NCBI GenBank assembly: GCA_964247055.1
Contig: OZ176052.1
Coordinates: 3,534,001-3,598,000 of the forward strand
Source of the DNA: Paragordius varius
Taxonomy: Eukaryota; Animalia; Nematomorpha
Length of the DNA: 64,000 bases
Direction: 5' to 3'
Each line of letters starts with the position of its first letter. The first letter of the stretch is position 1. The notes beneath the pieces were generated by a model, which made no database searches, was not told where the DNA came from, and saw nothing but the letters and a program-made list of their open reading frames with translations. The position numbers and the translations under genes were made by a program. Shown here piece by piece: positions 1 to 64,000 of this stretch.

Positions 1-213
1 TATAACTTATCATTGTGATATATTTTGTCGCATAGTCTTATTTTTTTTTGTTTTATGTTAATTTTAAACAATTTTTTTTAATAATATTAAAAATATAGGT
101 ATCTTTTGACATTTAATCACACATAATTCATTTTAGGATGTTCAGGGATGAATTGAATTGTTCAGGGAATTTGAGATGTAAATGGATATAATTCATACAC
201 TTTAAATAATTAG

Positions 214-3200
214 GCCATAATGCCGATGATATGGCTGAAACTGTACTTATGAATATTTTAAGAGGTGATTATAATCGAATGATGCGTTGTACATCCACTA
301 TAACAGACAATACACTCATGGATCAAAATACAAATCCAAACGCTACCGATAGCCAAGTTTTTATTTTAATTTAATATCTTGCGATATTTTTTAGTTATGA
401 AACACCACCTCGTTTTAAAGGGTTTTATGAAATATATTCCTATTTTTTTTCTGATATATATATATATATATAAATTTATCACTTGTGCATTGTAAAAGCT
501 TAGATCGTTGGCGCTTTTTTTGTAAAAAATCCTACTCCATTTGATTATTTAATTAATAATAGTTTTTGCGATTCCATATATTGGTATAGCAAAATTTTAT
601 TATAACTATATTAGTCTCATTATTTAGGTCTAATGTGGTGTGTTAATGTATCTAAAAAAAGTTTGTATAAGTTTTTTGTCTTTCTAAACACTAGTATTGT
701 CTGCAACACTCATATAAATTTTTAATTGTGTTCCCATTACACGTATCGGATATTTTAAATTTAATAGTGGGTTCAAAAAATTATTAAGGAGGATTGGACT
801 ATTTAAAACCTATTTTAGATAAAGCCTTGGATAGAGCAAGCGCCATCATTTATAAAATATCAAAAATTGATCAAGCAGCTCTCTGAAACCGTAAATAAAT
901 TATAATTATTTGTTTGTATGAATGCGTTATTGGATGGATCTCTGTTGTCAAGGGGTTCCTTGGCATCCCGTCGTGACGGGGTTTAGGTGTTTGATCATTG
1001 CATTGAAGGATTTTTTGTTTAACCAGTCCCCGGCTTTTATGTTTTTGGACTGTAGGTCTTGGGTAATGTTTTTGTCCCATGTTATTGCTGGACGACCAAC
1101 TCTGTTTTGTTTGTTTGGCTTAAGGTTTGTTATATTTTTAATCCAATTATCGTTATCTAATCTTTGAATGTGACCGTAATAGCCAAGTCTACGGATTTGA
1201 ATATATTTTGAGATGGGTAGGATTTGTTTATCATGAGAGATTGTTCGCTTAAATGTATTTATCATTCTTTGTTCCATATTATCCAGCATATTTTCCTGTG
1301 TTTTACTTATTTGCCATGTTTCGCAAGCATAGGTTATAGTGGGTCTAACGCCAATTAGGTATATTTTGTTTTTTGTTTTTGTAGATATGTGTTTATTGGT
1401 AAATATGTATTTATATTGGTTGTATCTACCCCAACCAATTCTTATGCGATTTTTGATGGCTTCAGATGAACCTCCTTGAGCGGAAATGGTATCACCAAGG
1501 TAGGTAAACTTTTGTACTTTTTGAATTTCGCTGTCACCTATTTTAAGGTAGGTTTCAGCTTCTATGGGTGGAATATATTGTTTGGATAGAGTACATGGGG
1601 GGCATATATAATTATTATTATTTTTTAAAGTTCCATTTAATCCCGAACATGGTTTGTGTAACCAGTATTGACACTTAGTGCATTGGATGGAGTTTAGACC
1701 TACATTTTTTAGGCATGCGCGGCATGGGTATTTGATTTGATTGGTTTTTTTGTCGCCTGTTATCATAACCTTAGTTTTTTGAATGTTGATTGTGAGACCA
1801 TGTCGCTCAAGGCAGGTTTTCCAGAGTTTGAACTTTTGGCTGAGCTCGTTTAGATTTTCTGACGTTAACAATAAATCATCAGCGTAGATGAGCTCCCAAG
1901 GAAGACCAGTACGGATCTCATCACTGATGGTGTCTATTATTATGGTGAATAGAAGGGGGCTAAGCACAGAACCTTGGTGTAGTCCTGTTGTGATGTGGAA
2001 TGGAATTGTGTACCCGAAATGTGTGTTAACACAGGTTTTACTGTTATCATATAATAACTTTATTGCATCTATGATCCATTTGTCTACTCCTTTTTTTGAA
2101 GACACCAGAAAATGAGCGTTCGAGGGATTTTATCGAACGCTTTCTCCATGTCAATAAATAGATGGTATAATTGGCTTCCTTTAGAAAGATAGTTTTCTTG
2201 AAGGCGCCTTAATATAAATATGGGGTCTGTTGTGCTGCAGCCTTGACGGAAGGCAAACTGCATGTTGTCAATATTAACTATGTCCCTTATTTTCTGAGCT
2301 AAAATTGATTCAAAAACTTTCATAGTATGTTCTAGTAATTTAATTGGACGATATGACGCGCAATTAAGTTTATTTCCTTTATTTTTGTAGATTGGAATGG
2401 TTAAACTATTTTGCCAATCGGATGGGATCGTATTCTCGATTATTATTTTGTTGAAAAGGGTTGTTAAAATGGGACTCTTAAACTTTATACTTTTCAATAA
2501 GTCAGCTGAGAGTTCAGACGGTCCTGCCGCTTTATTGTTTTTCATTTTTTTTAATGCGTTTTCTATGTCGATTTCATTAATGAGTGGTGTGGGGAAAAGT
2601 CACACATCGAAAAAATTTGAATTGTTTAAAAAATGGAAAAAATCAGGCCTCGATAAAGATAAGTTAGCTTATTTAAATCATAAAAAATATGTCAATAAGT
2701 TGATTGATGCCCAAAAGAACAAGAGGAGCAGAGAAATAGCTGATGAAATTGAAAGAGATACATCCAATTCGAGAATATTTAGAAAAGTAAAAAATAGAAT
2801 ACGAAATAAGCAAGATATACCAACCAATAAATATATTAATGATAAAGACGGTACAACTATGACCAAACCTGAAGACGTGAAACTAACTTGGCTTGAATAT
2901 ATGAAGGGAGTTTTAAATGAATCAAATCACGTCGACGAATGCGTTATTATTGTAATTAAATATACCTTTTGGTTCACCCGCCATAACCACGTTGTAGGAT
3001 TGTTACTGATTTCTCATTAATGGTAGATGTTTGAATAATATTTGAAATTTAAAAAATATGCTTTCTTTAGCCTTTTAGGCGCATTATACAATTTTTTTTA
3101 AAAAATTAATGTAACATTGTAAAAAATCTTCATAAACTTTTTTGCCGCCATTTTTTTCTATAATTTTATATCGATGCAACAGGCAGATAAATGTTTTATG

Positions 3201-4298
3201 GTGAGAATATGTAAATAATTAATTTCTATAGCTTTCAGGCTACATTTTAACATCGAATACTTGGTATATTTGATTTTAATATCAGCCGTTTGTTTCAATC
3301 GTGTTTTGGAGTCCCAATTTTAGATTCTGGAAATCAAAAAACTATGAAAAAATATAAGCTTTTTTTCTCCAATCCATGAGAACATTGTTGAGTAATTAAA
3401 TTTTAACTAAAATATCTTTCAAAACTGTAGTTTATTTACAAAGAGCTACACCTCAAAACGTAAACTAGGACAAAAAGTGAAAAGGTAATGAAGTGTTTAA
3501 AATAACTGTCTTCGGTTATCTGAATAATACACTTAATTGTAAATAAATTGTTGCAATGCACAAACAGTTGTCCATGCTCATAAATATTTGCAATATATTT
3601 CCGAATTAAACCATATATTATGTAATTTGTTTTTATAGGTGGACAATCATCCCTCTAATACCATAAATAAGCATGATAAAAACAATAATATTAATAGCAA
3701 TACCATTAATCATTGTACCTGCAGAGCAGCGAAAAAGAGCTTAGATAGAATCAATGCTAATGAATCTTCTTGTCACAATCAAATATCAACAACAGAAAAT
3801 GGAAATTGTTCATCTACCGTCAATGATGATGACTATTATATATTACCTCGGTGTAAACCGCTCAAATATTGTTATCAAAAAGAAATTGTTATGTATGCTC
3901 ATTTTAAGCGTTTAACCTATTTTGCTACCGAGTGCACATATGCACCAAATTCTTTCCGGGGTCATGTTCGAAACCTTTTGAAAAGGTTAGAGAGAGCATC
4001 CCCTCAATCCATACTCAATATAATTAAGAGTGGTGAAGAGATATCCAAACCATCAACTATGCCAATAAACTCTGTAGACCATAATAATAACAATAATAAA
4101 ATGACAAATAAAAATGATAAAATATCATTATCGCATAACTCTAAAAGTCAACCCTCGTTACAAAAATGTATAAAATGTTCTTACCTATCTAGCCAAAGTG
4201 TGTGTAAAGCATGTTTGCTACTGGAGGGCCTCAATAAAGGGATGCCTTTACTTGGTATCGGTAAAACAGAAAAAATTCGAAGGAATCACCTGGAATAA
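214..4298 (+). CDS. CTU1: Cytoplasmic tRNA 2-thiolation protein 1 (CTU1/Ncs6), 3' part; exons 214-356 and 3639-4298; upstream exons not resolved
   Basis: Exon 214-356 reads (G)[27 protein letters not shown], the TtcA/Ctu1 GHNADD motif. It joins in phase 0 (caa|gt...ag|gtg) to 3639-4298, which contains [49 protein letters not shown] and the C-terminal CxxC...[11 protein letters not shown] zinc site. An AATAAA follows near 4385. Confidence 0.95.
932..2936 (-). mobile_element. RTE-clade non-LTR retrotransposon, 5'-truncated with an inverted 5' segment, in a CTU1 intron
   Basis: Minus-strand RT ORFs 2084-2545 and 948-2105 contain [40 protein letters not shown] and YADD, plus an RTE-type C-terminus (YACETW...[10 protein letters not shown]...RVGRP..TW). 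One frameshift lies in the T7 run at ~2091-2097. A 12-bp direct repeat GAATGCGTTATT flanks the element at 920-931 and 2937-2948. The 3' end has a short (ATCC)2 tail. Confidence 0.93.
3050..3500. repeat. Dispersed AT-rich repeat, also at ~63500-63900 and inverted at ~61070-61260
   Basis: Shared blocks such as ttttaatatcagc(c/t)gttt, gccgccatttttt and ctttcaaaactgtagttta recur at these loci. Confidence 0.55.
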
Positions 4299-5292
4299 CA
4301 ATTATGTTATGTAATTAAAATTTGTGATTAGATTGTAAATAACAACATAAATTGTAATTGTAAATAATAACACGTAATGTATGCAATAAATATTTTATGT
4401 ACCTTTTTAGGTGTTTTTATATTAGGGTTATTTTCTATGTTTCTGATATTTTTGAAAATCGATACTATTTACGTGATTAAATAAACTTTAATTAAAAACG
4501 GTATTGTAACGTATTAGAAAACTATTTTCGATTTACAGTAAACGATTCTGACAATGTATCAGGAATCTTTTGATGCCTTTGTTTTAGGGTCTTACAAGTC
4601 ATTTTTCGCTTATATAGTTATTCTTCATATTAAAAAATCGCATTTTAACGCTATAATCATTATTTTTTTAGTGGAAGCTTAATGCTTTATTCCAAAAACT
4701 ATTTTATCAAAATATACCATAAACGATTTAAATAATTATTTTTGAAAAAATTATAGTCTTTAAAATTAAATTTTTGGCATTTTCTTGACACAATACTGTA
4801 TATATTGAAACTGATGGAAACAGTATAAAACACTTTCTCTTTACAAAAACAGTTATCTACATAATTTAATAATGCTGAATAATTACCAAAGATATCATCG
4901 TATTTTAAAGAATCCTCACCTTAAATTAAAGTTAATACAAAGTATATTTTTAACCAAAAATCTACTAACCTTCGCCGATTTTGTGGTCCAGTAAGCATAT
5001 GGTAATACTGAATTTATTACCCTAAAAAGTAAACTGAGCTATGTGAAAAAATTGTTATATTTTTTCGCATATAAATTGAATGTCTTGTATATCACAAAAA
5101 CAGTGTATTTAAATGCTAATAATTGTTTTATTCATTTACGGAATATTTTTTGGGATATGGCATATTTTATAGATAATTGTACTTTTTTTTATAAAAGCGT
5201 TGCAGTGCATATGATTAACTATTTGTATCTTTATACAAAAAATTGTATTTAAATTTTTGCAATAAGAAATATTTCCTTTTGTGCAATGACTT

Positions 5293-5610
5293 TAGACAAG
5301 GGGGTCCAACACACGACCCCCATGCTGCCCTTTGAAAACTTTTGTGCGGTCCACGAAAAATTTAATAAATATAAAATTTATAATTAGTGTTTCCATAAAA
5401 TAATCATAGTAAATTCTCGAACAAATTACGAAGGAGTCTTCAAAATTATGGCAACGAACTAGCTTAAATTGGTGAAATAAAAAGCCCATATTCTGTTGGC
5501 AATTTTTTTACAGTTTTGTGTGTTGAATTTAAAAAAAATTTTAATGATCTTCTTTTGAATGCGGCCTGCCTTGAATCGTAGTTTCACATGCTTATATTAT
5601 ACCCTGTATA
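5293..5610. mobile_element. hAT-like MITE remnant
   Basis: It carries the aagggggtccaacac...tgcggtcc...aatgcggcc...ccctg motif set shared with the copies at 38294-38623 and 39345-39558. Confidence 0.45.
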
Positions 5611-6619
5611 TATTATTAAGCTATTTGTTTGATCATTCAATGGTTACTAAAGTTATATATTACCCTTTTTTTCTTATTTTTACAGTGTGCACATTAATGT
5701 TGTCCGATTCGCAATATTTTTGGCCAATTACAGTATGCATTTTAATGGTTGTTTATTTCATACCAATTCCCAACACAGTAGTGTATGGAAAAAAGAAAGA
5801 AAATTGTTTATTCTATATTTTGTTGTTTTTTCCATACACTACTGTGTTGCGAATTGGTATGAAATAAGCAACCATTAAAATGCATACTGTATCACAGTAG
5901 CATAAAAAAATGGCTCAAATTACAATTTTTTATCTTGCAACATTATTGTACATTTAATTATGGACAAAATGTGTTTCATGCTATACTATATTTCCAACAC
6001 TAATGAGAAATGACCAACAAAATTCATACTGTATCACAGTAACATCATTTTACGTTTGTCAAAGCAATAAAATGCTTAATAAATTTAAAATATGTATTTT
6101 TATATTGTAAAGGTAAATGACGGATTGATATTGTTTTGGAATAACAGTTGTTAAATCCGTAAAATAATGATAAACGAAAATTAAATTGAAAATTAGCTGA
6201 AAATTGTATTTCTCAACTAAAATTATAAATGATATGTGGAATAGTAATCGCAGACCAGTTTCGTGCTTGTTAGCACTCATCAGTACGACACAACTATTTG
6301 AATTGGGTTTTCACATATCAATTTCGTATATATATATCCAACATTGCAGCTTTTGGTATAAATGCAGTCAATTATACGAATTTAAATTAAATTTAATTGA
6401 CATTTATGAAAATTAAACTGAAAATTTTATTGACGAAAGGTTTCACAGATTGTTTATAATTTCAATATTTTCAGTTCTTATTTAATTATCGTTTACCATT
6501 ATTTGACGGAGTTTATTTTTATATTGCGTTTGTTTTTTGATCATTTTGTATTTTTTGCCTTAGCAAATCTAATTTGATGTACAGTTAGAATATATGAATG
6601 TTTTAGAATAATATATGTG

Positions 6620-7130
6620 CTATTCAGGGGAGATTGCGACAGATTGGTGTCAAGGCTTTTTAAATAACAACGAATCGTTGGAGTTCAAATCATGATTGGC
6701 AATTCTTTTCTATGGATATATTCAGATTCAAGATCATGTTTTCATCCTGTTATTTCTTAAAGAAGTATATTTCTGTGATAGAGAGCTTAAGTTAAAATAT
6801 TTAATAAAAGGATAAGTTTGGGTTATTGTGCGGTAGTCCTTAATTTTGCTGGCCAAATGTTGCGTCGTTCAAATTCTTTTGAAATTATGTAATCTATTGT
6901 GAGTAAGGTAGAGACATTAAAAATCTTTTACTTTGTCGGATTGAATAAAGCGCATTCAATCTTTTAGGATTATTCCTGTTTTCTCCGTGCAGATTTTGTG
7001 CAAATAATCTTGCCAGAATTAAAATGCTTCTTTCTTTAGAATATAAAGGTTTTCTATGAAGTCTTAATAAAATTGTTTTTGAATGGTTCGATGTTTTAAT
7101 GTAAGTTTAGATTGTTTCTGCTTAAATTAT
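6620..7130 (-). pseudogene. Possible highly degraded Penelope-like retroelement remnant
   Basis: The minus-strand translation gives interrupted fragments (SNHSKTILLRLHRK...LFAQNLHG; MSLPYSQ..DYIISKEFERRNI) that loosely resemble the SNHP...NGY...LPY region of Penelope RT C-termini. There are many stops. Confidence 0.25.
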
Positions 7131-7585
7131 TATTATCATAAATCTCTTTGTGATGCTTTGCAATTTATAGTTAAACTTTATAATTTATCCTTATACTTTT
7201 TCCTTATTTCTTAATAAATTTATTACCTTTCTGTCAGAGGTGATTTTTTCGTTCCAGCAGCGGGCTTAAAAGTCAATGTTTTACGGTATAAAAATTCGAT
7301 CATATATGAGAGATTAGTTTGTTGTGTGATATTGTGATATTCCTACAATTTGGCATAGTCTTATTTTTAACACATTATGTCAGCACATTATTGTGATATA
7401 TAAAAAATTGGCACTTGTTCCTATGATGCTATTTTTATGTTTTGAACCTAACCTTCCGAGTTTATTATAATTTAATCAGGATGAAAGTCCTGTGGGGTGG
7501 AATACAAATATAAACAGATATTATGTTTTCTTATATAGCTGATTTTTGAGATATAAAAACCAATTTCTGACAGTGTTTTGCGTTA

Positions 7586-9655
7586 TCTAGATATTTATAA
7601 AAATGGAAAATGCTGGCTTTGTGATCTGTTTCCGGAAAACCGGTAGACCCATTCAAATCCAAATGTCGAAAAAATATAATCATTAATGAATGTCCCGACA
7701 ATAGCTGCGTCCTTTTTTTGAATTAGGCCCCCAGTTCGGGCCTACCCCGTGTAAAAAACGGTTTTTTTTGAAAACAGCAGTCCACAAAAATCGTGCCTTT
7801 GAGACAGTTTTCCGGAAAATGTGTTGGACCATTCGATTTCAAATATGATTATTTTTATTTTTTTTCGATTACGCCGAACCTAGTCAGCTTACTTTTTTAA
7901 TTTAGGCTTTTTACCCTTCCCCCCGTAAAATGCCATTTTTTAAAAAATTAAGTCCACAAAAATAATTTTCTTTATCTATTTTTCGCCCAAGGTATGAGAC
8001 TGTAAAAATCAATAAAAATTTCAGGTATTCCCTGTTAAAATGCAAAATTAATCATGCGTTTCTTTTATATTGGCTGGGTAAGGAGATGCCCGCTAAAAAC
8101 TGACCCGTCATATCGAAATGGCGTGCCTTTGGGGCTAAATTTCAGAAAATCTATCACTCCATATAAGTTCCAGCTGCTTAAAGTATTACCCGTAACAAGG
8201 CAAAAATTTAGGTCGTATGTTTTTTAAAAATAGCCGTTAATTAAGTCCTTTACGCCCTGAAAAATGCGCCACCATAGAATGATTTTTTAATTTTATGGCA
8301 ATTTTTCCAAAAACTAATGAGAGCATATGGAATCAATCATGATTTCAGGTATTCTCCGTAAAAAGGAAATTAATCAGGCGCCTTTTTTGTACCAGCCTCT
8401 GGGTGGTACCTGCTAAAACTGCGCAACCATATCGAAATTGCCTGTTTAGGAGTTAATTTTTGAACTTACACGAAAAAAGGCAAAAATTTAAGTCGAGGTT
8501 TTTTAAATTAGCCGTTAATCAGACCCTTTACGCCCTAAAAAATGCGCTATTATTGAACTATTATTTAGTTTTGAAGCCATTCTTCCAAAAACTATTAAGA
8601 ACATATGGAATGAATGATGATTCCAAGCATTTTCCTCCTAAAGGCAAAATTTTTTATCGGAAGTCTTTTTTATATTGGCCTCTGGGTAGGGGGCTACCCG
8701 CCTACAACTGCGCCACTGTATCGATATAGCGTGACTTTGGGGGCAAATTTTAGAAAACTCATCAGGCCATATGAGTTTATTAAGGGCTTGAAATATTACC
8801 CGTAAAAAAGGCAAAAATTTAAGTAGAGCGGTTTTATACAATTACCCCTTAATTAGGCCCTTGTCTAGAAAAATGCGCCACCATAGAATAATATCCCACG
8901 AGAGCATATGGAATCAATCATGATTTTAGGTATTAACCAAATTAAGGCAAAATTTTAATCGAGCGTTTTTTTGTTCCCTGCTTAAGGAGCTACCCGCTAA
9001 AAACTGCGCCACTATATAGAAATTGCGTTTTGGAGCTAATTTACAGTGAAATATTACCCTAACTAGGTAAAAATTAAGGTCAGGCGTTTTTTTATAGCCG
9101 TTAATTTGGGGCCTTAAAAATACGCTATCATAGAACGATTATATATTGTTGAGGTAATTTTTCGAATTACCCATGAGATGATGGTATCAAAGATGATCCA
9201 AATATTTGTCCCATAAAGGCAAAAATTTAACTCAGCGCTTTTTTATATAGGTTTATGGGTAGGGTTCTATCGGTTTAAAACTGAGACGCCATACAAAAAT
9301 AGCGCGGTTTTGGAGCTAATTTTAAAAAACATAAGAAGCCATACGGGTTCAATAACGGCTTTAAATAATACCCATAAAGAGGTAAAAATTAAAGTATAGC
9401 TATTTTTTCCGTTAGCCGTCAATTTGGGGCATTCACAACAGTAAATAATATATTAGTATGAATGCACAGATTTATAAATTCTCTGAAGCACCGTTCTGAA
9501 AATTCTATGAGATCATAACTATTAAATATTAAATAATTTTTCGAAATAATTCACATATATCACAATTTTGTTGATCCCTTTAATAATACCCCCCCCCCCT
9601 CCCCAAGAAATCAGAAGGATTTCTACGGGCTGCCGCAACTCGAGATTCACGCTAG
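7586..9655 (+). mobile_element. Non-autonomous Helitron with an internal tandem array
   Basis: It starts a|TCtagatatttataaaaatggaaaatgctggc and ends cgggctgccgcaactcgagattcacgCTAG|t. This gives the Helitron 5'-TC and 3'-CTAG termini, a subterminal GC hairpin, an A|T insertion site and no TSD. About five degenerate ~300-bp repeat units lie at ~8065-9420. Confidence 0.8.
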
Positions 9656-10664
9656 TATTTAAATAATTTGTAATTATTAATCTCTAAAATTTAAACAACA
9701 AGGAAATTTTGTCTGATGAATAATAAAATGATAACGAAGTTGAGAACGGTAAAATAAATTTTGGGATATGCCTTACTTTCCTCCCAATATTATAAAAACA
9801 AACCAGGTTTTATTTTCATTTTCGGAAGATTTCATCTGGTTTGAATATGAAATATTTTACAACTACCCCGTTCAGTTTCTGTTTTTTAAAAATATTTCAG
9901 GGTTAAGGGCAATATCGAACAAAGCTAAAATAGGACGAGGTATTTAACTCTTTGGTATTAAACGGGTTAAACAAGAAATTTTATTTTATTTTTGCATTCG
10001 GTTATTAAATAACCAGAATATTTAATATACTTATTTCCCTATTCTTTTATATTTTTTTCTCTTAGTAGTGTGCTTATAATAATTTTTAAGTTATATGGAT
10101 TAATGGGGCCTTATAAATTATTTCTGAGTTATTTGGATGAATTAAGACTTGAGGCCGTGTTAGCTATTTTAAGATATAAATTTTTATAGTAAGACAATTG
10201 TATTAACTAAGAGTTTTGGAACTTTCCTATATAAGTTTCTGTAAATATACAAATTATTATTTTATGAGTTTTTCGAAAAATGAGTTGATAATCACTTCCG
10301 GTTTTAACATTGGCATGGCCAATCTTTGGGTGCACTTCACAATAACTCTGTTTTCCCAAACTTTTAGAAATTCCATATTATCAATATTTGTTAATAATTA
10401 ACTATCTATCAAGTCTCAAATATTTAAGAATAATATAAAAGAAAAGAATTATTTTTATATATTCAATACTTCATTGCTATATAATAATGATGAAAAATAA
10501 ACCCTTTCATATAAATAAACCAACCATTATACATATAAATATTTGCCACACATTCACTACCTATATTTTTATATATACGCACAAACAAAGCAAGCCTATC
10601 GTTTTTGCTCCGTAAAAATTGTCCCTCGTGGATCTAAAAAGCGTATCTCTATTTTCGCGCGCTA

Positions 10665-13600
10665 ATGCCGTATCTCGGAAAATCTTATTTCCCAAGATTT
10701 GATCCTCTAGATATAGATCAATCGGCTGTTGGTAAAGAGAAACGTCGATTTATTGATTTTGCCAGCAAAATTTTAAAAAAGTATTTAAAATTATTTTAAT
10801 GCTAATAACAAATAGATCACACCAGGAAATTGAATACATCCTAACACACAATATTTGGACTTGTAAAATCTCAGGGACTTTAAATTTGACCTATGAAGAA
10901 GCTCTTACCTCAGAATTAACTTTGTTACGTTCTCTGCCAACCTGTGAAAAAAACATGGAACATTTAATTTTGGAGTTTACCCATTTATGTATAAATATGA
11001 ATTTATAAAGATATAGCTAATTTTCCATTAGATACCTTGACTCACAGAGCTCAACTTTATGTGCATGATAACTTTCAAATTGGCTCCAAAGTCTATTTTA
11101 GTGGTGAAAAGTAAAAATTTAAATTTTTTAATTATAGGACTCCTGGTTATATTGTTAAAATTGACAAGGCTGGAGATGTAAATTTATTTTTTTAATTGTA
11201 GACATATACGGCTAATTTTAATGGAATGGATATTCTCACAAGCAAATCGGATCAAATGTAACACAATAAAATAATTTTTTTTTCTAAAAATGTCAATTTA
11301 ATTTAAATTAAAAATATTTTAATTAAAAGCGAGCAGTTATCTATGTGAAAATTCATCCCAACAAATTTTTTAAGTTTAGATATGGTATCTAATATTTTTA
11401 GCACAAAGCTTAGGATTAATTTGAGAAGATTTCATTTATAAAACGGTCGAATGTATATATATTTTTTCCTTGTATTTTAATATTTTAGCATTTAATTAAG
11501 GGAGTACAGTTTATTTTTAAATTCTTTATATAGAATTTTCAGTAATGTACCATCCAAATCCGCTATTAGACTCATCATTCGAGCCAATACATACAGGTCT
11601 CCCTTTGACCCCAAAGTTTGGATAGTGGAGAAACCACCTTTTGATACCAAAAACGAACGAAATGGACAAATGTTTGTTATTCCAACCGCTGAAAAAGTTT
11701 TTTACCTACATTTAAAATTGTGAAGCTTTTTCACAATGATAATTTTTTCAAATTACATTGCTAAATTAATGTATACTAAACCCCTTGATTGTGCCGTACT
11801 GATGAGTGCTTATAACCACTAAAGTTGTTACTATTGACGAAAAGTTTCACATATGACCTTATATTTTATTTCATTATTTTAAAAAAGAAATTTTGGAAGA
11901 ACGACTCATAAAAAGTAAATTCCAATATTGATTTCCGCAAATCCGTGATTTTTTGACATTTTTTATCAACATAAGATTTATTTTGTATTTTTTTTATACT
12001 TAAAATATTTTATATTATATGTAGTTAAGACTAGAAACCATGGTAAATTTGGGAAGACGTTTCGCCAAACCATTTCGGAATAAGACCGACTCTCAAGAAT
12101 CGACAGGTAAAAATTATTATTTTTTATTTATATACGCATTTCAGTTATTTTTTTTTTACAAAAATTTAATAAAAATTATAAATATAACTGATATAAAAAA
12201 TACACAAGTTATCAAACATATTATTAATTATATTTTTTATCAAAGGATTTACACCCCAAACTCCACCTAATGAACCAGTCCATAGATTAATATACGATCC
12301 AGTAACACGAAAATTTACACGTTATCCTGATAACAATGATTCAAATAACTGTAAGCATTTATTATTAATTTGCTTTCTTTTCTAACGTTTTAAGTTTGTT
12401 AAAATATACACATTGTTTGAATTTATTTTACTAGGTTTGGCTTTTCAACCTTATTGACCACTTAAATATGTACATTCTCTGTAAAACCAAATAATTTAAA
12501 CCACAATCATATATATATATTTTGACCTGTAAATTAATATTATTCTATGAAATATTATAATATGCGTAAATAAATATGACAAACAAATTGGAAATTAATA
12601 AATTTTTAATTTTTTTGTCATTTTTTTCATGCTAAAATATTTCACAAGATGGGAACTGGTTAGTTTTGCAAGCGCAGTCAATATTAATTTATTTAAACGT
12701 GTTTGAATTAATCAAAAGATTGTTTCGTAATTTTAACATATATGATAAAATAATTTAATTATATCAACATAAATAGTATATATATATATATATATTAAAG
12801 TTTGTTTGCTCTTGATTAAATCTTTCCCAATTTTCGCTCTAACAATATACTTTTATGATAATTTCTTTTAGCTGGCACGCACAATGATATTGACTCCCTT
12901 TGCATTGATATTATGGACGATGAAATAAATGATGTAGAACCTACTAATTTTTCTCCTACCATTGTATCTAAAACTCAGAGCATTATTAATAATGCAAAAT
13001 TGAATAATATTAATAATGGAAAAAGTGATAAGGGCGAAAATAGTGACGACGAGTTAAGTATTTTAAAGTGTATTGCAGTAACTCAGAACAAAAAGGGCCT
13101 TAATGAACCCGTTCCCATTAGTTTACCATCATCAACGACAACGATCAATTCTAGTACACAAAAACAATTTGTTACGGGTCTGCTTAGTAATTTACAAAAT
13201 TTATTATCCTTTCAAAAGAGCAAGAATGATGATGGCAATAATATTAATGTTACTACCACAAATGAAAAATTAATTAGTGACATTGCAAAGTTACCTGTAG
13301 ATTCGACAACCACAACTGCTAAACAAAAGCTACAGTTGGATATATTCAAGAATTTGAATGCCCTCCTAAAATCTAAACAATACCAAAAAGCGAATGGTAT
13401 TTTTATTTTCAGTTTAACTTTAATGGATAATTTTAACTTTGCCAGGGAAAAGTATTTTTTTTGATTGACGTATTAATTCGTTCTATTTGTCCTGATTAAA
13501 ATACTTATACGTTAAGAAAAAGTTTAACTTTTTTATAAAGAGCTCAACTCTAAAAGGTAATAGATATTATGAATCCTTTCTTTCTTGTGTAGCTAAAGCG

Positions 13601-16600
13601 AGAATGGTAATTAAATACGGTTTAAATATGGTATTGAGCCTTTTTCAATACTAATAACACTGCTCACCAAGGTTTTGCACCACCCCATTATTTTTGCATT
13701 TTCTGATACCTAATGGCATGGAAAGGCCAAAACAAAAAAGAAAATTGAGGCCACCAATAGGATTTTTCCAAAATATTTTTAAATTTGTATTTAATTCAAA
13801 AATAAAAATCATCCCTCGCGTACATATGTTTAAATATTCAAACAAGCAAGTCGATACAAGTAATATTCCATGCATGGATAACAAATTCTAGGCATTAAAT
13901 AAGATATTAAACAAGCTAAGAGCCAAAGTATTAAAAATTTAAAAGGGGCTTATGTATAGTGTGATAGATATGGGCGGCTGCACAAGCTCTGCATATCCCC
14001 CAAGCGATCCAATCATGCCAGATATGGCAAAGATAACAATAAGTAATCGTAAAGTCCGATAAGAGAGACTTGCAAACAAAATCCAGGCAAATTGACATGT
14101 CAAATTAACCAATTTACAGAATAAAGTTAGATAAATACAATTAAATTGAATATAAATTAGGTAAATACAAATGGTCCAACCCCATAACAGTAAATTCTAC
14201 TAAAAGTGGCTACACAACATCCATCTGAAATTCAAAATACAAAACAACCATTAATTTTAAAAAAATAAGGAATATTTACTAGGTATAAATAAAGGATTTT
14301 TTATAAGAACCAACTCAAGAGAAAAAGTCTAATAAGTACTCGAAAGAACGAAATCTAACAAAAAAATATAGCCTATCTGAAAGCCGAAGGTTTAACCATA
14401 GAATGCCTTTTTTAGTATTTTTTTAAAAAAATTTTATATGTGGTAAAAATTCACTTGAAAAAAAAGACTAAATTTTGACGTTTAAGTCCGTACTATTTTT
14501 TTCTCTCTGATATTTAAATGACATATTTATATTCAAAAGATAGAGTTTAAAACGCTTTATTAAATGATATTAAGTTCATAATATAATAACATTTTATTAT
14601 AAAGTTATATTTAATTTTCTCTCGATTTTCTCTTGTTTTTGAAAAATTGAAAAACCTATAAAATTTCAAAATTCTAATTGGAGGGATCAAAATTTTTTTC
14701 AAATTCGGTTTTAAAACACTGAAATTAGTCATAATTTAAAAAATTTGAGTGGTGGTGCTTAAAAATATCCAAATTTGTCGACTAGTGTAATAAATAGTCT
14801 ATTTAGTAAAAAAGGATTGAATATATGGTTTACTTTTTCTATTTGGCCGCTCTTTACGTCTAAATAGGTGACATATTTTACGCCTTATTCTATACTATCT
14901 AATCTATACCCTATTTAGATACCGCCAAACAACAAATCGTTAAAACTATAATGAAAATTCCTACTCAACTTATTCAAAAGGTTAACGGTAATAATGCAAA
15001 AATTATGAGTAATATATATAAGACTACCCCTGTCGATCTCACGCAACATGACATAAATAACCTTACAAGCAATGGTAAAAAAAGAGTTACATTTCAATTA
15101 CCCACTGAAACAAACAACCAAATTGAAACTATAACCATATCTAATGTCACACCTGATTTATCATCAAGTTAAAAATATCCTTTAATGTCTTTTACACAAA
15201 TTAAAACTTGAGAAAAATGGCAAATTAACATGATTATGACTTTTTTAGATATTTAGTTTTACTATCCATTTTTATTCATATTTTTTTATATAGAAAAAAT
15301 TAAACTAGTTAACAAATAAAATTATATGTTTATTTTGGTTTGTAAATTGTGGTTTTAAAATTACCACAGAAAGATAGTTTGTGGTAAGGTATATACAATA
15401 AACGGTTGTGACTAAAAAACTTAATTTTATTCAAAGTACTTGATATTTAGCATTCATTTATTTATTTAAAAATTAACTTAAGAGAAGTTGTATCATTAAT
15501 TATACAATAATTTTATTTTACAACCGGAATAAAACGTATAGATAAATCATCATCACAAACTCAACGCAAAAAGATCAAACTTGATAAAACAAACGCTAAC
15601 ATTTTTAATCATATGGTGGATGATAACAATTCACAGAAAAATCAAAAAAAGACTGTAAAATCTATTATGGCATCTAAACAGGGGACACTCCAATGGCATA
15701 AAGAGTTAGCTCTGAAAGCCATTCAGAATCAACAAGCGGCTGCGCGGAAAAGTAAAAAGAACAACACTTTTGCTAATGATGCTAAAAAGCCCGAAGGAAA
15801 AAATAGTGATGATATTGACGATGACGAGGACCTAACACTTTCTACGTTATCGCAACGGTTAAAACAAGAAAAACAAGCAATGGTATTTTGAATATTTTTA
15901 ATGTTTTTGTTCCCGTTATTCTATTAATTAATTTAATTGATTAAGTTTTGTTTTTGTATAAAAGGGATTGTCCAACTTTTTTAGAACGCCAAACGGATTA
16001 GTTGGAAAATTTGATATTAATTACAAGTAATGTCGCATAAAATTAATGATTAAACATAAGTTATTTTATGAAATACAAGTGTCATAAAGATAATCAATAT
16101 TTTTATCTTCCAATAACAATTTGGTCTTTACAATATGCATTTCAATACTTATTTCACACTATAGTAGGGCACTATGTAACACAGTAGTCTATGGAAAAAC
16201 AACAAAATGTTGAATAACAATTATTCCCTTTCCTTTTCCATATATTCTTGTTTTTCAAATTGCCTTACTATAGTCTGAAATAAGGAACCAGTAAAATGTA
16301 TACTGTAATTTTTTCTCATAAAATTTATTTATTTTTTTAGGAGCAGGACGAAACATCAAAGGAAACAAAAAAGATGATGGATTTGAACAAAGAAGTTGTC
16401 AATTATTACAATAAAAAGTAAATTTGTTTTTAATATTATTATTAACCATAGCGCGTTAATATTTTTAGGGTATTTTTTAACCGTGCAAAAATGATGACCG
16501 CTTTTAAATGAAATCATTAACGGTTATAAACAATTAATTAATTAATGATAAACAAATTGACCAATTATTTTGCTTTAATAAACTAAATAATCAAAATAAA

Positions 16601-19600
16601 ATAAAAATACTTTTCAACTTAAAATTAATGAATTTACTCACAACCAATATCCGGCCTTATGTCTAAATAAAATATTAATTTGCTTTTTAACAATATGACA
16701 ATTATATAAAATTTAATGATCTCGAAATATTTAATTTTAACATGCGAAATTCATAATTGATCAGACCCAATCTTATTTACTTTTTAATTTTATTGAACAT
16801 TTTATTTTATATCTATAGATTCAAAGAATATCACGATGCCCTGAAAGCCGTTCAATCAAAAGCAACAGTGACTCAGCACATTAATAATAATGATATAATT
16901 GGTGTAGATGAATCTAATAAAGATAATTCAAATATTGATAATAATACCCAAAATAACCAATTCATAGTTTCACGGACTATGAAAGCCCTGACATCTTTAA
17001 TACTTAAAGCGGCACGATCTTTGACAAAATCTCAAAGAGAGCTGTTAAATGAACCATTTAGATCAGACGTTGAACGCAAAAGTGAAGCGCTGAGAGAAAT
17101 TGAAAAATTGTAAGCTATTTTTCGCAAAAAATCTTGTATATGAGGCGTGTAAACTATGTAAAATTAATATTTTTTATTATTTAGAGTGCAATAAAATTTA
17201 GTTCTAACCACATATTGTTTGATGTCAATTTTTTAGGGATGCAGTCTATGTGAATGTTAATAATGAAGTTAAGGGACCACTAACTATACATTTTACAACG
17301 CCTTGTTTAACATTTAATATACGGCTATATAAAAAATGCCATTATTTAACTTATTAATTTGTGACTATCTATACTAAAATTTTGCTTAAATTATTTTTCG
17401 GCAAATTTTTTCTTATCGTTCTTAAAATATTCATATATGCACGAACGAAATAATATATTTATTTTAATAAAATTAATCCTTTTTTAATTATTCATTCATT
17501 AATTTTTTGCCATTTTATTTGACAGAAAATCAATGACAGCGGAAGAAAAGGAAAAATATTTGAAGGATCAACAAAAGGCAAAGCGTGATATAATTATTGA
17601 AATGCATAAGGTAACTTTTTTCTAACAAATATTTTCGAACGAAAGCTTGTTTTATTATTAAAAATGGTTTTTCCATTAGATAATATATTAAAGTTTTGAT
17701 TTCCAAGAAACTATCGCTATTAAAATAATATAATGGATCTATTAATAGAGATTAGACTTTTGACAAATTTGATTATGTATTTATGTCATTGTATAATATA
17801 ATTACATTTCATCGATTGAAATATATATTGGTAAAAAGCACAGTAGAATTTTTAAAGATTACTCGTATAATAAATATGCAATATAAAATGTTAAACAATG
17901 TCATTTTTTATATTAAGCATAGTTATTTATTTTTTCTAAATTGCTAACATAATTGTTAAATATGGATACGGGTCATTGATAAACCCTAATCATACAGATT
18001 ATATGCGAAAAAGATATGTATAAATCTTTTGCGTTTTGAATTTTATTTAAAAAAAATCGGTGATATAATTTTGGCCAATAAAATATCATAATTTCTTTTA
18101 AATAAAAATTTTACACATAACCAAATATCGATAAATTAACTTCTGTATATATTTACAGAAATATGAAGAAGCCACCTTAAATTTACCTATATTATTACCT
18201 ACTCTTTCTTTGTGTTGGCCTGAAAGTTTGAATGTTTTATTATTATTACCACCATCTCTTGAAACAAATCTCACTCATATTCAATCTATGCAAAATTTTA
18301 CCACACTTCCGTCCTCTACTACACATAACTATACTCATAATTTAAATACTAAAAATGCATGTGGGCCTTTAAATTTAACCTCAATCCTTAATAATTTGCT
18401 GGGAATTCTTAATTTTATAAACACTTTCCGCATCGATCTCATTGAATATGTCAATAGCTATGATGCTTACCATAGAGATATGGGTGATGATATAACTACT
18501 ACTGCCAACAACATTGCTAAAAAATCGAATACACCTCAAAAAGGTACGTGTTTTTTTTGCTTAAAAGTTAGGAGTTAATATCAAATATAGATGTATAGAA
18601 TACCAAAAAAATGATTTAATAGTTTATAAAGGGTTAAAGTTTTTTTAAAAATTTGATTTAATTGTTTATAAGATGTATTAAAATATATTAATTCTTTCAT
18701 AATTACTGCTTACATTTAAAATATTTGATAAGTAATTGGTTACCAATTCACACTAATAGGGCAATAATTGCTTGGATAACCTTGTTTACGTTAAATTTAT
18801 ACTTATGAGTCATATTAAAAAGTTTTCTGCCTGAATGCAATAATTTATGATTAAAAATCAATTATTTTAGAATTATATAACTTTCCTCCGCCCATACCCA
18901 TGACGTTAACCGAATTTTGCGATGGTCTTTTTACCATCTCCAATCAACATTATACATTTCAACTTGTACAAACACCCCAATCAGAAGCTAAAAAATTAGC
19001 AATTGAAAAAAATTTAACTGATGAAAAAAATAAAGAGTTGCAGTCTTTAACTTCCCCCGAACAACCAACAAAAGATTACTATAAAGAAAATAATACACTT
19101 CAAGAAACTTGCATAACTAATAACTCCGAAAAAACTGATGAAATCTATAATCAAACTAATGTAGATACAGAAAATATTAAAAAACCAATGGAATCGAAAT
19201 CTCCGCTGTGTGTGCAAACGATTGAATCACCCCTCATACGTGATGTTTCTAACGCTATAAATACTGCCACAACTATTATTAATAATAACAAACATAATCC
19301 CGAAATAGTTGAAAACTCAATTATTTTTCCACCTAAAATTCCATCTAAATCTCCGTTAGTTATGCAACCAATCAGTAATGCATTAAGCGCTTTAACCAAT
19401 CTTCCCAACGAAACTACCCTAGATAATGGTATTGATAATAACGAAAAATCTGAAGACCTAGTACATCGTAATGAAATGGATAGGAATGTGGAATCTTATA
19501 GAGATATGGATCCTAGCGCACCACCCCTCATAAGGTATCACACAAATGCATATCATGAAATGTGGCTTGAAATGGTCAGTTACCTATTGTACCAAGAAGT

Positions 19601-22600
19601 TTTTCAGGTTATTATTTATTTGCTTGCCTTTTAGACCAAATAGATGGTTTAGTTTATTTATTTAATTATTAAAATAATGTTAAAAAATTGCACCACCCCA
19701 AAGAAAATGGTGATTTTATTATAATTTTATTTAATTGTATTATATTACAGTAAAAATTGTAATAATACGGTCAAAACCCGAAAATATAAAGACAAATATT
19801 TTTTTTTCAAAAAGACAACCATACTTTTTTAATCTTGATTTTTTTGAATATAACTCATTGTTTTAAACTACAAATTATAATATAGAAATGTAAATTGGTA
19901 ACACAAACAATTGTGTGACGATTGTAATAAAATGTTTTTTATAGGATAATATAAGGTTTAAAAAAGTGTGGTTGTCTTTTGTAAAAAAAATTTGTCTTGA
20001 TATTTTTACATTTTGTCCATATAATTTCAACTTTCACTGTAAGACTAAGTTTTGACCAGTTTTATAGTATATCGGACACAAATTATATTTTTTTACCCAT
20101 TACAATTATTATAATATTTTTTCATACAGGATATTTACATATTTGGCCTTCCTATCCGTGCTTTTAGTCTTAATTTGGGTACATTGGGCGAAATATTGCG
20201 CTTAAGTTTCAATCATTTAACTACCCTGGATCAAACATCGTCAAAAACGACGGAGGTAAAAATATTCATACATAATTTTTTTATGTAATATTAATTTAAA
20301 AAAGGATAAAGTTTATAAGGGTTTTTTGATAATATAAAACAATATTTACCTTATTATTTTCTGTTTTTTTTAAAATAAAGTTTGTTCGTTTATTTGGAGA
20401 AATTTCGCACCCACCTATTATTTCTTTAATATTTTATTTTTAGTTATTTTATTTACACTATATAAAATAATAACGATATATTTAAATTAAAAAAAATAAA
20501 ATTGAAAATATTTTTTTTATAAAAAAATCAATAAAAAGAAAGTTTCGTATAATCAAATTCACAATAAAATTAATTTGGTTATTGGAATCAAAACCGACCT
20601 TAAGCATCCTTCAATTTTTTATTTGACCATATATTGTACGAGACTTAGTAACATAATAAAACATACACTTATTGCAAAACATTTGCTTAGCTTGTGTGTA
20701 AAAAACTACATTTATGTCTATTCCCACAGAACTCTAGTAGCAGCGATCTAAAGATAAATGAAAATGCACCATTTGTTACACGGGTGAAGGAGCTTGCTTT
20801 CCGTCTATCTCTGCGCGATTTGGATAAATTGGAACCGATCGAGAAATATAACATCCTACAAACCGTATATGAATGTGTATGCTTTAATCTACCCTTTGAA
20901 AATTTCCTAGCAAAACGGTGGCAACACATTATGAATTTGCGGAAGAGACAGCAAGAGTTATTTGCAGAGCTCAAACAATACGAACCTCCTATAGTTAATA
21001 AAGACGACGCTGAGGTTGGAAACATAAAAGAAAAAAATGAGGAAATTGACATGGAAACAAATGGTGATATATATGAGTTATTTTTTATAAACTCATTTCT
21101 AAAATGATAATAATCTTACAGATTTTGTGTATAACTTATATATGGAGCCGTATTTTTTCTTTCTAAATTGACGATCCTATCTCATTTTTTTCATTTGAAT
21201 GAAGAGTCGTATAAACGCACCTTATTAAATAGGTTTATATACTAAAATAATTTGTCAACCTTAGATTTAGTTACGATCGTCAAACGAAAACGGGAAAATG
21301 TTGAAAGTCCACAAGCCACCAAATTGCCTGAAAAGACTAAAAAATGGCGGGAACAACAGTTGAGAACTGAAATGGATCAAATCAAATCTAAATTAGCTGT
21401 ATACATTATCAATAATTATTTTTTTGGTGCTTTATTTTTAAGCAATTTTATTGTTGAAATTAAGGTTTTTTTTATTTATACCATATTCGGAAAAATGGTC
21501 GGTCCAAAGAATTTTTTGCCAAATATTTTTAGTATTTGAACCCTAATTACTTAATAATAAATGAAACTAAACTTAATATTATGTTTTTATTTTTGTGCAG
21601 AAAGCATATCATGATTATAAATGTGCTATTCGTTTACGTCCTATTGGAACCGATCGACATAATAGGCGATATTGGAAATTTCCTTATCAAAACGATGCCC
21701 TATATATTGAAGAAAATTGGGAACAGGATGAAAACATAAATCAATCCGACCCGTTTTTAAAGTTTATAATTATTAATAACAAAGAAATCATAAACTTTAA
21801 CACTCTTTTATTAATCATAAATAGGGTAAAAAATATGATTATAAAGAGAAAATAAAACTTATATTTTTATACATATACCTTATTTTTATCAATTGGGTTG
21901 CTTAATAATGAAAAGAAATATAAATTAATAACATCCAATTTTATATTTCACAATCATAATCATGTAGGTTTTATAATAAATTGAGAAGGTTCAAAAAATA
22001 TGGTTACTTTATGAAATAATAATAAGCCTCTCTTTTTATTTCGTCCTCACAATTTTATTTTCTACCGTAAAACTAATACAATTTTATGGGTTAATTTAAC
22101 TATATAAGCTTCACATATTATAAATATCGAGTATTAATGTATTTTATTACTTAACGTTAATTGTTACGAGCTTTTTTATGATAAAATATCTTATATATGT
22201 TATATATAGTACCATAAAACCAACTGCAAATAAATGGTATTGGATTCGTGATTTAGACACATTGGATCAATTGATAGCCAATTTAAGTGATCGGGGTGTA
22301 CATGAATCCGTGCTAAAAAGTCAGCTTAAATTGGCTTATGCAGAATTTCAAAAACATTTTAACAGGACAGAAAAAATAATTGTTTCTTCATCAAATGTTA
22401 AATTGAAAAAAAATGCGTCGGAAAATTCAATCATAGATCTCCAAACTAAATATTCATCGCCGACACTTAAAACCACAACCCCTATCATAACTTTGGATGA
22501 TGAGATCATGACACCTGAAAAGGGTGAAAATGTGAATGAAAATACTTTACAAGCTGTAAAACATGACCAAGAAAAAAATGGTACAATTTTGTCCAAAACT

Positions 22601-25600
22601 CATGCCATTTATGATAATATGGCTTTTGCTTTTCTGATCCAAGAATTTAAAGGGGTAACATTATACAAATTCTTTTGTACGGTTTTTAGCTCTTTTGAAA
22701 TACTATTCATGTGACATTTTATCTGTTTCAAAAACTATATAATTGTATTGAAAAACAACAGAATATTTTAATTAGAAGATATTGACCCATGTTCGGGTAA
22801 GTATTACTTACGTCCTTATGCTTATGCTTAAATCCTTATGCTTACATTTTTGAATAAATAATTTACATTCATCATAAGTCTGCTTCTAGTAGACTTATTA
22901 AAATTTCAAAGTGGCATAACTTTAAAAATATTGCGAATTTTTGAATTCTATTGGTATAAACTAAAGTATATTTAACAAATAATATATAGGTTTGAGTAAT
23001 GTCGATTCAATCTTACGACACCAAAAGGGGTTTACATAACCCCTGTTAAAAATATATTCTTAAAAAATCCAAAGTTTTCTAGGAGAAATGTACACATTTT
23101 ATCGAATTATATTTTTTAGATTTATTTGAGTCATGGAAATCGAAATATTTGTATATTTTGTGAAATAAAAAAATCTACCCAGTTTTTAAATTCTTTAAAT
23201 TGGAGGATAGAAAATGATGTATATATAACAAATTATTTAAAGGTTTTAAATAGGAATAATCTCATACACATCTTAGTGAACTAAGCTTCTTTAAAAAATA
23301 TATTTGGAACACACATTTAAAATATAAATTTTTTTAGTAGGTATGCAATTGATTTAACTAATATCTTAGATTTATTTGCTGTCAGGGAAATGCGATGGTC
23401 TGTATAATATTTTGATTAAGCGTAATATTTATGGTTCATTCCTTAAATGTCCGCCAATTTTCACCCTTCATTTTGAAAACGCCATTTTTTATTACATCCT
23501 GATTTCCATCCAAACATGCAAAACGAGAGAGCCAGAGATTTGTTAATAAACGTTTTAGAAAAGTTTGAAGAATTTATATTTCATAGATACCCTATATTGT
23601 ATTCCAAAAGAAAACAATCCCATCCGAGTTAAAGAAAATTGGGATAAGCTTTATTTAGAAGTGAAAAAAGAATTGGATTATGACATATCACTAAACCAAA
23701 TTATCAAAATGTATAATAATATCAAGTCACTTTAAAGAAGAAATCAGGATAATTCAATGAAACAGACACAAATTCCCCTAAGTTTTTTGCATATGAAAAT
23801 AATTAATCTCGCTGCTAAGAGAGATTCCAAAAACCAAAGAAGCTGTCAATGCAACAAATCGCTCAAATTTTGTAACAATTAGGTTTCTACAAATAATGAG
23901 ATTTTTAAACTTTTAATTTTAAGTGATACCACAATTAATCTCATATTAGCGAATCAATCGGTCGCAAGTGCTACAAATAATTTTCAGTAATCTTTATTTA
24001 ATTAATCCGTAGATTATAATCAAAAAGGATAATAGCCAGGCGCTTATTCTAGTAGCGAGTATAATTTTTTTCATAAACTAAGAGCTTCGGACTATTAAGA
24101 TTTCCTGTTTTATGAGAGTTTTGAATTATCTTCTTTAGGGTGTACTTGATATTATTATACATTTTGATAATTTGGTTTAGTGATATGTCATAATCCAATT
24201 CTTTTTTCACTTTCTAATAAAGCCTATCCCAATTTTCTTTAACTCGGATGGGATTGTTTTCTTTTTGGAATACAATATAGGGTATCTATGAAATATAAAT
24301 TCTTCAAACTTTTCTAAAACGTTTATTAACAAATCTCTGGCTCTCTCGTTTTGCATGTTTGGATGGAAATCAGGATGTAATAAAAAATGGCGTTTTCAAA
24401 ATGAAGGGTGAAAATTGGCGGACATTTAAGGAATGAACCATAAATATTACGCTTAATCAAAATATTATACAGACCATCGCATTTCCCTGACAGCAAATAA
24501 ACCTCAGATATTAGTTAAATCAATTGCATACCTACAAAAAAAATTTATATTTTAAATGTGTGTTCCAAATATATTTTTTAAAGAAGCTTAGTTCACTTAG
24601 ATGTGTATGAGATTATTCCTATTTCTAAAACCTTTAAATAATTTGTTATATATACATCATTTTCTATCCTCCAGTTTAAAGAATTTAAAAACTTGGTAGA
24701 TTTTTTTATTTCACAAAGTATGCAAATATTTCGATTTCCATGACTCAAAAAAATTTAAAAAATTAGTTCAATAAAATGTGTACATATTTCTTCTAGAAAA
24801 CTTTGGATTTTGCATGCATGTTTTAAGATTTATCCATTTTTAACAGGGGTTATGTAAACCTCTTTTAGTGTCGTAAGATTGAAGCAACATTACTCAAACC
24901 TATATATTATTTGTTAAATATACGTTAGTTTATATCCTCCAATTTACAGAATTCGAAAATTCACAATATTATTAAAGTTATGCCACTTAAAATACATAAG
25001 TCTACTAGGAGCAGACTTATGATGAATGAATGATATTTATTCAAAATATGTAAGCATAAGGACGTAAGCATAAGGATTTAAGCATAATAAGTAATACTCA
25101 CCCGAACATGGGTCATTGACTTTTTATGCGTTTCTAAGTTTTCAACAAAATGAACACTAACGCATATAAATATATAAGTGTAAATTAAATTTAATTTATT
25201 CACCTTATTATTTGACACCCCGCTATACATAACCTTCAAATTTTATGTTAGGAAATGTTGGATCTTGAAGAGAGATTAGCCAAAGGTGGTTTGGGAGGTG
25301 TCGAAAATTTGAAAGATTTTGAGGACAAATTGAATCTTACCATTGAAATATCCAAATTAGTATAATATTTTTTTTCTTATATATATTAAATTTCCATTTA
25401 ATAATACTATATATTTTTTTATATTAGGGTGAATGTTTATACCAAATCTATGAAACGATATATCCCAAATTTTTAAAAAATAAATTTGCAGCTGCGCCAA
25501 AAGTTATGGAAAAAAGTAATTGAATCTTTTTTGTTTCGTACAAATATACGTTAAATTTTAACTAAAAATGAAAATGCAGAGGGTATTTTACCTTTAAGGG

Positions 25601-26416
25601 AGTTTTTTTAATAATGTAAAAATAAAAGTTTATAGTTATAATGAAAACAATTAAATGTAAAATCAAGGTTGTGTTTTTATTTTAAACTAGTTTTAATCAA
25701 CTTTAAGAAAATATTTCCATTGTGGTATATTATAAGGTGCCCTTTCTTATGCGACTAAATCCGATTGGATACGTATGGTGAAAAATCCTAGCACTCTTTC
25801 TCAATTGTGGGTCATGATGGAAGTCCTTGATTTGAGTATATGTTGGGAACGTTCGGCAGAAAAAGCAGTAATTGCTAAATAAAAAAATTTAAAGTTGACA
25901 AATATTATTGTATTGAAATAAGTTATTTGGGGTCAAAGAGTCTTAACTATAAAAATTCAAATTATAAAGGAAACTATTTTAAAAAGGCAACCATACTTAT
26001 TTCACCTTGATTTTTTTATAACCCGTTTTGGGTTGCGAAATAAGGAGAAGGGAAATAGGTATATACACTTAAAATTAGAAGACTATTTTTTCGAAAATAA
26101 TATTTTCCTTTTAATTTTTACGTTTTGTCATTCTAATTTTAGCGTCTACTGTAATATATTTATTAATACTAGAATATTAATTCCACTAAAAAATTTGTTT
26201 TTAAAATTTTCTCAGAATTGTAAGGTTTGTCGACGCAAAGAAACGGCCAATAGACCACTCATCATATGTGATAATTGCGATAAAGCTTTTCATTTGGATT
26301 GCCTTAAACCGGCCCTCAAACATATCCCTGAAGGTGAATGGTTATGTCCATTTTGTCGGGTATATTTTACACTATTTTATACCCTTATACAATAATGCAA
26401 AAGGGTTATTTAATGA

Positions 26417-26452
<36 letters not shown>

Positions 26453-28249
26453 ATATTTAACAAATATAGCCACTGGTACCACGTAACGTTAAATCAACGG
26501 TCACCTCAAGCAAACAACAAAATATGTCATCATCTTATGACAATAATATGGTATTTTAAATAAAAATTTATTTCATCATTCTTAGCATTTTACTATCTGA
26601 AATTCTTTGCAGATCGTGAATAAAATATAACTTTCATTATGATAAATAAAGTATAGGAAAAAATAAAATAAAACGAGTTAACGTAATATATGTTAAAAAT
26701 ATTGAAACATAAATTTTATCTGTAAAAATATCTTTACATCTATATTTTATAATATAGCACGAAAACTCTTATAATTCGGATCAAGAATTGCCGTCTTCCA
26801 TATTTAGCGATAATGAAAGTGGAATCGACTCTTTGCACACGGCTGAACTATCGCCTGAGCATAAATCGTATGAAATTTGTTAAAATTATGAAAACATTGA
26901 ATTTTCAAATTTCGACTTCGAGTGACTTAATGATACTCCTCAAACAATTTCAAATGATTTTTTTGGCCATAATTTTGATGATTTGATTTAGCTTTTATCG
27001 ATATATTTTTATTATTAAAACAATTTTTAAATCATAGTCGAAACAAAATGCCAAAAGGCATATCACATCAGGGACACTCATCTATTACACCACATACAAA
27101 ATTACCACAAGCTATACAACATGGATCTTCATCTCTAAATACAAATTCTCAAACCGTTAATTCACTTCCCCCAATGGTTTGTAAAGTTTGTAAAAACAAA
27201 CCAACCCGTAATAATTTGTTTAACATTTTCCTGCATGATACAACAAAAAGTCACTCTGACTCTAACAACACAATAAATGATTTAAGAGCGAAAACACAGT
27301 CGAAATTGGCCATTGGATTAACAGTAAAAATTAAAATTATAAAGACAAACGTAAAACCTACTATACAGGATTTAATATTTTTCGATTCATGATATTATCT
27401 TTACAACATTACTTAATGACTACGATTGTGAAACATGATTTCACAACGATATGTTAAACCAAGAAAATCGTTATAAATATGGTTGTCCCTATGAATATTT
27501 GCATATTACTTTGTATGTTTTTTATTCTTTGAAATTTAAATTTTTCCTGTAATAAAACTTTTGCTGTATGTATCACAGGAAGAAACCAAAAATGATACTG
27601 AGGAAGACTTTCTCACTGCCTCTGCTAATTTGGGTGAACTTATTTTGTGTGCCAAATGTTCCAAATATTATCACATGAAATGCCATATTCCAACGCTCAG
27701 ATACCCACCTAGGTTAATTTTATTCCATCTATTAAATATAATTTTGTTTTACCGTTGATAAGTTTGATAATGTGTCAAAATTGAAATGTAAAGTTAAAGT
27801 TGTTCAATGACTGCAATGTAAAACGTATATTACCTAAATAGTATGAAATACTTTATTTGAATTTACCCAATACGAATATTGTTAATTATGGAGTTAAAAG
27901 TTTTGAATCTCAATTTTAACAACCATCTTCGTGTTGACTATATTTAAAAATTAAAGGATCCGAGAATATAATTTATTTTTTATATTACGGCCCTTTCTCT
28001 GATTTTTATTTGTAATTTTTAAAAGTTATTTTATTGAAAAATTGTTTACCTTTTACTTATAGGACCGGCTGGAAATGTTCAAAATGTCTTGGAGTCAAAT
28101 TACCTGTATATAAAAGCTGTAAGTTTTGTTCAAGTTTATTTTTTTTGAATTTGATTTTTTCATAATATAAAAATTTTATTTTTTATGATTTAGCATCCAT
28201 AAGCACTTCAATGAAACTCAAGAAAAAAAAGAAAAGGCGACGTCATTAA
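10665..28249 (+). CDS. BAZ1B: BAZ1-family (WSTF/ACF1) ISWI-complex subunit; multi-exon; WAC-DDT-WHIM-PHD-PHD; no bromodomain seen
   Basis: ATG 10665 gives [10 protein letters not shown], followed by the WAC motif [21 protein letters not shown] (exon from 10816). DDT-like [14 protein letters not shown] is at ~18390. WHIM1 is [13 protein letters not shown] (~20830), WHIM2 is [15 protein letters not shown] (~21630) and WHIM3 is [25 protein letters not shown] (~22240). [17 protein letters not shown] starts at 25252. [14 protein letters not shown] splices to PHD1 CKVCRRK...[30 protein letters not shown] (26216-26359). PHD2 is at 27579-28118. The last exon ends [11 protein letters not shown] at 28249, with AATAAA at 28312. 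The BAZ1B versus BAZ1A assignment rests on recalled motifs (GGLG, the SAE-x-A junction) and is not certain. Confidence 0.9.
16148..16284. mobile_element. Short MITE family, also at ~5750-5870 and ~56440-56570
   Basis: Inverted ends cttatttcacactatagtagggca and tgccttactatagtctgaaataag; a similar sequence recurs at the other two loci. Confidence 0.6.
19764..20026. mobile_element. MITE family with tacggacaaaacg-type TIRs; other copies at 40507-41258 and 53936-54189
   Basis: Terminal inverted repeats of ~70-100 bp (tacggacaaaacgtaaaaatataaa...aaagacaacca and its reverse complement) occur at three loci with internal regions of different length. Confidence 0.7.
22784..25114. mobile_element. Fold-back (near-palindromic) PIF/Harbinger-superfamily-like element in a BAZ1 intron
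   Basis: The termini are gacccatgttcgggt...acccgaacatgggtc, with a 3-bp ATT direct repeat at 22781-22783 and 25115-25117. The inverted arms are about 1 kb each (22784-~23820 and ~24050-25114). Each arm carries a frameshifted Myb/SANT-like ORF. Confidence 0.8.
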
Positions 28250-28698
28250 TTTCATTTTTTCAATTATTAATTCGTCTCTGTTTTGTGTTGAGACAATCCT
28301 TATTAATGTTCAATAAACGTTTTTTATTATTATGATAATTATGATTTCAATATAGTAAATTTATTCATTATTTTATGAATGGGATTTTGTGTTTGACATA
28401 TTTTGATCCCTTATATACCCTGTAAATATATAAATATAACTAAACAACCAATAAATTACTTATATTATATTTATATTTGAACTGAGATCTATCATAACTC
28501 AATGTATGATATAGATGATCTTTGGAAATAATTATATGTTTATACAAATAAATAACCATGATTTTTGCAAAAGGTTAAGTTTATATGGATCATTTAGTTT
28601 AATTTATTTTATATGCGGTATTTTAAACAACCGTATTGATGTTTATCCGTTCCTGTCATTGAATCGTAAAAAAGCCAGGATCATTTTATATTAATTTA

Positions 28699-29290
28699 CT
28701 AGCGTAAATCTCGTGCTGCTACGCAGCCCGAGGAAGTCCTTCGGACTTCTGGGGGGAGGGCTATTTGAAATAAGGGACAATAAAATGATCCACATATGTG
28801 GATTATTTCGAAACATTATTTAATAGATATGAATTTATAGGAATTTTAAAACGGAGCATTCATACTAATATATTGTTTAATTGGGGGAAAACAGATTTAA
28901 AAAAATATTTTTGTGGACTTTGTTTTTGTTAAAAATGGTATTTTACGAGGGGAGCGGGTAAAAAGAGGGACTAAATCAAAAAAGCGAGACGACTATGTTC
29001 GGCGCAATCGAAAATAAGTATATAAAAATCATATTGAAATTGAATGATCCAACACGTTCTCCAGAAAATTGTTTCAAAGACACGATTTTTGTGGACTTCT
29101 GTTTTCAAAAAAAAATCGTTTTTTACACGGGGTGGGCCCGAATTGGGGACCTATTTCAAAAAAGGGCGAAGCTATTGTCGGGACATTTATTAATGATTAT
29201 ATTTTTTCGATATTTGGATTTGATTGGGTTTACCGGTTTTCCGGTATCAGATCACAAAGCCAGCATTTTCCATTTTTATAAATATATAGA
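28699..29290 (-). mobile_element. Non-autonomous Helitron (same family as 7586-9655)
   Basis: On the minus strand it begins a|TCtatatatttataaaaatgg at 29290 and ends gggctgcgtagcagcacgagatttacgCTAG|t at 28699, with a gctgc-gta-gcagc hairpin. Confidence 0.85.
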
Positions 29291-29479
29291 TGCTTTAAAA
29301 AAATGCATTTTTAGTGAGTACAATTTTATTCGTAGTATTGTTATCTAAAAAATTTTATGGGAATTGAATCAAATAGAGTTTCATTTTTTTCAAACAAATG
29401 GTGCCGATTATGGTCCCAGTTTTCATAATCACATTTGTTATAACTGAACGTCTGCTGCAATTAATTACATATCTATAAT

Positions 29480-29742
29480 ATATAATTTACACTTCAAATT
29501 TACCCTTGAACAATTTTAATTCACCTAAGATATATTATTTTTTATAAAGATTAAAAATTACCTATATTTTTTGTATATTTAAAAAAATTAAATTTTTAAA
29601 ATAAAAATAATACTGAAAAATTAATAAACTAAGCCATAAAGATATATTTCATATTACTGATGAGTTATATTAGCCCGTAAATAATAATTTTTTAGAGTGA
29701 ATTTAAATTGATAAAGGGTGAATTCGAATTGTAAATGGTATA
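29480..29742. mobile_element. MITE; second copy at ~52612-52901
   Basis: Inverted ends atttacacttcaaatttacccttgaa and aagggtgaattcgaattgtaaatggtata; a similar sequence occurs in the receptor intron. Confidence 0.6.
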
Positions 29743-30297
29743 AATAAAACTTTTACGAGCTATAGTGTACAACACAAATTTAAATCCGGGTTAATTTTTG
29801 GGTTTTTATTTATTTTTTGCCCAATTTTTGGATTATATAGTTTCTAAAAATCGTAACATTTTAATAATTCATAATATATTTTAAACATTTTTTAACTTTT
29901 GCAGACTGAACAAAGCCGGTTAAACATCCCTGCTAAACGATATTTTATGCAAATAACATTAATTAAGTGTACATATTATTTTATCAAATCTCCCGCAGGG
30001 GCACATATCAGATTTATAAAAATATTGAAAGCTACACAACGCATTTGCCAAACAAATTAGATCGACGTCTTTAGGATCTTGTACATAATTATTAATGTCC
30101 TTTTTCAAAGTAGTTAGAATCTCATCTGACTCTTAAACGTTGTCCTCAATAATTATAAGCAATAAAATATTAAGTTGTTAATTTAATTTTCTCATAGAGG
30201 GATGTATTTAAGATAAACTGTCGCCAGCTACGAACAAAATGTTAATTGATTTTGCAATTAAATTTTATTTATGATTAATTTGTAACGTTTAACCAAA

Positions 30298-30750
30298 CTT
30301 GCCATCCCGAAGGCGATGATATACCCCGTGGCAATTTATGGGTCCGAATCATGGATATGCAAATCTATTGACAAAGCCGCATAAACTCTTTTCAAATGTG
30401 GTCCTTTCAGAAAATATTGAGAATCTCCTGGAAAGCCCACATCTCCGATTCTTATGTCCTCAACCTCATCAAACCCGAATTTTTACTTTACGATTTAATA
30501 ATCTTACAGCTAAAATATCTGGGTCATATCCTGCGATCCGACTCGCTAGAAAAAAGCATACTCTTTGGGTTGGTAGATGGCACCCGCAGAAGGGGTCGAC
30601 CCAAAAAGCGGTGGATCGATGTGCTCAAATCAATAACAAATCTAACCTTTCATCAACTGTTGAGAGTAACACAGGATCGCCTAAAATGGAGAACACTAAT
30701 CTATGAGAAAGCCAGAGTCAGTATATGACTAGCTTATAACACACACACAC
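30298..30750 (+). mobile_element. 5'-truncated RTE/BovB-like LINE 3' fragment
   Basis: The translation AMIYPVAIYGSESW...ILRISWKAHISDSYVL...LKYLGHILRSDSLEKSILFGLVDGTRRRGRPKKRWID...QDRLKWR is typical of RTE ORF2 ends. An (AC)n tail follows at ~30738-30750. Confidence 0.85.
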
Positions 30751-31765
30751 AATATGGAATATATACATTTTCATGTATGGACATTCTATTTATAATTATT
30801 AAATAAAGACACCACATTGTATAATTTACCTATATATATGAGCATGTTGTGACCATGATAATTGGTTAATGATTTATTTAATTTTTATTTTTGAATTCTG
30901 GTTGTCGCATTACTATAAAAATGGTTTTTGTTATCAATTACAAAATGTAACTACTTTAACATTTCCAACAATATATATTATGAAACATTTGACTTCAAAA
31001 GTATGGACGCCCATCCACCAAAATACCATGCAAGATGTTTGTATTGATTCTGATGAGAATGTTTTAATCGATTTAAAAGCATTTTTTCTTATCAAAAAAT
31101 TGGTGATAATTCAGTTTGCACAAGGTATTATTTATTATTTTTGCCACAATAAATATATGCAAAAGATTTTAAATGCAATTATAACCTTTAATCTCGAATG
31201 TTGTAACTAGCAGATATAATAGATAATTCATTATAATTATTAACATCTTTATTAATGAATTTGATTATTGGAATATTTATTCTTGAATAACTACATTTTC
31301 GGTGTACCTTTTTTAAAATAGCGATATTGTGTTAATCTGACTATATATGTTGATTTCGATCGTTTACAATACAAAAATATTTGATTCCAACATTGATTTT
31401 ATTAAAATGATAAATTTAAACTTTTAAATGGTAATACTGAGAGTAAATATAAACATTGCTGAATAATATTTTTAAAATTAACAAAAGTACGTAATGACGA
31501 TTTTTTTTCGTAAGTTGTGGGTTCGTCAAATATCGTCAAGTAAATTGAATAATCAAATAAAAAACAATTGAATATTTTACATTTTTATTACCTGCCATTA
31601 ACATTATAAATTAGTATCAGTATCAGTATCAGTATCAGATTTTGAGAGCGCGCGAACAGATGCCTGGAAGCTAAAAGGTTAAGAGCTGCATTATAAAAAC
31701 TTGGCTGAACTGAGTTGAATTGAATCAACGGTAACACCTCTGTGCACCAATTAGCAAGTGATGCC

Positions 31766-32444
31766 TAGGGTTGTGCTGACCAAGTCATGACCCGGTTAAT
31801 TGACCGAGTCATGACCAGGTCAGTGACTATTTATTTTTTGACCATGGTCATTTAAAAAACAGTTGTTTTTTATAAAAATTGCTAGTAATTTTTTTTGGAA
31901 GAAAGATATTAAGATTTTATTTTTTTATATATTTTTCAAAAAATAAAAATTAAATATTTAAATATGCTTATCTAACAATAAATTAATTGTTAAACATGCA
32001 TTCTTATAACATTAGCATTTCATATTCAGTTATTTCGAAAAACAAAACAATCAAGCACTTTGCAAAATAGGCAATTATTCCATATTTGTGAACCAAAATA
32101 AAAAACATTCTATAATAGGATATTTTAATGATGAAAGAAAGTGTAAAACAAACAGGTAAAATTTTATTTAAAATATCCAGTATTAAAAGCTATGCATTTG
32201 AAGATTCAGAAGGCCAAAAACATGTGGCGAAATTTATTTTAAAATAAATTTCTTGATCAAATTTGATTGAACATATCTGTAAATAAATATAAATGTATAC
32301 GAACTTTTTAGAAAAAAACATGACATTAGTGAAACATGTAATTTGAACATTATTTTAACATATCGCATGATACTTAATAAGTAAAAAGTGGTCATGACCA
32401 TGGTCTGACCGGACTTTTTTGAAAAAGCAGTCAAATGCACCCTA
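31766..32444. mobile_element. hAT-like non-autonomous element
   Basis: Termini are tagggttg...cacccta, with subterminal gtcatgacc repeats at both ends. The degenerate 8-bp flanks gtgatgcc and gtaatccc match at 6 of 8 positions. Confidence 0.6.
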
Positions 32445-33877
32445 GTAATCCCTGTGCTATTTGAAACAAAATTTGGAATAAAAGTATCATTTCTGTGGAC
32501 TAAGTACTAAAGCTCTTAGCTCTTACACACTGTGACTCTAACTTTTTTGCACTGATAGAGTAAAGTGACCAGATAGGCTGTTTTTCGCAGTACAGTACTG
32601 GGTTTTCGAAAAAAACCGCGCCTGTACTGCGCTGACTTTTGTACTGCCTTTTGAAATAATTTTTTTTATAAATATGTTTTAATTACCATTTATTTATACA
32701 AGTTTTGTTTGTGGAATTCGATAGAGTACCCTTAGTTAAAATAAATAAATGGTTTTTTTACTGTAAAAAACTATGGTCTTTAATTTTAATATTTTATTTT
32801 CTGCTCTAATTTTACATGGAGTTGGGTTTTGGACCGGTCAAATCGTTTATGAATGCAGCCATTCGCGAAGTGGCGGAACTATCAATATCAGACTCCAGAT
32901 TTAGGCCAACCTTTCACTCAAGGCTTCCGCAAAAGCGACCTTAAAAATAAACAAAATAAATTAATATTTTAGTAATTTTCTCTTTTGAAAATTCATTTTG
33001 TTTCATATAAGTTTCAGCTAAATTAAATTTATTTGAGTTTACTTTAATTATAATTATCAAACAGAAAATTTTTATATTTCCGCAACATATTATTTTTAAA
33101 ATTCATTATATTTGGTTTCGATATTACCTATTTTCTAGGAATAAAACAACTTTTTTATGCTTTGGGTGGGGGGTATGTTCCTTAATTTTTTGCTTCCCTA
33201 AACTTTAATTTTTAGCCAGTTTTCTTTTCATTCTTTTGTACATAAACAAATTTATAGACCTATTAATTTTGGCACACACACACATAATAATAATTTTTTT
33301 ATTAATTCTTTTCATTTTAATTTTCTTTCCCATGCCTTTTCCTATAAACAAAATATGGACTACAGAAAAAACACAACTCACAATATGAAAGCAATTGTAA
33401 TAGTCAAAAATACAGAAGAAAATTGTGAAGCTTTTTTAGATAAAATTTCGCAAAACCTATAATTATTGGGACAAATACATAAATCTGAAAAACATATATA
33501 ATTTATTATTTATATTATTACTATTATAAAAAAATAATTGTTTATTAATAATTAACGTCATATACCATTGATTGTGTAGACTCAGAACTATTTAAATTAT
33601 TTTTGAATTTTACACTGTAGCAAAGTCGGCATTTGAATAATTTTCTATCCATTCACCTATCTTTTTTTCATCAACGCATAGTTTTACCAGCTCTCATATT
33701 TTTTTCAAAAAAGCTATGGAACAAAACTTTCATAAGATCGTATGTGAATGATTTTATCTGCACGGCAACATCTTATAAAAACCAGATATATTGTTTCTCT
33801 CTATTTTTATTATCATATATTAATAATTATATTGTTTTTGACAATTAGCATTTTTTAAAACAAACATACAATTATAA

Positions 33878-34450
33878 TCTATATATTTATAAAAGTGGAA
33901 AGTAGTGGCTTGATGATCTATTTCCGGGAAACCGGTAGATCCATTCAAATCCAAATGTCGAAAAAATATAATCATTATTGATTCCCCGACAATATTCGCC
34001 CTTTTTTTGAATTAGGCCCCCAGTTCGGGCCTAACCCGTGTAAAACGGTTTTTTTTGAAAACAGAAGTCCACAAAAATCGTGTCTGAGAGAATTTTCTGG
34101 AAAACGTGTTGGACCATTCAATATTAAATATGATTTTTGTTTACTTATTTTCGATTGCGCCGAACATAATCGGTTCGCTTTTTTAATTAAGGTCATCTTT
34201 TTACCCGCTCCTCCCATAAAATGCCATTTTTCCAAAAAAATTCAAAAGTAATTGTTTAATCTATTTTTAGCCCAAGTAAAAAATATATTAGTATGAATGC
34301 ACCGTTTTAAAATTCCTATGAGATCATAGCTATTAAATGTTTCGAAATAATCCACATATGGGGTTCATTTTATTGTCCCTTTTTTCAAATAGCCCCCTCC
34401 CAGTCCGAAGGACTTCATCGGGCTGCGTAGCAGCACGAGATTTACGCTAG
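33878..34450 (+). mobile_element. Non-autonomous Helitron
   Basis: It runs from a|TCtatatatttataaaagtgg to cgggctgcgtagcagcacgagatttacgCTAG|t. Confidence 0.85.
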
Positions 34451-35326
34451 TATTATTATATATCCATATATAACATGATATAATTATATGTACATACATT
34501 TATATTAAATTTTTAATAAATTTATTGTTGGATATTTTAATTGTTTCTAATGAGCTTATAAATAGTCCGAAAATTCGGTTAAAAATAGGCAAAGTATGTT
34601 TTAATTTTGTACTGCGCCAGGGTTATAAATATCTGGTCACATTATGATAGAGGAAATATACCAAAAGCTTCCGAAGTTTACAAAATAATATATCTTTAAG
34701 TCTAGAGCTTAATAGTTTACAAATATTTCATGCGTTTCTACGCAAAATTGATATTATTGTTCTATATTTCTCATTTCAAATAATTATTTCTAAATTTTAT
34801 GAAGTATTTTTTATTTATTTATTTACTATCTATTGCATTTTGACACTTGGATTTACAAATATTGAATGTTCAGATAACAAAATATTGATATATAACTCAG
34901 TATTTACTATTTATTACATATAACCATTTATCACACTGAATTTTTTAAGCGCAAACTCTTCATAACAAGCTGTCTGCTTTTAATAAGTTTTTAGTTTTAT
35001 TTTATCGTATGCATGGTCGTAAGTTGGTGCAACAATATAGTGTCAAAATTTTACCCTCTTTTTCGGAATTGGATTGAATAACAAGTATTTTTTTACGTTT
35101 TTGGCACATTAAAAGCACATTATAATATTCTGAATCATTAAAGAGGCACATACACATATTTTTTACCATTTCACTTGTGTGCAAAAATAGAGGGTCAATT
35201 TTTTTAACAAAAATGTTTTTTTCATGAGATAGCTTACAACCAGCGACGTTTGCTAATATTTATTTGTTGACGGCCTAGTTTTTGAATGAAAGAGAATCGT
35301 TGGGCAAATGAAAATTATAAGATTTA

Positions 35327-37071
35327 CTAGCGTAAATTTCGTGCTGCTACGCAGCCCGAGGAAGTCCTTCGGACTTCTGGGGGGGGGGGGGGGGTAATTT
35401 GAAAAAAGGGACAATAAAATAATCCACATATGTGGATTATTTTAAAACATTATTTAATAGCTATGATCTCATAGGAATTATAAAACGGTGCATTCATACA
35501 TTGATTGTTTACTTAAGGGAAAAAGAAATTTAAAAAAATATTTATACATATGATAGATAATAATTATTCAGCATCTATCATCAAAGAAACGCTTGACTAA
35601 ATTTTTTGCCTTTTAACAGGTAATACGAAAAATCCTTATCGAATTTTTACAGTCCCATACCTTGGGTTTTTTTGAAAAAAATGGCATTTTACGGGGGTAG
35701 CGGGTAAAATCAAAAAAGTGAGTCGACTATGTTCAGCGCGATCAAAAATAAGTAAGCAAAAATCATATTTGAAATTGAATGATCCAACACGTTCTCCAAA
35801 AAATTGACTTAACCCATTTTTCACACGGGGTGGGCCCGAACTGGGGACCTAATTCCAAAAAAGGGCGAAGCTATTGTCGGGGCATTCATTAATGATTATA
35901 TCTTTTCGATATTTGGATTTGATTGGGTTCACCGGTTTTCCGGAAACAGATCACAAAGTTACATGAGGAATCAGTTTTTAGCGGGTAGCTCCTTACCCAG
36001 CAGCTATCATCAAAGAAACGCCTGACTAAAATTTTTGCCTTTCAACAGGGAATACGTGGAATTTATATAGAATTTTTACGGTATCATACCTAGGGCGAAA
36101 AATCGATTTAAAAAATATTTTTGTGGACTTTGTTTTTTGAAAAAAATAGCATTTTACGGGGGGAGCGGGTAAAAAGAGGGCCTAAATCAAAAATGTGACT
36201 TGACTATGTACGGCGCAATCGAAAATAAGTACCCAAAAATCATATTTGAAATTGAATGGTCCAACACGTTCTCCAGAAAATTGTCTCAAAGACACTATTT
36301 TTGTGGACTTTTGTTTTCAAAAAAAACCCGTTTTTCACACGGGGTGGGCCCGAACTGGGGGCCTATTTCAAAAAAAGGGCGAAGCTATTGTCGGGGCATT
36401 CATTAAGGATTATATTTTTTCGAAGTTTGAATTTGAATGGGTCTACCGTTTTTCCTGTACCAGATCACAAAGCCAGCATTTTCCATTTTTATAAATATAT
36501 AGATTACCATAAATAATGTTTTAATATCCATATATCTTTTAACATGCTATACATATGAAAGATAATTCTTACTCAGCATCTATCATCAAAGAAACATTGA
36601 CTAAAATTTTTGCCTTTTAACAGGCAATACCTTCTCGAATTTTTACAGTCTCATACCTTGGGCAAAAAAATACAATCAAAAAATTATTTTTGTGGACTTT
36701 GTTTTTTTTGAAAAAAATGGCATTTTACAGGGGTAGCGGGTAAAAAGAGGGCCTAAATCAAAAAAGTGAGTCGACTATGTTCAGCGCGATCAAAAATAAG
36801 TAAACAAAAATCATATTTGAAATTGAATGGTCCAACACGTTCTCCAGAAAATTGTCTCAAAGACACGATTTTTTTGGACTTCTGTTTTCAAAAAAACCCG
36901 TTTTTCACACGGGGTGGGCCCGAACTGGGGGCCTATTTCAAAAAAGGGCGAAGCTATTGTCGGGGCATCATTAATGATTATATTTTTTCGATGTATGGAT
37001 TTGAATGGGTCTACCCGTTTTCCTGTACCAGATCACAAAGCCAGCATTTTCCATTTTTATAAATATATAGA
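35327..37071 (-). mobile_element. Compound Helitron: three tandem subunits, two 5' TC ends (36503 and 37071) and one 3' CTAG end (35327)
   Basis: The family core repeats at ~35640-35960, ~36000-36503 and ~36560-37071. TCTATATATTTATAAAA starts occur on the minus strand at 36503 and 37071. The single hairpin plus CTAG lies at 35327-35360. Confidence 0.8.
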
Positions 37072-37763
37072 TAATCATTTTATCGGATATTTATAATTTA
37101 TGAGCTTAACATATAAGGCTTTAAAAACTCGTATAAAAAACGTGTTTTCTTTAATATACTAATATCACAGTATATAATTTTGATTGACTAGCTAAACTGA
37201 CTATTAAAATCTCAACATTCTTATTCCAATTGGTGTGGGGCGTGCACAAAAAAAGGTTGGGAACCACTGCCTTAAATGATGTTATTGGATGCATTTCCAA
37301 TTAACAGCTCTAATTTACATTTTAATTGTTTTGTATCATAATGTGTATTATCAAAATAAAATTTATTAAAAACTGTTTTATGGTGGTCGCAAATTTTATA
37401 ATTCATTTTTTAATTACTTGTTGGCCATTATTTAGAGAATTTAAATAAAAATTTAAAAATAAAAATTTTACTAAATTTTAAAACCGCAAGTTTTACATGT
37501 ACCTTATCATCGCGATAAGATCTGTAGTAAATAATTTGATATTTCATAATTATACTTTTGTTACTTAAAATAAATATAATGATAATAAAAATTACAACTT
37601 GCGCCTAAAATACGAGATAAACTAAGTAACAACTTTATATTATATCAACTAAGATAAAATATATGCCATCTACTTTTTCTGATTGCTAAATTGTTTGTTC
37701 TTTTATTAATGATGTTTATCATAACATTGGTATTATGTTGTTTTTTCGAATTTTTGGAAACAA

Positions 37764-38130
37764 TCTATATATTTGTAAAAATAAATGATGCTGGTGTGAT
37801 CTGTTTCAGTAAAACCGGTAGACCCATTCAAACCCAAATGAAAATATATAATCATTAATGAATGCCCCGACAATAGCTTTGCCCTTTTTTTGAATTAGGT
37901 CCCCAGTTGGGCGCACCCCGTGTAAAAAACGAGTTTTTTTGAAAACAGAAGTCCACAAAAATCGTGTCTTTGAGACAATTTTCCGGTGTTGGACCATTCG
38001 ATTTAAAATGTGATTTTTGTTTACTTATTTTTGATCGCGCTGAACATAGTCGTCTCGCTTTTTTAATCTAGGCCCTCATTTTACCCGCTTCCCCTGTAAA
38101 ATGCCATTTTTTTCAAAAAAATTAAGTCCA
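37764..38130 (+). mobile_element. Helitron 5' half lacking its 3' hairpin/CTAG
   Basis: It starts a|TCtatatatttgtaaaaat, and similarity to the family core stops at ~38130. Confidence 0.7.
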
Positions 38131-38206
38131 CACCACCAAAATTTTTTGGATTCTGAAAGCTCATAATTGTTTAATATGTAAAAAAACGTACTCTAAAATT
38201 TGACAG

Positions 38207-41200
38207 ATTACTGCGCATACAAAATATATAAATATTGTAGGTATACACATATATGGGAATATACATTTAACATTTATCAACAGAGATATCGAATAGGGGT
38301 CTCCAACATGCGGTCCGCATGGGGCCGTCCGAAATATTTTTGCAGACCGCGAGAAATTTTAAGAAATACCAAAATTAAAAATAATGCCATTTACAAAATT
38401 TAGTAAAATTGTTATCTATTAAACAAATTTTAATCTGAATACTTTACACATTTAATGAACCGCCAAAAATTGGTTAAATTAATTGATTACTATGTTCATA
38501 ACTTCTTTAATAAGGTTAGAAATCTAATTAAATATTTAATGCCCATATTTATTTAGAATACCGCTCGCCGATTTTTTTGAGTTAAAAATGCGGCTCGCAA
38601 AGCCATTTGTGTGGACACCCTTGATACATATAGATATCATACAAACAACACCTTTGTTAAAAATTAAAATTATATCATTTTTAATCATTTCACTTAGATT
38701 ATTTCTTCAATCTAGAAAAAATTCTTTTTGACATTAAAATTGGCCAATCTCCTAAAGACGCCTACCTGAATACTAACTCATGCTTTATCTATAAACAATC
38801 ATTCCGAAAGCAAAACAATACGCTTTACACTGAATATGTTTGTGATCCAATCGATTACGTCCGTTTTATATTTATGAAAAACAACTTAAATTTGTTTAAA
38901 CCTACATGCTTAGAAACAACTTGTTTTTCCATATTTATGGCTGATGTGAAGTTAAAGAAAATAGGTTTATAAAATTGCCTAAATTATTAGAATCCATAAA
39001 TACCAGCAATACTATCCACCTAATCAATATGGATAATAATGAAATTATAAATGAAAAATATAAGGATCCCGTACACACCTTATGCATGTAGTATAATAAT
39101 AAAAATAATAATATTTGCATTATTTATATTTAATTTTATTAATAATTTTTTTTAGCTTAAGTGGTGTTTTTACTTAATTTTCAACTTTAATAATATATTA
39201 TGATACAAAATAAAAATTTGGTCGTCTACTTAAAAACCGCTTTTAAACAAATGGTAAATACAACATTGAATGCAAACAGATTAATCTCAGCTTTACTCTT
39301 AATTATATTCACAATAGTGGATGATAATATAGGATTTTATATATCAGGGGCGTCTAACATGCAAGTCTCCGACACTTTACAAAAAAGTTGGACATTTGCA
39401 AAAAAAAAAGTTGTTATATTGTGTTTGCATTTCACCATGTTATGTTTGAAATCTAATACATTATTATTAATGAATGACAATATATATTTGAAATCGGCCC
39501 GTTAAGTTTTTTTGGGACAAAAATGGAGCCCTCTAAGCCTTTTGAGTCGGACACCCTTTATATATATATATATATATATATATATCTACATTAAATAGAA
39601 AAAGCATGGAATCAACCACACCCATTTTAATAGTAAATTTGGTCTCCGAATATGCCGTACATTACGTCCAATTACTCCAAGAGGATTTTGGTAATTCATT
39701 TAGTAAGTAGGAAAAAATTATAAAATTCAAAGTTTTAGGTAGCGGGCAGGGCGACGGGCTTATTATAACGAAACTACGCAATTTTACCATTATAAGGTCA
39801 GCCCTGGTTAGGGAGGCGAGTGTTATACCTTTCATGTGCTATAACTTAAGTCCTGACTTTCGAAAGAAACTTCATGCTATTAATTTATATATTAATTAAC
39901 TTTTTGGATGTATTAGTTTATTATAATTTTAAATGTTATGTTTTTAATATTTTATAGCGTAAATCAAAGCGTGTGCATGTTAAAATGGCGATCAGGATTC
40001 TAAATTAATATCTAAAAATAAATAAAGCGAGCCAATATCCATATTGTTATATTTTTTATGATATATAAGCTAATTTTGCAATTTGGCCACTAAAAGCAAA
40101 TAATAAAAATGTAATGAGGTTTATTAGTGAAAATCACATCTTTTTTAAAAAATTTGTACCATAGTAATTTTATTAGATCAAGAACTTATAATTGGAGTTG
40201 GATCAGATTTTACAGTCAAAGAGCATAAAATATGTGAAGTTTTATCTCCACATTTGCGATTAAATAAACGCTTTCATCGTTTTGGAAGACAGATATGGTG
40301 TCATTCAGGTAAACCCACCGATCTTAATTATTGATGTATTCCTACTATATTTTTTATATAACTTTTATTACATCTGTGCATATTATAACATTTAACTATG
40401 GTCTTATAGCTTTTAGCAAGAATAGATATTAGTTCCTACCTTTTCTGTATAAGAGACAATCTTTTGAACACACAAACTGATTACATATACAATAAAAACT
40501 AAAATTTTACGGACAAAACGTAAAAATATAAAGACAAATAATTTTTAAAAAAGACAACCAAACTTTTTTAAATCTTAATTTTTCCGACATAAGCTATTTA
40601 ACACTTGGATACATTCATTTCATTCTTTCGATTCAAATTGGGTAGTTGGTTACCCCAGGCCAGTTAAAAATTAAATTATTCAAAAGATATGGAGTGTGAA
40701 ACCATGGCAAAATTTTGCACATTTATAACATTTATGAATCGAAAGCAAAATTTTAAGGTAAAAATTTAGTCAGCATAACATGGCATTAGCTAGTAAAAAT
40801 AATACAAAATAACTTTTTGTGTTTCTATCAATGTTAGATGTGATTTAAATGAATAATTAGCTTTCATTTTAGCTTTAAAATCAAACAAGCATCATATTTT
40901 GCAAAAATGTCGTAAAATAAAAATGGCATCGAAGTAATTTGATATGGTACTTTTTTTTCAAAACCAAATTTTATTTAGATATTTCGTATTTATAATATTT
41001 TGATTAGGATAGAAGCGTAAATTAAATTGGGACCGTTTCTTTCAGTAGTTTTTTAAAAATTTCAACTTAAATATATTCTAGAGTATTTTATACCCCAATT
41101 TGAATCGAAGTGTTAATTACATTTGTAATATATAAAATTAATTTTTCAATAATATAATTCTCTAAGTCACACTTTACCATTTCAAACAATGAGTTATATT

Positions 41201-44200
41201 AAAAAATATCGTTGTCTTTTGGGAAAAAATATTTATATTATTACGTTTTGTCGTATAATATCAATTTTTAGTGTATATAATTTATATTTACTAAGGTCGT
41301 GTTTGACCGGTCGCGCTTATGAAATGGCCAAAACTGTAACCACCTATAAAAATAAGCATTAAAAAGCTTGATAATTAATCCCGTCCTATCAAGTAATAGT
41401 CCAAAATTTTATGCAAAATATCTAAAATTATAAAATCACCAATCTGTTAATGAATATATTTTCTGTTAGAGGTAAATGGATTTTATTATAGTTTGTTTTA
41501 TAATTATATTACTCTCCACTTTCATTTTTTGTGACTTGGGTTGGATCGTAAATGAAGGCATAAGAACGGTCGAGCGGTTATTCCCTTTGATGAGTAGAAA
41601 AGCAACTCCAGCTACTGACTAATTTTGCTTACCTTTTCTTTAGGTTTAATATCTGAACCAATAATTGGTCAGTATGTTAGTATCCGAAATGAATTAACAA
41701 ACCATTATTTAACTTATTATGGATTTTCAATTTGTCATCTCCAAGTTTTTGGAATTCCTACAGCTACGTCCACAATTCTCACCCAAAGGGATGTAATTAA
41801 AGTTGAGAAATATTTGATGAGTCACCCAAGGATGTATGGATTTGATGCAAATGGTGTCCGTTGGTGTTTGGGGAAAGCGTCAGATGACGTTTTTATTGTG
41901 AATTTAGCAATGGTTCACATCATAAAAAAGGTATACTAATATACACGGTTTATTTTTTAATTTGTATATTTTCCTCTAATTTTAACTTTCAAAAATGTAT
42001 TGATATCAAAATATAATTTATTTTATAATTTTTGAATATTATTACAACATACTAAAATACAGATTCGGTTTCAATTACTCATGAACGCACAAGTGAATGA
42101 TTATGAAACAATCCATTTTTATTTATCAGGTTTAAATATATATTGTTTTTACTCTAAAACACAGTTTTTATATTTAAATTACTAAATATTTTTTTTGTTT
42201 ACAATCCAATAGATAAACTCCTAATCCAAACTTATATTAGTAAAGATGCTTTCTCCAAATCCTACACTTGTGATATTCTTGATTTGAGTGATTTACATGG
42301 AAAAGTTTTTTACTCAACATATCCCTTACTTTCTATAACATGTAATGGTTTGAAACCCCATGCCAGATTTATAGTTTTTAAAATGATGAAAAATACAGAT
42401 TTTTTCATAAATCCACAGCCTCGAATATCTTTTTCCTTGTGTTTAACCGATGTGGAGATCATCGGTCAACTGCATCATGGTATTTTTGCTAATGATGAAA
42501 TTTAACTTTAAGAATAGAAATAAAAAATGCTTTTAATTTTTATTACAATTAAGACATAATTTTAAGGAAAATTTATCAATTTTGTCTTTTAATAGTAAAC
42601 TTGAAAAATGTTTCTTCAATAAATACTTTTGTTTGCATCCTTCTTTTCCAGGTTTCAAGGATTATATTTGGATTTTACCGCACAAACCCATGATAATCTT
42701 TATAAAACAGCAATCGAAAGATGGCGCTTTTTTTGATTCAGACCACCATGGTCAGGATTGGATAAAATTGAATTGTAATGCCCGAGGAAATCACGTGATA
42801 TATTGGGTTGATTCTCACGGCAAAATATTTGATTATTGGAATGAACCAATTGTATTTCCATTCCATACTAATAAATCTAATGATATTAACTTACGAACTA
42901 GACGGCATCACTATTACAATTTTTATCAATATGGTTTACGATATGATGGCACAACCAATGTAACTTTTAGTCAATTAAACATTTCCAAATTTTATTTGAG
43001 ATATAATCACATAAGTTCATTTGTATGTTGCATCTCCGCTGCAGATTGTTCAATGAGACAAAAAATTATTTTTACAGGTAAGGAGTTTTGAATAATTATC
43101 TTAATATTACTAGATCAATTGATAATTTATTTTGTTCTATGTTTTACACTATACAGAATATATATATCCTCACAATTTTGGATTTTCTGCGCATTTCAAT
43201 TCAGAAAATCAAAATTTAGTACTGAATGGTGAAATATTGGGCGGATTGGAGATAGAGGATATTACATTTTTAGTAAACGATAGGTAAAAGTATTTGTATT
43301 ATTATATATTAGAGACTTCCAATGTTTAAATGTTTATCAGATAGAATTCGCATTAAAAACATTTTGTTACACACAAATATCTATTGAACCCGAAAATGTC
43401 AGTAAATATAATATTACATTCAAATTTGTGGCATCTGATCAAAGCTTTACACTGACCAAATTTATAGTCAAAGGTAAATCTTAAATCCAAATTATCTGCA
43501 ACATTAATTATTTTGGGAAATGCTTAGATTTTATGTTAAAAACGAATTCAATGGTAATCAAACCGCCGTTTACGGGCCACATGCGGCCCTAAAAGTTTTT
43601 TTATGGCCCCGAATTATTTATTAAATTATTTGATATACTTATTTTGAGTATATATATCTGTCTTTCAAACATCCCTGAAATTTTAATCGGTATTTTATGG
43701 TGCTAGGCCCAAGATAAATATTTTTTGCGGCCCTTTAACTTTTTTTGGCAAGTATACTACTGATCTAAATGTTGCGTTAACTCTGACCCTAAATGTTAAT
43801 AAAAATGAAGAACTTCCATTTAATCTATTAAATTTATCATATAAAAATTTATAAATGTATCTAGATTATGAAACTATTACCATCTTTCCTCAACACCCGA
43901 GTAATATTTATCACACTCCACGCTTAAAAACGCGAATCTTAAAGTGTTCAATAAATCCAACCATACCATATTGGTATACCCTTTATTCAGTTTCCAAATA
44001 TGGAAAAATTTATCCTTTGAGTACAATAAAAGACACTAGCTTACGAATCGTTCTTGCCAATAAAATTGACGATGACGATTATATGTCTATAAAACGACCA
44101 CCAATTACACTTTATGATTTTGTTGCCCTACAAAATCAATATGCATACAAATATATTTGCAAAGTCTCAACACCTACAAAAAAGCTGGAAATTTCCTTCA

Positions 44201-47200
44201 CTTTAAATGGTTTTAAAACGACTCGTTATTATGTCAGAAGGCATATAATGAAATTACATTATAATAATAATAATAATAAAACTAAAAAAAATGTTCCTAA
44301 GAAATTAATAAAAAAGCGTCATAAAAGAGAAGAAACGGAAAGTAGCGTTGGAACAACAGAGAGTCTACCATCATCCGATCATGATACTGAATCCAATAAT
44401 TCCGACATTTCTAATCGAGAAATTATATATGCGCATACTGATACAAAGGTTTATAGTTTTTGTTTTACTATTTAAATCTAACAATATGCTGGTACGGATA
44501 ATGCATTTTTTAAATGGGTGTGAGCCGTTATCAAATTTAGTGGGTTATTTGGTATAAACAAAAAATAACATGAACTAACTGTCTGTTTTCAATTAATAAC
44601 ACCAGGCAACATTTGACTTTTAGGGCCATTATAAATTTAAATTTATTTCATTAAAGTACTAAAAAGTAAATTTGATAAAAAAATTGGTCAAACACCTAAG
44701 AGTTCCGGAATCGGAATTACAATGAATCTTGTCTGCCAGGGTGCGACTAAAAATCTACATGTAAACCAGGAGTGTCCCACATGTGGCTCTCAGAAATTCT
44801 TTGTGCGGTCCGCAAAAAATTGGAACTTCATAATTTGCAAAAATAGGATCAAAATCTTATTAAAATTAATAACATATAATTTCGTCTATTTAATTGGCCG
44901 CGAACTACATAATTGTTATATAGTTTGCAATTTGCAGCCTTATTGACAAAATATAATAGTTCATTATAATTGCCCATATATATCTCAAATACAGCCCACG
45001 TTTTTTCAGAAGTAAAAATGCGGTTATTTGTTGTAAAGACCCCTGATGACTAATATCATCCATAAAAACATTAAACTCTTTTTTTCTTTTTTTTCTTCTC
45101 ACATTGTTTTCCAATACATAGGTTATAATGGTTTGCACTAATTTAAATCATCGTATACAAGATGTTGCACTCAAGCTACAACACGCTGATAAAAAAATTC
45201 GATTTAATTGGTACAGAAAAAGTAAGATAAATCAAACACCAGAATTATATACTCATCAAGGGAACCGTCTAACTTTTTCTTCCGTAAAGACAAAGGATGC
45301 CGGAATTTATTTCTGTAAAATGAACTCGACAAACCTTGAACATCATGTAAAATTGCAAAAAAACAAAAATCACATCTTGAATGCTTATAACCTTAAAGTT
45401 TACCGTAAGTTATCACGGTTGAATTAATTGAATCATAAGATAATTTTTAAAAGGAACTAAAAATGGAGCTTTGTTGTCAATAAAAATTATAAATATTAAG
45501 TTATTAGATAAGAATATTTATAGAAAAAGGACTTGGAAAGTTAGAAATGATTACTAAATAAAAAAATATTTTTGATATGCATGTTACGCATTGTTAACTT
45601 GTAAAGATGAGGAGATAATATAAGAAATGTGAAATGAATTATTTATTTGGTTTTTTAGGGTTTATCTATACTAATTTTAGTTGTACATAATTTGCATTAT
45701 ATCAATAAAATTTCAAGTAACAAAGGATATAAAATTTACATAGTGCACAAAAAATATAGAAAATAATACAAGTCAAATAGCTGAAGGTTATGATATACAA
45801 CTAAGATATGTGTTTCAAATTTGTATGTAACACAGAAAATTATGATATTAAAAATAAAGTGTATCTTTCAGATTTGCATAACATCACTTCCCCCTTAAGA
45901 GAACCGGACCGGCTTCCGCCGAATTCTCTCGGGGTAACGACGCTCGTGCGGATTTGCATTGATATTGTCATTATTGCTATTAATGTTATCATTACTACTT
46001 TCATTATTATTATCATTTATTTTATCATTATTATTGTCATTACTATTGTTATTATTATCAATACTACTACCCATTATTATTGTTATTGTCTTTATTACTA
46101 TCATTACTATTGTTTGGAGTAACCGGTGCGGTTGAGTTGGCCGGTAGGTCTAAGTGTTTCAACTGATCTGCATGCTTTCTGACAATCTTCTGGTTTACCT
46201 GATCCCACACACTGTACGAAAGGAGACCCGTTCTATCAACAACATCGCCGGCTCGCCATCCAGGATTTTGTTCGTTTCTCATCATTATGGGTTGGTTTAA
46301 TGAGAACTCACGGCGTGGACGGGGTGCGTCTAAGATTGTTGCTTTTGAGTTGATCCAGGTGAGGGGTGTTTGAGATACTCGTTTAAAGAGTAGTTGAAAC
46401 GGGGTTTCTTTTGTAGTCGCATGTATTGAATTACGGTACGACCATAAAGTGGTATTGAAAGCTTCTTGTGGTGAAATATTATCATTTTTGATTTTTCTAT
46501 ACTTGCCCTTGAGGGTCCCCACTAACCTTTCTACCATCCCATTACTTTTAGGATGATAGGGGGTTACCCTCACGTGTTTAATACCCAGGTTTGTTAAAGT
46601 GGATGTGAAGTACGAATTACTAAAATAAGAAGCATTATCACTAATTACCGTCCTCGGAAACCCAAACCTGGCAAAGGTTTCCTCGAGTTTATGCAATATG
46701 TTTACCGAATTAACCCGTTTTAACATGAACCCTTCCGACCATTTTGATGAGCTATCAATCAACAACAACCAATAATACCCGTCAACTGGTCCCGCTATAT
46801 CGATGTGTAACCGCTCCCATATCGCAGCATTTGGATCCCATTGATAAGTCGGATTTTCACCTAGGCTTGGCTTGTTTACTTGACATGAACTGCATTCACT
46901 GTATTTTCTTACCAAATCGTTCTCTAATTTTGGCCAAAAACAGGTAAACCTTGCCATTGCTTTCATCGTTTCTACATTATTATGCCCGCTGTGTAAATAA
47001 TTGACTACATTTGCCTGTAAGCTTTCTGGGATGATAATTCGATCGTTTAAACTGAGCAATCCTATTGGTACGAAATCTCTCCCTTCCGGTTCGTAAACCC
47101 AGCCAACTCAACATCACTCCAATCTTGGTTATGAATCGCCTTAATTACTTTCTGCAAATTAACCGTCTCTCTCCGAATTTCATCGCGACTTAACTGAACG

Positions 47201-50200
47201 TTATGACAATTTAGGAACCTAAGATGTCTCGTTACCATGTAGTTTCTATCAATTGTGTCAACATTATCTTCACGGGACATCTTGACAAGTAATCGGCTCT
47301 ATTTTTCGGACCCGCTTAGTTCAAAATCATAATCATTCAGTCGGTTAACCCAACTTAAAACTTTCGCATTCTGAATTTCTTTCAAATTTTTATCCCTATT
47401 TATCAACCTAACCAGTGGTAAGTGGTCTGTCAAAATTTCAAACTTTCTACCATAAATGAAGTTGTGAAACTTTTCTAATGCAAAAACAATAGCCTTTAAT
47501 TCCTTTTCTATCGTGGTGTAGTTCAATTCTGCGGTACTACATTTTCTTGAACCATAGGCAATGGGCTTCCTTTCACCATTTACAACATGACTTAAAATAC
47601 ATCCAAACCCTATATCTGAGGCATCGGTCTCAATTACTAACTTTTTAAAAATACTTGTTCACTTAATAATTCCTCAGCGGCTTTCCAACAATTCTCATGT
47701 TTTTCCTACCAGTTCCATCTGACGTTCTTACTTGTTAAACTATGTAAATCACTTACAATCAATTGAAGCTTGGGTATAAAATGGAACGTTAAAAATCCTA
47801 GAAAACTTCTTAAAGATTTTTTATCCACAGTTTTTTTAAAATCATTGATTGCTTTTACTTTATTCTTGCAAGGACTTATACCTTTATTACTTATTTCAAA
47901 TCCCAGATAACTTACTGAAGGTTCACCAATTTTTATTTTATCTTTTCTTAATCTAAAACCTGCTAATTCTAACCGATTTAAAACATTATTAAGATTTATT
48001 AAATGTTCCTGTTCAGATTTGCCAGTTACTAAAACATCTAAAAATGCACAAGTGCCGGGACAATCTTTTATAACCTGGTCCATGACTCGTTAGAAAATTA
48101 TTGGTGCTGTTGACAGTCCGAAAGGCATCCTTTTGTAGCAAAAAAATTCTTTGTGAGTTGCAATTGTTAGGAGATGTTGTGATTCTTTGGTTGTGGGCAT
48201 TTGTAGATAGGCATCTTTCAAATCAAGTAAAAACTTGACCTTCGCCAATCCTACTCCCTAAATCATCAAACGTTGGAATGATATGAGAGCCTCAGTGAGC
48301 CACTTGTTGATCGTAACTATAAAATAGCTACAAATTCTTACCTCTCCATTCGCTTTGAGCACATTAACGGTGGGCGTGGCCCATGTCAGAGGTGTAAGGT
48401 TGGGATCTATAGGCTCCAGAATGTCTAACTTTTGTAATCATAATAATTCGTTTTCAACTTTTGCTCTTAGGGGAAACGGTACTCGGCGGCAAGGCCAAAC
48501 TTTGGGGGAGGCATTGGGTGCTATATGAATTGTAACTGGCTCAATGTAACAACCTAATTCCACTTTAAATAGATTAGGGAAATTTTCAATAATTTTATCA
48601 AGTTTAAGAAAGTTAATTCGTACTTTAGGAATGTCGATGTTGAATCTCGTGATCCAATCCAAGCCACAAATGAGCGGTGCCTTTGACATTTTTTCTTTCA
48701 ATACACAACATTCTGCGTTCCCCAAGTTTTGCCCATTGATTTGCACTGTGACTGTTGCTACGCCCAGTAGCGGTACTATACTATTATTGTAGGCTTTTAC
48801 TGGCGGTATGGGTCTAATATTTGGCTTGCCAACTTGTTTTTCCAGGTTTCAAAGATGATAACACTAATGTCAGCTCCAGTATCATAGATAAACGTTTGTT
48901 CTGTGTTGTTTATCATCATTTTTACGGTCCATGGTGAGGTTGGCATTGCTTTTCTATGGATCTGGCGGTTAAACAAATTTTTGGCAGTGTTTTTGATCTA
49001 CACATTTTTGCGAAGTGATGAGGTTTTCCGCATTTATTGCAATTGCGGTTCCAGGCAGGACGTTTGTTTGGTCCATGGCTATTACCACAACGATTGCACG
49101 AATGTGTTAGGGGTTTTGCTATTGGCTGTCGTGAACGCATGGCCTTGTTATTATTATTGGTGTGTTGTAATCGATTTAAATTATTACCATTGTTATAATT
49201 GGTATTACCATTATTGTTATGAATGCCAGCCCTGGCAGCCTCGTGTGCTAATGCGAGATCCACTATCGTTTCTAGAGGCACGGGTTGTCCGTTGATCTCG
49301 GCATCGGGATACCTTGAATGTATATCAATTTCCAATTGCGGTTGCCGTAAACCAATGACGAAAGCGAATCCGTTCCTCAATTGAATCATTGAATTTTGCC
49401 TCTTCGGCTGCGATCTTTACCCGTTCTAGAAATTGGGTAAACGATTCGGTGTTGTTCCGCACAAGTCGAAAAAACTCAAATCTGCTTTGGAATTTTGACT
49501 TTGTGGGATTGAATACCTTTAAACCCGTTGCCATTATCTCGGTCCATGTTGCATCTTTTATCTTATTCGGATAGAGTCGTTGGTTGATTTTGCGTACAAC
49601 CATTAGACCACTATAAGCAAGCATGGTTGTTTTGAGAGCTTGTTCTGTTACAGGGATATCTTTTGCCTCCATAACATTTGTCATATAATCAACGTATTCC
49701 TCAAACTTAATATTATCATTATATTTCTCGATGCATAGGTTAGCGAGATTGATTGGCGTTGTCATGTTCGATTGGATATCGGTAAGACCTCCACTAGCAC
49801 TAGATTAGTTCGGTACTCGTCTTGGCCACCAAATGTTAACTTGTAAAGATGAGGAAATAATATAAGAAATGTGAAATGAATTATTTATTTGGTTTTTTTA
49901 GGGTTTATCTATACTAATTTTAGTTGTACATAATTTGCATTATATCAATAAAATTTCAAGTAACAAAGGATATAATATTTACATAGTACACAAAAAATAT
50001 AGAAAATAATACAATTCAAATAGCTGAAGGTTATGATATACAACTAAGATATGTGTTTCGAATTTGTATGTAACACAGAAAATTATGATATTAAAAACAA
50101 AGTATATTTTTCAGATTTGCATAACACGCATGTTGACTCTTAAAGTTACTATAGTATCTTCTGGAAGTTTTTAAATAAAAGCGTGTAAAGTAATGAGCTC

Positions 50201-51044
50201 ATTTTGATCTTTATCCACAGTTTAATTTTTTTAATTAGGTCCTAGTTTAAAAACCCTTTATAGTTGGCTATAACCTTATATCAATTTATTTACTGAAAAA
50301 AAGAATTATGCAAAACCTATTTTTTTCTCACAATCGAATTCATATGAGATAAAGCATCTACTCTGCACATATTTTTTGTATATTAAATATAGAGATTCCA
50401 TTAATTACAATAAAAACGATTCCTGAATCAAATAGTACCAATCTTACCATAATTTGCGAAATTGAGAAGGGAGTAAGGATAGCTAAGGTAATTTTTTCTA
50501 AAAAAACATAAAATTAATTTTTTATATATTTAACATATTGTTGATGTGCTTTTAAAAATACGATATTAAAGACTTAAAAAGCCAAATACATTTTGATTTG
50601 AATCTTTTGAATGAGATGTCCTAATTATACTCATTAAATCTTCATTTTTTATATAAGATCATAAAAAAATTTAATAAGACAAAAAATTTAAACATTGGAT
50701 TTAAAAATATTTTGATTTTTTTTGAGGTACCTATCTTTATTTCATTACCAATTCGTTTAACGGTGATCGTTATATCTACATTTATGCGGCGGTATATATT
50801 CTCCTTTTTTGTTTTTATGGGATAAAACTTAAAGTTTATTTTTGGTGAACAGAAACCTTAAACAAGCGCAAGGTTACAGTCATATGAATAAATTATGCAG
50901 TTGGTGTCAATATATATTCGCTTATACAACCTATTGTCAATTATCAAAATGTTTTTAATAGCAGTTTATTATTAAATATTGGGTTTAATTTAAAAACTTT
51001 ATATACACAATGTCAAAAAAAACCTGATGATATATATATATATA

Positions 51045-51082
<38 letters not shown>

Positions 51083-54000
51083 TGATAGAAAAATGTATCA
51101 GGATTATCATGGTGCTTTTGGTTTTAGCCTTTAAGAGTAATTTAATAAAGTTTACACTTTTGTGGTGAGTGCTCCATATCAAAAAATGGCAAAATTTTTT
51201 GAATAAAATTTTTTAGTGAAAGCTAGAGGCTTAATTCCAATCTTAAATATATCATAAACTACATATGAAAAGCAACACAATATTTTTGGGCTTCAAAAGT
51301 CCCACATTTTTTTGTTCTTCTAATATGAGCTATTTTAATTAATGCTAAATTTTAATTTCAACTAAAATTTTTTTTAAAAGAGATGCATACTTTTCACAAT
51401 AATTTTTAGCTAATATTGTTGAACCGTGTGATTCATACTATATCGAACCATAATAAACGGTTTAGAAACGGTTAGTTTTATTAAAACACTTTTTTCATAT
51501 TATTTGATGATGCTGAACATTTTATCACCTAAAAATAATAATTTATAGTTTGTTTGCTTACAATTTCGGGTTATTTTTTGTAAAAAAAAATTATATTTAA
51601 AATATATTTAAACACGAACAAATATTTTAATCATTTGAGGTGGTAAAATTTTTACCATCATATTTATAGAAATTGTTTTTATTAATTTAAGCGTTTTTAA
51701 ACCGTTTCCATCATGACTCAAAATAGTATGAAGTACGCTTCAACGGAATTTTAAATTTAAAAAAATCATGCTATTTTTAAAAATATTTATAGTTGATATC
51801 AAAATTTAGCATTTATTTGAAATTTATATTGCGCAATCCCTGAATTGCTTTTGACTAGCTGATTTTATGAGAGTAAAAAAATGATACTTTCGGACACACT
51901 AAAAATTAAAATTTTTTAAAACATCGTTTCTTTTTTATATGTAGTTTATAATATATTTTATTGATATTTTTGGAATGAAGCTTGTAACTTTTATTAAAAT
52001 TATTTACATATTATGATTTTCTGATTTGGAGCACTTACCACAAACTGTGAATAATTTTCTTATATCAGTCGTAAGGGTTAAAATCAAAAGCACTATGATA
52101 ATCCTCATTTTTCTATCAGAATCTATATATTTTATCAGGATGTTTTACTTTTCGATTTTGGACGCAGTGTATATATAAAGAAAAATATATCCATCCGGGT
52201 TTGAGACTCATTAAAATTCAGGGTGAGTTTTACACTCTAATTTTAGTTCAAGATTTTGACTCGTCTTGGCAACGAAATTAATTAATCTATTAAACACCCT
52301 TAACAAGGACATAATGATAGTTTTTTTATTTTCGAATATTTGGCCTACTATCTTCAAATGTTACGTGTTTTTTTGGTGAAGCAAATAATCTCCTATTAAA
52401 TTATTTACATTATATCATCACGGAAGAGTTATTGGATAAATGGCAACAAAACTTTTGGTGAACTAACACAAAGAATTACAACTTCTTCTCCAACTCTCTC
52501 AGGTGATTGGATTTGTATTTGTGAATATTATCTCCCAATGCCCTCCTCAAATAAAACATTTCAAGCAAGTCGACATATTTTTATTGAACCAACAGGTGTT
52601 GCTATTATATATACCATTTACACTTCAAAGTCACCCTTGAATAAATATCAAAATTAACCCTAAAATAAATTGTGTTTTTTAAGTTAAAAAATTACTTATA
52701 TTTTTTTATATTTAAAAAAAGAAATTAGATTAAAATTAAAATAATACTCAAAAAATAATAAACTATGTCATAAAGATATATGTTTCATATTAATTGTGAG
52801 TTATATTAGCCCTAAAACACATAACTTATTTTTAGGGTGAATTTGATATGTTCGAGGGTGAATTTGAATTGTTCAAGGGTGAATGTGAATTGTAAATGGA
52901 TATTTCTTTTAAAATTAATCATTTTAACAAATTTTTAAGGAAACGATTTGTGGGAGTTACAGACACTATACAGACTCCACTATTGTTATATAAATATGGT
53001 AAAGGGAACAATATGTATCATGAAATGATTAAATATTGTTTTTTTGATAATTGAAGGCTAAATTTCACATAATAAAATGTGACCAAATTACTTTGTTTAC
53101 AAAAAGAGTCGAAGCAAATTTAATCATGCTGTCAATACTATAGAGCCAAAAATTAATTATAATAAGTATTAAAATAATAGGTAAAAGTTGGCCCGGACTT
53201 TGTTAGTTACCTTTAGGTCGAAGACTTAAGTTACTAGCAGGCCTTAAAAAGAAACTAATTTGTTGTTTCGATTCATACTAAAAAGGGTTTTAATTCACAA
53301 GTGCTTATCGCTTATAAAATCAACGTTCAATAAAATAGTCTGTTTAAATTGTTTTCATCATGTTAACAAAAATTTGCAAGTCTCAATTTAGTAGCTCCCG
53401 GCTTTAGTTTCAATTATTTTTGCAGGTCCAGTACTCCTTTTTTGGACCGGAGCTAGTAGTAAACGCTTAATCTATTCGAGATTGTTAAAAACCGTTCGCT
53501 TTTTCTGGTTCTGGTTCCATGCTCTAAATATTTAAATCGGTTTTGCAAATTACCAAGCCAAATGTTAAAAAGATGGTTTTTTACATATATGGATAAAAAA
53601 TTATACTGCTATACTCCTATTTGTTAAGATACTACTACAAAGAAAATCTTTGTCGCAAACAATGTAAAGTATGGGATAGAAGTCAAAAGCAGCATAGAGC
53701 TGATGTATCGAACAGAACTGAATCAAATTCAATGGATCAAAAATGATGAAGTAATTAGCACATCAAAAAGTTTAGTCATTGCAGAAGTCTCTGAGTTTCA
53801 TGCTGGAAATTATTCTATAAATGTGCAATCAAATGTTGTTAGAACTTTTACCATCATCGTTTTGTGTAAGGTTTTCTCTTTTCAATAAAATTCTTGGGCC
53901 AATTACAATATAATCTATTTATAGTAAATATTGGGAATTATACGGACAAAACGTAAAAATATAAAAGCAAATATTTTTTTCAAAAGACAACCATATGTTT

Positions 54001-57000
54001 TAAATCTTATTTTTTTTATTATAACTCATTGTTTATGATTGCAAAGTCTGAATTAGAGATATTTATTGGGAACACAATCAATTATATATATGTATATATA
54101 TTATTATTGCAATGAAATAATTTGTTTGGGAAAAATTAGGTTTAAAAAGTATGTTTGTTTTTATAGTTTTACGTTTTGTCCGTATAATTTAAATTTTTAT
54201 TGCAATATTTGATAAAGATGCTCCAAAATTACATATCAAGCACAATACTCAAGTCATTAACGAATCTAGTATCATACATGTGAACGAATTCGATGCCGTT
54301 AACATTACAGCTCGTGTGCGTGCCTATACTAATTTCAAAGTTTATATAAGAATAATTTAACATACCTATTCATAAATTTTAAATTTAAATATATGGTAAT
54401 ATGATAAACATGGGCAAAAAATATTTCAATTTTAACTTTTTATTTAAATCGCTTCTTACACAATACTTGCAAATCGCTTTATAAAAAAGTTAATTTATTA
54501 ATATTTTTATTCATAAGATTATTTGGTCCAAATTGAGCGATCAAAACAAAAAAATCGAAGAAAAACAATTGTATTTTTCCAACATTGGAAGGGTAGATGA
54601 AGGATTATACAATGTCACATTGATCGTCGATTCATTAGTTTTGGATGAAATCGTTCCGGCAAAAATTTCCTCCTTATATTTTTCTATCAATGTCAAAGGT
54701 ATATTAAGTTTTTTGTTTATATTACTATATCTTCAAATTTTAAGTGTCCTTATTTTGTGTGCCTTATAGGGAGGAAGCCCCCAGTATATATATAACTAAC
54801 AATTATTATATATATTATCTCTCTATTCACCATTGAACACACTTTCAAATTCTTCCCGGAACATTACAAAATAAAAAATTATGTCTCTTATAATAAAATT
54901 TATTATTTTTTGCCTATATAATGAACGTTTTTTTATGATTAACGATATCTAACTATTTTAGGGTGAGTTTAAAGAAAAGGGTTAATTTGAGTTATTAGTA
55001 CCATTTTTAGAAATTTTATCCTGTTTTTCAAACAAATTTTATATCAAAACAGTAAGTGGTTGCCCAATGTTTGATATGAATTACCTGAAACCCATGGGTA
55101 TTGGCATTAAACTTTTGGGAGGAGAAAATAACAATAACAATAATAATATGAAGGACTTGCCTCCGTTCGCACCTTACAATCAAGTGGTTGAATGGTCTTG
55201 CAATCAAACCATGTACGGTTTTATTCAAATAAAATGTCTTTATTCGGGGGAATGGGATGCTGCTGCCCCTTACTGTGGTAACTGACATTTTAATGTTTTA
55301 TTATTTTGCAATTGATGGCTAAAACATATGTGCTTTTGTCTCAAAGGATTTTAGTAACAATAAAAGTTTGTGCGGACTCTAATTTTTCAATTAATTAATT
55401 TTATTGATTTTCGAAATGAATATATAGATGGAAGACAATAAGCCACAAAAATTTATTACATCCTAATTCCTTTAAAAAATCCAAAAAACAAAATAGAGAT
55501 CAATTATAAATTAATCACACTATAAAAAAATTTATAATAAGGATAAAATTCAAAAAATTATTTTAGATCTGTTCGCGGTTTGCGGTTTTGCTAATCAATT
55601 TTAATATCTAATATAATAATCTACAAAAATAATCAATCATAAATACTTTTAAAATGATAATATTTTAGGTTGCAAGCTCCCTGCAATATCACACGGATAC
55701 CCATTCAATGAAGGTGGTCGATGGCGAATTATATGCGAAAAAGGCTATGCTATTAAAGATCCACGAATATCTTGTAAAACAACCAAACTCTCATGTGAAA
55801 GAAGTAACTTTTGTAACTAGCGATCATAGGGTTTTTTCGATCTAAAATAAAATCCCATTAAATTTATATATATTATAAGATGCAAATTGATAATTAGAAT
55901 GTGATGTGGATGATGCAAATCGATACAGCTTTGAAAGTAGTCCTTTATATTCGTTTGATGGGGAGAAACGGGATTTCCAATGTCACATCACTGGTGAAAT
56001 TCGAGGTGTTCAAGAAAAAGTTTGTGAAAATGGTTCATGGATTAATGCAGACACCTGCGTCTCCGGTATAAATTGTCATAACCAAGATAATTTTGGTAAA
56101 CAAAAAAGGGGTTATTACCAAATTAGGGGCCAACACAAATGATTTGCGGGCCGCATTTTAAAAATATATGGGTCATTATATATTTTAATAGATTTCATAC
56201 CCAAGACTCTATAATTTCACGACAACTAATAAACACTATGCATTTCACCAATCTAGTTCGTTGCCTAAATTTATTAAAAAGTCTTCAGATTATTTGGTTA
56301 AAAAATACCAATTTAGCATAAATAACTATGAAAATAAATATTTCTTTGGTAAATATTATTTTTACGCGTTCCACGGAGGGCCGCATGGGACATTCACTAA
56401 ATTACATAATAAAGGCATTTTAATGGTTGCTTATTACACAATATAGTAGGGTAATTCGCAACACAGGAGTGTATGGGAAAAGCAACACAATGTTTAATAA
56501 TCAATTATTTCCTTTCATATTTCCATACACTCATGTGTTGCAAATTGCCCTACTATAGTATGAAATAAGCAACAATTAAAATGCCAACTGTATTTGTAAG
56601 CAAAAAAACTAGTTTATTTATCACTTATTATTATTTAATTTTATTTAATAATTGTGAACTCAATTCGATTTCCCAATTAATATATCCCTATAATAATAAT
56701 TTAATTTTAGAGTAAGTATATTGAAGGATTATTAATTTAATTTGTTTAACTAAAAAAGTTTTATATAATATTGGTAAAGTTTTCACGGGGCATTTTTGTT
56801 TAGATAATGAATAAATGAGGATATATGTTAGTATATATTTACAGGATGTCCGTCACCAAATATCAAATTTTCGACATATTCAAGTAATTTTTTTATTTTA
56901 CCGCATACTGTCAAATTTATTTGTTATTCTAAAAACAGCATTTAATTTTTTACATACTTTTATAAAGATTTTTAAGATAGAGTAGAATATAATAAATTTT

Positions 57001-58660
57001 AGATAGCAAATTATTTTTATAACCTTATTTTTAATAACATATTAGAATACGACAAAAACACCCTACGAATACTTCTCCGAAAACGTGATGATGAAGGTGA
57101 GTTTTATAAATTAACTGTTTACTAAAAAAATAAATACCTAAATGTTAATGGACCCTTTTAAAACTGCGAAGAATATGTAATTAACTAATTTAAAATCTAG
57201 TATACTTTTAACTTGTACATTCATTCTACTGTGTATGATTAAATAAATAAAGGGTTTTTTTACAGAACAAATTATTTTTCCAATTAATTTTTTCTAAATA
57301 TTACAGTATGAGTAAGTATACATTGCTAGAAAGTTATTAATTATTGCCAAGTAGTAGATACAACAAAGGGCAGTATTATTGGCTAATAATATTAAAAAGT
57401 TAAAAAAATAATTCTATAAGCCAATAATACTGCCCTTTATTGTGTTTACTATTTGACAATAATTAATAACTTTTTAGCAATGTATACTTACTCATACAGT
57501 AGCTAACAAATATATATATATGTGTGTGTGTATGTATGTATAGAGATTAAACCATCAAACGATGAAAATGAAAAAGTGGATCAAACTGAGAAACCAGTGA
57601 CCCTTACACCCATCAATACTGCCAACGAAATTAACACTCTTAATTTGGGTAGGGAAGGTTTAGGGTTTGGGGTTGCAAACAATCGAATCGGAGAAAAGGG
57701 AGAATACCTGGACAAAATATTTCGGATTGGTACACGCCTTGAAATTCATTGCGATTTTATTAGGGTTCGAGAGGGTGGTGATTTTGTAACTTGCATGAAA
57801 AGTGGTAATTGGGAACCGGTAGTTAGTTGTTCAAGTATATGCTATAGTTCAAGAAATATTTTTCTTGTTTTATATCAATTTGCAAAAAGTTGTTGATATT
57901 AAATTTTATCATAATTTATACATCTCGGCATAAACAGTTGATTTATAGTTGTTTTTAGCGATGAAATCAAAGTTTTTTTTTAAATTAGAATGCAAAGGGT
58001 ATGAAACCATAGGCCTTGGCCTAAAAAATGTGTCAGACCCATCACAACGTATGGGACAGATGTGCACAAATGGTAATAGCCTTCCAACCTTTGATATCAA
58101 TTGTAATGTTGTCAAGAGAAAATGTCAAACTGGTAAATAAATCATTCTCTACTTAAAAAAATTTATTAGAATGTGTGCAACCATTGATTGAAAATGGGAA
58201 TTTCAAATTTTTAACCACGACTCAACGATTCACTGTAAACACCACTATAATTATTAATTGTAATGAAGGATTTACTCTAGATCACCCAAATGACACGGCA
58301 GTTTGTTTGGAGACAGGGTGGACACAAATGCCAAGATGCGTAAAAGGTAATGGGATGTATATTGTTTTTATTCTGTAAGTATTTATATATATTTTAAAAT
58401 TACAGCTTATTTAACATTTAAATGACTGGCATCAGATTGGGTCTATGTGATAAGTAATAACCGTCTGAATGCATAAATACGGATCTAAGGCGTTGTAAAT
58501 AGGGGACTAAGTGATTTTTCTTTGTTATTTAATTCAGGGTACTTCGGAAAATTTATAGGGCATGTGCTTATACCCATAGGTACAAAAATTGTGGTAAAAA
58601 ACTGCAAAACGTTTGTTTTTATATGGACATAAAAATTGTATACTTTTATTAATTTGAAGT

Positions 58661-58723
<63 letters not shown>

Positions 58724-61700
58724 TTTATAACACAAAATATATAGAGCAGTTTTTAAATACATCATTTGTAGGGTGTATGTTTGAAGGGGATGAACCTCAG
58801 ACCCTAATAGATATAAACACAAACCAAAATGTTTATAAAGTTTATCCTTTGGAAACGACATTAGTTGTCCGTTGTCCCGAAAAGATGCGTCTTACACAAG
58901 ATTCCAACATGAATTGCTTGAATGGCAGTTGGGATGGAGTTCCTAGTTGCGTGAAAGGAGGTACAAACTCTATAAATTAAATTTAGAGGTAAAAAATAAT
59001 TTTAATTTTTTGATAAAAAAAAATATTTAAATTTAAAATAGGCAATTAATTTTTCAATCATATTAATGTTTTTATAAAAGATCTACCGCTAAAAACATAT
59101 TCTGAATTATACGAATTAATTTTTATTGAATAGAGAAAGCTAGTGCCAATTGTGAAATCATAATTATATTACAAAAGTGTTAAAAGAAAATATTTGGGAT
59201 TTTGTTTAACAATATATATTAATACTGGTAAAAAACCTAATAAATATAAGTAATGTAGGATTGATAGATAGATATATATAAAATTTTATGTTGAACCGGT
59301 GAAACAACCACGTAAATCTTGCAAATATACAATTTCAATTTTTATTCTTTGTAGATGTGTTTTCCCATTTTAAACATAACTAATTAAATTAACTATTTTA
59401 TAGGTGGAATATCCACTATAGTAATTATTTGTGTAGTGGTATTCATCATATTAATTTTGGCATCTATTGTTTACATGGTCATCAAATACAAGCGACAAAA
59501 TAAAGGTACTTTATGACATTAAAACAATTAATTAACTATTCTGGTATAAATCATCTTATCACAAACCGGTTTCCTGCAAAAAGGGACGATATTTATGGAT
59601 AGAACTTACCAACTTTCAGATCGAAATTAATTTCATCTTGCAAAGAAAAACAAACTCAAAAATTATTTTAAGGAGTCAGCTTTTTAAAAAATTATTGTTA
59701 TAAATTTTTTATTTATAAATTATGGTTAAAACTTGTTTATCTATGAAAATATTAAAAATATATAATTAAAGCTTCTATTTCAGTAAGCCATAACATGTGT
59801 TAAGAAAAGTGGCTAGAACAGACATAAACCCGCGAATTGAGGATTCAATATTTGCGAAATCATGTTCACAAAATCTTAATAAAATTAATTCCAAACAATG
59901 TTCTGATCAGTCTATTCAATCGGAAACGACTAGAAAAAAATGTTATATTGTATTTTCATTTTACAGTCTCATGTTTGAAATTTAACCTATTTATGAATGC
60001 CCTTATTCTGATTTTGAGATATAATCAAAAGTATTTTTTAGGGTTGAAAGTGTGAAAAATCTAAGCACTATTTTTTGGCTTTTGTCATTGGTAGATTAAC
60101 AAAATTTGTGTTAAAACATGTGATCGTTCAGCTGAGGTGGTGGAAATACAAATATGTTTTTTTAAGAAAATTTATATTTAAAAATTGTTAGGCTTGTTTT
60201 TACATTTATAAATTCAGATTATTGCTCAAATTTTACTTGAAACGCTCCCATTTTATATAATACACTCAAGTATCAAACGGACTAAATTGAGAAGCTATTG
60301 TGCAAAACAAACGCATAAAGCAAAACTCCCCTGCTAGTTTCACATTTTATGAATCCCAAATATAAATTTCTAAATTTTATGAAAAACTTTTGATTTTATT
60401 TCATCTGATTTTTGCATTTTATACGCTTTACTTTGTTACTTCCAAGCTTATCGAAACACATGCATCTAAGTTATTAATAACTATTTAGTGAATAGCAAAG
60501 TTTTCGATTTTGATTCATAAATAAAAATTTATTATAAAAATTCTTTAAAAATACCTTTTTCTTTAGTTTTTCGGATTCTGTAAGCTGGTGATTTCTCTAA
60601 CTATAAATACGTAAATAAAATAAATTTCACCCTAAATTAGACCCATTATGTAAATATAATGAGTTTATTTATATCGATTAAAATCAGGGTCTAAAACCGG
60701 AATAGACCCATTTCATAAGGTTTTTTTAAATTATAGCAAACTTTGGTCTTTTAGTACTAAAACGGTTACAAACTTTTTTAAAAAAAGTGGACTACTACCA
60801 AAATGGATTTGGTTTTGAGCCTTAAGCGCTAATTCCTTTAGAATCTCAAAAACCTTGGGTTTTTGTAATTTTAATCTTTTTTTGAAGAAATATTAATTAA
60901 TTATATTATTATAATTAACATTAAAGCTTTGGAAGAGCAAGAGGAATTGGATATCGTTGAAGCTCCAGGTAACCTATTTTATTTTAATATGGTTTATTAA
61001 TTTTTTGTTTAACTCTTCATTAGATATGTATTTTTTGGCAGCGATGACCTTTTGGGGTAGTATTCTATTAAAGTAGTTAGCAAACAACTATGAAAGTTGT
61101 TTTGGTTAAAATTTAATTATCAAAGACTTTTCTATTGTATATAAACACTTATCATTTTAGAGTTTTAACTTCTAGTGTCCCGAGTTGTGACAGAAAACAT
61201 GGTTAAAATAAACAGCTGATTTTAATATAATTAAATTTCAAGTATTGCTAGTAAAAGCAATTTAAGGGCTTAATTTAATTATTAAATTTGCCTGTTAAGA
61301 CGCGGAAAAGTTTGAGATGATCATTTTTTACACTTCTACATTAAAAAATTGTATCATGCGCCTAAAAGGCTAAAGAAATTTTTAAATTTGGCCCAATACT
61401 AGTAATATTTTTATGATATTTTTTGAATGACCTGGGTATTAAACTTTCCTAAAAGGTCACGAAGCGTTAAAAAACTATAACGTCTCCCTTAATATATTCA
61501 GTATATTGTGTAAACAAAAAACTTACAATTATATATCCATTTAACAATAAAAAGGAGCAAGATAAAATACATTTTTAATTGAATTAATTTAATATAGAGC
61601 AAGAAGTATCTGAATATGCGCCGACTGAAGCTACCGAAACATTGTACCATTATACACATTTTGAATTTGTGGACCCGAAATTCGAAAAATTGGAACAATC

Positions 61701-61734
61701 AGAAATTTATGCTTCGGAAAACGATCCAAAATAA
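38207..61734 (+). CDS. Multi-exon type I membrane receptor: FTP/fucolectin-like x3, Ig-like x~7, sushi/CCP x~7, TM, acidic cytoplasmic tail (5' end and signal peptide not located)
   Basis: Phase-compatible GT-AG exons were joined by hand. FTP-like exons are 38207-38240, 38698-38964, 39599-39690, 40177-40308, 41644-41930, 42063-42129 and 42213-42464 (FDIKIGQS...C; GQYVSIR...FSICHLQVFG; ARFIVFK...SLCLTDVEIIG). Ig-like exons are 42652-43077, ~43157-43473, ~43863-44450, 45122-45410 (FNWY...DAGIYFC), ~50392-50486, ~52422-52596, 53629-53866 and ~54218-54697. Sushi exons span ~55037-58960 (e.g. CVQPLIENG...CNEGFTL...CLETGWTQMPRC). The TM exon 59404-59505 reads IVIICVVVFIILILASIVYMVIKYKRQNK. Tail exons are 60927-60968 and 61598-61734, with AATAAA at ~61783. 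Confidence 0.85.
38294..38623. mobile_element. hAT/Charlie-like MITE
   Basis: It runs from taggggtctccaacatgcggtccgc to atgcggctcgc...ggacacccttg, termini typical of hAT-derived MITEs. Confidence 0.6.
39345..39558. mobile_element. hAT-like MITE; related remnants at ~43550-43760, ~44735-44940 and ~56125-56400
   Basis: It runs from caggggcgtctaac to cggacaccct and contains internal cggccc/gggccg motifs. Confidence 0.55.
45592..50126 (-). mobile_element. Full-length but decayed Ty3/gypsy LTR retrotransposon (Mag-like), antisense in a receptor intron
   Basis: The LTRs are 45592-45883 and 49834-50126 (TG...CA), with a 5-bp TSD CGCAT at 45587-45591 and 50127-50131. On the minus strand the PBS TGGTGGCCAAGACGAG is next to the 5' LTR and the PPT AAGGGGGAAGTGA is next to the 3' LTR. 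Gag has a CCHC knuckle (CNKCGKPHHFAKMC). Protease, RT, RNase H (YTTIEKELKAIVFALEKFHNFIYGRKFEILTDHLPL) and integrase (46067-47059; WERLHIDIAGP, VISDNASYF, PYHPKSNGMVER) follow in gypsy order, broken by frameshifts and stops. Confidence 0.96.
51006..52169. mobile_element. Tc1/mariner-like non-autonomous element; related partial copy at ~62960-63300
   Basis: TA-flanked ends ta|cacaatgtc and gacgcagtg|ta; long imperfect inverted repeats include ctgatagaaaaatg...gattatcatggtgcttttggtttta. Confidence 0.6.
57304..57499. mobile_element. Hairpin MITE (Tc1/mariner-derived, TA-flanked)
   Basis: Near-perfect inverted arms of ~80 bp (cagtatgagtaagtatacattgcta...tagcaatgtatacttactcatacag), with TA on each side. 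Confidence 0.7.
58665..58721. repeat. (TA)n microsatellite; others near 450, 12780, 26420, 39560, 51030 and 62610
   Basis: Directly visible TA dinucleotide runs. Confidence 0.95.
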
Positions 61735-62605
61735 TCTATTGTTTAATAATATTTTATATGATACATATAATGTTTTGTAAATAATAAATAATATTACCAT
61801 TGATCGTGGTTTAATTCAGGAATCATTCATTCATAAATGTTAAAACAGTACTTTAATTTTTACATACATGCGTCGGTAATTTAGAGAATAACTTTGCTAA
61901 ATTGATAGTAATTTTTTTTCCAATAAAGAAATATATTTTGTCACCAACACGATTTTATGTTTGTATATATATTTAACTAAGGTAGGACGGCATGGTTCTA
62001 TCCAGGGGCTAGTCTAAATAAGCGCTCGAAAAAAATATTTGCCTTTCTAGGATTACCTAAAAACATTATCGAATATTACAGTCTCATAACTTGGGCGCAA
62101 ATTGATTCATATATTATATTTGGGGATTATTTATGAAAATATTGTAATTTAATTACGAATATAACAAAGTTTTTACCACCTTTGTGGCCCTTCTATATTA
62201 AGAATCCAATATTCGGATACATTTTGCTAAATAAAATTTTTATTGTGATAGCCAATTGCTTCATTTAGGATAAATCAATAAAATACATGACAAACTACCT
62301 TGAAAAGCAAAATATATTTTTAGAAAAATTATGTGAAAAATTCTTAACTTTTTGGATTCGCCTAATGGACAGGCTTTTTTGAAGTAAGCGCATAAATGCC
62401 GATATTGTGCGATAAAAATTTTGAATATATCTATTTAAAATAATAATATTTTGCTAAAATATAGTTTAGAAGACATATTTCGAGCTCTATGGCATTTTAA
62501 AGCATTGTGGAAATTATTATAAAGATGCATATGTTATAAAAACACTTTAATATATGACTTAAAACGGCGTTTGACATATAAAATAATTTTTTGTTAAAAA
62601 CAAAA

Positions 62606-62660
<55 letters not shown>

Positions 62661-64000
62661 TGAAGCTGATAGAAATGTTCAGCCCCATCAAATTATATAA
62701 AAATGATATTATAATATGTTATAGTGTTATACCCTTTCCACCATGCTAAATTAAATTAACAAAATAACTAATGATATGAAAATTTTTTGATGTCATTTTA
62801 TATTTAATATTCTTATCGTTTTACCTGACACTTAGAAAATTGCCCAATTGTCCAAAATTTTGATACTTTCGGAGTTAGATCTAAAATTTTAAATTTTAAA
62901 AAAATATTTGCTTTTTTATATATTTAATTTTATACATAGGATTATTGGGATATATAAATCCTTATACTATGAAAGCAAAATGTATCAGAATTATCACGGT
63001 GCTTTTGGTTTTGGCTATTACGAGCTATATAAGAAAGTTATGTACACTTATGATAACTACTCCATCTCAGAAAATGGCAAAATTTGCGACATTAATTTTA
63101 TTTTGATGACAAAAAATATCACACCATAAATAATATAAAAAACAAGAATATTTTTTAATTGATATAGCTTTGAAAGACCCAATTTTGCCTTAATTCGGGG
63201 TAGTGTCCATAAAATACACGTAAAAATGCCGACATATGGCAATAAAAATTTATTATATGCTAAATTTTGACATTAAAAAAGTTTTTTCCCCGAAAATTAT
63301 TTTAATTCATAAAAAATTTATTGAAGCGTTCTTCCTACTGTTTTAAGGTAGGATGGAAAAGGTATTAAAATAGATATTATATAATTTTCTATATAATTGA
63401 TGAGCCTAATCATTTTTATCTTTCAGAATTTAATTAAACATTTTATTACATTTTAGTGCAGCTTTATATCCCAAAACTATTTAAAATTTTGTTATCTTAA
63501 AAAGTTTTGGTATTAAGCGGATTTAAATATATGCACTTTAGTTTTTTAAGCAGATTATACAAAAAATTTTTTATATGGTAACTCATCTCAAACTTTTTCC
63601 GCCATTTTTTTTATAATTTTTTTAAATCGCTTATGCCACAGGCTAAAAATTATTGGAAAATGTAAATAATTTATTTTAAAGAGCTTCAGTCTGTATTTTA
63701 GCAGCAAAAACTTGATATTTTAATATCAGCTGTTTATTTTAATCATGTTTTGGAACTGACCCGATAGGCTCTAGAAGTCATAATAAAAAAACTTTTTTCT
63801 TATACATGAGAGCAATGTTTGATATATTTTAACTAATATAACTTTCAAAACTGTAGTTTAATTATGAAATTGAGTTTTGGGATATTAAACTATCCCAGAA
63901 GTTAAAATATGCTAATGAAGTGTTAAAGGCTCCTTTGAATTCAAATTTAGGTGCATTTTAGTAATAAAAACAATTTATATTTAACATAAATAAATAAAAC

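Follow-up and report, generated by a model that had tools for sequence, protein, structure and literature searches.

Mosaic cell-surface proteins built from immunoglobulin (Ig) and CCP (sushi) modules act in adhesion, synapse organisation, complement control and self/non-self recognition. The selectins combine a C-type lectin domain, an EGF module, a CCP array, a transmembrane (TM) helix and a short tail whose tyrosines carry sorting information, and Drosophila Hikaru genki is a secreted synaptic matrix protein with Ig and CCP modules. F-type lectin domains, which have a fucose motif, H-X24-R-X-D-X4-(R/K), and a cation-binding motif, hhDGx, are known together with CCP arrays in Furrowed and SpCRL (PMC5712786). 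Drosophila Furrowed (CG9095) consists of an F-type lectin domain, a C-type lectin domain, a CCP array and a TM segment (PMC5712786).

Here, we analyse a 64,000-nucleotide stretch of DNA from Paragordius varius (the window) and describe a previously unannotated gene that appears to be a variant of the mosaic Ig/CCP adhesion-receptor kind. We put a probability of about 60% on the reading that one plus-strand gene, covering at least 41644-61734, has as its product a large, glycosylated membrane protein of type I with about 1500 residues or more. Outermost would stand one complete, beta-rich head of 169 residues with four Cys, possibly preceded by one or two partly reconstructible copies (38.7-40.3 kb); below it would follow about seven Ig-type or Ig-like modules as a stalk, then seven CCPs, a membrane helix and a 52-residue acidic tail without an enzymatic domain.

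Table 1. Features of the receptor locus in window coordinates; copies 1 to 3 are the proposed copies of the head module.
Feature	Position	Strand	Details
Copy 1, C-terminal part (candidate exon)	38698-38964	+	267 nt, phase 1-1, AG/GT borders
Copy 2, N-terminal part (tentative exon)	38991-39087	+	phase 1 acceptor, phase 2 donor
Copy 2 mini-exon (tentative)	40070-40126	+	57 nt, phase 1-1, then 38-nt intron; codon score neutral
Exon a, middle of copy 2 (I-IG...C...W-C)	40165-40308	+	phase 1-1; codon score +0.16 bits per codon
Alternative first exon (candidate)	41476-41539	+	ATG, A at -3, G at +4; 16-residue hydrophobic core
Exon b, end of copy 2 (GQYVSI...FSICHLQVFG) and N-terminal 58 residues of copy 3	41644-41930	+	
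Mini-exon b2 (inferred)	42063-42129	+	67 nt, phase 0 to 1; AG at 42061-62, donor CAG/gtttaa
Exon c', C-terminal 89 residues of copy 3	42213-42479	+	267 nt, phase 1-1; acceptor 14/20 pyrimidines
Exon d, 142-residue beta-rich module	42652-43077	+	Ig-like from Cys/Trp pattern only
Exons e (43157-43283) and f (43313-43473), unassigned 96-residue beta module	43157-43473	+	split by 29-nt intron
Exon g, Ig-like module (C..W..Y-x-C), Asn/Lys/Ser-rich linker, strand A of next Ig	43865-44448	+	
Exon h, bona fide immunoglobulin domain	45122-45404	+	Pfam ig PF00047 E 7.2e-7; donor ACC/gtaagt
LTR retrotransposon	45592-50126	-	antisense in h/i intron, outside protein
Exons i (50393-50487) and j (52427-52595), single Ig-like module in two pieces (LTIICE...YWING...GDWICIC)	50393-52595	+	pattern only
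Exon k, Ig-like module without Cys pair	53629-53865	+	Pfam Ig_2 E 0.0024, below cut-off
Exons l (54218-54339) and m (54518-54698), Ig-like module without Cys (W...DEGLYNV)	54218-54698	+	pattern only
CCP exon n	55053-55277	+	phase 1-1
CCP exon o	55669-55803	+	short four-Cys variant without Trp
CCP exon p	55898-56065	+	phase 1-1
CCP exon q	57544-57834	+	linker before module, first Cys missing; Pfam Sushi 0.09
CCP exon r	57989-58132	+	short four-Cys variant without Trp
CCP exon s	58170-58346	+	Pfam Sushi 8.4e-9
CCP exon t	58772-58960	+	Pfam Sushi 0.03
Exon u, TM helix and KYKRQNK stop-transfer	59404-59505	+	single strongly hydrophobic 19-mer of model, about residues 1449-1475
Exon v, acidic cytoplasmic tail and stop codon	61598-61734	+	52 residues, four Tyr (YAPT, YHYT, YTHF, YASE)

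The locus has a multi-exon structure with a continuous open frame, a CCP array, one Ig domain, a TM helix and a tail. From 41644 to the stop codon at 61732-61734, AG/GT borders and compatible phases run across the locus, in agreement with the original prediction of a plus-strand gene of phase-compatible exons. The 22 predicted exons (b to v plus b2) have GT-AG borders and matching phases throughout and, when spliced in silico, give one open frame of 1523 codons whose sole stop is terminal, in DNA of 27% G+C where open frames and GT/AG sites are common and all exon borders are predicted. This spliced frame served to check frame continuity, to run motif regular expressions and to compute shuffle statistics; the search, family and fold tests were made exon by exon. 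The exons contain no frameshift or in-frame stop, and the leave-one-out codon score is above zero in every one of them, each beating its own off-frames (mini-exon b2 is neutral). Judged from these sequence features, the gene is probably real and looks intact. We infer mini-exon b2 and the 26-38-nt introns upstream, and the locus offers a test case for the annotation of AT-rich genomes with 29-37-nt introns.

The head had been proposed to comprise three tandem FTP domains encoded by phase-compatible exons. Only copy 3 is complete through canonical splicing (exons b, b2 and c'), yielding 169 amino acids with four Cys and only strands predicted; copies 1 and 2 are partial. Exon b has a strong acceptor (17/20 pyrimidines), a donor AAG/gtatac at phase 0 and a codon score of +0.21, and b2 is required to hold exons b and c' in one frame. 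A formerly assumed exon c with its acceptor at 42164 was rejected: the dinucleotide before it is CA and the 16 codons of 42164-42212 score as intron (-0.43), and b2 together with the acceptor at 42213 replaces it. For copy 2, the donor of exon a (CAG/gtaaac) is at phase 1 and fits the acceptor at 41644, making an in-frame junction with exon b, and in-phase exons cover the C-terminal two thirds of this copy (40165-40308 to 41644). Its tentative first exon is reached from 38964 via a 26-nt GT..TTAG intron and is likened to the start of copy 3 by pattern alone. A one-base frameshift in an A6 run (40147-40152) that would fuse 40069-40161 to exon a was dropped because the 38-nt intron is canonical and suffices, and because the other exons have no homopolymer errors.

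The candidate exon of copy 1 equals exon c' in size and phases and has a codon log-odds of +0.13 bits per codon, the 92nd percentile among intronic ORFs. It has no Pfam match and resembles exon c' only weakly (blastp E 0.31, shuffle p 0.04). Directly 5' of it, a high-copy repeat (38323-38680) covers the stretch that the original copy 1 requires; an N-terminal half at 38540-38697 was rejected, as it lies inside this repeat and has no canonical in-frame splice. With further high-copy repeats at 39394-39568 and 39769-39857, repeats take up room that copies 1 and 2 would need for their N-terminal parts. Similarity among the head copies is not significant (shuffle p 0.04, 0.15 and 0.97).

The head domains may number one to three, and there are two candidate starts. 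There is no start codon or signal peptide at 38207 and none was found upstream of copy 1; candidates for the signal peptide lie at 41476 or 37709. The ORF at 41476 is by far the most hydrophobic ATG-led ORF within 27.8-41.6 kb (Kyte-Doolittle 3.96), and its phase 1 donor, the weak GTTGGA, can join 41644 or 41764. Hydrophobic ORFs of this kind also occur by chance in T-rich introns.

It is possible, though we lean against it, that the gene begins at this ATG, with a signal-peptide exon spliced to 41644 or 41764 and a single head module, in which case 38698-38964 and 40165-40308 would be decayed tandem remnants or chance ORFs. The good start context, a hydrophobic core stronger than any other upstream of exon b and a phase that suits both acceptors all fit such a start, as does the need of a type I protein for a signal peptide, none being evident upstream of copy 1; further, copies 1 and 2 need 26-38-nt introns for their N-terminal parts, in space that is partly high-copy repeat, and the copies lack significant similarity. 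However, use of the strong 41644 acceptor would make the mature protein begin with a 35-residue module fragment that has an unpaired Cys, the GTTGGA donor is weak, ORFs rich in Phe/Ile/Leu are frequent in T-rich introns and this exon's codon score is negative, whereas the two upstream exons are coding-like in codon score and fit exactly in phase.

Exon-level tests gave no support for an FTP/fucolectin identity of the head, every statistical test being negative or unusable. The three copies share short motifs only (I-x-IG...C, [GA]-x-[YF]-[VI]-x-[IF] and FS[IL]C...V..G). Hmmscan of every head exon against Pfam returned nothing at E up to 1-5, and HMMs of PF00754 and of F5_F8_type_C_2 (PF22633) run over six frames of the whole genome matched at C6, C10 and C11 only, missing the locus. 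PDB sequence and profile searches with the head yielded no lectin, and matches of head exons to EFR3, FOXG1 and IKK-beta were set aside as noise. An F-type lectin domain is a jelly-roll beta-barrel of about 140 residues; AlphaFold2 modelled exon c' as strands only at a pLDDT of 42.7, too low for a fold search. The fucose motif, even when relaxed, is absent from the 169 residues of copy 3 and from all plus frames of 38000-42500, confirming by regular expression the earlier remark that canonical fucose-binding residues are unrecognisable; likewise, copy 3 has no DG dipeptide and hhDG[NDS] occurs in no plus frame of 38000-42500. CG9095 also lacks the canonical fucose-binding residues (PMC5712786).

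Two observations point weakly the other way. ESM neighbours of exon c (query 42164-42478) belong without exception to the galactose-binding-like clan, with F5_F8_type_C among them at 0.88-0.89, a weak hint, while those of a second query, copy 1, are unrelated. A pairwise comparison, chosen post hoc, matched 26 residues of the copy-2 tail with the C-terminal strand in the CNTNAP discoidin exon of this genome (E 0.004). The F5/8C locus on C6 (about 5.47-5.48 Mb), the only strong F5/8C match, is the CNTNAP/Neurexin-IV orthologue and was rejected as a relative of the receptor gene.

We consider it quite unlikely that the protein is a lectin receptor that senses glycans through a head of three F-type lectin (FTP) domains in tandem. 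Such a reading would explain why all copies are motif-like to the C-terminal half of an F-type/discoidin jelly roll (I-x-IG...C...F-x-C...G-x-YV-x-I...FS-x-C-x-x-x-V-x-x-G), and it fits the exclusively galactose-binding-like neighbours of exon c, the CNTNAP pairing, the equal size and phases of 38698-38964 and 42213-42479, and the precedents for F-type lectin plus CCP in Furrowed and SpCRL (PMC5712786). It has to contend, however, with head exons that match neither Pfam nor a PDB lectin, genome scans that miss the locus, absent fucose and cation motifs, a HMMER search of 1.84 billion proteins giving only two spurious repeat proteins, copies that are not significantly alike (copy 1 with unrelated ESM neighbours), and repeats occupying the room for two N-terminal parts. 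With this identity unsupported, so is the glycan-sensing function proposed with it. As far as its sequence goes, the head is best described as a module without recognised fold or relatives, and no test supports a triple FTP head. It is unlikely, if conceivable, that the heads are highly diverged lineage-specific galactose-binding-like (F-type/discoidin) jelly rolls that have lost the canonical sites for fucose and calcium and that stand two or three in a row on the Ig-CCP stalk. If so, a sparsely sampled animal phylum would have assembled a selectin-like lectin receptor independently, with an architecture (n jelly rolls, seven Ig, seven CCP, TM) undescribed elsewhere.

Searches for relatives agree with the suggestion that the receptor is lineage-specific. 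Exons c and g brought up no homologue in word searches, nor did exon c in HMMER against 1.84 billion representatives; the two HMMER matches, an aRib-repeat protein and a zinc-finger array, were judged spurious because they are repeat proteins. The proposed look for paralogues in the genome returned only the locus itself for exons b, c and d, the tail and a two-copy head profile. Exon b matched nothing in Pfam or PDB, exon a nothing in Pfam, and exon g nothing in Pfam, PDB or the database word search.

Between the head and the CCPs lie about seven beta-rich modules, matching the number of Ig-like modules predicted. One of them is above a Pfam cut-off, one is weak, three have a Cys...Trp...Cys pattern and two are unassigned; the Ig identity of five of the seven lacks statistical support (pattern only or none). 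Exon h, the sole Ig-like exon above the cut-off, scores 29.9 bits against Pfam ig (cut-off 21.8). Exon k aligns locally with the Ig of exon h at a z of 3-4, and exons d, e + f and i + j have no Pfam match. AlphaFold2 predicted exon d as all strands at an unusable pLDDT of 33.

The CCP array was borne out. All seven of its exons (n to t) are phase 1-1, as is usual for the exons of shuffled extracellular modules, and five of the seven have the canonical pattern C..C..C..G-W..C. Exon s reaches 36.1 bits against PF00084 (cut-off 20.7), and a profile of the seven exons matches PDB sequences of factor H (3.7e-61), CR1 (1.5e-40), CR2, F13B (factor XIII B) and beta2-GPI, with single CCP structures at 1e-5 to 1e-8. 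This match to complement regulators is one of common module type, not of orthology, as judged from the profile. The 37-nt intron between exons r and s is obligatory.

Downstream of the array, exons u and v contain the single hydrophobic helix, the basic stop-transfer and the acidic, Tyr-bearing tail that had been foreseen, and an AATAAA lies at 61783, 49 nt past the stop. A possible additional 42-nt acidic cassette exon is located at 60927-60968. The ectodomain of the 1523-codon model has 46 Cys and 23 N-x-S/T sequons. The model reads as one large single-pass membrane protein, probably of type I, with an Ig-like and a CCP array and a candidate signal peptide.

The intron between exons h and i contains a 4.5-kb LTR retrotransposon with gag, RT and integrase on the minus strand, LTRs (45592-45883 and 49834-50126) that are 94-96% identical, TG..CA ends, a polypurine tract and a flanking 5-bp duplication (CGCAT). 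That the model fuses two or more genes, or that the locus is an unexpressed pseudogene, is very improbable: a search of public protein sets did not find the gene and its introns carry transposons, including this element, but every insertion at the locus is intronic, the frame is unbroken over 22 exons and 1523 codons with uniformly positive codon scores, and neither an internal start plus signal peptide nor a terminal exon lies between the head, Ig and CCP blocks.

As a single intact gene, the locus would encode a cell-surface adhesion or recognition receptor on the selectin/Furrowed principle, as its architecture suggests. A putative ligand-binding head, for a sugar or protein ligand, would be spaced from the membrane by a semi-rigid Ig/CCP stalk, and the tail would control surface level or signalling: YTHF matches the Y-x-x-hydrophobic pattern of sorting signals, and the remaining tyrosines, surrounded by acidic residues, could be phosphorylated. 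Large, intact and single-copy, and with an orphan head that shows a cysteine pattern, the predicted receptor is a candidate for a role in lineage-specific recognition between cells or in interaction with a host.

Several known systems can be compared with the receptor. CNTNAP/Neurexin IV is a type I receptor with a galactose-binding-like head, but its LamG/EGF remainder is unrelated and the match is a 26-residue pattern in the copy-2 tail only. Factor H, CR1 and CR2 are the best matches of the CCP profile, and CR1/CR2 likewise join a CCP array to a TM helix and a short tail; unlike the receptor, they are pure CCP arrays with neither an Ig array nor a separate head. Compared by description, Hikaru genki also unites Ig and CCP in one extracellular protein, yet it is secreted, far smaller and has no extra N-terminal module. 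Furrowed shares the type I membrane topology predicted for the receptor, an N-terminal putative binding module and a long CCP stalk, whereas the receptor has about seven Ig-like modules between head and CCPs and no C-type lectin domain (Lectin_C and other lectin families are absent in all exon scans), its head is unrecognised by F-type or F5/8C models, and no sequence homology was detected. Selectins have an EGF module, a different head and no Ig array, and no homology to them is shown; in principle, however, both designs set a head upon a CCP stalk and end in one TM helix and a short tail where tyrosines carry sorting information, in the receptor a predicted signal.

The locus looks like a real, intact, single-copy gene encoding a type I membrane glycoprotein with a stalk of Ig-like and CCP (sushi) modules and an orphan N-terminal head. 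We built the gene model from stop-free segments, a reading of the DNA and a table giving the phase of each AG and GT, obtaining a chain of 22 exons (41644–61734) in which every border is AG/GT and every phase is compatible. Joined with a local script, the exons give 1523 codons whose sole stop is the terminal one, and an AATAAA lies 3' of it at 61783. Under a codon log-odds model trained on exons versus introns, all 22 exons scored above zero and above both of their off-frames (leave-one-out), and the introns yielded no extra strong exon candidates. Two short GT..TTAG introns, 43284–43312 (29 nt) and 58133–58169 (37 nt), are obligatory for the frame between complete modules. The acceptor at 42164, used in an earlier version of exon c' (exon c, 42164–42478), is preceded by CA; mini-exon b2 and the acceptor at 42213 were used instead.

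Exons of the gene model
Exon	Position	Strand
b	41644–41930	+
b2 (mini-exon)	42063–42129	+
c'	42213–42479	+
d	42652–43077	+
e	43157–43283	+
f	43313–43473	+
g	43865–44448	+
h	45122–45404	+
i	50393–50487	+
j	52427–52595	+
k	53629–53865	+
l	54218–54339	+
m	54518–54698	+
n	55053–55277	+
o	55669–55803	+
p	55898–56065	+
q	57544–57834	+
r	57989–58132	+
s	58170–58346	+
t	58772–58960	+
u	59404–59505	+
v	61598–61734	+

An LTR retrotransposon (45592–50126, minus strand) sits antisense in the h/i intron. Its 292-nt LTRs are 94–96% identical, its termini are TG..CA, and it is flanked by a 5-bp target duplication (CGCAT); it has a polypurine tract and encodes gag, RT and integrase in ORFs split into several pieces. 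The intron that precedes exon v contains a possible 42-nt cassette exon (60927–60968, plus strand, phase 1-1), which encodes the acidic LEEQEELDIVEAP and has a good donor, CAG|gtaacc.

The window (G000:C3:3534001-3598000), animal and non-human DNA, belongs to a 110.5-Mb assembly, with about 27% G+C. The original prediction had suggested looking for paralogues; within this genome, exons b, c and d, the tail and a two-copy head profile matched their own locus alone. CTU1 (cytoplasmic tRNA 2-thiolation protein 1) has a large exon at 3639–4295 (plus strand) that is at most 49–52% identical to its top database matches, from assorted metazoans, so the database contains no close relative. The neighbour upstream of the receptor gene, a multi-exon chromatin-factor gene (about 12860–27760, plus strand), encodes a WSD motif and two PHD fingers and is BAZ/Toutatis-like, and 951–2599 (minus strand) encodes a non-LTR-type retroelement reverse transcriptase with a PHD-like finger C-terminal to the RT domain. 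An Rfam scan of the whole window gave no match.

Database and family searches and AlphaFold2 were run exon by exon. The predicted membrane-proximal half, with about seven CCP modules, one membrane helix and an acidic, tyrosine-bearing tail, was borne out. In Pfam, exon s passes the sushi cut-off, and exons t and q match weakly. Searched against PDB sequences, a profile built from all seven CCP-type exons retrieved factor H (3.7e-61), then CR1, CR2, factor XIII B and beta2-glycoprotein I, as well as many single CCP structures. Two of the seven, o and r, are short variants with four Cys and no Trp; q is missing its first Cys and includes a linker. The only strongly hydrophobic segment of the model, exon u, is followed by a basic stop-transfer (KYKRQNK) and an acidic 52-residue tail with four Tyr, in which YTHF fits Y-x-x-hydrophobic.

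The expectation of about seven Ig-like modules held in part. Pfam scores exon h above its cut-off as an Ig domain and exon k as a weak Ig_2 match, but the other five of the seven modules between head and CCPs (d, e+f, g, i+j, l+m) had no Pfam or PDB match; three of these five show an Ig-type Cys-Trp-Cys pattern without statistical support. Mutual similarity among the seven was not significant except for the h/k pair (z 3–4). Exon g had no match in the protein database, and AlphaFold2 modelled exon d as strands only (pLDDT 33).

The head had been read as three tandem FTP/fucolectin-like domains. Although the motifs quoted for this reading are present, the triple-FTP label is not supported. Pfam matched no family in any head exon, and the F5_F8_type_C and F5_F8_type_C_2 models, run on the six-frame genome, matched only on three other contigs (C6, C10 and C11). 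The sole strong match, on C6 (G000:C6:5466001-5486000, minus strand), belongs to a CNTNAP/Neurexin-IV orthologue with discoidin, LamG, fibrinogen-like and EGF exons. Similarity between the three copies is not significant (shuffle p 0.04, 0.15 and 0.97; blastp E 0.31). Two motifs define the F-type lectin domain (PMC5712786), and both are missing from copy 3 and from all plus-strand frames of 38000–42500, as already remarked earlier for the canonical fucose-binding residues. PDB searches with the head returned noise, and exon c found no true match in a word search or in an HMMER search of 1.84 billion representatives. As the word search is limited by length and the HMMER search covered the head, orthologues of the Ig/CCP part may exist in other phyla. 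AlphaFold2 gave exon c' a pLDDT of 42.7, so a fold search was not justified.

Two weak hints point the other way, and the head is possibly a diverged galactose-binding-like fold. For exon c, every ESM neighbour falls in the galactose-binding-like clan (DOC/APC10 0.91, SUN, F5_F8_type_C 0.88–0.89), with recognition under the tool's threshold; the neighbours of copy 1 are unrelated. A comparison picked post hoc aligns the copy-2 tail with CNTNAP's C-terminal discoidin exon (pairwise E 0.004).

Copy 3 begins in the last part of exon b, continues through b2 and c', and spans 169 residues with four Cys. Exon a (40165–40308) is in phase with exon b and, with the first 35 b residues, forms the C-terminal two thirds of copy 2; 38991–39087 (after a 26-nt intron) and 40070–40126 (before a 38-nt intron) can be tentatively proposed as its N-terminal parts. 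A candidate exon of copy 1 at 38698–38964 (267 nt, phase 1-1) equals exon c' in size and phases, and its codon score resembles that of coding sequence. Short repeats of high copy number (at least 299–347 candidate matches genome-wide) occupy 38323–38680, 39394–39568 and 39769–39857; the first two share several genomic matches and thus fall in one family. The sequence first assigned to the N-terminal half of copy 1 lies in these repeats and was rejected; they also overlap part of the first exon originally predicted. At 38207, the first position of the range originally predicted, neither a start codon nor a signal peptide is present. Within 27.8–41.6 kb the top candidate start is ATG 41476: its context is good, the core that follows is very hydrophobic, and its phase 1 donors are compatible with both acceptors, 41644 and 41764. 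A second, weaker candidate is at 37709. Given these starts and the repeat-filled space of copies 1 and 2, the number of head modules in the protein may be one, two or three. The 10 kb 5' of the gene is rich in repeats: a cluster of direct repeat units spaced about 430–575 nt, together with copies of this element in inverted orientation, lies at 35540–37100, 33980–34250 and 37840–38125.

Judged from its architecture, the protein is most likely an adhesion or recognition receptor, with a presumed mechanism in which it would act at the cell surface on the principle of selectins and Furrowed.
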